A stretch of DNA of 64,000 nucleotides. It comes from Negaprion brevirostris (lineage: Eukaryota). Shown one piece after another: positions 1 through 64,000 of this stretch; position 1 is the first letter of the stretch; each line of letters begins with the position of its first letter. The stretch is from contig JARDVH010000073.1 in NCBI GenBank assembly GCA_030324005.1, positions 85,454,379 through 85,518,378 of the forward strand. Reading direction: 5' to 3'. The notes beneath the pieces were generated by a model. The model was not told the origin of the DNA, ran no database searches, and was given only the letters and a program-made list of their open reading frames with translations. The translations under genes and the position numbers were made by a program.

Positions 1-39
1 AACGGCATTTAGCATATTTTATGTTACATCATATATTAT

Positions 40-715
40 ACAACAATAATCTCTCCCTCAATGTCAGTAAAATGAAGGAAGTGTAATGGAGGACATGCCC
101 CTGTCTATGTCAATGGGGATAAAAAGAAAATGGTCAAGAGTTTCAAGTTTCTAGGTGTCCAGATCAACAACAACCTGTCCTGGTCACTCCATGCCAACGC
201 TATAGTTAAGGAAGCCAACCAATGCCTCTACTTTCCCAGGAGGCTAAGAAAAAAAAATCAGCACGCCCGTTATGACTCTCACCAACTTTTACAGATGCAC
301 AATGGAAAACATTCTTTCTGGTTGCATCACAGCTTGGCATGGCTCCTGCTCTGCCCAAGACCGCAAGGAACTGCAAAGGGTCGTGAATGTAGCCCAGTCC
401 ATTACACAAACCAGCCTCCCATCCAATGATTCCATCTACACTTCCTACTGCCTCAGAAAAGCAGCCAGCATAATCAAGAACCCTATACACCTCGGATATA
501 CTCTCTTCCATCTTCTGCCATTGGGAAAAAGATACAAAAATCTGAGTACACTCACCTACTGACTTAAGAACAGTGTCTTCCCTGCTGCCATCACACCTTT
601 GAATGGACCTACCTGATTGTAAGTTGATCTTTCTCTACACCCTAGCTATGACTGTAACACTACATTCACCGCTCTTCTTTCCTTCTCCCCAATGTACTCT
701 ATGAATGTTATGACA
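40..715 (+). mobile_element. Rex1/Babar-type LINE, 3' part (RT C-terminus and 3' UTR), degenerate
   Basis: Frameshifted ORFs 130-429 and 272-562 give KSFKFLGVQINNNLSWSLH..QCLYFPRRLRK and LTNFYRCTMENILSGCITAWHGSC..DRKELQRVV, typical Rex1/Babar motifs. Confidence 0.85.
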
Positions 716-719
716 CAAT

Positions 720-1075
720 GGGGGAGATTCTCCCAAAAAATGAAGTACCCAATGGGTGCAAAAATGGGAGATTTTGCCACCTGCTTTTTGCTCCAGAGTG
801 CCGCAGGGGATTCAGGCCAGTAAGTGAGGGGCAGGACCTCATCCCGCTGGAGAGGCTGGTAACATAGTCAATTTGCGTGCCCCGATCCGTTAGTGAGGAG
901 ATTGACGCATGCGCACTGGCTCTCTCCTTCGCCGGCTTCCCAATGGCTTCCCAGGCTGCGACCCCACCCCCCGCAATCACCGGCCTACACTCCCCACCCC
1001 ACCCACACTCCTCCTTGATACAGCTTTAATCGCCACTGGTGACGACCCCTCCCAGTGGGGGGATTGGGGGGTGGA
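720..1075. mobile_element. PIF/Harbinger-derived element end, inserted in the Rex1 3' UTR
   Basis: Begins ggggagattctcccaaaaaa, resembling the reverse complement of the terminus at ~46615-46636; GC-rich; runs into an N gap. Confidence 0.55.
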
Positions 1076-1344
1076 NNNNNNNNNNNNNNNNNNNNNNNNN
1101 NNNNNNNNNNNNNNNNNNNNNNNNNNNNNNNNNNNNNNNNNNNNNNNNNNNNNNNNNNNNNNNNNNNNNNNNNNNCAAGCCTGGAGGATACCATCCCAGA
1201 CTCCAGATTTCAATATGGTAATCAGTCTCGCACAGATTTCCGGTGTGAGGCTGATTACGTTGAAAGAAAGGACCTGGGTGGTTTGCGATCAGTGTCCTGC
1301 TACAATGATGTCTCCCAGCCCACTCCGCTGCTTGTGTAACCCCC

Positions 1345-1398
1345 AGGATTCTTCACTGTATACCAATACATGTGACAATCAATCAAGTCAAATCAAAC
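1345..1398 (+). mobile_element. Rex1/Babar 3' tail (resumes after the insertion)
   Basis: ttcactgtataccaatacatgtgacaatcaatcaagtcaaatcaa matches the tail at 38270-38312. Confidence 0.65.
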
Positions 1399-2416
1399 TT
1401 TTAAATTTTAATCATTTCCAAGCCTCAGGACAATAGTGAAGTGACAAAATAATTTTGTCTCGGTTTGTCTTGGCACTTGATCAGCATTGAGGTCATGATG
1501 AGGAATGTCCTGCACCAAGTATTTCTAAACGGTCTCCCTCCCTGCTGATACCTGTCCAGATCTTCTTATACAAACCTTGCCTGTTCATAGTCCATCCATG
1601 ACTGTAACATTGCCACCAACAGTCTCACTTGCCCAATCATGGAGCTATCGACTCTTTCTTCAATTAGCTGCTGCTGTGAGATATTCACCACTCAGAATAT
1701 ACAAAAAAAACTTACATATTAACAATCCTTCCCTTAGGCTCTTGAAAACTGGTAACGTGTTAACTTTTGGATGTTAAAGCACCATGCTAAACGGGTTGCC
1801 ATTTTAAATGCTCTGGTACTAAAGAATCCAGAGGTAAATAACTATATTAATTAAATTGTTGTAGTTTTGTTCCCATTCACCATTGTGAAATTCACTTATC
1901 TTTGCAACCGTTTTGAACGAATATTGTGCCAAGATAGAAACCTCCATCCAATAGCTCTGAACTGATTAGAGAAAAATAAGTCCACTTCTTGTATCAGAAT
2001 GAACAAGACAACAGCACATCATCTGCTGTCTCCATCTAATGACAATTCCAACAATATATTAATGATTCAGACACAAAGCGCTTTGGGATATTCTAAACCA
2101 TCAAAGGTGCTAAATAACTGGAAGTTCTTTCTTAATAAAAGATGCTGCCCATTATGTTTGAAGTATATCACAGAAAATCCCTGGGAAATTGCTCAGTGAG
2201 GAATCTTCCACATACTGATTGACATGGTGAACAAAACGCAGCTCTAATACGCATCACAGAATTCACTTGTTTCAAATATGATAAACAGCATCATGACCTT
2301 CTAAAACCAAATGCTGTCAATAGTTTGTTCTGTTATCTGTCATTCCGACTTGATGCAGCACTGAACAGAACTCGAGTCTGCAAATTTTGAAGAAAAGGTC
2401 ACAGGCTGGAAACAAA

Positions 2417-2650
2417 GGCCGGAATTTACTGCCCCACCCGCCATGGGAACTGGAGCGGGTGGAGGGCGGGACATGGAAAGGTCCATTGACATTGCGTGGG
2501 ATTTTATGGTTTCGGGACAAACAAGGCCATAAAATTCTGCCCACTGGGTGGGATTGTGGGATTTTCCACACAATCTGCCCCAGCGTGTCTTGCAACAGCG
2601 GAGGCGACTGCCATTGGCCAACAGCAAAATTCCACCATCCAACTCACCAT
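2417..2650. mobile_element. Two adjacent Harbinger-type MITEs
   Basis: ggccggaattt...aaaattctgccc followed by gggtgggatt...; same TIR family as 11890, 18504, 58585 and 61256. Confidence 0.6.
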
Positions 2651-3422
2651 GNNNNNNNNNNNNNNNNNNNNNNNNNNNNNNNNNNNNNNNNNNNNNNNNN
2701 NNNNNNNNNNNNNNNNNNNNNNNNNNNNNNNNNNNNNNNNNNNNNNNNNNNNNNNNNNNNNNNNNNNNNNNNNNNNNNNNNNNNNNNNNNNNNNNNNNNN
2801 NNNNNNNNNNNNNNNNNNNNNNNNNNNNNNNNNNNNNNNNNNNNNNNNNNNNNNNNNNNNNNNNNNNNNNNNNNNNNNNNNNNNNNNNNNNNNNNNNNNN
2901 NNNNNNNNNNNNNNNNNNNNNNNNNNNNNNNNNNNNNNNNNNNNNNNNNNNNNNNNNNNNNNNNNNNNNNNNNNNNNNNNNNNNNNNNNNNNNNNNNNNN
3001 NNNNNNNNNNNNNNNNNNNNNNNNNNNNNNNNNNNNNNNNNNNNNNNNNNNNNNNNNNNNNNNNNNNNNNNNNNNNNNNNNNNNNNNNNNNNNNNNNNNN
3101 NNNNNNNNNNNNNNNNNNNNNNNNNNNNNNNNNNNNNNNNNNNNNNNNNNNNNNNNNNNNNNNNNNNNNNNNNNNNNNNNNNNNNNNNNNNNNNNNNNNN
3201 NNNNNNNNNNNNNNNNNNNNNNNNNNNNNNNNNNNNNNNNNNNNNNNNNNNNNNNNNNNNNNNNNNNNNNNNNNNNNNNNNNNNNNNNNNNNNNNNNNNN
3301 NNNNNNNNNNNNNNNNNNNNNNNNNNNNNNNNNNNNNNNNNNNNNNNNNNNNNNNNNNNNNNNNNNNNNNNNNNNNNNNNNNNNNNNNNNNNNNNNNNNN
3401 NNNNNNNNNNNNNNNNNNNNNN

Positions 3423-4450
3423 AGCTCGACTCACTGATCGAGATTTCCGATGCACCACAGCCAAAAACCACACCAACCTCATCAGAAGACAAACACGGGA
3501 CACAGTGGACAGAGTACCCTTCGTCATCCAATACTTCCCCGGAGCAGAGAGGCTATGACATCTTCTCCGGAGCCTTCAACATGTCATTAATGAGGACAAA
3601 CATTTAGCCAAGGCCATCCCCACACCCCTACTTCTTGCCTTCAAACAACTGCACAACCTCAGCAAACTACCCAGCCTTCAGGAAAACAGTGACCATGATA
3701 CCACACAACCCTGCAACAGCAACCTCTGCAAGACATGCTGGATCATTGACACAGATGCCATCATCTCACGTGAGAACACCATCCACCAGGTACACAGCAC
3801 ATACTCTTGCAACTCGGCCAACATTGTCTACCTGATATGCTGCAGGAAAGGATGTCTCGAGGCATGGTACATTGGGGAGACCACAAAGACACTATGACAA
3901 CGGATGAATGAACACTGATTGACAATCACCAGGCAAGACTGTTCTCTTCCTGTTGGCGAACACTTCGGCGGTCACAGGCATTCGGCCTCTGATCTTAGGG
4001 TAAGCGTTCTCCAAGGTGGCTTCACGACACACAACAGCGCAGAAGCACTGAGCAGAAACTGATTGCTAAGTTCCACACACATGAGGATAGCCTCAACTGG
4101 GATCTTGGGTTTATGTCACACTACTTGTACCCCCATGACTTGCCTGGGCTTATAAAATCTCACTTACAGTCCTGTCTGGAGACAGTACACATCTCTTTAT
4201 ACTATGCTTAATGCTATCTCCACTCACATTGTCTGCACCTTTAAGACTTGATTAGCTGTAAAGACTCGCATTCTAATCAGTATTCTGTAAACTGTGTGTG
4301 TTTTTATATGCCCTGTTTGTGATCAGAACTCCCCACTCACCTGACGAAGGGGCAGAGCCCCAAAAGCTAGTGGCTTTTGCTACCAGATAATCCTGTTGGA
4401 CTTTAACCTGGTGTTTACCCCAATCCAGCGCTGGCATCTCCACATCATGA
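3423..4450 (+). mobile_element. Penelope-like retroelement: GIY-YIG endonuclease region and terminal repeat
   Basis: Decayed frame TDRVPFVIQYFPG...LCKTC...YSCNSANIVYLICCRKGCLEAWYIGET..QRMNEH..PVGEHF (CCHH plus VY..YIG). Ends with a hammerhead-like terminus ctgacgaaggggcagagccccaaaagctagtg. Confidence 0.9.
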
Positions 4451-5494
4451 CTGCCATCAACACCCAGAAGAGCAGCCAGAGAGTCACTTTCACACTAACA
4501 AGGTCAACTAATTATCTAGTACTGGATACTTATCTTGTAGTGATTGATTTAAGAAGTCAGCTCACCATCATCTTGCCCAGGGAAATTAAGGAGGGGCAAT
4601 AAATGTTGGCTTTTCCAGCACCACCCATATCTGGTAGATGAAAATAGTGGACACTTTTACTCCCATGTACTTCCACATCTGTAATAGATAACAGATTTTT
4701 TTTTGCCATGCAGGCCCCAAGATTACGTTGGCACAGAATGTTGCTCTGATAAAGCGGTGACTATAGATTCCCATGTGCAGTTACCCAGTATTAAATAGGA
4801 AGAGGCATAACTGCCCACATGGAAAGAAGTGATAGAAAGTTGTCAAATGAGCCACCTGGGACAATTTCATTCCAGTCCTGACTATGAGTACCAGTGGTAA
4901 ATGGCTGGAATTATACCATTTGCATATCTTTTCAACCAGTGTGTGGTGTGGGGAATAGGCAGCAGAAAAAAAAACACACTTTTAAGCTTTAATTCGGCTT
5001 TGGGAGACATGAGGCTACATTGAAGCACTTTGTTAGCTGGTACTGTCAGAATGTGGTAGCAGTCTATTGTGCTTTCACTAACTTTCAATGACATAAGGAC
5101 ACTGAATAGCCATGAACAGCACAAGTTCAAGTACTTCCACGCTTCCCTTTGCTCTGTGGAACTCTTATTTATTTGTACTGGAATAATGGCAACTTGAATG
5201 CACACTTCTATAAGGGCCAGACTAACCTTCCCACTGAAGAACTAGTCATTCTTTGCGGGGTCAATGCACAGAATGAGCTGTTAAATTAGGTAGGGCTTAC
5301 AGCGTAGCAAATCTCACATCTCAATCTAACAGGGAGTAACAAATTCCTCACAGGAACTATCAAAAAGAAACTATTTACACATCAACTTAAAAGATTATTT
5401 TTGGAGGGTGTCTGTGTTCAAGTGTGCAATAAATATGATTATATTGCAATAAATCAGTTTAACCTTTATACATTCAATTGACCCAATTTTGTGG

Positions 5495-5675
5495 GGCGTG
5501 GGTGTCACTGGAAAGGCCCACATTTGTCACCCATCCCTTAAACTGAGTAGCTTACTAGACCATTTCGGAAGGCAGTTACAAGTCAACCACATTGATGTGT
5601 TTCTGTAGTCACATGCAGGCCAGACCAGGTTAGGGCTGACAGATTTCCTTCCCTCAAGAGCATTAGTGAACCAGG
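5495..5675 (-). mobile_element. tRNA-SINE family B, 3' fragment
   Basis: Reverse complement of the core and tail of the copies at 6490, 8030 and 10856. Confidence 0.65.
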
Positions 5676-5689
5676 TGGGATAGAGGAGA

Positions 5690-6488
5690 CATTTGGATAA
5701 GTGTGAGGTTATTCACTTTGGAAGCAAAAGCAAAAAGGCAGATTACTACCTGAATGGCTGTAAATTGGGAAAGGGGAATGTGGAGTGAGTGTCCTTGTGC
5801 ACCAGTCCCTGAAGGTAAGTATAAAGGTGCAGCAGGCGGTAAAGAAGGCAAGTGGCATGTTGGCCTTCACTGCGAGAGTTTCGAGTACAGGAGCAGGGAT
5901 GTGCTGTTACAACTATACAGGGCCTTGGTGAGGCCACACCTAGAGTATTGTGTGCAGTCTTTGTCTCCTTTTCTGAGGAAAGATGTTCTTGCTCTCAAGG
6001 GAGTGCAGCAAAGGTTTACTAGGCTGATTCTAGGGATGGCAGGGCTGATGTACAAGGAGAGATTGACTGGGTTAGGATTGTTTTCGCTGGAGTCCAGATG
6101 AATGAGAGAGGACCTCACAGAAGCTTATAAAATTCTAACAGGTCTAGACAGGATAGATGTAGGGAGGATGTTCCCAATGGTGGGGGAGTCCAGGGGTCAC
6201 AGTCTGAGGATTCAGGGTTGACCATTTAGGACAGAAGTAAGGAGTCACTTCTTCACCAAAAAAGTGGTGAGCCTGTGGAATTCATTACCACTGGAACTTG
6301 TTGATGCCAAAACATTGAATGCATTCAAGAGGCAGCTGGATGTAGCACTTGGGGTGAATGAGATCAAAGTTATGGGGAAAAACAGGATTAGGCTATTGAG
6401 TTGGACAATTAGCCATAATCGTGATGACTGGCGGAACAGGCTCAAAAGGCCAAATAGCCTCCTCCTGCTCTTATCTTCTGCTTTTATG
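5690..6488 (+). mobile_element. CR1 (HER1-like) LINE 3' fragment
   Basis: FEYRSRDVLLQLYRALVRPHLEYCVQ..LKGVQQRFTRLI..LGLFSLE; HFFTKKVVSLWNSLP; 3' UTR follows. Confidence 0.92.
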
Positions 6489-6489
6489 T

Positions 6490-6777
6490 TCAAATCCTGC
6501 CGTGGCAGATGATGGAATTTGAATTCAATAAAAAAAATCTGGAATCAAAAATCAAAATCGATGACCGTGAAACCATTGTCGATTGTCGGAAAAACAATCT
6601 GGTTCACTAATGTCCTTTAGGAAATCTGCCGTCCTTACCCGGTCTGGTCTACATGTGACTCCGGAGCCACAGCAATGTGGTTGACTCTCAACTGCCCTCC
6701 AAGGGCAACTAGGGATGAGCAATAAATACTGGCCCAGCCAGCGACGCCCATGTCCCATGAATCAATAAAAAAAAATG
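6490..6777 (+). mobile_element. tRNA-SINE family B (5'-truncated)
   Basis: gttcaaatcc B-box remnant, ggcagatgatggaatttgaattcaataaaa core, tail ...cccatgaatcaataaaaaa shared with the CR1-like LINE end at ~28260. Ends about 30 bp from the FAH exon donor. Confidence 0.85.
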
Positions 6778-6805
6778 CCAAGTAGCGTTGTCACTGCCAA
6801 TTTAC

Positions 6806-6936
6806 CTGTACAGGATTGGCCACAATGAATGGCTGTAACGCTTCCATCGATACGACCCAAGGTGAAATGGTCGTTCCAAAACTCTTCCCCAGGAATGGTC
6901 CCAGTGGAACATATTCCCATTTCTGAATATCTCGAG
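6806..6936 (-). CDS. FAH: Fumarylacetoacetase (FAH) coding exon, equivalent to human exon 9
   Basis: Minus strand reads ctgacacctgtttggtgttttgcag|CT CGA GAT ATT CAG AAA TGG...CCT GTA CAG|gtaaat. It translates (A)[43 protein letters not shown], near-identical to vertebrate [32 protein letters not shown]. Length 131 nt, phase 1 start and phase 0 end, as for human exon 9. Confidence 0.97.
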
Positions 6937-7169
6937 CTGCAAAACACCAAACAGGTGTCAGTGTGAAAACAGCTTGACAATGCTTATCTCAATGGAAAAT
7001 CCATCCAGAGTTAATCACAAACATCATCACACACCAGGCTTCCTCCTGTTGGAGAATTTAAGCTACAGCATTGAAACCATTCACATAGTGAAACTGGAAC
7101 ATTCCTCACAGTCTCCATTATCAGTTAAGGCAGGAGTCTGACGGCTAAAATGGGAAAGCATTGGCCCAG

Positions 7170-7478
7170 TTTTTAAAGTTAAAGTTTATTTATTAGTGTC
7201 ACAACTAGTCTTACATTAACACTGCAATGAAGTTATTGTGAAAAATCCCCTAGTGGCCATACTCAGGCACCTGTTCGGGTACACTGAGGGAGAATTTAGC
7301 ATGGCCAATACATCCAGCACATCTTTTGGACTGTGGGAGGAAACCAGAGCATTCAGAGGAAACCCACGCAGACACGGGGAGAATGTGTAGATTCTGCACA
7401 GACAGTGACCCGAGCCAGGAATTAAACCCGGGACCCTAGCACTGAGAGGAAGCAGTGTTAACCGCTGTCCCATTGCCA
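7170..7478 (-). mobile_element. HE1/V-SINE, alternative-tail subfamily
   Basis: tRNA head and V-domain (gtctgcgtgggtttcctc..cccacagtccaaaaga); tail cacaataacttcattgcagtgttaatgtaag..aataaactttaa. Confidence 0.85.
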
Positions 7479-7494
7479 GTTAAATAAGGGATAA

Positions 7495-7655
7495 AGGCAA
7501 AATACCATGGATGCTGGAATGTGAAACAAAAACAGAAAATACTGGAAAAACTCAGCAGGTCTAACAGCAGCTGTGGAGGGAGAATAGAAATGTTGGCCCA
7601 ATTCTCTCTTCAGAGATGCCGTCAGACCCGCTGAGATTTTCCAGCATTTTCTGTA
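7495..7655. repeat. Inverted (fold-back) pair of Penelope-like termini
   Basis: acagaaaatactggaaaaactcagcaggtctaacagc...gtcagacccgctgagattttccagcattttctgt form complementary arms. Confidence 0.75.
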
Positions 7656-7699
7656 GAAGGGTTAATGTCAGCCAGAGATATATTGAATGTGACAGAGGC

Positions 7700-8620
7700 T
7701 GAAAAGTGGCCAATATTGCACCCATTTCCAGGAAGGGACAGATTTAATCCAGGTAATTATTCGGTCAATTATCTCAGAATCTGTCACACAGAAACTTTAG
7801 TCTCTTGTGGAGGAGGAGATTTCTCCAGTTTAATGAGAAAATAGTCAGAGAAGGTCAGGATCCGTTTCAAAAAGGGAGAATCATACTTGACAAATCTCAT
7901 GGGATTGTAGAATCATTGAGGGGATAACACACAAGCCAAATGGGGGGAATATAGTGGATGTGTCTGTCCATGCACATTGACAAAGTATCACAAAGGAGGT
8001 TACTCGAGAAGATTAAGGTGCAAGGAGGTGACAGCCTAGGGGTATTATTGCTACACTCAGCTAATGTTCCGGGACCCGGGTTCGAATCCCATCATGGCAG
8101 ATGATAGAATAAAAAAATTATCTGGAATTAAGAGTTGACTGATGACTGTGAAATGATTGTCGGAAAAACCTATCTGGTTCGCCAATGTCCCTTTAGGAAA
8201 GGAAATCTGCCGCCCTTACCCGGTCTGGTCTACATGTGACTTCAGAGCCACAGCAATTTTCAACTGCACTTGGGCAACTGGGGATGGGCAATAAATGCTG
8301 GCCAGCCAGCGATGCCCAGCGATACCCACGGATGAATAATAAAAAATAATTAGCAGGAGGATGAAGTTAGAAGGGAAAATACAGTCGGAGTTAAGACCAG
8401 GTTTCCAATGTTACTGGGAGAGGATTGTGGTGTCCCAGTCCCACAGGATTCACTTCTGGGGTCACCCCTGTTCTCCAGTGCATGCTGGTGATTTGGAAAT
8501 AGGACCTGGGGGACTGGTTTACAATCATGCCAAAACAGGAGGGCCAAAAGATCCAAAGGAAGATGCAATGTGATATTAATGGGATGAGGAAATGGATTAA
8601 GATGGCGATGAGATTCACAT
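7700..8620 (+). mobile_element. Old CR1 RT fragment interrupted by a SINE
   Basis: Decayed NPGNY, KGRII/DKVSQRRLLEKIK and VVSQSHRIHFWG (PQG-region) remnants on both sides of 8030-8350. Confidence 0.55.
8030..8350 (+). mobile_element. tRNA-SINE family B
   Basis: B-box gggttcgaatccc, family core, gaataataaaaaa tail. Confidence 0.85.
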
Positions 8621-8898
8621 CACGGATCTTTTTTTTCCAAAAACGGAAGCAGTAATTATGTTCTGACAGCAGGAGCCGGGGAAATCCCTGGCACTCTCAA
8701 CCTGCCTTGGGAGAAAGTGCCCAGGAAGGAGTGGCCCCCATTGCTGGGGGAGGGGAGCAGTGACTGTGGGTGGAGGTGGGCATGGGGTGGTGGGGGGGNN
8801 NNNNNNNNNNNNNNNNNNNNNNNNNNNNNNNNNNNNNNNNNNNNNNNNNNNNNNNNNNNNNNNNNNNNNNNNNNNNNNNNNNNNNNNNNNNNNNNNNN

Positions 8899-9076
8899 TG
8901 CATTCAAGAGGCAGCTGGATGTAGCACTTGGGGCAAATGGGATGAAAGGTTATGGGGAAAAAGCAGGATTAGGCTATTGAGTTGGATGATCAGCCATGAT
9001 CTTAATGGATGGTACAGCAGGCTCGAAGGGCCAAATGGCCTCCTCCTACTTCTATCTTCTATGTTTCTATGGCTAT
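8899..9076 (+). mobile_element. CR1 3' end
   Basis: AFKRQLDVALG and 3' UTR nearly the same as 6320-6488. Confidence 0.85.
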
Positions 9077-9979
9077 GACATTTACTAATGGCAGTTTCAT
9101 AAGGTCCAGAAGCAAACTATGCACAAAAGCTCACAGTACCTGTCAGAGGAATTATTTGTCAGGAGCACAGTAACCTCAAGAATAGAACTAGGACAAGGCC
9201 AAGTTAAGTTCTCATATACTGATGCGAGTAGTAGTGACAAACAGTGCCCTGAATACCGCTTTTCCTCTTCAGGTCCTAAGCGAAGGCCGAACATGTAGAA
9301 ATTTACCTGAAGGACTCCTCCTCAAATAGCAAATAACTTACAATGTTCCTTATGATGTACAGGGCACAAGAACATATTACCTACATAGTCACTGAAGATT
9401 TCGCTCATTAGTCAAGGTTTGAAAAGAACACCACACATGTCCTGACACTGTTTGTGTCATTTCAAGGACAGTCCATCAGTAACTCTTCACACTGAATGAT
9501 GGATTTCAGTACTAGGGGCAAGCTGCACCTTTAGATATCATCACATTTAAAACTATTAAATGAATTCCTGCAAGCAGCTAAGAAAAGTCAGTGTTTCCAT
9601 TCCAGATAGCCCTCATGTAGCACACCCCATCTTCTGAAAAACTTTGTGCTAAATGAAAATAATTCTGCCAGAAGAAAACACATAAAAAGGTTGGCTAATG
9701 TTCCTCCCTGATCACTGTCCACCGTCTTCTTCTGTGCTCATTACAACCACATCAGGCATAGTAAGCACCATCTGAATATACACCTAAAGAATTCCGAAGC
9801 AACACAGCAGGAAGGAAACTTTCAGAAGTCTTCCCCTAAGGGCCTCTTAAAGGATCAGAGGCAGTTCTGGCTGCAGCAGGTGGTTTGTATCTGATCTGCA
9901 ATCATTTGAGTAGGGGAACCAAGGCTAATATCTGGCTGCTGCAGGGCTCACACTGGGACATGGGCCTGACCCACAGCAA

Positions 9980-10192
9980 CCTTGATTACTTGTAAAGATT
10001 TGCATTCCAACCATTATCTTGCAATTCAGTCTATGTCTATATATGCCCAGTTTGCAAACCCAACTCTCCACTCACCAGATGAAGGAGCTGTGCTCCGAAA
10101 GCCTGTGATACCAAATAAACCTGTTGGACTTTAACCTGGTGTTGTGAGACTTCCTACTGTGCCTATTCCAGTCCAATGCTGGTATCTCCAAC
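9980..10192 (+). mobile_element. Penelope-like terminal repeat with hammerhead relic
   Basis: Homologous to 4245-4445: ctcaccagatgaaggagctgtgctccgaaagc..aataaacctgttggactttaacctggtgtt. Confidence 0.8.
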
Positions 10193-10429
10193 CCATAATA
10201 CATTAGAGCATTGAAAATGCACTCAGTGACAAAATACACTGTGGATAGGACATTAGAATTGCACACATCGAAAGCATCTGATGCACTACAAACAAATGAA
10301 GAAATCACTGTCGGGAACCAGATGTTTCATCATACCAGCTCAACAGGGCAGCTTCAGGCAACATCTGTGAAGAGGCAAACAAAGTTTCAAGTTAATCTTT
10401 ACTCAGAACTACATTCAGCAACACAAAGG

Positions 10430-10560
10430 GACAGTTCTGATGAGAGGTCTTGCACCTGAAGCACCAATTCTGGATCTCACTCCATCCAATGCTGATAGAT
10501 CTGATGAGCTTCCCATCATTTTCTGTCTTGCTTTAGGTCTCCAGCATCTACAGTATTTTT
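10430..10560 (+). mobile_element. Second Penelope-like terminus family (ctgatga..ccagcatc..cagta)
   Basis: Same family as 34520, 53960 and the fold-back arms. Confidence 0.6.
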
Positions 10561-10855
10561 GATTTTCAGAACCAAACATTGATTCAATGGATTAAAAGTA
10601 AAATATTTCAAAGCAGCAATAATTTTTCTGACATTGAGGTTATATTGTTGTAAGAATGCCAGAAGAAATAAAGATTAAAATAAGAGTGATTCTCTTCCCC
10701 ACTCGTTATGCTTTTCTCACTGATTCCAGTTCTAGTCGGTATGAGGTTGGATTGAAATGTTATTAATTTGCAGTGAACCTTTAATTTTGGTTCAAACTGT
10801 TATCTATTTCTTTCTATAACATAACATCTTGTTCATGGAATCACCAGTTTATGAT

Positions 10856-11210
10856 GGGTGGCAATGGCCTCGTGGTATCATTGCTAGACTATTAATCCAG
10901 AAACTCAACTAATGTTCTGGGAACCCGGGTTCGAATCCCACCTCGGCAGATGGTGGAATTTGAATTCTATTAAAAAATATCTGGAATTAAGAATCTAAAG
11001 ATGACCGTGAAGCCATTGTTGTCAGAAAAACCCATCTGGTTCATTCATGTCCTTTAGGGAAGGAAATCTGTGTCCTTGCCTAGTCTGGTTTACATGTGAT
11101 TCCACAACCACAGTTATGTGGTTAACTCGCAACTACTCTTGGGCAACCAGGGATGGGCAATAAATGCTGGCCAGCCAGTGACGCTTTTGTCCCACGAATG
11201 AATAAAAATC
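10856..11210 (+). mobile_element. tRNA-SINE family B, near full length
   Basis: A-box tggcctcgtggt, B-box gggttcgaatccc, core, tail cccacgaatgaataaaaa. Confidence 0.9.
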
Positions 11211-11889
11211 ACACAAGTCAAGATTTTACTGACTTTGAAGAAGATTAGAATTGGCTTTCCAAACAGAAATTCAGTGTGATAGCACCAGAATCCCAACGTA
11301 ATTATATATTTACGCCAGTGCAATGGAATTGCATCATGTTCAGAGTTTAAAGTGAAACAATATTTCTGCAATTTTTGATTAGGGAATTTTTTCCAACAAC
11401 AGTTGCACATTTGAACCTTACTGAAGGCATAACAGTTCAATACAGGAATTTATGGATGTTTGTTCTGAGCAGAATTCCTGGGATGTTACTAATGACAGGA
11501 ATGTCTGCTGGGATTTGCTATCTATTGGGCATTAATAGATCTGTTCATTCTCATTTGCAACGATGAAAAGGGAGTTGCAAAACAGCAAGTCACACCAATA
11601 TCACGGCCTTTCCAGGGAGGAGCAATGTGTGGTACAGTGATTAATGAAGGCACTGGTTGAATTTGAGAAGAAACTGAAGCACATTCACAAACACTCACAT
11701 CACTGTGCACTGGGGCTCCCAACAGGGAAAACGTTCATTATCGGGCTCCCTGTCGTGCGCAGAAGACATGTGCAGAAGTGAATTTAATCCCTCAGCATCA
11801 TCATAATGTAGTCTTTCTATTTTATGACTATACAAACTGGAGACACATATTGAAATTCACTCAATGTATTTTTCTAATTTTGATTTTAT

Positions 11890-11985
11890 GGGGAGATTTT
11901 TCCTGTTCCACCCGCCACGAGAATCCCTTGACCTTGGGCAAGATTTTCTGGTTTTGGGGCAAGCGTGGCTGGAAAATCCTGCCCC
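11890..11985. mobile_element. Harbinger-type MITE
   Basis: TIRs ggggagatttttcc / ggaaaatcctgcccc. Confidence 0.7.
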
Positions 11986-12319
11986 ATATGTTGTACAAAA
12001 ATGAGCCATATATATGTCATATATAAATAAATGTAGGCACATACATATATTTTAATTTTTATACATTACTCATGCTACTTATGATGCATCTCTTTGTTGA
12101 AATGTGCATCATCCCTTGTTCAAAGGCACTCAGTGCCTAATCAAGGGAACTTGCACCAGGAAATTTGCATTGCTGATGGCCAACCAACTGCCTTTTCTTC
12201 TGATCCCGTAGTAATCCTCCCTCTGGCATCGCTAGCCAACAACCCCATCCCAGCCTCAATCATCTGTGGCCGGGTCCTCCATTGATCCTGGACTTCTGGT
12301 ACAGCGTGAGGTTAGGATC

Positions 12320-13140
12320 CAGAATGTACTGCTGTAAGTGCTGGAAGCAGATTCAATTGTAGTTTTAGGGACTAGATAAGCATATGAAGATTAAAACTGT
12401 TGCACAATGTGAGAGAAAAGCTGAGGGAGTGGGATCAGCTGAACTTCAGAGAGCCAGTGTGGATTAGACAGGCCAAACAGCTTCCCTCTGAGCAGCAATG
12501 ATCTATAATGTATGATTCTGCAGCCATAAAATCAAATTATTACGGATGCTGGAATCTGAAACAGAAATGGAACACACTGAAAAATCTCAGCAAGTCTGAC
12601 AGCGGCTATGGAGAGAGAATAAAGCTAATGGGTGCAATCTGATGACCTCGTCCCGCCTGACTTTGTGAGGCGAGGTGGTAAAATCGGGTGGGAGGCGAGA
12701 AACATGCCAGGTTTATCGCCTCCCCTAATTGTACTAGCCCTACTTTGCCAGCGAAATCAGTTTTGCACCCAACGAGTCCTGGATATTATTGTCTGGGCTC
12801 ACTTACCTTAACCATCTTGCCAGTCAAGGCTCTCCCCGGCAAGAATCACAGCTGTTCTCTACCAGCAAAGACCAGATGTGATGGCCTCGCCGGGCGAATC
12901 AGAGGGCAATGAAGACCGTCAGGTGGTCAGGGACAGGGCCAGGCCGTGTCCATGTGGCAGTGCCAGCCTGGCAGTGTCCACTGAGCANNNNNNNNNNNNN
13001 NNNNNNNNNNNNNNNNNNNNNNNNNNNNNNNNNNNNNNNNNNNNNNNNNNNNNNNNNNNNNNNNNNNNNNNNNNNNNNNNNNNNNNNNNNNNNNNNNNNN
13101 NNNNNNNNNNNNNNNNCAGAGAGGTGGCAAGGTAAGTATT
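12320..13140. mobile_element. Cluster: CR1 3' end (+), Penelope-like terminus (-), Harbinger-derived GC-rich element
   Basis: CR1 tail 12320-12520; gatgctggaatctgaaacag.. at 12545; gggtgcaatct..ggcagtgcca motifs 12630-12987. Confidence 0.55.
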
Positions 13141-14379
13141 CTATATGTCTATATGTAACTAACTTTGTAGCCTGTTAAACAACCTATCTTTTGAGAGAAT
13201 CCTTCAATAATGCTGATACATGACTCCAGCTAGTGAATCTACCTGGCCTGCCCTTCAGGAATGAAGCACCTTCTTCACCAGGCCTTCAATGTATAGTAGG
13301 ACAAACCCAGGGAATGTGGGCTGCATCAGAAGAGGAATGAAAGGAAATAGACAGCCTGACTATACTATCCGCACTCACTGCAGGCAGAGACATGACAAAG
13401 TACAACTAACTACATCTTAGAAAGCACAAAACAGTCACATCCAGATGAGATCTTTCCAAGATTGTGACAACAATATGAGAATCAATTTCTCTCATCAAGG
13501 TTCCATAATGTCTAGAGGAGCCATTGTGCCTCTGGAAAACTAATCAAGTATCAGGGAGATGGGGACAATTAACACACAATCAAAATCAGTTTGACAAACT
13601 GATGTTGTAAACAGGTAGACAGGATATGTCCGAAAAATGATTAAAGTTAAAGTACATAAGACAGTGGATCTACATAATGTGATCAAAACAGAACTGCAAC
13701 CATTTCAAAGTAACAAAATGATGACCCAATGTAAATGTAATGCTACGTAATGGTAAAAAAAAAGTATAGGAAAGTCTAAGAACTGATAATTAGCAAAGTA
13801 GCTCAGCAGCAAGCTAGAGTCACAGCTCCGAGTTCTGCTCTCCCTCTTCTTGTTGAAGTTCTATACGGTCTCAGAAGATTCAGTTCACTCATTCCCTCCA
13901 GGAAAAGCTCACTTTCCTAAACAAAAAATCAAGCACATGAACTTCCAACTGTTTCTTCGTTTCTAATTAACAGAAGTGCACTATCCTCTGTAACTGCATT
14001 TTATCTTGACTGCGTAGGCGATTGATGTAATGTTAGACTTTTGGGGTGAATGCATGAATAAGTAATTCTCTTCATGTAAATCCACAGAAACTTGCTGCTG
14101 ATTCTTCCATTCTTTCAATTGACATCACACTCAAGGACTGAAAAATATGCACATCTTCCTCTTTTAAAAAGAACAGTAAAGGGTAAGGAAATGGGATTTC
14201 AGTTCTCTCTCATCCCTGCCCATAACAATACTAATAATTACAATGACTAGGAATCAGCCAGTTCCTACAGGATTAATTGAAATGACGCTGCATCAGCTGG
14301 TGCCTACAAAGTTAATAGTAATGACAGTGGACTGATCAATGATCATAGTTCTTAATAACAAAGATACAGCTAGCTAATT

Positions 14380-14654
14380 TAAAATTTGTTTATTAGTGTC
14401 ACAAGTGGCTTACATTAACATTGCAAGTTACTATGAAAATCCTTACTCGCTACACTCCAGCATCTTTTGGCGTACACCAAGGGACAATTTAGTATGGCCA
14501 CTGCAACTAACCAGTACGTCTTTCAGAATGTGGGAGGAAACCAAAGCATTGAAGGAAACCCACACAGACACAGGAGAATGTGCAGACTCTGCACAGACAG
14601 TGACCCAAGCCCATGTCCCTGGCAGTGTGAGACAGCAGTGCCATTGTGCCACCC
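14380..14654 (-). mobile_element. HE1/V-SINE, alternative-tail subfamily
   Basis: Head gggtggcacaatgg, V-domain, tail as at 7170. Confidence 0.8.
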
Positions 14655-16274
14655 AAAGCCTATTTTATCAGGAATGGGATGCTCAAGGTATTATTTGGAA
14701 TTAATTGACTCCATGCTGTTGATGAGAATGATATTGGTTCAAATTATGCTTACGGTTTTAGGATCAAGAGTGCTAAATTGGCCAAAAGCCATAGCACAGA
14801 GCAATTTAGTGACAATTATACTTGGTTAGCAACGTACAACAAATCAATTGGCACCAATGGTAATGATAGCAAGGGCAATGAATAAGTTGGCAGGGTATTC
14901 AGTTTGGTTAATAACAAGGATACTGAATTGTCTAATAGCATTTCTGCTGAATTTGCCAGTGGCAATGCTTTAAAACACAATTGTTGTTAATCAAAATCTT
15001 CTTGGCTTTTAATATTTCATGTCAACATTCTGGAAATATCTCTTTACTACACTGGTTAAAATCTTTATAGGCCATTTAAAGGGCTGTTAGTTGTAAAACT
15101 CTTTGCTTTATTACTCCCCCAAGGTTGTGTTGCTTATTGTAGACAGAATGATTAACAAGCAACACTGCCAAACTTCAGCTAGCTTTATAATGGGCAGTTA
15201 CTGTAATAATTGTACTTTGGTCCACTATTACACTTGTGGGCAGTGAGCTAAAAATTGATTTTCCATTGTTGCATGAAACATATGGAAACGTATCATCACT
15301 GAACAGTAAGACTCTGAACAGAACATATATGTATAGTTACATACGTATGTATCATTTATGTATTACATAAAGGAAAATCTCTGGAATCTGTTACACAGAA
15401 TTATAAATTAACAATATTTTACAGGATGTAAATATAGTGCCATAAATAGAAGAAGCTTTCTGTCTAGCATGCAGCTTGCTTAGGCTCTGACTGCACACTA
15501 AGCTCCAATTATGTTGTGACAGAAATGAAGGCTATTTCTCAGCATTATATGGAAGACATTGCTGATGCTATTGACAGACAGGTTGTCAATATGACCTTCT
15601 GAATACAGAACACTGTGTGCCTTGAAGAAATCTAAAGGAGGAAGGCAAGAAGGAGAGTGCAGAATATAATAAATTGAAGTGTTAAACTCAGAGAAAATTG
15701 ACAATGGATAAAGAACATCAAGCGACAACAGCATATGAGGGAGTGTTTCACCAGTCCAAATCATTAAAACTATATTTCTTTCCCCAGCCAGTCATTAATA
15801 AGGTGAGAAGCAAATAAGTTGAGCGATGGAAGTAACAAGATCTAGGCTCTAAGCTGCAACAGCAACATTGCAAAGCTCTATCATTTTTCTGTCCATATTT
15901 TTGTACTACTTCCTAACAAACTTGGAGGCAAAAACCCTGGTGTCTTCTAAGAGGTGGCTAAGCACTGGAATGGCAAAATTGTAGATGCCTAAAAACAAGC
16001 TACGTGAACCAGTGGCAGCCCTTAACAGTCTTAGTTTCGTGATCTAATAACACTATATAAAAAAATGTAAACCACTCAAAAACAAAGATTAAATCTGCAA
16101 TGCCATGAAAACCAATTTCTAGTTTTCCTGGACAGAGATTTCAGACAAAGCCAAGCCAAGCTTTTTAATAACTGCAAGAGAATTCACATCATGAGACAAC
16201 ATGAACGTTAAAAGCAGAAATACTGCTCCGATAAAAGATAAATAAGCCATGCTTTAAAGCAAGACTTCCAGGGC

Positions 16275-16442
16275 ATGTTTTACCAGGATGCTGCCAGGTT
16301 TGGAGGGTAGGTCTCATGAGGAAAGGTTGAGGGAGCTGGGGCTTTTCTCTTTGGAGCGGAAGAGGATGAGAGGTGACCTAATAGAAGTTTATAAGATGAC
16401 GAGAGGGATAGATAGAGTGGACATTCAGAGACTATTTCCTCC
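16275..16442 (+). mobile_element. CR1 LINE fragment
   Basis: MLPGLEGRSHEERLRELGLFSLERKRMRGDLIEVYKMTRGIDRVD, running into a gap. Confidence 0.9.
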
Positions 16443-16799
16443 NNNNNNNNNNNNNNNNNNNNNNNNNNNNNNNNNNNNNNNNNNNNNNNNNNNNNNNNNN
16501 NNNNNNNNNNNNNNNNNNNNNNNNNNNNNNNNNNNNNNNNNNNNNNNNNNNNNNNNNNNNNNNNNNNNNNNNNNNNNNNNNNNNNNNNNNNNNNNNNNNN
16601 NNNNNNNNNNNNNNNNNNNNNNNNNNNNNNNNNNNNNNNNNNNNNNNNNNNNNNNNNNNNNNNNNNNNNNNNNNNNNNNNNNNNNNNNNNNNNNNNNNNN
16701 NNNNNNNNNNNNTACTGTTCTACGTTAGTTCCCAAAGGTTATGCATATCTTTCTTGCATTTCCGTAATAATTTTGTGATGGGAAATCGCACTAACATGC

Positions 16800-17420
16800 A
16801 AAAGCCTAACCATCTCCCAATGACAATCACTGGCATTACATTTACCAAAATCCCACCATCAGCACCCTGGGAGATCATGCCTTAACAGAACAAAGTTTCT
16901 TTACCACCTACAAGGCAGAAGCCTGAAGCATGATGAAATGCTCTTCATTTTTGGACTGGAGGAGCTGCAACAACACTCAAGAAGCTTGATNNNNNNNNNN
17001 CTTGATACCATCCAGGACAAAGTAACCTGCTAGATTAACAGCCAGCCACCCACCACTCATTCACACAATCCAGCACAGTACATCCTGGCTGCAGCATGGA
17101 GCATCTGTAGGATGCACTGCAGCAAATTGCTACAACTTCTTTGGCAGCACCACTGGGAAGGACAAGGCCATCCAGTGCATTGAACCAGCATCACTTCAAC
17201 ACTCCCCTCTAGGTCTCCTAGCTTGTTAACTTAGCATATATCACCATTGGTCAAGATCATTAAGTCAATGTTCTGAAACTCTGTCTAATAGTATTGTAGG
17301 AATACCCACACCACATGGGCTACAGTGGTTGAAAAGAGCCCATCACCACCTTTGCAAAGGAAATTAGGGATGGACAACGAAAGGCTAGCCTTGCCATTGA
17401 TGTCCATATCCTAATAAGTA
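16800..17420 (+). mobile_element. CR1-like LINE (second lineage) 3' fragment
   Basis: acactcaagaagcttgataccatccaggacaaag and tail ggaaattagggatgg, homologous to 27090-28275. Confidence 0.7.
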
Positions 17421-18503
17421 TTTTTGCGTTTTTGATTATTTGTAGTTCTTCATTGAGGAGAGTTAAATAAACAATCATTGCAATTTTTTGGTAAAGATAT
17501 TAGTTCTTAACTGCTGTGCGATTTGTGTTAGCCACAAAGCAACCTGGTTTTCTTAATATACGCTTTGTTCTTTCTAAGATGAGAAGGCTGCCATAAAAAC
17601 AATTCCTGAAATCTCTGAAACACTAAAAAATTCAGGCCAATATGTTTTATTAATATTCCAAACACAAATTAGAAGGAATAGCATCTTTACCTGTTTCCAA
17701 ATAGCAATACAGACTACTAAAATCTCACGAATAATCTATTTTTCAATGATTCACTCAAGGAAGCAGTTGTGGAAGAAAAACTTTGGAAACTTATGAATAT
17801 TTAAACTGCACTGAGGAATACTTAAGTTTCATTTCTTTTCTGTCTTCAGTACAGCAGCAGATGGCATAGTTGGTCATTTGAGAGACATATAGTCAATCAT
17901 AATAACACTAATATTTTCTGGTAACACTGATGAAAAATAATCTCTGTAATAAATTTAAATGATGAACTCTTCTGTTGTATAAATTGAAGTTTAATGCAAA
18001 TCTCATTTGATGTACAACGTACACCCCTTAACCAAAAACATCATTCATGCAAAAGTAAATCAGATTGCGATTCTTACTTTCTGCGGCAACTTTACAGGGG
18101 ACTATGATTTCCCCTTTTCAAAACTCAGTATCAAAAGAATTAGCATCTCAGTGACATTTTATATATTCATTCCACTTGTTACAACAAGTGTGCAGCCACA
18201 GATAATTAAAATGAGAATACAAATCTTAGATAGGACAGATGCTGTTACAAATACGGAAGGGTTTTGGAAGGTTTGTCCTGGGGTATCAGAGGTGTTTCGC
18301 AACCCTGGTTCTGGTCAGAGTCCTCTTTTTAAAAAGTCACATAATGGCAAACAAATAAAAATAGTCTGAAAATATATTTTTCTTTGGAACATTTTTGTAA
18401 AGCTGAATTTTGTAAGGCGTACCAAAGGTATCATCACTGATTTGGAGTTGGGCACAAGGGATGTAATCGATTATGAAAGTTTAGTTGGGGCAGGAAAGAC
18501 TAT

Positions 18504-18830
18504 GGGCATGATTTTCCAGCCATGCTCACCCTGAGACCGGAAAATCCCACCCGATATCAACCGACATTTGCACGCCCCCGCCTGCTATGGTTCCCACGGC
18601 AGGGGATTTGGGAAAATTCCACCTTATGGGTGGGATTTTCTGGCCCTTCCTATCAGGAGATTACCCAGAACTGCTAAAGGTGACCCCTTACCAGCCCCCC
18701 ACTCATGACAGGCTCCCAGGTAGCAGGATGGGTGAGCCATGAACATCAGTGGGATTGGAAGTTTCCACCATCAGCCAACGGCAAGCCACCTCCACCAACA
18801 TAAAACATGACACAGCAAGGTTGGAAAATC
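18504..18830. mobile_element. Two tandem Harbinger-type MITEs
   Basis: gggcatgattttcc..ggaaaattccacc, then gggtgggattttc..ggaaaatc. Confidence 0.65.
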
Positions 18831-18834
18831 ATAT

Positions 18835-19145
18835 CACAGAATCGCAACAGTCAGAAAGAGACCATTCAGCCCATTGAGTCTGCACTAACAATAATCCCAC
18901 CCAGGCCTTTTCTCTGTAACTCTACGTATTTATCCTGCTAATCCCCTGACACTAAGGGGTAATTTAGCATGGCCAATCAGCCTAACCTGCGTAGCTTTGG
19001 ACCGTGGGAGAAAACCAAAGTACTCAGAGGAAACCCACACAGACACGAGGAAAACGTCCAGATTCTACACAGACAGTGACCCAAGGCTGGATTGAAACTC
19101 GGGTCTATGGTGCTGTGAGGCAGCAGTGCCAACCACTGTGCCACA
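18835..19145 (-). mobile_element. HE1/V-SINE
   Basis: Full tRNA head, V-domain and CR1-derived tail. Confidence 0.88.
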
Positions 19146-19689
19146 CTCATCCTGTCCTATGTTCACCTCATTCCCAATTCTAACCTTGTGGAAACAACAT
19201 TACTGGAAATAATGCTTGGAAAATGTTCTCACTACAACAAAATTATGACGCCTCCCGCATCAACACTGTTACTAACCCAAAACGTGCCAGCTGTCCGCAG
19301 GTTGATTCCAGTTCCAAAAACTGAGAGAAGATTATAACTCCTTCCCCAGGTTAGCAAGATTGTAAACAGAGGGGGAAGATTTTCTCTTTGTTGGCATAAA
19401 AACCTTCAAAGTGAAAGGTTTCAAATCTCTCTCGGACCAGCGATCACACAAAATTGCCTTGTGATGTTTATAATGTTACAAATCACTGAAAATTCTCCTT
19501 AACCTTGGCATTCAGAAAACCCCTCCAAGCCATTCTCTGGCAGTTTCACCACACATTGTTTAAACAAGATGATTGAAAAAAAACAGAAACCATAAGCAGA
19601 ATGGTAGAATTGATCCTGATTCCTTTTCATCAGCTGAACTTTAAAAGTGATCTCGCAATTGCGAATCTTTCTCTAAACACAGCAAGTTA

Positions 19690-19771
19690 TGGCACGGTGA
19701 TGCAGTGGTTAGCACTGCTGCCTCACAGCGCCAGGGACCCCGGTTCGATTCCCGGCTTGGGTGACTGTCGA
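19690..19771 (+). mobile_element. HE1 SINE head (cut by gap)
   Basis: tggttagcactgctgcctcacagcgccagggaccccggttcgattccc. Confidence 0.85.
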
Positions 19772-19871
19772 NNNNNNNNNNNNNNNNNNNNNNNNNNNNN
19801 NNNNNNNNNNNNNNNNNNNNNNNNNNNNNNNNNNNNNNNNNNNNNNNNNNNNNNNNNNNNNNNNNNNNNNN

Positions 19872-20460
19872 CCTTTGAGTGAAGAAGTTCCTCCTCAACT
19901 CTGTTCTAAACTGCCCCCCCTTATCTTGAGGCTGTGCCCTCTAGTCCTAGTGTCCTTTCTGAGCTGGAAGAACCTCTCCACTTCTACCCTATCCATTCCT
20001 TTCATCATCTTATACGTCTCAATAAGATCCTCCCTCATCGTTCTAAACTCTAACGAGTCCAAGCCCAGTCTATTCAGCCTCTCTTCATAGCTCAAGCCCC
20101 TCAACTCCGGTATCAGCCTAGTGAACCTCCTCTGCACTCCCTCCAAGGCCAAAATATTCTTGCGCAAGTGCGGCGACCAAAACTGCACACAGTACTCCAG
20201 CTGCGGCCTCACCAGTGCCCTGTACAGTTGAAGCAAGACCTCCCTACTTTTATATTCAATCCCCCTCGCTATGAAGGCAAGCATCCCATTCGCTATCCAA
20301 ATGAATTATTTCACACTTCTCTGCACTAATTCTTATCTGCTATACATCTATTCATTTCATCAGTCTGTTAATGTCCTCCTGAAATCTGTTATTATTCTCC
20401 TCGCTGTTTATTACATTTCCAGGATTTGTGTCATCTGCAAGCTTTGAAATTATGCCCTGC
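19872..20460 (-). mobile_element. CR1 LINE fragment (young part 19872-20295)
   Basis: Uninterrupted MLAFIARGIEYKSREVLLQLYRALVRPQLEYCVQFWSPHLRK..RTRGHSLK. Confidence 0.92.
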
Positions 20461-22225
20461 ATATCAAATCTTCCTTTCCTCTGTGGCCAACAAAATTTCA
20501 CTGCAGCCTCTCAGATCCCACAGCAGGAGAATTAGGTAAAAGGGGAAACTCGGGAAACAGCCTTCCCAGGTCTTCTCTCCATTCTGGAGGCTTTAGTTAC
20601 AACACAACTTTCCTGTACCCTCAGAAGGCTGCCCAGCAAACCCTGGTTGGCTTGCCAGGGGCCTGGGCATGGGGGTGTTTCTTGTTTTCAGGCACTCTGT
20701 GAGATCTGACATCAGGAAAAGGGTCTACTGAAAGTACCCCTGTCCTCCACCCTCTCCCATGACCTCCATTCAGCATTCTTTGATCTTGGATCCCATGATG
20801 GTCCTGGATTTCTGACAGGTTCAATGTCCCCATCAGCCACTGCTCCTGCTGGTGCTAATGGTGATGAGATTGGCAGAGCTTCTGTCAGCAGCCTCTCAGT
20901 CACAAGGAATGCTCAACAGTGGCCATTTAAGCGCTTGATAAGGTATTTGATTCCAACAGGTCTTCTCCACAGAACTGGCAAGAATTTCCTGCTAGTTCTC
21001 CAACTGCTTGGTGAGACCCCTGTCGGCCTGACAAAATCCAGCCTTGTGTCAGTGAACTGCCTTTCATGACATCTTGATATTTCTATAATTTGGCCACTTA
21101 TAACTGAAAATAGCTCCAAAGGCTGCCAACTCGTCAGTCCAGAGAAAGAACCTCGAAAAAAAGACTTGATCGCTTTATTGTAGTGATCAAATCAGGCTTT
21201 GGGCATTTGGTTTTGAGCTGGACTTTGAAGGTCTGTAAAGTAAGAAATGAGGTCAGTGGCACAGGGGAGCTGATGTGCAGCAATTAGATTTGTGGTGCCG
21301 TCACAAATAGGGTCCATGGCTGATGTTATCTGTGCTTGTACATTAACCCAAGATTCAATTGCCAGCTGTTTTTTCAAACAGTTTGATGCTATGCACCACA
21401 GCGTTAAATCCAATAAGAAGCACTGACAACAAGTGGTTAACATCATTCTTTTATAACATAATTATGCTTCATTTTAAATGAATATTTGAGGGAGGCTAGA
21501 GCAGGGAGATGTGCACTATTTGACATGCCCTTAGAGAAAAAAACATTGTTAAAAAGAAGAGGTACAAGATTCTCTATGGATGAAACATACATAAATATTA
21601 TCTATTTTTCACTGACTTCTTTTCCCGCTTTCATATAGTTTAACATATTTTAATAAATTAGGACTGAAAAAGTTTGACTTCAATAAATCATTGAAACAGC
21701 AGATTGAACTACATGTGTTTGTATGACAGCTTGGTAACTTGTCGATTAAGGCCCAGAGTTATACACATGAGCAGTGAGCTTCTAGTCACAGACCTGGCTG
21801 AGGGGAAGAGATGTTAAGTGAAGATAAACCACTTCCACAGAAAGAAACTCAGATGATGAGATAATGTGAGCCATTCTGATGCACCTGCTGCTAGTTTGAT
21901 ATGGAGAATATTTTTGTATTCATGCCAGAGGGGTCTGCAAGAGAGGCACTTGAATAAAAGACTCGTATACTACTAGTCCCATATAACAGCAAATGGAAAG
22001 AGCCCAGAGCATCATGTTCCTCTGAGCTCAGGCCACATGAAAAATTGGGTTCTTGTTGGATTTTGCCAAATGTTTTAATGGAGTGACAGCTCCAGCTGCT
22101 GCTGTTACATTATCAATATTAAAATGGATTTTCAGAGTCATATTTTTAGGGGCTGAGCACATGAAGTAATGGTACACACTTTAAGAGGCGGAGAAATAAA
22201 GATTATTTACGAAGGAGTTTATTAA

Positions 22226-22535
22226 TGGGCGGCACAGCGGCATGGTGGTACACAGCACCAGGGACCTGGGTTTGATTACTGGCTTGGATCACTGTCTGTG
22301 GAGTTTTCACATTCTCCCCTTACCTGTGTGGGTTTTCTTTGGGTGCTCTGGTTTCCTCCCACAGTCCAAAGATGTGCTGGTTAGGTGGATTGGCCATGCT
22401 GAATTGCCATCTAGTGTCGGGGGTTAGCAGGGTAAATATATGTGGTTACAGGAATAGGGCCTGGGTAGGAATATGGTTGGTGCAAACTCAACAGGCTGAA
22501 TGGCCTCTTTCTGCACTGTAGGGATTCTATGATTC
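22226..22535 (+). mobile_element. HE1/V-SINE
   Basis: gggcggcacag head to gcactgtagggattctatgatt tail. Confidence 0.88.
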
Positions 22536-22938
22536 AAAGTACTATATCATCAGTATCTTCCAATTCCAATGAAAGTTCATTAGTCAGAAACATTGGTCTG
22601 GACCTTCCAAACTGCAGCCAAGATGGAGCGCTCACCATGGACTGCCATTCAAACAGAACACTTACCTTAACACTAAAAGTACCTTTTACACTTTCCAGTC
22701 CTTGTTCTACCTTGAATCCATCGGTGAGCAGAGTGGGAATGGCTAGTGGAGAAATGCAACTGCAACAGAGCTATTTTCATCATGAACTGAAGACACATAC
22801 CTTAAGGTCTGTAGTTTATTAACTTGCAGGCTTTTTACATTTTTCTGTAACCGCCCCCACTAAAACTGCACAGCCTGTCACCACCACCACCCCCCCTTCA
22901 CCCCTCCCTACCCTAGCACTGCTGACTCCCCTCTTTCT

Positions 22939-23905
22939 TGTCATGATGATGGAAAAAAAGTACGGAATTACGCCCAAAATATTGGACTTTAACAAAGACC
23001 TGAGTTTTGTTTTTAAAAACTGATGCAACCCTGAAGGCAGAGCGGTTCTCCAAGGAACAATGGAACACCTTCCTATTTCCATACAATGTACTTCTAAAAG
23101 CATCCAGGGACTGATTAACATCTTCGGTGAAGACATAATGACCATCACATCTCAAGAGATCCTGTGAGTAATGCCTAGATGGAGTTGTGGATTCACTACC
23201 CACTTGGAATATACAAAAAATGGCTTTAAAGCCAGCAAACAAAGCTCCTTCAGTATCTGTCCATCTAAGTGTGCTTTGTGAGATTAAGCGCTGGAATTCT
23301 TTTCACATTGAATGTATGTGACTCTAACAGTAGATGCCAGTAGTGGCCCTGCATATCTCAAATCTCTCTCTCTCTGATTGTGGAAGTCAGCCCCAGCTAC
23401 TAAGGAGTCACAGCTGAAACAAAGAACTGGGGAATTTCTCTGCCAAACCACAGAACACTGAAATTGAACTATTCACATTGCAGAAGTCAACTCTACTGAG
23501 ACTTTAAAACTGACTATCCACCCACCAAAGTCAACTCTACTGCAATCTCAAATTGTAATGGCTGCACAGTTCATCAAATACACCTTGCATGTCAAGGACT
23601 TTCCCATGTACCTTTCCTCTTTACATTTACTTACTTTCAACTCAACCCTCATTTTGAACCTGTATGAATGTCGATGCATGCGTTTTGCTATTTTTTCCTT
23701 GTCTTTTTAGCAATTAATAAAGTCATTTTGTCTTAACTCAAGAAAGCCAGATTAAATTGGCTCCTTTTAAAGGATAGCTGTTGGGTCTGGGAAAAGGTTC
23801 CCATGGGAAAGGGAATCTTGTTGGATTCAATTTTGCTGCTACCGGCACAGGGGTCTGAATAAAGACAGGGAGCCCATTCATTTCTCCTCACCTGGGATTG
23901 TAACA
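22939..23905 (+). mobile_element. Probable LTR of an LTR retrotransposon or ERV
   Basis: TGT...AACA termini, internal AATAAA signals (~23717, ~23858), followed by PBS-like tggggg. Confidence 0.55.
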
Positions 23906-26900
23906 GTCTTGGGGGTGGCTGGTGGACAGTGACAAATTGAGAGGCCTCATCCAGATTAGCAACTATGGGGATCCTCACTTGGGGATGGTTTTTCCATTCT
24001 CCACACCTCCGACAATGCTGTCTCTTTCCCACAATGCTGGAAAGGAACCAGGAATTTCCAAAAGGTCAGCTAAGAGAGCAGGTTGGGGGGAGGAGGAGTG
24101 AAAGTTGTAGCTGAGAGTTGGTATTGAGAGGTTTTCTGAGATGTATACTATTCGGGTGTTTGGAACTGTAAGGGTTGCTGTGGGGCTGGGGGAAAACTTT
24201 GGCCCACATTATGATAGCGAGAGTCACATGGGAATAGTAGAGTAGTAAGTCAGGTGGAGCTTGGCATGAAAATAGCACTAAGCCAGAACTGTATACTTTA
24301 TGTAAGTAGTTTTGTGTTATTAGTAAACAGTTACCTCTCCATAATACAACACAAAAGCTTACAAAAATGATGATTCAGGGTGCTATGGTGCTGGGGTGCT
24401 TTGATACTTCAGCAGATTCACTTAGAGCTGTGCTGCTGATCTGGCCTTACATCTGCTCAGCCAAGCTTGAAGTAAATCCCTGTATAAAACAGCCCAAGTC
24501 TGTGCTGATCCCATTGCTGTGGAGAATCATGCCGAAGTGCAGACAGGGTGAAAATGGCAATTGCCAGACTAGTACATGCGTGCATGTGTCCACACTTCCT
24601 CAGTGACCCTAAGGTGCAACAGCAGTTTACATTGCGTCATTCGCTGCTTCCCATAAAGGAAGATTCAGGCCATTCATTCTGTGTTTCTCTCTCCACAGTT
24701 GTTGCCTGACCTACTGGGAGTTATCAACATTTCCTAGTCAACAATTCCAAAAGATTTTTATTTATATTCCCTTCTGTCAACACATCAAAAATGTATTCTG
24801 CTGGGCACTATAGTTTCCAAGAATTTAATAAGATAGGACTAGATCACCACCATTATTATTTCCTATAATGTAAACTGAAATTCTTTTGAGAATGCTAACA
24901 AATTGATTTCCATGCCATTTCGAAACATTGCAAACACAGAGGTGGATAATATACTTATCAAGCATGAATTTCTTTATAATTCCTTGCAACTGTGAGATAA
25001 ATGGGCACATGTAGAATCCCANNNNNNNNNNNNNNNNNNNNNNNNNNNNNNNNNNNNNNNNNNNNNNNNNNNNNNNNNNNNNNNNNNNNNNNNNNNNNNN
25101 NNNNTGACCTTTCCTCAGAGACCATTAGAGCCTTGGAAAGCAATGCACTGTAACAGAACCTCCCCCCAAATCCAAGCCATGAAGACAGAGTCATGTTCTT
25201 TAAGAGTCACTGTAAGCAGTATTCTTCTTTAGAAACATAACAACAATTACTTCACTTCTGAGAAGCAGAAAACAAGTCTGCCTAAAAAATGCATCAGACC
25301 CAGTTTGCTAGGTGGTAACGTGTATGTGCTCCCGCAGAAGCTGGGTGAGGGGCTGCAACTAAATGGAACTAATTCACAGAATTGTTACAGCGCAGAAAGA
25401 GGCCATTTGGCCCATCACGTCTGCCCAGTAAACACCAGGGTCCGCAGGAGATGTTTAAAATTATGTAGAGTGCTGGCAAGACCTGGGAACAGATGTGGGA
25501 GAAGATAATACACTTCAGTGAACTCGGCAAGATGAAACTACCCAACAGCACCACAAACTGCAGGCCGCTCAGTGTTGGCTGTCTATCGCAGAAAGGCACA
25601 ATTTTAGACTGCAATGTAAATCCTCTTCACATTCCCATCTTCCAAGGATTTCATACATCAAACAAATGGGACACAAGAACTCAAAAAACTTCCCGAAAGC
25701 CAAAATGGGTTTGAGATTGGCAGGTCTGTTAGCCATCGGTAACCCATTGCACTCTGGAAACAATACCAGTGTGACTTGGTTAAACAGCTGTGTCAGTCTA
25801 CAAGGATGCGACCATGCTGACCACTGCTGTCTATCTGATACATGTTCCACAGCTCATTAGGCGACATTGGACCAAAGGGATAAGAGATGAGGGCAGAGAT
25901 AGCCTTGCCAACCACTGGCAATGCAATTTACGTTTCAAATTGGCTTCAGGTATCTTTGCTGCAGATGGCAAGGCTCTGCAACTGGTTCCCCACAGAGCAA
26001 GCTGAAGCAGTTGTCCAGGGTCTTTGGCTGTCGGGTGTGCCAAGGTCTGCACGGTCTGATGCGTACTCACCAGCTGGTCATTCTTTCTTTCATTTTACGT
26101 TGCTCAAACATAAAATGCTGAATTTCAGACACTTCAAAAACAAGCTTACCTTCAGGATTAATTAAAGTGTCCAGTTCTTCTTCTTCAAAAATAAACATAA
26201 TTTCACAATTACAGAGTGAGGGGTCTGGCAGTGGCGAGATCCATTAAAATACTTCACTAGAAATATTATAAAGATTGCAATGTTGAAATGTTCAGCCACA
26301 CAGCTTTCTTTGCTCCCTCTGAAGTGGACATCTAAGGAAGAAAATTAGCAAACCAGGGAGAACTCTCATGGAAGTTTTCATGTTGTTGAACTACACCAAA
26401 CCTGGCCTTGGAGGCCAAGTCACGGAATGGGTTCAAACATTCTGGCACACAGAATGGAACAGACTGCAGAAGTACAGCTCAGAAATGGGAAAAGGGCCAG
26501 CTCTCCCCATTGAACCATCCTCTGTAATGTTTTGCATCTAATTCCCTGGTGTATATTTCAGCTGTATCTACCCCAAAGTACAAACTACAATTACAGTGCT
26601 TCTACATTCTTATTCCTCCCCACTCTACCAGCTTCTACTGTTGTCGTTAGGAATTCCTGTAAGGAAACCGCACAGTTGATTTTAAACATTTAGAAGTGAA
26701 AAAGCTGAGATACGTAGAAAATGACATTTCCCAAATGTTCCTGTTAATCCTCAATCTGCTGAAATCTCAATCTTAAAATTGAAATTGTGTAATGCTGAAA
26801 TTTAATCTCCTGTTTGTGGAATGGACAAAAGCACTTTCGCCGTTTCCCTCTGTAAAGCAAGGATTATCCAGAAAACACTCAGAAACAAAATGAGGAGTTT

Positions 26901-27089
26901 TATCAATATAAATGTCAGACAAGAGCCTCCACAAGTAGAGATGTATTTCAAGATATATATAAATTGTTTCTTAACCTTGTGGTGGTGCTGCCTACATATT
27001 GGGAAACGACAGTAAGTATACTGAAGCTTTTTTGTAAAATGGGTTCTTGCAAACAATGCACACAGATACTCAGCCTCGGTTCAAACATG

Positions 27090-28275
27090 GACAAAATAGC
27101 TGCACTCCAGAGCTGAGGTGAAAGTGACTGCCCTTGACACCAAGGCAGTATCTGATGGAATGTGGCATCAAGGGTCCCTAGCAAAACTGGAGTCAATGTG
27201 ATCAAGGAGGAAAAACTCACTGCTGGTTAGAGTCATACTGAGCACAAAGGAAGATGGTTGTGGTTGTTTGAAGTCAATTACCTCAGCTTCAGGATATCAC
27301 TGTAGGAGTCCCTCAGGGTAGTGTCCTAGGCCCAACCATCTTCAGCTGCTTCATCATTGACTTTCTTTCCATCATAAGGTCAGAAGTGGGAACAGTTGCT
27401 GATGATTGGACAATATACAGTACCGAATGCAACTCCTCAGATACTGAAGCTGGCCATGTCCAAATGCAACAAGACTTAGACAATATCCAGGCTTGGGCTG
27501 ACAAGTGGCAAGTAACATTCATGCCACACAAGTGCCAGGCAACAATCATCTCCAAAAGAGAGAATGTAGCCACTGCCCCTTGGCATTCAATGGCATTACC
27601 ATAACTGAATTCTAATTATCAACGTTCTGGGGTTTACCAATGATCATAAACTTAACTGGACCAGCTTTATAAATACCATGGCTACAAGAGCATACCAGAG
27701 GCTGGAAATCCTGCAGAGAATAACTCACCTCCTGACTCTTCAAAGCCTGCGCACCGTCTACAAGGCAAAGTCAGGAGTATGACAGAATACTCTCCATTTG
27801 CTTGGATGAATGCAGATCCAAAGACGCTCAAGAAGCTCAACATCATCCAGGACAAAGCAGCTCAGTTGATTGAACCCCTTTCACAAACATTCACTCACTC
27901 CACCACCGACACACATTAGCAGCCGTGTGTACATTTACACGGTGCACTACAGAAAATCATCAAGGATCCTGAGACAGCATATTTCAAACCCTTGACCGCA
28001 ACCATCTAGAAAGGGACAGCAGACACTTCAGAATGTTACCACCTGGAAATTCCCCTCCAAACCACTCACCAGCCTCACTTGGAAATATATCTCCAGTCCT
28101 TCACTGTTGCTGGGTCAAAATCTCGGAACTCCTTCCCAAATAGCAGTGTGTGAAACTACACCACATGGAATGCAACAGTTCAAGAAGGTAACTCCCCACC
28201 ACCTTCTCAAGGGCAATTATATAGGAAATGAATGCTGATCTAGCTGGAAATGTCCCGGTCCCATGAATGAATGAA
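27090..28275 (+). mobile_element. CR1-like LINE (second lineage): RT C-terminus to 3' end
   Basis: GVPQGSVLGPTIFSCFI..VADD..QQDLDNIQAWADKWQVTF..KCQ; tail cccatgaatgaatgaaa. Confidence 0.92.
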
Positions 28276-29238
28276 AGAAGTTCTTCCAGGAGGTGGACCT
28301 TTAGGCTGTAGGAATGAAGAGGTTAGGTGGNNNNNNNNNNNNNNNNNNNNNNNNNNNNNNNNNNNNNNNNNNNNACATGTGATGTGAGGGTGTGAATGGT
28401 CATATGGGGGTTGTGCAAGTGTGAATGTACATGAGGGGGTTGCAGGTGTGAGCGGGCATGGGGGTGTGTGCAGGTGTGAATAACAGCGTTCTTTCTTTCT
28501 GGCGATGTCAGATGTTCAGGTGATCCCTGCTAGCATGATGTCACAGCAGTGGGAATCACTACTGCTTTGCACCCTCTGCAAGATGAGGTGCAGAGGCCAG
28601 TGTGACCCCCGGGGTAGTCAGCAACATGGCAGGTGTCCTGGCACTGCCCCAGCACCTTTGGCTACCTCATTTATGGAATGAAGTTAAGAAATTCCTGGTG
28701 TCAGTTGGAACGAACGAACACAGGAATTGGGAGATGGGATACACAATTCAGCCCCTTGAGCCTGCTCCGCCACTCAATACAATCATAGCTAATCTCATCT
28801 GGGCCTCAGCTCTACTTTCCTGCCCATTCTCCATAACCCTTCAAATCCATAACTAATTAAAACCCGATCTCATCCTTAAATTTGTTTAATGGTCCAGCAT
28901 CCACCACACTCTGGGGTACTGCCCCAGCACCTTGGCAGTGCCAGCCAGGGGGAGGGGTGATGAGGGGGTGGGGGGGTAGTTAGCCGACAGCAATGAAAGG
29001 ATGAGGGGGGAAATTGTTAGTTACAGTGAAGAGAGTCCCATCTCTTAATGCTGAAATTGGGGACACCCTTCAGAAACAGTACCCCGGCTCTGTGGAGCGA
29101 GACCTGCTGGTGTCTTTAGGTCCTGCCCCTCAAGAATGACAGCACAAAACATGTCCCCCTGCTCTTTTTTTAAACTTAGTTTCAGAAGATACAAGTCAGA
29201 ATTCTCTGACCATTGATGCTGGCAGGATTCTCTGAGGT

Positions 29239-29500
29239 TTGTTAAGATCTAGGCCAGAAACTCCTAAGTGTTTTACGAAGTCAGCCTAGACCCTCAGTTT
29301 TACATTTGATTTTGGCATTGATGACCACAAGGTGTTTCACTCCAGGTATGATCCAAGTGACCCACTAGGAAGCTTTTAACAAACAAAGTTTATTTAAGAA
29401 CACAGTTAGTCTATAACAAAAGGATTTAGCATAACATTTACCAATTACAAGAACAGTATAAACCTTAACAGCCAGCTATCTATGTTGTTCAATAGCAACA
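29239..29500 (-). mobile_element. LTR-like fragment (3' end)
   Basis: Starts tgttaagatc (AACA on the minus strand) with a minus-strand AATAAA at ~29390. Confidence 0.4.
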
Positions 29501-30924
29501 AAAACAATCAGATTTCATAGAAAGGCCATTTGGCCCACCAGGTCTGTGCCAGCCAAAACAAGAGCCTAATCTTACAGATAACAACTGCAGCCTATGCAAT
29601 CTTTCATCANNNNNNNNNNNNNNNNNNNNNNNNNNNNNCTGTAACTCTCCCCTGAACACACTCTGCAGCAATGATAATTATCCTATAATCTGATGGTCGA
29701 AAGAGCAAATGATACTCTGGCTGCAACTTAATTAGCATTTTGTACCTAAATATGGTGCAATTACTAAATTCCTCAAAAATGACATGTGGTCCAATAGTTG
29801 CACAAGTGCGGGTTGCTGAAGAATTTGCAGATCCAATATTTACACTGGTTACAATAACAAATGAACAAAGACAACTCTGGTCCCAGTGTTAAAATGAGGT
29901 TGGAGGTGAAAGAACCATTTTAACAGTGTTCTATAGCCCCACCATAATTGTTAATATTCAATGTGCAAATCACATCTTCTTGTATTTTTGAACTATTTGA
30001 TAACCTGGGATAAGCTCCAAGGTTTAGAGGTGTGATTTTTCACACAGATGCGACCAGCGTATAAGATTCACAGCACAGAAGCAGGATTCCTCAGACATCA
30101 GGAGAATGATTCAACTTTCAGCACTACACAGGAGTACAAAATTGACACTGCTATTTGCTGAAACTAGAGGCAATATTATAATGTGAAATCCGAACAAGTA
30201 ATTTCAGTCACAGAGCCCGTGACAAAACCGAAATGGCAGAAGCCATCGCACAATTAAACATTAACACAGGCTGAATCAATTCCTCACAATGAAACAGCAC
30301 GGTTATGCTGTTGCGAAGGTGACAGATGAGATGAACTGTCACACACTATTGAATCCTTAATTAGACCAAATGTTCAACATTTAAAGTTAGCGTCAGTATT
30401 TCCCTACAGCGGAAGAAACTGTCAAAAGTAAAACAAGTTGACGCATTTGTCTCAAATCGTGCATGACCTTTTGTTCCATAGCTAGAAATTGAATGGCATT
30501 CAAAAGAGTCAAATATTGATCATATAGCATATTTCATTCTGCAATGGTCATTCACAAATTCATCAATTTGAGTATTGCCTCCAAGGTCAGGGTTCTAATT
30601 GTGGAATGATACGAATCCAGAGAACAGCAGAATGAATGTTAATGTATTCCTTGTATGCCATGTGTTCATTAAAAGCTTGTCAAAGTAACTTGTCAAATAA
30701 TGGTTGGCTTGGGTGAAATACAGATGTATGCTGTGGTTCTGAATTAGTCTGAGCTCAGTATAAATAACAATGCCAGGGGTACAAGAAGTACAAATCAAGT
30801 GTAGCTCAACATGATCGAAATTAAAAATATCTATTACATGAGTTACTTTTCCCTTGCAAATATGACCAATGTGACATCAGAAAGAGCTGACTGCACATGA
30901 GGAAACCAATTAAAACAAGCAATA

Positions 30925-31910
30925 GAATCACAGGATTGTTACAGTCCACAAGGAGGCCATTTGGCCCACCATGTCTGTGTCAGCTCTCCTTAGGGGCAAT
31001 TTACCGTGTGCCGTTCTCCACGTACACTTGTACGTGTTTCCTTTTTAGAAAATAATCTGAATTCTTCTTGAATGCCTCGATTAAACCTGCTCACACCACA
31101 AATTCAGGCAGTCCATTCCAGAGCCTAACCAGTGGCTATGTGAAATAATAGTTCCTCATGTTACCATTGCTCTTTTGCCAATTACTTCAAATCTCAATCC
31201 TACCATGTGTAGAAACAACCTTTCCCCATTTATTCTGTCCAGATGCCTAGTGATTTTCAGACCTTCTATCAAATCACACCCTCTCAATCTTCAATGTTAG
31301 TAATATGAAATTTCTAAGGTTATCATTAAATCATGCATTGAAACATCAGCCTGGAGTTTCATCCTCAAGGCAAGTAGGGGGATTCGGGAAAATTCCCAGG
31401 TTAACTGGCCAAGCTAAATTGCCACTTAGTATCAGGAGAACCAGCAAGTTAAATACATGGGGCTATGGGGATAGGGACTGGGTGGGATTGTGGTATGCAG
31501 ACGCAATGGACCGAATGACCTCTTCCTGCACTGGAGGGATTCTATGACCTCCTCTGGCAAGGCATTCCAGGAACCCACCGCACATCTCCCTTAAACTTTC
31601 ACCCTCTCACCTTGAAACTGTGCCCCCTTGTATTTGATGTTTCCATCCTGGGAAAAAGCCTCTGACTATCCACCCTGTCTATGCCTCTCATAATTTTGTA
31701 GACCCCTGTCAGGTCTCCCCTCAGCCTCCATCTTCACAGTGAAAACAATCCCAGTTTATTCAACCTCTCCTCAGAGCCAATGCCCTCGAGAGCAGGCAAC
31801 ATCTTGGTGTACTTAGTAGCATTCTCTCCAAAGCTTCCATGTCCTTCTGGTAGTGTGGTGACCAGAACTGCCAGCAGTACTCCAAATGCAGCCTAACCAA
31901 TGTTTTATAT
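30925..31910 (-). mobile_element. Two CR1 3' fragments (30925-31290, 31550-31910) flanking an HE1 3' half (31395-31548, +)
   Basis: CR1 tails gaatcacag..ggccatttggccc; reverse complement of LEYCWQFWSP at ~31855-31885; SINE tail gggattctatg. Confidence 0.75.
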
Positions 31911-32289
31911 ATCAAATGCGTGAAAAACCAAAAACTCTACCCCTAATATCTGATATTCCTCCCTCCTCTAATCATTTAGCCATCACGCATTTTTCCGCTG
32001 TGAATATGATTTCAGTTCTTATAGGTCAATACTTGAAAGGCAAGGCAGCTTTTGTCAGCCTGTGAAAGGGAAAAGGATGGGTTAATACTAGGTGTGACAT
32101 TTCATCAGAATTCAGATCGGCAGTTTTGTTTTGATGATATTGACTCAGCCTTATCCTTCTGAAGCTACTTGCAAATAAAGATTGTTTATTTAAAATATTT
32201 AAATCAGCTTTCCGTTAATCCAGGTAATCCCCTGTCTGCTGCAGAGTGCCACAGGACAGATGGGATAGGACATCAGTTTTATCTCGTCT

Positions 32290-32560
32290 GTGTAGGATGT
32301 GCTGCCAGTTAGGATTATTGCTGATCGCAGCATCTTCCAAACTTGTGACCTCTACCATCTCGAAGGACAGGACAGCAGACAATTTGGAACACCACAAGCT
32401 ACAAGTGCACCTCCATACCCGATATTATCTTGACTTGGAACAATATCATCTTCCCGTCACTGTTACAGCACCAAAACCCTCAAACTCCCTTCCTGACAGA
32501 ACTGTGGGTGCACCTATACTACATGGACTGCAGCGGTTCAAGAAGGCAGCTCACCACCAA
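32290..32560 (+). mobile_element. CR1-like LINE 3' fragment
   Basis: Homologous to 27950-28210 (ggactgcagcggttcaagaaggcagctcaccacca). Confidence 0.7.
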
Positions 32561-33011
32561 TTTAAACAGTTCAATTTCACTCTCTGGACCAGAGATGTTG
32601 TTTGGTTGTTACTAACAATTATCATGGCATTACAAGGGTTTGTTAATTACGAGACTGAAAGGATAGGGTAAGCAAAGTAGACTAATTTCAGTTATTGAGG
32701 AATTAACAATGAAGTTTTGGAAAAGGAGAAGATCAGAGAGTGGAGAAGCTGTTACATTCTTGAATGTTTGAAGCGGAAATGTTGTGCCAGACTTTGCTGA
32801 AATAGGGCACCTTGCAGTGTGCCCACCTTGTTAACTTTTCTTCTGCACCTTCCCATTCAAAAATTTTTTCGCTGTAAATTCCTGGAAGTGTGAGGTGGTA
32901 ATGGTGCATGAGGGAAACAGAGCATCTAGATGAATGATGACATCAACAGCTTATCTCCTTAACTGCTGAGGAGCAAGGATTGAGTAATAAGAGAGGAAGG
33001 GCAGAGTAGAT

Positions 33012-33295
33012 GGGTGACAGAGTGATTAGCACTGCCACCTCACAGTGTCAGGGACCCGGGTTCAATTCTGGCCTTGAGTGACAGTCTACGTGGAATTCTC
33101 CCCGTGTCTGCATGGGTTTCCTCCCACAATCCAAAGATGTGTAGGTGCCCCATAGTGTCGCAAGATATGCCAGTTAGATGGATTAGCCATGGTAAATGTG
33201 TGGGATTATGGGGGAGAAGGTCAGGGTAAATTAGCCAGTGCAGGCTTGATGGGCTGAATGGCTTCCTTCTGCATTATAGGGATTCTAAGATTCTA
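33012..33295 (+). mobile_element. HE1/V-SINE
   Basis: Head, V-domain and gggattcta tail. Confidence 0.82.
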
Positions 33296-34519
33296 TTCCA
33301 GAAAAGTGAACTTCAGTGTGTAAATGCAATATCAAATCAATTATAGGAAGAGAAATATCTATGGAGGAAAAGAAAAATAGGATGAAGTGGGAAAGAAAAG
33401 AGATAGGGTAAAAAAAATCAAATTATTAACATGATGAATAATTTTTTTAAAATTCCAAGATCAATTTGCATTTGTAGAGATGAGACTTCATGTTTAAATT
33501 GTTCACTCTCTGGGCTGGTATTGGTTGGTTGGCTGGTATCAACAATTTTCATGATGTATAAAGGATATTGATATTGTTGATTATTTAATTTTGTGACAAG
33601 TTTACTGCTCAACTGATGTGCAAATGTGACAGCTTCTTGAACATCACAAGGTGGTTAAGGACAAGATGTCAGCTTAACAGAATAATTATCCAAACACTTG
33701 TGCAATCTGCAGTTCACAGGGTCTCTCCTCCTTACCATAAATTGCTGATCGAATTGCATATTAATAATGGCATGTATTGCTCACGTGTCATTATGTTTTC
33801 AACCAATTCTGACCCAATCTCAACATTCATGATTAAACAGGTTAGGTACATGAGATAATATTGGGACAGGGTGGGTAAATGCAATTCAGGTTGTTCATAT
33901 GAAAGGTAAGTGATCTGCTTCCCTGTTGTACTTCTATGTATATCTGGAAACCTTTGATAACAGATTACCCTTGGCTGAAAAAGGCACCAAAGATGCACTG
34001 AATAAAATTCTGGAAATAATTCCCCTTGGTTGATATTTCAGTTAAAGCGCAATTTGTTACCAATTATCTAATCAATCGGGATCAATTGCAACAATATGGT
34101 AGTTATTTGAGTTTAATCAGAGTTCAAGATGGAATTTAACACATGAGTAATACTACAAAAAGGTAAAACCATGAACATTAATGAGTACCAGTTCAGGTCA
34201 GGCAGGACAGCTGGCCTCCGTGAACAGTTCCTTCCACTTTTATCTTCTTGGTAGCTCACATCTTCATGATTTTCCAACTTCCTAAGAGTTAGTATGAAAC
34301 TGCCCTCAGAGGTTTTGCTGCACTGCCTACTGCACGGAGGCCCCCTAGTCTCTTCCCTCAAATTAAATATTGCAGATACTGCCCCATCTATATTACCTTT
34401 GGCTATGTAAGACTAAATCTGTCATTCAAATGCTCCTCCCTTCCACTCTATCACCGACCCTCCTCTAGTCTTTATCTTATCGACCATTGTCGAAAACCTA
34501 TTACATCTCTAACTCTTCC

Positions 34520-34620
34520 TAATTCTGATGAAGTGTCATTGACCTGAACCACTAGCTCTGCTTCTCTCTCCACAGATGCTCCCTGTCCTGCTGAGTATTT
34601 CCGTAATTTTCTGTTTTTCT
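34520..34620 (+). mobile_element. Penelope-like terminus with hammerhead relic
   Basis: ttctgatgaagtgtcattgacctgaacc..ctctccacagatgct..ctgctgagtattt. Confidence 0.65.
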
Positions 34621-35344
34621 TTCTTTTACTTCATACGCTTTTCAGGAATGAGCCTGGATGGATTTTGATCAGACCTTTTTGCCATACAGCAGTTTGTGTT
34701 TTTTAACAAAGTAATAAATTAAATATTGTTTTCTTTGTCTAAACCATGGGGTAAACACCCACCTTTAGTGTTATTACAACTTCACACGTAACTGCCTCAT
34801 TGATCAATCAAGCTGTAAATCATCTTTTCCTTAACTCATCCCATGTTATTTCCCCTAATCAGTTTCATTCTCCAAATAAATGTCCCACCTCTGGACTTTA
34901 AAGCTGAAGTTTCATTAATTGTACCTATTCCATTGTTATTTATGTCTAAAGTGTCTCACTGGCGCTGTTAACAGATTGTGCATAATGTCCATTCAGTGTA
35001 ATTGTCCTTATGTTAAATCAAACTATTGATCCATAGGGTTGTTCATTATAAGAAACTTCGAAACTTGCACACATTGATGAACCTTTGCAGCAAGATCTTA
35101 CTTAAACAAGATGAGCTTCAAATCCTAACAGCTTCGAAGCATTTCTGTTTTGTTTTAAGCTTGTAGTTGTCTCTCCTCCCACATCCATCTTTGCATCTGA
35201 CTAAAGCCCCTTTTCAGGCAAGCATTTATTATTCTTATAATGTTATATTAATTAGCATTAATCAATAATTATTCCACTGACTTGTTTCTAAAGAAATAAT
35301 ACTTTCTAAATACACGAAACTAGGTTCTTGCTTAATCAGACGAT

Positions 35345-35467
35345 CAGGGATTATGGGGAAAAGGCAAGAGAATAGGAATGAGAAAAATATTAGCCATGAT
35401 TGAATGGCGGAGCAGACTCAATGGGCCAAGTGGCCTAATTCTGCTCCTACGTCTTATGGTCTTATGA
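35345..35467 (+). mobile_element. CR1 3' end
   Basis: gccatgattgaatggcggagcagactc..tcttatggtcttatg tail. Confidence 0.8.
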
Positions 35468-35739
35468 AACTTGAAGCATTAACCTATTATTTTACCTCTT
35501 AGAATTAAAGCTTGTTTAATAGTCAAAGCATATTTCTAATTTCTAGTAGGATGCATTCTTGCATACAACCCTGGAAGTCAATGCTTATTTTTCCAGTACT
35601 CTTATCACCTTGTTGTAAACTGCTTTCTTGTGTACTTCAGGTCTTTCTGAACTTGCTAAAATACGAATACAGAGTAAGGATATCTGCAGCTTAGGTTATG
35701 CGTGCCCACATCTCTTTGAATGTTCATAGTATAGAAGTT

Positions 35740-36058
35740 TCATAGAATGCCTACAGTCCAGAATGAGATAATTCGGCCCATCGAGCCTGCACCGATAACA
35801 ATCCCACGTAGACTACAGCCCTGTGACCCCACGTATTTAGTCTGCTAGCCCCCTGATACTAAGGGGCAATTTAGCATGGCCAATCAACCTAACCCACACA
35901 TCTCTGAATGGCAGGAGGAAACTGAAGCACCTGGAGAAAATCCACACAGACATGGGGAGAACGTGCAAACTCTACACAGACAGTGACCCAGGCTGGAACT
36001 GAACCCGGGTTCCTTATGCTGAGTCATCAATGCTGACCACTGTGCCACCATGCTGCCC
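35740..36058 (-). mobile_element. HE1/V-SINE
   Basis: Near full-length copy. Confidence 0.88.
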
Positions 36059-36986
36059 TACTTTGAATCTAACTTTCTGCCTTTAACATTGTGTATGCTT
36101 AGACTCAGGACTATTTTTGAATGACTGTCTTCTTAGAGGCTGTGGGTCAGTTACCACCAGTTTTTCTGTGTTAAGTCATGGATGAGCAACCTAGCTACAG
36201 GAACAAATAAAAATGTTCTTTTTACCCTCAAGCTGTCACTAGATTCAGAATTTTAATAGTGCTTCTGCACCCGATGCTTATGTAAAGGACTTATCCCAGT
36301 GAAAGTCATGACTCAAAGCATGATGTACACAGCAATCAGTGTGGATTATACTTCTATGTTTTATCTTAATCCATTGAAAATTAGTATTACAGTGGGCTGA
36401 TTGAGTACACAAATGACAAACTGTCAAAGCAACCTGCGGGTTTTGGGTTTATTTCGAGCTATAACCCAAGATTGCTTATTCTGCCTCCCTCATAGCCCTA
36501 CAACAATAAATTTCAGAGGAAGAACCTTTCCCAAAGAGCACTATCTATCAACAGAATTAAGAGCTGCTTGATCTAAACCAATGTCTGAGTTCTGAGATTC
36601 CAAAATGAAAATACAGCACGTTAGATTGTGTGGAACATAACCACTTTGCATTACTGGCACAAAGAAGAGGCTGTAAATATTAGAACAGCCCTGCATGCAT
36701 ACATGTCTATTTGAGATATTGTACAAGGTATGTTTCAGCTGTTTTACTGTTTGGCTATTTAAAACATAGTTGTTAATTGCCAATACCAAACTTTCTTGCC
36801 ACTTTATCCATATAATTTTTCAATAGCTGAAGCCCAGAACAAACTCTACCATTCTGTTTCCCTATGATATATGTTGAAAGTTGAGATAAATTCATCTCAA
36901 CTTATTATCTCAACTTTCACACGCAATCTCCCTTAAGGATCCCTTAAGGGATCTTGAAACTTGAGTGGAACGCAGTGCATCTCCAG

Positions 36987-37190
36987 ATGAAGGCAAAATG
37001 CTGCAGATGCTGGAATCTAAAACAAAACAGAAAATGCTGGAGAAACTCAGCAGGTCTGACAGCATCTGTGGAGAGAGAATAGAGGCAACATTTTGAAGGG
37101 TCATCCCAGGTTCAAAATGTTGCCTCTATTCTCTCTTCAGAGGCACTGTCAGACCTGCTGAGATTTTCCAGCATTTTCTGTTTTTGTGTA
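36987..37190. repeat. Fold-back element from inverted Penelope-like termini, with a 9-bp direct-repeat flank
   Basis: ~75-bp arms; inner 26 bp perfect (agagagaatagaggcaacattttgaa / ttcaaaatgttgcctctattctctct); catctccag at 36978-36986 and 37191-37199. Confidence 0.85.
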
Positions 37191-38139
37191 CATCTCCAGG
37201 TGGGTCTAGTAGCATCACTATATCAGTTCTACAAAGGAATGCTCCATTTATCCTTTTCAAGCAAATGCCTAAATGAAATCCATGTAATTAGGTATGCACT
37301 AATCATATAATTCCCTACAATTAGATACTGAAGCCACAATCTGCCCTGAACATGCCTTTGGAGATTAAAATGCAGCTTGTTCATATTTGATTCCTCTCCA
37401 TGTCTCCAAAGCAGCCAATATGTAAGTCACGATAACGGAATGACTTAGATTAAGAGACATTGAAACCAACAAGATTCCTCTATAGTTGTTGAACTCACTC
37501 GGATTCCCCATAGAACTCACAAGTGCTCTCAGAATACCAAAGATATGTGTCTTAAACATAATCTTATTTACCTGCTGCAGAAGGTATGCACTAAGATTGT
37601 TACAATTCTCCCCATGCCTAAAATAGTCATCTGCTGATAGTTGGCACATATATTCTATCTCCTGGATTGTACATTTTGTATCACCCTCTGCAGTACTTCT
37701 ATTGCAGATCACCCTTTGATATGATTTACATAACTTATTTTCTTCAATACAATTTGCACAGCAGGTCTAAGCAATACAAAATCTAAACTAGTTATAGCCC
37801 TTGGGTGCTATTTCACCACAGTCATGGAAGTCATATGAGCACAAATACAGACCAGACCTGAAGCAATGAGTGTGACATCTTCAGGCAACCTCAGAGGAGG
37901 AGCCAGACTGTGGAGGAAGTGCTGAGTTTTGTCAACAAATACTGAAATGTAGATTGATTTCGATTAGTGCTGAAAGCTAGCACATATGAAACTAGAAGGA
38001 TGCAAAGCAATCATTTTGTTGCGATTAATGTTTTCCCCTAAACGAGTTCAGATCGTTTATGATGACACTTTCCATTGGATCCCTTTACATAGAAACACAT
38101 CAAAATTACAGCATGAAAATGGACCATTTGACACAACCG

Positions 38140-38312
38140 ATCTGATTCACTAAACTTAGCTATGACTCTACACCCTAGCTTTGACTGTAACACTACATTC
38201 TGCACTCTCTTGTTTCCTTCTCTATGAACGATATGTTTTGTCTATATAGCGCACAAGAAACAATACTTTTCACTGTATCTTAATAGATGTGATAATAATA
38301 AATCAAATCAAA
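38140..38312 (+). mobile_element. Rex1/Babar 3' end
   Basis: ctctacaccctagctttgactgtaacactacattc..aaatcaaatcaaa, as at 630-715. Confidence 0.75.
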
Positions 38313-41067
38313 TTGTTCAAATCACATTTACCCATTCCCTCCTAATGTTCCTTCAACACTTCTTCTTTCATTCATATTTCCTGTCTTATCTTGAGTATCA
38401 ACATAGTTTCTGCCCTGACTGTCAATCGTGGAAGTAAATTCCACAGCTTTGCCCGCTACATGAAGAACCTTCCCCTGCCCTTGCCAATAAAGCTCCTACA
38501 TTCAATCTTGCTCCTCCAGATCCTCATTTGAGACTAGTTTATGTGAAAATATCTTCAGCTCTCTTGAAGTGACATTAATAGTCTACATTGATATTAAGTC
38601 CACAAGCCTTACAAAATAAAATTGGAGGAACATGTCAGATTATCATGGTAAATTAAAACAGAGAGCTATTAAATTCAACGTTTCCCTTGCAATACTAAAA
38701 TATGCTTTGAATCATCTACTACACACTTGGTTATCGGGATACCCTGAAAACACAGTTCAAGCACAATCCACCTAGCTCCACTTTGATACTGCAATGCTAC
38801 CACTGATCAAGAAAACCTATTTTTATTTAACTAACGCTGATAGATCTATAGCACATGGTATGTTGCACAGCAGGAACAATGATTTTCTTACCTGCCTCCC
38901 TAGGTGCAAGATCAGTGACCAATACAGGTGCACTCCAGTACATGCACACACACACGAGAATTACAGAGCACTCTGAGGCAGCCTCAGAAGGTGGGTGAGG
39001 GATTGTGGGAATCATGAGGCTTGTAACAACTACAGACAAGACTCCCCCAAAACCAAATGCTGGTGTAAAATACTGAGGGACAGGATAAACACTGAAGTTA
39101 GCTGAAGGAAAACAATGACTTGAAATGTCTAAATCAGAAACAACACTAATTATGGCACCTCACCTGTCAAGCAAGGGAATTGTGGGGCAGAATTTCACAG
39201 GTAAGGGCAGAAATTTGCCTAAGGCTGGAGAAGGGAGGTGGGCACCTGGGAAGAGCTTAGGAAATCCTCCAATCAGAAGATTGGTTATGAAGGAGGTAAC
39301 CCCCCTGCTCCCGCCCCCACTTGAAGCCCAAGCAGATTTAGTCCACTAATCACCAACCTCCTTCTAACAGCCAAAAACATTATGGCCATTATGTGGTTGT
39401 TAAGTGGCCAACTAATGGTCTCAACTGGTGCTGGGGTGGATGAGCTGCCGCAAGGACTCGTCCTCACACCCATTAAATTGTAACTTGTGGGGACAGATGG
39501 ATAGGATGCAGGAAAGACACATGTGGAATTTTATGGGCAACCTCAACCTGACCACAAAATTCTACAAGTACAACCGTACAGCTCAGGAGTCATCTATTCA
39601 TCCATTGTGTTTGTACTGGCTCTTTGCGTGAACCATCCAGTTAGTCCTCCCCCCAACTTTTTCCTGAATGTGCTGTAAGTCTTTCAAGTATTTTATCCAA
39701 CTCTCTGGAGAAAGCAAAGAATAATTTATGGAGAAGGAGTTAGAAACAAATTGGGTGTTGAAACAAGGGCTGGGGAAGAAAGATTGCATTAAGAGACAGG
39801 GAGAAAGAGAAAAAGAGAAAAGGGAAAACTAAGACTCTTTTGTTTGCAAATTATATTTTTAAAAAGCACTCAAACAATGAGATTTTTAAGTTCAAATTGT
39901 TCAATTGTTGGTCAGCAGTGTTTGTATGTCTTTGAATTTAAAAGTATATGCTATTAAAAGGAATTTATGGTTTTAATTACTAGATTGTGGTAAGTTTAAT
40001 AGGCAATTAATGCGCAAATCTAGCAAGTTTTGAAAAATCACAGGAAAATTGAAGGTGAGCTACCAATTGAGTGAAACAAACAAGCAGAGTGGCTTAAATC
40101 AACCAGCAAGCTCCAGAGATTTGCAACTCATGGTGTGTCTCTTACTCCCTTGAACTTGCTGTCTGTTTTGTGCATTAATAATGATGTAGATCATTAATGG
40201 CAGCATTATTTTCCATCAGGAACCGACTCATTTTTCTTGCACAACATGTAGTATTAATTATTTGAAAATGAACGCCGAAATCAAGCTATTAATTCCAATA
40301 GCTGCAATAACATGCTGTGATTATCAGATTGAAATTTTAAAACTGGAGAAATATTTAGCATAAAATATTCAGCAGCTTCGCTCAGGTATCTGCTTACATT
40401 TGTGGTTACAGGTAAACAAAATAAGAATCATAGAATTGGTACATCACAGAAGGTGGCCATTTGGCCCATCATGTCTGCACTGGCTCTCCGAATGAGCAAC
40501 TGATCTAGTGCCATTGCCCTGCCTTCTCCCAGTAATCCTGCACATTCCTCCTTTTCAGATNNNNNNNNNNTTTTTGAATGCCTTACTTTATCCTGCCTCC
40601 ACCACACCCTCAGGCAGTGCGTTCCAAAACCTAGCCCACTTGTTGTATAAAAAAGTTCACTTTTGCTTCTTTTGCTCATTATTTTAAGCCTGCATGCTCT
40701 CCTTCTTGAGTGGAAACAGTTCCTCCCTATCCATTCTGCCCAGAGCCCTCATGGTTTTGAATACCTCTATCAAAACTCCTTTCAAACTTCTTTTCTCCAA
40801 GGAAAACAGTCCTAATTTCTCCAATCTATTTTCAGAACTGAAGTTCCTCATCCCAGGAACCATTCTCATGAACCTTTTCTACAACTTCTCTAGCCTTCAC
40901 ATCCTTTCTAAAACTGTGGTGCCCAAATTGGATGCAATGCTCCATGTGGGGCCAAACTAATCACTTATAATACAAATTCAATATAACTTCTTTGCTCTTG
41001 TGCTCTAAACCCCTATTAATAAAGCTTAGGATGCTGCATGCTTTACTAACTGCTCTCTCCACCTCTC

Positions 41068-41335
41068 TTTTTTTTATTCATTCGTGCGACATGGGCGTCG
41101 CTGGCTAGCCAGCATTTATTGCCCGTCTCTAGGTGCCCTTGAACAGAATGCAGTTGAGAGTCAACCACATTGCTGTGGCTCTGAAGTCACATGTAGGCCA
41201 GGCCAGGTAAGGATGGCAGATTTCTTTCCCTAAAGGATATTAGTGAACCAGATGGGTTTTTTGGACAATTGACAATGGTTTCATGGTCATCAGTAGATTC
41301 TTAATTCCAAATATTTTTTATTGAATTCAAATTCC
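41068..41335 (-). mobile_element. tRNA-SINE family B, 3' part
   Basis: Reverse complement of tail and core. Confidence 0.85.
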
Positions 41336-41574
41336 NNNNNNNNNNNNNNNNNNNNNNNNNNNNNNNNNNNNNNNNNNNNNNNNNNNNNNNNNNNNNNNNN
41401 NNNNNNNNNNNNNNNNNNNNNNNNNNNNNNNNNNNCAGGATTTAGAACAGTTCTCCCACCAATTCAGCACTTTTGGGAGAATTGCGGCCTTACTTTTCAA
41501 TTAAAATATCCTGTTTAAACTATATTGTCTCTACTGGGAGATTCAATAAATACCTTTTATCTTTGTTTTAGTGT

Positions 41575-41875
41575 CATGGTGGCACGGTGGTTAGCATTGC
41601 TGCCTCACAGTGCCAGGGACCCAGTTCAACTTCAATCTTGGGTGACTGTCTGTATGGAGTTTACACGTTCTTTCCGTGTTTGCTTGAGTTTCCTCTGGGT
41701 GCTCCAGTTTCCTCCCACACTCCACAGATGTGTGGGTTTGGTGGATTAACTATGCTAGGTTAGTGTCAGGGGGATAACAAGGTAAATATATGGGGCAAGG
41801 GCCTGGATAGGATTGTTGGTGGTGCAAACTCGATAGGCTGAATGGCTTCCTTCTGCACTGTAGGGATTCTGTGAT
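41575..41875 (+). mobile_element. HE1/V-SINE
   Basis: Full head to tail. Confidence 0.85.
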
Positions 41876-41914
41876 ATGCCTGCTGATATAACCTGTCCTT
41901 AATACAATTTCCTT

Positions 41915-42130
41915 GCAGATTTCCTTCCCTCAAGGGCATTAGTGAACTAGATAGGTTTTTCCGACAATTGACAATGGTTTCATGGTCATCAGTAGATTCT
42001 TAATTCCAAATATTTTTTATTGAATTCAAATTCCACCATCCGTCATCGTGGGATTTGAACCTGGATCCCCAGAGCATTAGTTGAGTTTCTGGATGAATAG
42101 TCTAGCGATAATACCAATAGGCCATCGCCT
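41915..42130 (-). mobile_element. tRNA-SINE family B, 5' part
   Basis: Reverse complement of head (ggcgatggcctattggtatt) and core. Confidence 0.85.
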
Positions 42131-42589
42131 ACTGCCACCTTCAATGACTTATGCACATATACACCCAAATCTCTTTGCTGTTCCACCCCCCTTTAGCCTT
42201 GTGCCATCTATTTTATATTGTCTCTCCATCTTCTTCCTACCAAATGAATGACCTCATACTTCTCTGTATTAAACTTCATCTGGCACCTCTTCATCCATTC
42301 CATCAACTTGTCTTTGTCCCCTTGAAGTTCTACACTATCCTCCTCACAGTTCAAAATTCATTCAGGTTTTTTTAATCATCACAAACTTTGAAATTGTTCC
42401 CTGTACACCAAGGTCTAGGTCATTAACTTACATCAGGAAAAGCAAGGTCCCAGTACTGACCACTGAGAAACTCCATAATAAACTTACCTCCTGCACAACA
42501 AACATCCATTAGATGTTACTCTGTTTACTGTTTTAGCTAGTGTTAGCTATATCCCCAAGCATTCTGAGCTTCTTGATGTTCCTCTCTGT

Positions 42590-42870
42590 TGTCTCACAGC
42601 CCCAGAGTCCTGGGTTCAATTCCTAGCTTGGGTCATTGTCTGTGCAGAGTCTGAACATTCTCCCCGTGTCTACATGGATTTCCTCCAGGTGCTCCAGTTT
42701 CCTCCCTCAGTCTGGACGACATGCTGGTTGGGTGCATTGGTCATGCTAAATTCTCTCTGTGTACTCAAACAGGCGCTGCAGTATGGCAACTATGGGATTT
42801 TCACAATAACTTCATTGCAGTATGAATGTAAGCCTACTTGTGACACCAATGAATAAGCTTTCAAACTTTA
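42590..42870 (+). mobile_element. HE1/V-SINE, alternative-tail subfamily
   Basis: Tail cacaataacttcattgcagtatgaatgtaagcctacttgtgaca. Confidence 0.82.
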
Positions 42871-42879
42871 TTATCTCCA

Positions 42880-43720
42880 GATTCCCACCATCCCTTCCGA
42901 GTTAATTTAAACCCTCCCCAATAGCACTAACAAAACACTGTCCCGACTCCATTTGTTGAAACCTGTCCAGTCTGAACAGGTCCCGTCTCCCCCACATCCG
43001 GTCCCAATTTCCCCAAGAATCTATAGCCTCCCTCCTGCACCATCTTTCCAGCCATGCATTCATCTGTCTTATGTTCCTATTTCGGTGCTCCCAGTGTCAC
43101 ATGTGAGTAACCTACAGATTACTACTTTTAAGATTCTGTTTGCAAATTTTCTACCTATGTCATTGGCACTGATGTGGAACACATCTGCTGGCTATTCACC
43201 CCCCCAAAGTGCTCTGCAGATCAGCTCAGCTCAGTGACATCCTTGACCCTAGCATCAGGGAGGCAACTCAAGACCCTGGAATCATGTCTGTGGCCACAGA
43301 AATACCTACTTAACCCCCTAACATATGAATCACCTATCACTATTGCTCTTCCAGTCTTCTTTTAATCACCCTGTACAGCAAAGCTACCCATGGACTTGGC
43401 TCTGGCTGCACTCCCCAGATCAACCATTGCTCTCACCAGTATTCAAAACTGATAATTGATTGCCAAGTAGGATAAACACAGGTGACATCTACTCTATCTG
43501 CCTGATCCCTATTGACTGCCTGATGGTCATCTCTTCCCTCTATCCCTGGATACTCTAACGCTGTGGGGTGGCCACATCTATAAGCGTGCTATCTACGTAA
43601 CTTTCACCCTTATGAATACACCGCAGGAATGCATGTGCTGCTCAACTTCCAACACTTAGAGCCCAAGCTGCTGCAAGTGACAATGCTTCCCAGGACATGG
43701 GAAGCTTGGTGTACAAGGTA
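42880..43720 (-). mobile_element. CR1 ORF1 (esterase-like) remnant
   Basis: Minus-strand decayed AIVIGDS..FCG..CLP.ARVKDVTE..VGRGFKL motifs. Confidence 0.7.
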
Positions 43721-44759
43721 AGATCCCAATGACATCTCCAGCAATGCTGTAAATCCAAACTAAAATGTCAGTTCACTTCACATCCCTTTGGCGTGCTATT
43801 TATAGTTCCACATAATTTTCTAATAAACGTAAGCAAACACGACCTTATCAATGACATGGGCTGATTGCCAACTGCAATCAAGTAGAAAATAATTTTCACC
43901 AGTGGGACTGATAATAAAGACTTTGGCATTTCATTAAAACTATCCAGTTTTTTTTAAGCAAGTCACATTCAGGTTTATTCCAAAATTGCTCCTTGCTCCA
44001 TTTGTGGATCCTTTCAGTGTTTCTTGAGTCACTGAGTGTTGGAAATAAATCTCCCCTTGTACTTATTTTCAGCTGCGGTCGAAACATGTAATCAGAGCGC
44101 TCAACAGCTCGGGAAAATCACTATTGATTCAAAGGTGACAAAACAAAGTCTGGCTTGCTTCACTGACAATCTATTTTAATATTTACATAAAGGACGACAT
44201 GACAGGGGGCGTAGCAGTGTGTCAGAAAGCTCACAGAAAGAGAGTGACGTAAGGCTGCATAGCATCCATAAAATTGTTCATCGCTTGCTTTTTGTTGGAA
44301 GTTCATTACTTTTGCTCATATGAACTCTGTTATCAAATTGCTATCTAAATAAAAAATCTACCACGTACCAGCGGAAACTAAATGGCAGGCCAGGAATGAA
44401 AGAAAGAACAGAGACCACAGAAGGAAAAGTCAGCACTTTGTTTTGATGGAATTTTAATTTGTTAGTACTGAGGGAGGTACTGAGAGGCATTTTTAATATC
44501 CCATCTGTTTGCCCAATGAGATACCAGGTATTAAAAATCTTAAATTCTGTCAACTGAGTAATGCAGTGAATTAAATTAGCCTTTCAGTTCAGAGACCACA
44601 GTTTGTGTGTCTGCAGGCTGGCGTGCCCGATGTGAACTGCATGTCACCGTGGGATCGTAGCATCAAACTCTACTGAAGTAACACTGAGACACAGAAACAA
44701 ACATGGCTTGAGAAGGGAATGAGGGAAATAGTGTTACACTGGTGTAGTAGAGGTTTTTA

Positions 44760-46636
44760 TTTGTGTAAGGTCAAAGCTGATATGTAGAAGAAAGCCTCAC
44801 AATTTGATACGGACCACCATTCCCCAACCTTGAGGGTCCAGGCCTGCTTTTCGGCAGTGCGGATATTGGACTACTGCCCATCTTAGTGTCAGGTGCTGGA
44901 GGTGCATCACTCACAGAGAGGAGAATGCCGGATGGGCTGGAGATGCCCAGGGTCCACTGGCTGGTGGGCCCCGGGCTGTACCTTGCCAATTCATTTCCCT
45001 TCGGGTTTCTGGTGGACCATGTGCTCCTCCATGGGATGCAGGGGCAGCTACAGTGAGATCCAGAAGCCTAGTGTCTTCTGGCATTAACACTGGTGTGTTC
45101 CCATCATGCTATTAAAGCCTTGCACCATGGAGTTCATACGCTGAACCATGGTGCGGACATCTCCTGATGTGGATATGCCGGCGTTGGACTGGGGTAAACA
45201 CAGTACAAAGTCTGACAACACCAGGTTTTAGTCCAACCGATNNNNNNNNNNNNNNNNNNNNNNNNNNNNNNNNNNNNNNNNNNNNNNNNNNNNNNNNNNN
45301 NNNNNNNNNNNNNNNNNNNNNNNNNNNNNNNNNNNNNNNNNNNNNNNNNNNNNNNNNNNNNNNNNNNNNNNNNNNNNNTCATTGGCCTGGGATTCAGCAG
45401 AGTCCTGGACTCCGGCATCTCTCCAAGTGCTGATTCCCTGGGACATCCCTGCCTCCGCCTGCTGTGGATCTTCAGCTGTGAGGTGCTCACCAGTGAGTGA
45501 CCCAGAAGCTTGCCAACTTAGTGAACTCACTGATGCCAGGTGTGGGTGACAGCTGTGACATATCTTCTACAGTGGGATCAGAGAAGCCCCCCTCTGCACT
45601 GCTGGAGTCCAATGATTCCAAGGGGTGCAGGGATGATCTGGCCTGTTCCACTGATCGGCCTACAAGAGAAGACACATGGCATCAGTGCATTACAGCAACA
45701 CGGAGGGAACATTGAGGAATGACAGCATTTGTGTTGAGGAATCTCACATTTCTCTGCTGCCCCCACTTCACCACACTTCCCCCTCCCCGGCCAGGTCAAG
45801 GGCTCACTTCCTGAAGCATGTGAGGGTTCTCAACCTGGGCATGACTCTAGCTGGCTGTGCCCACTGCCGTCTGTTGTGCTCCAGTTTGCCCTCCAATGAC
45901 ATGGATAGGGGAAGCATAGGTGGCCATTTGAGATGGAGATAAGGTCTTTAGCTCGGATGGAAACTGGAGTATAAGGGGCAGAGCAACTACTGGAAGAGGA
46001 TGGTGATTGTGAGAGGGAGAGGAGGCCTGGTACTGGCACAGGCCAAGGTGGCTGAGTGCGAGAAGGGGTTGGAGGTGCAAGGAGGTCCAGTGGGAGACAG
46101 GGGGGTTGTTCACTTATCCTAGCTGAGTGAACAAGATAATTCATCTTCTTTTGACACTGCTGCCCCGTCCTCTTCTGCAATGCACTGGCATTGACCCATC
46201 CTCTTCTGCAGTGCACTGGCACTGCCCAGGGTTGCCATTGCATCCCACGCAGGGATGGTCACCCTGCTGGACAGCTGTCTCGTGGAGCTTGGGTATAGGG
46301 TTTCCTGCACCTCTCTGTCGCGCAGTCTGGTGAAGGTCCCCTCTGTGAAGCATACTGCTGGCTTCTTGGCTACCATCCCCTACAGTCGTTGTGCAGTGAG
46401 TGCTGGGGAGCTGTTTATATGCAGCCCCACCAGTGCCTGCAGCAATTAAGTCATTATATAGCGGGCGGGTCGGAGGGAACATGCCATTGGTGCAGCGTGA
46501 NNNNNNNNNNAAACTTGTGAGAATAGAAATTAATGAGCCGTAAAATTTGGCCCAATAATGTGCTGGCACCGTCGGCACAAATCACAGCATTTTTGTGCCA
46601 GAACCAACAGCACCATTTTTTGGGAACATTCCTCCC
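44760..46636 (-). mobile_element. PIF/Harbinger transposon remnant carrying the Myb/SANT-like ORF
   Basis: Frameshifted KKPAVCF..ETLYP..PAWDAMA..SASALQKRTGQQCQKKMNYLVHSAR (trihelix/MADF-like); TIR-like end tgggaacattcctccc. Confidence 0.75.
45160..45241 (-). mobile_element. Penelope-like terminus nested in the Harbinger remnant
   Basis: Reverse complement of ggttggactaaaacctggtgttgtcagac..ccagtccaacgccggcat; cut by a gap. Confidence 0.75.
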
Positions 46637-47382
46637 AAGCAGAAAGGGTGAAAAGTGTGAGGGAAAGTATGAGAGTAAGAAAGGGATATTATTATTGTGT
46701 CTATGAGATAGGAATGATGGATGCCAACATTGACCCTAGCAGAATCAATGAATAAGGCAGGTGGATACTGTCTGCGTTTTGGAATCCCAACTGTGCTTTG
46801 AACAAAAATAAATCAATAAACATAATAGGTAAAAGCTCTAGTTGAAACTTCTGAAGTTTTCCATCGAATGGCTGCTTTGAATATCTACAGAATTACAACT
46901 CCGCTGCTTCAGTGTCTTGACTACCAGTATTGAATCAGAGCCAGTGAGATAGATGTACACAACACATCTCACACTACAGAGCTCACTTTTCTATGTATCA
47001 ATTAATTTGCCAACTAGATTTTTCAATTGATGATAAACATGATAATCTAAATGAAAACAGATACAAAAGAAGGATTTTAAATGGACAAGAAGGAGGTTAA
47101 ATGTTTGGATGACTTATTAGTGGTTCGAAATAAGATGGAAATGGGAAATATTAATGTGCACTGCTCCATCTTTATAGCATAAATGCAAGGTTACAAAACA
47201 TGCTTACTAAGAAACCCTATGCTCATATGGCTGTTTTTGTCAAAAAGCTTTCATTTGTGTTCAGAATGGGAATTTAACTGCTGATTTTAACCTGGAAAGG
47301 AAGAGTAACATGCAGAGTCTGAGGTAGGAAGTAAGTGTCTAAAGTTGTGAAAGTCCTGGGACATTTTAACTTCTAGGTCTAA

Positions 47383-47875
47383 TGGGCAGCATAATGGCAC
47401 AATGGTATGGGTGGCAGTGGTCTAGTGGTTCGATTCTGGCCTTGGGAGACTNNNNNNNNNNNNNNNNNNNNNNNNNNNNNNNNNNNNNNNNNNNNNNNNN
47501 NNNNNNNNNNNNNNNNNNNNNNNNNNNNNNNNNNNNNNNNNNNNNNNNNNNGTGGCAGTGGTATAGTGGTTCGATTCTGGCCTTGGGAGACTGTGTGGAG
47601 TTTGCGCGCACTCCCCATGTCTGTGTGGGTTTCCTCCATGTGCTCTGATTTACTCCCACAGTCCAAAGCTGTGCATGTTAGGTGAACTGACAACAATAAA
47701 TTTCCCCTTAGTACCCAAAGATGCGTAGGTGGATGAGCCATGGTAAATGCACAGGGTTACAGGGATAAAGCAGGTGGGCGAGAGGGTGGGCCTAGGTAAG
47801 GTGCTCTATCTGAGTGTTGACGCAGACATGATGAGCCGAATGGCGTCTGTCTGCACTGTAGGGATTCTATGGTTC
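47383..47875 (+). mobile_element. HE1/V-SINE (spans a 100-N gap with duplicated flanks)
   Basis: V-domain and gggattctatggttct tail. Confidence 0.82.
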
Positions 47876-49779
47876 TAAATACTAGGAACTGGAATCCCAG
47901 CCAAACTTGGCTGAATTGACATGCTGGTCAGTGAGAAGGAACGGTAAATTACAGAGATGCAGACAACTGTTCATGAGCCATAGAAACTGTCCCTGGCAAG
48001 GTAAGTAATTGGATACATGGGGCGGCAACAAACTGAAGAATCCCGGAGAAGGAACTTTTTAAAAAGCGTCTGCCCCTGAATCCTGTCTTCTGCCAACTTT
48101 CCTGAGTGGGACTAAACACATCAGCTATTAGCTGGAGTTAAAATCTTGCTAGAGCCAAGTTATATTGTCGGACATTTTAATATGAATGAAGCCCTCATCA
48201 GCTTACTGCAAGCGTCCTTGTTGCTCTCAAAAACCCTGCAGTTAAAATGGTGGATGCCACAAACATGCTGGGATTGCTGTAGGTTGTAGTTGGTCAACAT
48301 TTTAACTCAATACTTACACCTTATCCCTACTGGACAGTGAGAGTTAAGGATCGCTACTTATGAGCGACATTACAATCAAGCAAGTATGGTAAAATAAATA
48401 CAGAATTCAGCTTTATACATGAAATTTCCCCATATAACCCCATGTACAATCTTATTATTTTGTTATAGAACTGTTCAATATGTATTTTTAATAGAAAAAG
48501 TTCTGAATATTTCCTATTTATCTGATATCTGAGGCAGCCTTCTCTCAGGCAGATACCTGACTACAATTAAACTTGTAACATACATGATCTATGTTAAAAA
48601 AAAGACACAATGGCAACAACTTCTAATATACCAGTTTCACTTCATGTTCTTTTTCAAGGTCTACAAAGTAAGCATTTAATAATTAATATGAAATGTTATC
48701 AAAGATTTCAAACTTGAAACATCTATCATCCATTCTCATGCTTCTCTGATTTTGGCTGGATGGAAATTATAATTCATAATAAATTAATAAATCATAATTA
48801 ACAAGTAATTAATTACATTTATGACACATAGAACAAGAGGAGGGCATTTGGTTCACAAGCACTTCTTCTCCCACAGGCCACATACAACACTACTTTCCAA
48901 CAACAGTAACCAGAACCAGCTACATTCGGCAGGTGAGATTTGAACGCAGCATATATGTGTGCCAAAAACAAAATGATATCATTCCGAATTCACCAGATAC
49001 TTCCACTTCACATGCAACACAACAGCTAGCTATTTGCAGTCAACTCAAGCATGGCCTTTTGTATAAAGTCAACTGCAAGTTCTGGATGAACATTCCCGAT
49101 CTGAAATATATGGTGAGTTTTGACCAATGCAGATTATGATTATTACTTATCCCTTATAGACAAAACCACCAAACAGCCAATGGAATATTTTTGTGACAAG
49201 ATGTACTAAATGGGAGAGGTGAGATCTACGCCGGAATTTTACTTCCTTGCCTGCCCAAGGCCGATGGAGAATGTCATTCCGCGAGGCTCACCTGTCCCGA
49301 TTCTGGGGTAGGTGTGCCGGGAAAACTCTGGCACTGATCTCGAATCCAGACAATATGAAAGGTGTGTGCGAGTTTTGGGCTCTGCAATAGAGGGAAGATT
49401 CTCATGGAATCCCTACAGTGCAGAAGGAGGCCATTTGGCCCATCGAGTTTGTACCGACCACAATCCCTCCCAGGCCCTATCACCATGTATCCACTGTGAC
49501 AGTTTCCCCCTGACACTAAGAGGCAATTTAGCACGGCCAATCCCCTGGGGAGATTAATATGAGATGGTAGCGGTTTCATTCTGTGCCAAATGGGTTTAGT
49601 ATTTTAGATTTGTTTTCTTAACAGTGTACAGAGCTGTTTGGGTCTATCCTATCCTTATGTTTGTGTGTGTGTGTGTTTTGTGGGAGGGGGAGTTTCTCCA
49701 CTACCCCCCGGTAGATCTCTAACTCTCCTCCTGTCCATTGCTATTTAATTCAGAGAATGCGGGAACAGCCCCGGTGAGG

Positions 49780-50300
49780 GGGGGAGAGAGAGATTGGATT
49801 GAACACAAACTCGCCTGGGGGACCTGATCAAACTACAATAGCCACCGCCCCCCATCACAGACACACACACAGATCCACACACTGAGCCAGCCAGACAGAT
49901 AAAAACATTGCCTGCAAAAATAACAAGGAGCAGATACATGTTGAGTGTTAGATATCTGCAAAGAGCCCACCACACAGCCACACACACACACACACACTGA
50001 ACAAGGAACTGATGGCGATGGGAGATTGAGCCAGAGAGAGAGAGACAGAGGCATTTCACATTTTTAATACATTTTGGATAGAAATTGACTCTGAAATATC
50101 CCGGCAAGCCGCTCAGAGGCGAGGGGAGGGGAGTTTTATTTGCTCGATCCAGGGCTGCCTGGGTCACCTCCACCTTAATCAGAATTGGCTAGCGCATTTT
50201 ACCAAACCGCATTGGCGCAGACTTACCCACTGTAGCTGGTCCGGATCCCTCCGTCTCTGTCTGTCTGTCTCCCAATGAGAGGCGGAGTCACATCCCAGAG
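49780..50300 (-). promoter_or_regulatory. Putative promoter / non-coding first exon within FAH intron 8
   Basis: Locally CpG-retaining; CCAAT boxes at 49793, 50184, 50211 (minus) and 50272 (plus); GGGGAGGG box; consensus donor cagtgg|gtaagt after 50227; acceptor tccttgttatttttgcag| at 49911. Confidence 0.45.
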
Positions 50301-50309
50301 CTGGATAAA

Positions 50310-50709
50310 TACAGCCTGTTTCCCAGCTCTCTCACTCCACACATCCTGTATCCCAGCTCTGTCACTCCACCCAGCCTCTTATCCCAGCTCTCTCACTCCA
50401 CACAGCCAGTTTCCCACCTCTATCCCTTCACACAGCCTGTAACCCAGCTCTGTCACTCCACACAGCCTGTATCCCAGCTCCGTCACTCCACACAGCCTGT
50501 TTCCCAGCTCCGTCACTCCACACAGCCTGTATCCCAGCTCTGTCACTCTATACAGCCTCTATCCCAGCTCTGTCACTCCACACAGCCTGTATCCCAGCTC
50601 TGTCACTCCACACAGCCTGTTTCCCAGCTCCATCGCTCCACACAGCCAGTTTCCCAGCTCTCTCACTTCACACAGCCTGTAACCCAGCTCTGTCACGCCA
50701 CACAGCCTG
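50310..50709. repeat. 30-bp minisatellite (cacagcctgtatcccagctctgtcactcca)n, at least 13 copies, running into a gap
   Basis: Directly visible 30-nt period. Confidence 0.95.
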
Positions 50710-50819
50710 NNNNNNNNNNNNNNNNNNNNNNNNNNNNNNNNNNNNNNNNNNNNNNNNNNNNNNNNNNNNNNNNNNNNNNNNNNNNNNNNNNNNNNNNNNN
50801 NNNNNNNNNAGTGAATACT

Positions 50820-51195
50820 TGCAATCCAGTTGATTTATTGTTGTCACATGTATTACAATGAAAAGTATTGTTTCTTTTGTACTATACAGACAAAGCATAC
50901 AGTTCATAGAGAAGGAAATGAGAGAGTGCAGAATGTAATGTTACAGTCATAGCTAGGGTGTAGAAAAAGATCAACTTAATACAAGTCCATTCAAGTGCCT
51001 GATGGCAGCAGGGAAGAAGCTATTCTTGAACTGGTTGATACGTGACCTCAGACTTCTGTAATTTTTCATGACAGAAGAAGGTGGAAGAGAGAATGTCTAG
51101 GGTGCGTGGGGTCCTTAATTATGCTGGCTGCTTTGCTGAGACAGCGGGAAGTGTAGACAGAGTCAATGGATGGAAGGCTGGTTTGCGTGACGGCA
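50820..51195 (-). mobile_element. Rex1/Babar 3' end
   Basis: Reverse complement of 405-715 and tail (gcagccagcataattaaggaccccacgcaccc). Confidence 0.85.
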
Positions 51196-52679
51196 AATAC
51201 CAGAACGGCTTTCAACTAGTTCATTAAAGGAAACAGCAGACAGACCAATTAGTTCAGTTTCTTTGAATGCCTCTGCAAATATTTGAAACACAAGATGGAA
51301 CAACACTTTCCAGAAAAGGATGCCTGATCCCCTCCCAGTAAATCCCCCTCAGAATTATGTTAGTGTTGTACCATGAAGCTGTGTTTTGCCTCTAGGTTTC
51401 TCTCACTTGAGAGCGACTGATAGTAATAGCTGCTAACCCAACACTTGCTGATTGTCTGCTATTAAACAAAAGGTTTCATACTTTAAGGGGGCTTTCATTA
51501 TCGATCTGAATATTGGGATACCTCAGTGTTGAATCCTGAGCTCTCCTAGTCTACAATGAGGAGAAACTGGAGAATTATTGGGATTGTTTGTAGCAGGAGC
51601 AGATTAAAAATCTCTCCAAAGGGAGGTTCCTGATGAATACAATTTGGTGTTGCTTCAACTGCTTAACCTTCTGAGGAAAAGCAACACACAAATACCCCCG
51701 ATCCCTGTAGGAAACTGAACAAATCTCCAAAAGAGTTCTCCAACCCTGGATCACCATTCAACCCAGACCGTGCATTTAAAACACTATCCCCTCTCTTTTT
51801 GCGACGAGTCTATTTTTTCTTCCCTTTGTACCGCTGGAGGTTTGTTTATATTAAACTCATACCTATTCTTCCTACACATTTAAGCAATTTTCAACCCCCT
51901 GAATGTACAGGCTGCCTTTTTCAAAAGTATCTAATTGTAAATAGAATCTCCACAACTGCAGCACTTGCTGGTTCTGTAAACAGCTATAGGGAGCTGTCAG
52001 AGACTGAAAAATATTCCATGGAAGATAGTGAGCAGTGGTGAGGTGTTTGGAATAGTAGACCGGGTGCTGTGATGTTACGCCTCAGTGATACCAGCCTTCC
52101 TAGACTTCATAAATGGTGTCTCCAACTGGGAGGACAACCACTAGCATGAACAGGTTTTTTAATATTGGAAAAGCAAATAATGAAATAACAATATGGGGTC
52201 CTGTGTTTAATAAGAAACTCAAATGAAGCCACAGCATCTCATTCATCATTCAGTTAGTATCCAATGAACATATCCTCAGTTTATGAAATACTCATTTAGT
52301 TTTTGCACGTTGCTTACTCTACAATGCCTCCAAATACATTTCTCATTAACTACAATTGTTGGCCCACATTTATAAAGCTAAAGGTACACTACTTTATCTT
52401 TCACAATTGCAAATGTTCAAAGCCATAAAAGAAACTGTCAAATATAACTTGCTGATAATGTGCTTCAGAAATAGTTTTTAATGGACCTGGACCTGCATGT
52501 TTGCTTTGATGTTGCAATGTCAAAATCACTATTAAATAAAGTCACCAGAGAGATGATAAATGTCTCTGCCTTGACAACAGTACATCGCATTTTGATACAG
52601 GTATATAGCTTTTATACTGAAAACAAAAAGTGCACAACTGTGGAAAATTAACAGTTCATGCATAATCTATTTAGTTTCT

Positions 52680-53090
52680 TAGAATCTCTACAGTGCAGAA
52701 GGAGGCCATTCACCCATTGAGTATGCACCGACCACAATCCCACCCTGGACCTATTCCCATTACCCCACATATTTACCCTCTAATCCCGTGACACTAACGG
52801 ACAATTTAGCATGGCAAATCAACCTAACCTGCACATCTTTGTACTGTGAGCAGCAGTGCTAACCATTGTTCCACCATGCCGACCCAGTTTATGCATAATA
52901 ATAATGTATAACAGTTTATGTATAATAATCATCTGAAAGACATAAACTGGTTAGGTGCATTGGCCATGCTAAATTCTCTCTCGGGATACCCGAACATGCA
53001 TCGGAGTCTTGACGACGAGGAGGTTTTCACAGTAACTTCATTGCCATGTTGAAGTAAGTCTACTTGTGACACTAGTAAATAAACTTTAAA
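52680..53090. mobile_element. HE1 (minus, 52680-52885, internally deleted) and alternative-tail HE1 3' half (plus, 52945-53090)
   Basis: Recognisable heads and tails. Confidence 0.75.
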
Positions 53091-53334
53091 TTCTAATCTG
53101 TTTTGTACTTTCCAAAGTGTTCAGACTCCTGACTAATTAACTGTGGTTAAATTGTAAACAAGTTGTTCAGTGAAGAAGCACAAGGAATAATTCAGGGAAG
53201 ATAGACAAGGTATGTTTTTGTGACGACGCACATCTCAAATACAGGACGTTTTTAATCTTGCTGAACAGAACAGCATGCTTTCAAGTTTCAGATGGGCCGT
53301 TCATGTTAGCTCCAAGCCCTAAGAGTTAGCCTCA

Positions 53335-54085
53335 AGCTAATCCTTGGTCTGCTACAAAGCTCCACTGAAGTCCAGTGCAAGTTGGAGGAGCAGTACCTCA
53401 TCTTCCGATGGGGCATGTTATAGCCCTCAGGACTCAACATTGAATCCAGCAATTTTAGGCTGTGATCTTTCTTCTCCACTTTGAATCCCTTATTTTATAT
53501 CCCGTACGTTTTTGCCTCAATGCAAAAACGCTCCTTCTCCCTCCGGCCCCTCAGAATCATAGAATCTTACAGTGCAGAAGGAGGCCATTCGGTCCAGCAA
53601 ACCTGCACCAATCAACAATTCCAGCCAGACCCTATTCCCGTAACTCCACACATTTATGCTACTAGTCTCCCGACACTAAGGGGGAATTTAGCACGCCCAA
53701 TCAGCCTAACTCGCACATCTTTGGAGTGTAGGAGGAAAGTAGAGCACCCAGAAGAAACCCATACAAACACAGGGAGAGTGTGCAAACTCCACACAGACAG
53801 TGACCCGAGGCCGGCATTGAACCCAGGAGCCTGGCACTGTGAGGCAACAGTGCTAGTCACTGTGCCACCGTGCTGCCCACCTGGTCTTCCATCTTATTAA
53901 GTTTGCTACACTTTTGTTGCAATCTTTATCTAACAGAAATCTAACAGATTTCTCCCCTCTCTGAGTTCTGAAGAAGAGCCAAACGAAATGTCAGCTCTAT
54001 TTTCTCTCCCACCAGAGGCTGCCAGACCTGCTGAGTTTATGCAGCATTTTGTTTGTTTCATATCCCAGCATCCACAGTATGTTGC
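53335..54085 (+). mobile_element. Penelope-like element 3' end, interrupted by HE1
   Basis: LGLLQSSTEVQCKLEEQYLIFRWGML*PSGLNIESSNF (GIY-YIG C-terminus), then terminus ttctgaagaagagccaaacgaaa..gccagacctgctgag. Confidence 0.75.
53553..53878 (-). mobile_element. HE1/V-SINE
   Basis: Full length. Confidence 0.9.
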
Positions 54086-54288
54086 AAATTAGGGAGGTGT
54101 TTATTACAATTCTAGTCATTTCTGACTGAACAAAGTAAAAGACAACCCCTAACTGTCTATACATAGTGTATTGGACGAGATGTGCCTCCAGTGAACCAGC
54201 TACCCTTTTCACACTGGACTCCACTGGAAATAATACAGGCTATTGAAATATTCTTGATCTTACTTATTAATAGAAAAAAACGATATAT

Positions 54289-54610
54289 GAGCAGCACGGT
54301 GGCACAATGGTTAGCACTGCTGCCTCACAGCGCCAGAGACCTGGGTTTGATTCCCAGCTTGGGTCACTTTCTGTGTGGAGTTTGCACGTTCTCCCCGTGT
54401 CTGTGAGGGTTTCTTCTGGGTGCTCCGGTTTTCTTCCACAGTCTGAAAATGTGCGGGTTAGGTTGATCGGCAATGCTAAATTGCCCTTTAGTGTTGGGGG
54501 ATTAGAAGGGTAAATACATGAGGTTGCGAGGATAGGGCCTAGGTGGGATTGTTATTGGTGCATTCTTGATAGGCCAAATGGCTTCCTTCTGCAATAGGGG
54601 TCCGATGATT
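54289..54610 (+). mobile_element. HE1/V-SINE
   Basis: Full length. Confidence 0.9.
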
Positions 54611-55591
54611 CAGGCTGAACTCGATGATTGCAAAAATAAACACAGTAACCAGCTAGGTTGGCAGCTAATGATAGAAATATCTAACTCTCTAGGATACACT
54701 GGCCATTTTCTGAAACTGAAATAACCTGCCACCATCGGTTCCCACCTACAAGTTATTGAATTGGAATCGTTTAATCATTTTCCTATACATACAACAAAAC
54801 TTGGCCTTCATTGGATTCAGTCTCATCGTGATGATCTGAAGATGCAGTTGACCTGAACTAAATGACAAGGAGCAAATTCATGGCCTTCTGCCAAAAGAAG
54901 CCTTTCATCCCACATGTCACAGGTACTAACAGTGAGACAATTGTTTTCTTCACAGATACCCTCAAAACGGCACCCATTACAGATAACAGCTCTGTCTATT
55001 TGTCATGGCGGCAAACTACACATTTTGACAAATTAATTGACCCAAATTTGTCCTGACAGCAGCCACTCAGCAAGTAATTAATACAATCAGAAATGGCCAT
55101 CGCCTAACTTCAGTCAGTCTTTTTTTGCTTCAACCCAGACAAAGGATTCGGAAATCTTGTTCAGAAAGCAACAAACTGGAACGAGTGCTGCTTCCTGTTG
55201 GCATCCAATACATTTGATCAGAGCTTTGTATTTGCTCTACCTATGGCCTCTTATCCCCAGAAAATGAAAAACAAACTTGATAAAGGAGTCTCCAGGACTT
55301 CCATTTTAAAAATCTTCATGCTGCGGCCTCATTCTAATTCAAATGAAAAGCAGGAGCAGAAATTTTCGATCTAGTACAGGATAAAACCCCAATTTTGTCA
55401 TATCTTCAACCTTTTCCAGATCCTGTATCATCTAAAACGTTCTGTGTACATTTATTGAAAGACATATAATGTGGCGAGACATAGAACAACCAAACATGTT
55501 GCGAACTGGGACTCAGCACCTCCTGAGGCCATTTCCGATCTGTGTCTGGCAGCAGTGGGCCTAATCACTTCTCACACTCCCTTCCCTCAGA

Positions 55592-55935
55592 CGGCACAGT
55601 GGCACAATGGCAAGCATTGCTGCCTCACAGCTCCAGGGTCCTGGGATCAATTCCCAACTTGGAAGACTGTCTTGTGAAGTTTGCACATTCTCCCCGTGTC
55701 TGTGTGGGTTTCCTCCAGGTGCTCCGATTTCCTTCCACAGTCCAAAGATGTGTGGATTAGGTGGATTGACTATTCTAAATTGCCCCTTAGTGTCCCGGGA
55801 TGCGTAGATTAGAGGGGTTAGTGGGGTAAATACATGGGATTATGGGGGTAGGGCCTAGGTGGGATTGTTGTCAGTGCAGACACAATAGGCTGAATGGCTT
55901 CATTCAGCACTGTTGGGATTCTATGATTTCTATGA
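55592..55935 (+). mobile_element. HE1/V-SINE
   Basis: Full length, ctatgatttctatga tail. Confidence 0.9.
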
Positions 55936-56339
55936 TAACTCGGTCTGACAGGCAAGCAGGAAATTTCCTGTCTCATGCTACCCTCCTGTGAAAATCTGGT
56001 TCCTTATAAGTGGAAATCCAGCTCATTAACTCTCCAATCAATGCAAATTGGTTATATATTGAATAATTTTTAATATTATTAATTTAAAAAATTGGTTTAT
56101 TTGCTGCACCAATTTTGAAGTAACAATCCAGGTTTAACTTACCCATCACAACTAATATATATTTCAAGGAGGTCTCCCTTCACAAAGGTTATCAAGATTT
56201 TAATCTACTCGCATTTTTCTTTGTGAATCATCCCCTTTCAAGTAGGTTTAGTAACATTGCTCTTACCTAACCTAAGGATAGTTCTTTGTAGTAGTGAAAT
56301 AGACAAAACACAATAGGACAATTTTCCATGCTTGATCGA

Positions 56340-56780
56340 CACATAAGAACATAAGAACATAAGAAATAGGAGCAAGAGTAGGCCATCCAGCCCTTCAAGC
56401 CTGCCCCGCCATTCAATAAGATCATGTCGTGGCTCAGTTCCACACTCCCGCCCTCTCCCCATAACCCTTAATCCCCTCGCCTATCAAAAACCTATCAACC
56501 CNNNNNNNNNNNNNNNNNNNNNNNNNNNNNNNNNNNNNNNNNNNNNNNNNNNNNNNNNNNNNNNNNNNNNNNNNNNNNNNNNNNNNNNNNNNNNNNNNNN
56601 NCCAATCAACCTAACTTTCACATCTTTGGACTGTGGGAGAAAACCGGAGCACCCAGAGGCAATCCACGCAGACACGGGGAGAACGTGAAAACTCCACACA
56701 GTCAGGGGTCGGAGGCCGGAATTTACGCTGGGTCCCTGGCACTGTGAGGCAGCAGTGCTAACCACTGCACCACTGTGCCA
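56340..56780 (-). mobile_element. CR1 3' end (56340-56500) and HE1 5' half (56602-56780), separated by a gap
   Basis: (cataagaa)n tail; HE1 head and V-domain. Confidence 0.82.
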
Positions 56781-56794
56781 TCATACTCGCATTA

Positions 56795-57545
56795 AGGCTG
56801 GAAGTTCTCGCAAAAGGGCCATAACAGGATTTGCACTGGGGAGATCTCAGACTGCGATCTTCCTCAGCACCCACCAGCGACACCATCCAGCTTATGCCAA
56901 GTGAGGGCATGAATCTGATTACCATTCATTTAAATATATTTAAATATTCAAAAGTGGCTTAACACTGTATCTTCCAGGAACGTCACATGCACTGGCAGGA
57001 ACCACTAGACAGATATGACGACCACACCGGGGACTTGGAAGCTAGTATAGCACCTGGGTGGTCAGGGATATGGCAGGAGTTCCCTGGCACTGCCTCTTGA
57101 TGGGTTGGCACTGCCAGGTTGGCACTGCCATGGGGCAGGGCCTACAAGGGGCAGGGCCTGTAGGTGACCACAAAGCAGCGGTTTGTTTGACGTGAGGGGA
57201 GCAATTGGTGCAGGGGGAATGGGGGAGCATCAACGCGGCAAGGACACTATTCTAGCGATGATGGTGGGAATGGGAAGGAGACTTTTAACATGGTTNNNNN
57301 NNNNNNNNNNNNNNNNNNNNNNNNNNNNNNNNNNNNNNNNNNNNNNNNNNNNNNNNNNNNNNNNNNNNNNNNNNNNNNNNNNNNNNNNNNNNNNNAGGAG
57401 ACTTTTAACATGGTTGAGATTGGAGTGCCAATTTCTGTGGAGCCAGCTTTCCCCATGCCTTTAAGCCCTGCCCCTCACAATGACAGTGCAAAGCACTGCT
57501 TTAAAATGGCAAAGTGTGGGAGGATCTGGACAGAAAACCTGCCCA
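56795..57545. mobile_element. Harbinger-derived non-autonomous element
   Basis: ggctggaagttctc start, ggcactgcc motifs as at 12950 and 28920, gaaaacctgccc end. Confidence 0.5.
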
Positions 57546-57954
57546 TCTCTCTGACAGAAACATGCTGCTTTTCAGTCTGAATCTGACACTTTGCCATTTG
57601 TTGGGAAAATTCAGTCTAATACCCAAGCATGGCCTAAACAGTGTGTGGAAAAGATGTGAAACAAAGTTTGCAGTCACATATCCAACCATTTCTCACTTAT
57701 GTTTATTTTATTGAGTTATCTGGACCTTGTGGCCAATGACTTGGTGATTCCAAATTCATAAATCCATGCCTGACTGCCTTGCATTTTTATTCAATGTCTT
57801 CAATGTAGGCCCTACTTGTGTAACATTACCAATATAGTGTTACAATTGCTGGAGTCTTAAAAGCATTTTCATTGTATAAGTTGTATTTTTCCTCTCCCTC
57901 CAACAGTGGTGAGTTAAGTGCTTTTGAGTTCTCTATTTCCCTAAATGTATTTAT

Positions 57955-58248
57955 ATTTATTTATTTGTTACAAGTAAGCTTACATTAACACTGCAATGAA
58001 ATTACTGTGAAAATCCCCCAGTTGCCACACTCCAGCACCTTTTTGGATACACTGAGGGAAAATTTAGCATGGCCAATGTACCGAACCAGCACGTCCTTTG
58101 AATTGTGGGAAGAAACCAGGAGCACTGGAGGAAACCCATGCAGAACGGGGAGAATGTGCAGACTCTGCACAGATAGTGACCCAAGCCGGGAATTGAACCC
58201 GGGTCCCTGGCGCTATGAGGCAGCGGTGCTAACCACTGTGCCGCCGTG
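57955..58248 (-). mobile_element. HE1/V-SINE, alternative-tail subfamily
   Basis: As at 7170. Confidence 0.87.
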
Positions 58249-58584
58249 TCATCAATCTCCATCAACAATGCTCCACTGGCACAACCATGTTCAGAGGGGT
58301 GGGTTAAGGGGCATATGTTCCACCATTTCCTATTTGCGCATGATTAATTTTTCCTCTCTCTTCAAGGCTTTGAACTGCTTTTGCGTCTCCCTCTACCTCA
58401 AAAACTGTTGTTCCATTAGCAAACAGAAAATAAACTTTGCTAATTGTACTAGTATGTCCTTCATCCTTCCCAGCTCCTGCTTCCCTCACTTGCTCATGGC
58501 CAAGGAAATCTGAACTCTGCACTGCAGCAACTTAACAAATCTAAGTGATGAGACCTGTTCTTGTCAAATGAAAGTTGAAACTAT

Positions 58585-58720
58585 GGGCGAGATTCTCCAG
58601 CCATTCATGCCAGTTGGATTCTCTGGTCCTGCCACAGTGAATGGAGATTTAGCTGAGTGTCAAATTCTCTGTCCTCGCTGACAGCAGTGTTGGGACATGA
58701 ACGGCTGGAGAATTTCGGCC
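58585..58720. mobile_element. Harbinger-type MITE with ~27-bp TIRs
   Basis: gggcgagattctccagccattcatgcc / ggacatgaacggctggagaatttcggcc. Confidence 0.82.
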
Positions 58721-59476
58721 AATGTTTCTCAACTGTCCACATATTCAAATTTCTACCAAAATTACCAGCTTAGCTTTACATCAATGAGCATTGCAAATGT
58801 ACTGAAACAAGTCTACAATTACCTCCATTGAGGATAATTTCAAGAGTCTTTACATACTAGATGTGACATATTGGATGGATAATTTTTCTGCAAATACATC
58901 CTCTCATGCTCTTAAGTTGCTTAAAGTTACACACGTCTCGTGTAGAGTAGTCAGAAATGTACAGCATCAGTAAAAACAGGAGCACCTTGACAACTGAAAA
59001 ACTACACATTATCTAGTGGTGAGCAAAATCTAATTTCGAAGACAAACAACAGCAGCAAGTGACAGGTAATGGCTCTGTGTGATAAAAACCATTACAAAAC
59101 AGAGCCCCAACAAGATTACAGGGGAAATTACTCTAAGAAATGCAACATAACGAATGTTGTAAAGATATATGGTTTGTACTACTTGTTATGCATGGGAGAC
59201 ATATGCAAGTATGTGATCATTGCAATGCTGGCAGTGGACTAAGTCATAAACAGAGACCATGTTATTTTGGAGTAACATGCAAGAAGAAGAGACCCAAGGC
59301 CAAGGCAATGTTACCTCATCCATCCTTTCAGATTTAAAAGTTGAACTAATGAATATTCCTATCTTAACTTAAGCAGAAGTAAACCAAACACGGACAATAA
59401 AAGATTATTCAGAACATCAGATGATCCTCTCATATATAGTCTATCATATCAATTTGCCAAGATAAAATTGACATTC

Positions 59477-59740
59477 TGGAGAGTTCTCTGACTGTTCACA
59501 CCAGTGGGATTCTTCAGTTCTGCCAGCAGCACAACCTCCAGCCTCGGGTTTCCCGCCAGCGTGGAGTGACATTAATGGGAATTCCCATTGAAAGAGGTGG
59601 GACCAGAGAATCCCACTGCTAGCAGACAATGTGCCATATCCCGCCAGTGGGAACCACGTGGCTGGAGGCTGGAGAATCTCACCCACTATCCCGCCAGTGG
59701 GAACCACGTGGCTCGAGGCTGGAGAATCTCACCCACTATT
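59477..59740. mobile_element. Harbinger-type MITE with tandemly duplicated 50-bp right end
   Basis: tatcccgccagtgggaaccacgtggct(g/c)gaggctggagaatctcacccac occurs twice (59637-59686, 59687-59736). Confidence 0.75.
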
Positions 59741-61255
59741 CTTCTTTGAACCCAGTGTGAAATTGCAAAATATCTACCTATTTGCAGTCCTCTGCTGACA
59801 TTGCCAATTCTGGTTTCTCTCTAAAGATAAATATTCCCTTGGAAATAGCTATGCAGGAACCATCACGTTGAATGGAATGTTTGTCAACTATGCAATCCCG
59901 TTCCTAATTATTTTATAAAATAGTTTTGTTTTTTTGGACGGTTTAACCGTTTTTGCAGTAGTTTGCTCCACACATCTGCTAACTCTTTCTCGGGGGATGC
60001 ATCTTTTATCTTCAGGATTGCTTGGAGCATGTTCATGCTATCATTCACTCTAAAAGCCTGCATTGTCTGTACAATCAATGGCTGTCAGCATTTGAAAGAC
60101 CCGAATTGCGTTCCTGCACAGAAAATAAATTGAGCTTTGTTACTTCTGTTTGTAATGACTCATTGGTCCTAGAAACATCCCTGTCAGTATTCACTGAGGC
60201 CTCTCCTACAAGCAGCTGCCCTCATGAATTTGAGGGACTCAAAGCAGTAGATAAAGGTATGTAATTTGGGAGACAAATGCAAAGAGGCTAATAAAGGTGG
60301 AGACAAGTAACTCACCTTTCAGTCAGTCAGAGGCACACTGGGAGAAAAATCAATTCTGAATTGGGGTAAACAGTGTATACCATTTTAAAAGGTTCCCTCC
60401 ACCCCCCACAACCATGAGGTCAAATTAAATATTAAAAAATGGAACCAGTTCAGGAACTGTGGTGTGCAGCAGGGAATTATATCAGTTGGACACCAATTCA
60501 TGTTCTAAACACTTGAAGTATTTACAGGAAAAAACAGGGCAAAAAAAAGTGACATTTTGCTTCATAAGAAGGGGAGGCCTGCCCCAATGAGGCCTTGAAT
60601 ATACTTGATTCAGAAGAGCTGTTAGATTATATTAACATCTGCCCAATCACAAACTAGCTACATATTGTACAAAGTACTGGTATATTAGATGTAATTTACT
60701 TCAGGGAAATAAATTCAACTCAAGAGAGATGTTTGGATTTTCTCTGCCTTTAATATCACTCAGTTGTTCACAGATCACACGAGTAAACATGCATCTGAAA
60801 TCATTACACAATTTGATTGAGTTCACATTCAGTGACAAGTGAATAGTTTCCTCGCCGTCCCAGAAGATTGAAGTATTCAATTGAACAGAAAGGTCTTTGC
60901 TATGCAGAGCAGTGCAAACACACCCCAAGAATTTAAAGCTACAGCTCTTGTGCCATTAAATGATAGAATGGAAATAGCCTATGCAAAACTCTAATTATAG
61001 CCAGTAGCTAACAGGCCAGAGCTCCAGTCCTGCTCAATTTAATCATTAAAACACACTGGTCATACTGCAGGCAAGATTACAATCATTTGCAATTTTCAGT
61101 TATTTCTTATTTCACCCATTCTCATATTAGATTGGTGCAGATATTGAAAGCATGAAGAGATAACAACACTGTGAATTTTTCTTTTGCGAAACATGCTTTT
61201 CTAAAAATAAGCCAATTACCACTTTTATGTTTGACACGGGTACAATATACTTGCC

Positions 61256-61391
61256 GGGCCTAATTTTCCCACTCCACCCTCCACGAGAATCGCAGCGGAC
61301 GGGACAGAAAATTTGACTGACCATGCTAAGGTCCGTTGATCTGAGACGCAATTTCCAGTCTTGGGGCGAGAGTGGCTGGAAAATCCTGCCC
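61256..61391. mobile_element. Harbinger-type MITE
   Basis: gggcctaattttcc / ggaaaatcctgccc; internal sequence homologous to 11890 and 2417. Confidence 0.78.
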
Positions 61392-61499
61392 ACTGAATAT
61401 TTTGTAAAAAAAAGTTGTGGTAGCATTTTCTGAATTGCCTGATATGCACCTTGCACAATGATAATCTCTGCTTCTGCCATGTAGGCAAACTTAGGGCTG

Positions 61500-63110
61500 T
61501 AGGATTTGGGAGCAGAAGTAGGACGTTCGGCCATTCAAACCTGCTCTGACCCAATTAGATCATGGCTGACCTGGTTGTGATCTCAATTCCATTTACCTGT
61601 CTGCCTCCCCATGTCCCTTGACCCCAGTGTCTTTCAAAAATCAATCTTTCAATCACCGACCTCTGCTGCTTTCTGGGGAAGAGATTTTCACAGACATGTG
61701 ACCCTCAGAGAAAAGAGAATGGGGCAGCACGATGGCACAGTGGTTAGCACTGCTGCCTCACAGCTCCAGGAACCTGGGTTCAATTCCAGCCTTGGGTCAC
61801 TGTGTGGAGTTTGCACATTCTCCGGTCGGTTTCCTCCAGGTGCTCTGGTTTCTTCCCACGGTCCAAAGATGTGCAGGTTAGGTGGATTGGCCATGCTAAA
61901 TTGCCTCTCACCGTCAGGAGAATTAAAAGGGTAAATATATGGGATTGGGGGGATATGGCCTGGGTGCGATGGTTGTCAGTGCAGGCTCAATGGGCCCTAT
62001 GGCCTCCTTCTGCACTATAGGGATTCTATGAAAATATTCTCCTCATCTCTATCTTCAAAGGGTGACCCCTTGTTCTTAAACTATGTCCACTAGTTCCAGT
62101 CTCCTTCACAAGAGATTCTTCACATTGTCCTGGTATCCATCCTATCAAATCCCATCAGGATCTTATATGTTACAATAACATCACAGCTCATTTTTCTAAA
62201 CTCCAATGGGTATAAGATCAACCTACTCAACCTTTCTTCAGAAGCTGAGCCCTTGGTCCCAGGAATAAATCAAGTGAACACTCAGTGAACTTCCTTAAAC
62301 TGTAATTTTATCATTTTTGTTTCAAACAACGAGTCCACAGTCGTCCAGATTTGGTCATACCAAGGTCCAATACAACTGCAGCAGAACCTCCCTACTTTTA
62401 TATTCCATTCCCCTTTCTCAATAAACACTAATTTTCCATCTGCCTTCCTAATCACTTGCTTATGAACCTTTTGTGATTCATGTATCTGGACCCGCAGATC
62501 CCTCTGTGCCACCAAGTACTGCAAGCTCTCTCAATATACTGCTTTTCTACCTGCCAAAATTGACAAGTTCACATTTTCCCACATTGTATCCCATCTGCCA
62601 ATTTTTGCCCACTCATTTTACCTGTCTGTATCACCTTGCAGAGTCTGTGCATCCTCTTGACAATTAACTTTCCTACCCAGCTTGGTGTCCCATCATCCAC
62701 GTCATTAGTACAGACTGTAAATAACTGAGGCACTGATCCCTCAGCACCCCACTAATTATCATCTGTCAAACCTGAAAAAGACTCATTTATCCTAACTCTC
62801 TGCTTCCTGTTACTTAACCAATCCCTTATCCGTGCTGATATGTTATTCTCTACACCTGTGCTCTTATCGTGTGCAGTAACATTTGTTGTGGCACCTTATC
62901 AAACACCTATTGGAAATCCAAGTACAGGTTCTTTCTCTGCTTGACACTACTTCAAAAGACTTTAATAAATTAGCTAAACATGATCTCCCTTTCAAAAACC
63001 AAAACTGGCTATGCTTGATCATAATATGATTTTCCAAGTATCCTGCCAAAGATTCCTTTAATCATGGATTCTAGTAATTTCCCCATGACAAACATTAGGT
63101 TAACTGGCAG
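61500..63110 (-). mobile_element. CR1 LINE (RT to 3' end) with HE1 inserted at 61721-62030
   Basis: HSQFWFLKGRSCLANLLKSFE, QRDLRVQIHESQK; 3' tail at 61500. Confidence 0.85.
61721..62030 (+). mobile_element. HE1/V-SINE
   Basis: Full length. Confidence 0.9.
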
Positions 63111-63133
63111 ATGAAGGGTGAAGTAACAGAATT

Positions 63134-63336
63134 GGACTGGCATTCTCCAGCTTGTGGGATTCTCTGTTCCCGCTGCCAGTAATGCAGCCCTGCCATGGGT
63201 TTCTCAGCGGCATGGGGTGGCTTCAATGGAAATTCCCATTGACAGGGGCGGGATCAGGTGATCCTGTGGCCAGTGAACCCAACGTCGCCTCCTACCATTG
63301 AAAAGAAACGCCGAGGGGAGGTCAAAGAAGTTTGCC
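63134..63336. mobile_element. Harbinger-type MITE (family of 59477)
   Basis: gggattctctgttcccgc..aatggaaattcccattgaca core shared with 59505-59610. Confidence 0.65.
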
Positions 63337-64000
63337 TTTGATCTCAGATACTCAAAGGTTCAAAGAAAGGCATCATCTACAAGACATGAAAATAATCAAA
63401 ATTCTAAATAGGAGATTGTCTTGTTGCTCAAATAATCCCGAAACAGTGGAAAGGAAATATACAGAAGAAGGTCATTGGGCTCAAAATGACCATTGTTTGA
63501 AAGACCAGCCCACCTATACACTTTCTTGTCATATCTCTTAATTCATTCTCTTCCCAGAGTCACATCTAATTGCCTCTAAAACCTGAAATGGCAAAGCATA
63601 CTCGTTTACCATTCTTTTAATTCATCTTGTATTAAAAATGTTTGCCTGGTTTTCACTCCATACAGATCACAAACTTCCCTCATTCTCCTTAATCTTCCTA
63701 ATATCTATAGTACCACAAATCACCGCATCTTCCTCCAACTGCTCTCCTCTACAATCCACTTCTGTTGTACGGCTTTCTCCAGGCTTTGTTCTTATCCGTC
63801 ACAACAAAGACATTGGGGCAGATTTCCTCTCATTTGCATTTAGGCATGCATGTTATCTTGATTACACCTAGCTCTATTGCATACCTATTCCAACGTTCCA
63901 AAAAATTGTTTGTTACACTTTTCAATTTGCCTGAAATTGGAATTACCCATGTCAATGATTGCAGAATGTTAAATGTGAAGATATAGTGTCAATCAAGTTA

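Follow-up and report, generated by a model that had tools for sequence, protein, structure and literature searches.

Within a 64,000-nt stretch of the Negaprion brevirostris genome on contig C73 (hereafter the window), a 9-nt string on the minus strand (TTTCCGCTG, 44369..44377) is flanked by apparent splice signals, which raises the question of whether it is a neural microexon and, if so, of which gene. Here we describe it as a candidate SRRM3/4-dependent microexon of BRSK2 whose inclusion in neurons would add Phe-Pro-Leu to helix alphaC of the kinase and is predicted to dampen or re-tune the enzyme, a reading that we hold tentatively and place a little short of an even chance. If it is spliced, the 9-mer would naturally alter, by three residues, the helix that serves to switch SAD kinases, in a gene with links to neuronal polarity, autism risk, and neurodevelopmental disorder.

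Re-reading of the minus strand recovered each element of the layout reported by the first-pass annotation. The A (44430) of the predicted branch point CTGAC (44433-44429; a consensus match only) lies 53 nt upstream of the candidate exon and is followed by a polypyrimidine tract of ~40 nt (44388..44428; 81% pyrimidines over 47 nt) with UCUC at -37; the previous AG is at -60, with none between -60 and -2. A UGC motif (-10 to -8) and the 3' splice site TAG occupy 44378..44387, the acceptor AG being 44379-44378, and the 5' splice site GTACGT occupies 44363..44368. Relative to BRSK2 the 9-mer is sense-oriented; its length is a multiple of three, it contains no stop in the host frame, and it reads F-P-L in phase 0, the phase of BRSK2 intron 2. 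The site belongs to a single-copy block (43650..44850), and the interval 43450-45156 gave no match among the other loci compared, in agreement with the original description of the sequence as repeat-free. Its description as CpG-retaining holds in part: the observed/expected CpG ratio is higher around the candidate than in the whole window (0.37 vs 0.27), but the difference is modest, several other unique blocks reaching 0.34-0.42. Two other interpretations of the site were set aside. A recursive splice site, or AG|GT ratchet point, has a donor GT directly after the acceptor AG, and here TT follows; an alternative last exon (FPLVRGRFFI-stop, with AATAAA ~390 nt on) relies on a hexamer that is expected by chance.

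This layout resembles that of SRRM3/4 (eMIC) microexons, which, in the available parts of two reports (10.1101/2024.09.17.613571; PMC12626424), are 3-27 nt long and a multiple of three. The available part of the former (10.1101/2024.09.17.613571) further describes a branch point and tract remote from the AG, together with a strong donor and a UCUC...UGC enhancer, with UGC found in about three quarters of SRRM3/4 microexons and 30 cryptic microexons serving as controls. The candidate shares the distant branch point and tract, the UCUC...UGC before the AG, the good donor, and a neuronal host gene, and the SRRM3/4-type architecture first proposed is both present and rare. Unlike members of this class, it has no counterpart in the zebrafish supplements searched, which list no brsk gene, it differs by a substitution between close relatives, and the insertion would lie in a core catalytic helix rather than in a surface loop. 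It is at best a plausible, unproven addition to the known class, for which we see roughly even odds. Two loci encoding SRRM_C, the domain of the SRRM3/4 regulators, are present in this genome.

Host gene and assembly context

The first-pass annotation had placed the 9-mer in FAH (fumarylacetoacetase) as a phase-1 microexon of intron 8 that adds VSA to the NDWSARD motif. An FAH exon 9 (131 nt; ARDIQKWEY...NPVQ; up to 95% identity to shark FAH over 44 aa) does lie in the window on the same strand (6806..6936), and FAH intron 8 is indeed phase 1, given that exon 8 on contig C164 ends NDWS in that phase. However, this exon is orphaned from its gene and is the only part of FAH in the window. A shark FAH protein searched against the genome gave seven exon matches (an eighth, with E 0.75, was left out of the count), five on C164, one in the window, and one on C146. 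On C164, exons 8 and 10 are separated by only 11.6 kb, with a 9,430-N gap at the place of exon 9. The window's exon 9 sits in an assembly piece bounded by 100-N joins (1176..8798), which we infer to have been misplaced from that gap. The piece (5.4-7.6 kb) fits the gap, and the block carrying the microexon (at least 9.2 kb), which has the 9-mer 37 kb away from exon 9, cannot fit alongside; comparison of the piece ends with the gap edges revealed no overlap, and the gap may in principle represent sequence that was withheld, not left unassembled. An NDWS-VSA-ARD form was found at 0 of 120 ARD[IVL]Q sites in FAH homologues, 97 of which directly follow NDWS, and the change in the 9-mer seen in a close relative (organism B, below) would be Ala>Thr in the phase-1 frame. 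A VSA-encoding microexon of FAH is therefore highly improbable, and the phase of the actual host intron gives F-P-L instead. The remaining late FAH exon (C146:4,047,902-4,048,027) likewise lies away from its gene, as does an exon fitting the BRSK paralogue on C154 (24,438,918-24,439,133), which is not on the paralogue's contig; both are more likely misplaced assembly pieces. Small contigs that bear exons thus appear to end up within unrelated genes in this assembly, which makes host-gene calls from a single window unsafe.

As assembled, the host gene is BRSK2, which encodes the SAD-A kinase. Scanning 444 kb around the window detected kinase exons on the minus strand, and a catshark BRSK2 protein gave 19 collinear minus-strand exon matches from 85.91 to 85.06 Mb of C73 (one weak opposite-strand match was disregarded), so placed that the whole window (1..64000) falls in the middle of intron 2. 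The exon 2 donor lies 80.8 kb past the window end and exon 3 begins 55.3 kb ahead of the window start. Catshark BRSK2 matches exons 2-4 with 100% identity, exon 4 agrees with the BRSK2 structure 4YNZ at 46/46 residues, and the best protein matches are from sharks. Exon 2 is of the BRSK2 type (VTCQK), the paralogue being located on C177; intron 2 of the latter is mostly unreadable (2,030 of 3,435 bases are N), and its readable part held only a repeat-borne look-alike of the candidate. The BRSK2 intron 2 spans ~200 kb, exon 2 ending ATG AAG|gt and exon 3 starting ag|GTA GAA; the intron is therefore phase 0. Distances from the 9-mer are 100.5 kb to exon 2 and 99.7 kb to exon 3; included between them, it would give the reading VLMK-FPL-VEREI.

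The placement of the candidate itself was also considered. The assembly appears to consist of short contigs joined by 100-N spacers, some of them misplaced, and 70 gaps were counted in BRSK2 intron 2, 24 of which are 100-N joins. The candidate's piece (41436-47451) and the next one overlap by 41 nt with 40 identities across the gap at 47452, and 41436..50709 is therefore one natural block of ~9.3 kb. No end overlap was found at the outer joins of the block (41336 and 50710), and an Rfam search of 41436-50709 returned 0 matches at E<=0.1. The GC content of the block outside repeats is 0.44 vs mostly 0.38-0.41 around it; its AT-rich unique parts (0.38-0.39) match the intron, and many 100-N joins in the region are true overlaps. 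In our judgement, it is very probable that the block is natively placed in BRSK2 intron 2.

The same block contains a possible short first exon (50221..50290, minus strand), with GC-box- and CCAAT-like motifs followed by the perfect donor agtgg|GTAAGT near 50226, 5.85 kb upstream of the candidate on the same strand. Its CpG count is within the top 2% of intron windows, and a 30-nt tandem repeat of 13.3 copies (50311..50709) lies beside the promoter-like motifs. Such an exon would likely be non-coding, because the single nearby upstream ATG meets a stop at once; BRSK2, or else a misplaced gene, may possibly have an internal first exon here. In shark BRSK2 records P0430, P0432, and P0561, the protein begins either at a short alternative start upstream of exon 3 or at the MASLQ of exon 5; no coding sequence for the former start was found in intron 2 of this genome.

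Rarity, conservation, and isoform records

How often such a layout arises by chance was estimated with a strict filter that was set after the site had been seen. It demands a pyrimidine content of at least 75% over 47 nt, an AG-free stretch of 43 nt, a branch motif, UGC within 20 nt, a length that is a multiple of three, and a donor score of at least 3 on a simple matrix (not MaxEnt). The candidate was the sole match in 1,118,878 non-N bases, or 2.24 Mb when both strands are counted, and 36 shuffles of a 396-kb set yielded one strict match in total. A first filter had passed 4 of the 5,585 AG..GT pairs in the window, with the candidate ranking top by tract purity. Multiplying acceptor and donor rates gave a factorised expectation per 128 kb of 0.016 at >=75% pyrimidines and 0.073 at >=70%. 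Extrapolated to the 2.7-Gb genome, ~670 strict look-alikes are expected, and ~0.1 on the sense strand of the 850-kb BRSK2 gene. A looser pattern searched genome-wide occurred at 30 sites with a 9-nt spacer vs 29 with a 10-nt spacer, and thus there is no excess at 9 nt; the strict filter, when applied to these sites, passed 1/30 and 0/29, respectively. An F-P-L-like 9-mer pattern had 14 matches genome-wide, the candidate alone having a tract above 70% pyrimidines, and a metagenome scan for the candidate gave a single match, within a bacterial-type reading frame and by chance. The layout is rare, yet rarity is not proof in a genome of this size. A second 9-nt string, ATACTTGTG followed by gtaagt, passes the strict filter on the minus strand of C163 (52,358,837-52,358,870). 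Five dispersed 9-mers of the CTTGATTCT type, with long shared flanks, mimic a UGC-type 9-nt microexon; these copies probably belong to one repeat family, which would inflate the yield of microexon scans in sharks.

Conservation was assessed against one close relative, organism B, which is represented by one sample of DNA-like contigs. Sequence matching 44200-44600 occurs in 5 runs of 2 studies, none recorded as RNA, and neither this nor the lack of more distant species among them counts for or against the candidate; one entry, X1, is identical to the window and may have been the origin of it. Across 43650-44850, organism B differs at 27-28 of 1,201 positions (2.3%) vs 128 of 2,772 (4.6%) in neighbouring pieces, which are partly repeats (Fisher p=0.0005). 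This dip in divergence is not centred on the 9-mer, the 100 nt on either side carrying 4 substitutions in 209 (p=0.43 vs the rest of the block). The branch point, UGC, 3' splice site TAG, and GTACGT are unchanged, and an indel adds 5 pyrimidines to the tract; the 9-mer itself carries one change. This change (CCG>CCA at 44372) is silent only in phase 0 and alters a residue in phases 1 and 2. It favours phase 0 weakly, because CpG transitions such as this one are the commonest neutral change. At ~3% divergence, a substitution within the 9-mer does not resemble what is seen in an ultraconserved microexon.

Protein and splicing records were surveyed for the FPL form. Among 224 BRSK-family proteins spanning the exon 2/3 junction, which include 32 of the 43 BRSK2 records examined from cartilaginous fishes, none has FPL at the junction, and one has an unrelated insert. 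It is important to note that this blank is weak evidence, because the smallest isoform difference recorded is 6 aa and because standard aligners overlook microexons, as stated in the available part of PMC7821500; the annotated BRSK2 records compared differ by events of 6-22 aa located past the alphaC region and by a larger alternative exon. The zebrafish neural-microexon supplements of PMC12626424 contain no brsk gene, the control spock3 being found. No brsk splicing rows occur in the supplements searched of PMC7821500, PMC12626420, PMC4317164, and PMC9303857, and PMC12626424 was the only paper with a positive control; the supplements searched of PMC7935315 hold brsk rows for gene expression and none for splicing. 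In the part of the literature covered, no description of the candidate exon was found. The FPL form would probably be a minor or lineage-restricted isoform.

Proposed kinase effect and competing explanations

The junction was located in the kinase fold with AlphaFold, using the BRSK kinase domain of the whale shark (P0244), which is of the paralogue type but has the same residues at the junction. Folding of the single sequence gave a pLDDT of 43, and the fold based on an alignment of 68 sequences (pLDDT 93) was used instead. In this model alphaC comprises residues 55-70, the exon 2/3 junction falls between K60 and V61, K46 and E64 are invariant, and structural comparison ranks SAD-A 4YOM and 4YNZ highest. 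In the parsable 50 of the 68 homologues, every BRSK-like animal sequence has a spacing of 16 from the beta3 Lys to alphaC, whereas most of the distant ones have 18-32; judged from these sequences, the alphaC segment appears to be of invariant length in animal SAD kinases. A proline precedes the alphaC Glu at -9 (18 sequences) or at -13 (2 sequences) and never at -5. The FPL insertion would place a proline at precisely this distance, five residues before the catalytic glutamate of alphaC. Neural microexons prefer surface loops.

In the proposed mechanism, the weak, UGC-containing acceptor would be passed over by default and recognised in cells with SRRM3/4 expression, and the proline in VLMK-FPL-VEREI, at -5 from the alphaC Glu, would break or shift the first turns of the helix. 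The included form would be expected to have altered, most likely lower, or uncoupled kinase activity, because alphaC bears the Lys-Glu salt bridge and docks the UBA and AIS autoinhibitory elements; we predict a shortened or kinked helix start. For mouse SAD-A, the available part of PMC4686854 reports that the UBA and AIS hold alphaC out, separating Glu67 from Lys49. The host gene of the candidate is one whose activity is controlled through alphaC (BRSK2/SAD-A; PDB 4YNZ, 4YOM; PMC4686854, in the part available), and the candidate form differs from known BRSK2/SAD-A records in the FPL itself. A broader proposition, that cartilaginous fishes possess an unannotated neural microexon which puts a proline into alphaC of SAD-A/BRSK2 and lets splicing switch between an active form and one that is dampened or uncoupled from autoinhibition, we regard as rather unlikely.

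The strongest competitor, doubtful but to be taken seriously, is that the 9-mer is a chance or cryptic site, in which a very large intron happens to contain a pyrimidine microsatellite-like tract with an AG and then a donor-like hexamer after it, spliced never or almost never; the 1.2-kb block that evolves slowly would then be something else, e.g. an enhancer. The hundreds of look-alikes expected genome-wide, the post hoc setting of the filter, and the equal counts of 9- and 10-nt sites all fit such an origin, as do the blank among the 224 proteins, the substitution within a 9-mer on which conservation is not centred, and the lack of a proline at the FPL helix position in all 50 homologues. 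What it explains less readily is that so few sites of this kind are expected per window, that the ten-nt control sites all fail the strict filter even after preselection, and that organism B keeps all splice signals at a site whose strand, length, and frame all fit BRSK2.

A different explanation, which we consider unlikely, is that the microexon is real but belongs to another context, either as a 5'-UTR exon spliced from the ~50230 start into BRSK2 exon 3 or as part of a 9.3-kb block misplaced from some other gene. The true adjacency of the two pieces puts the promoter-like motifs and the perfect donor upstream of the candidate on the same strand, some shark BRSK2 records begin downstream of exon 2, and misplacement has precedents in the exon contigs of FAH (2/7 matches) and of the BRSK paralogue (one match, on C154) as well as a possible sign in the higher non-repeat GC of the block. 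Yet all 19 of 19 BRSK2 exon matches are correctly placed, the AT-rich unique parts of the block match the intron in which many 100-N joins are true overlaps, and the silent change in the 9-mer favours phase 0.

Variation elsewhere in BRSK2 was also observed. The shark gene contains a long Pro/Ser/Gln-rich in-frame stretch before VTPHPSPRGSP (C73, ~85.107 Mb), which is common to bird, reptile, fish, and some mammal records. In Poecilia latipinna BRSK2-like X1 (P0154), the exon 1/2 junction, within the glycine-rich loop, carries 9 additional residues (VRKPGGRRG), possibly a teleost mini-exon or an annotation artefact.
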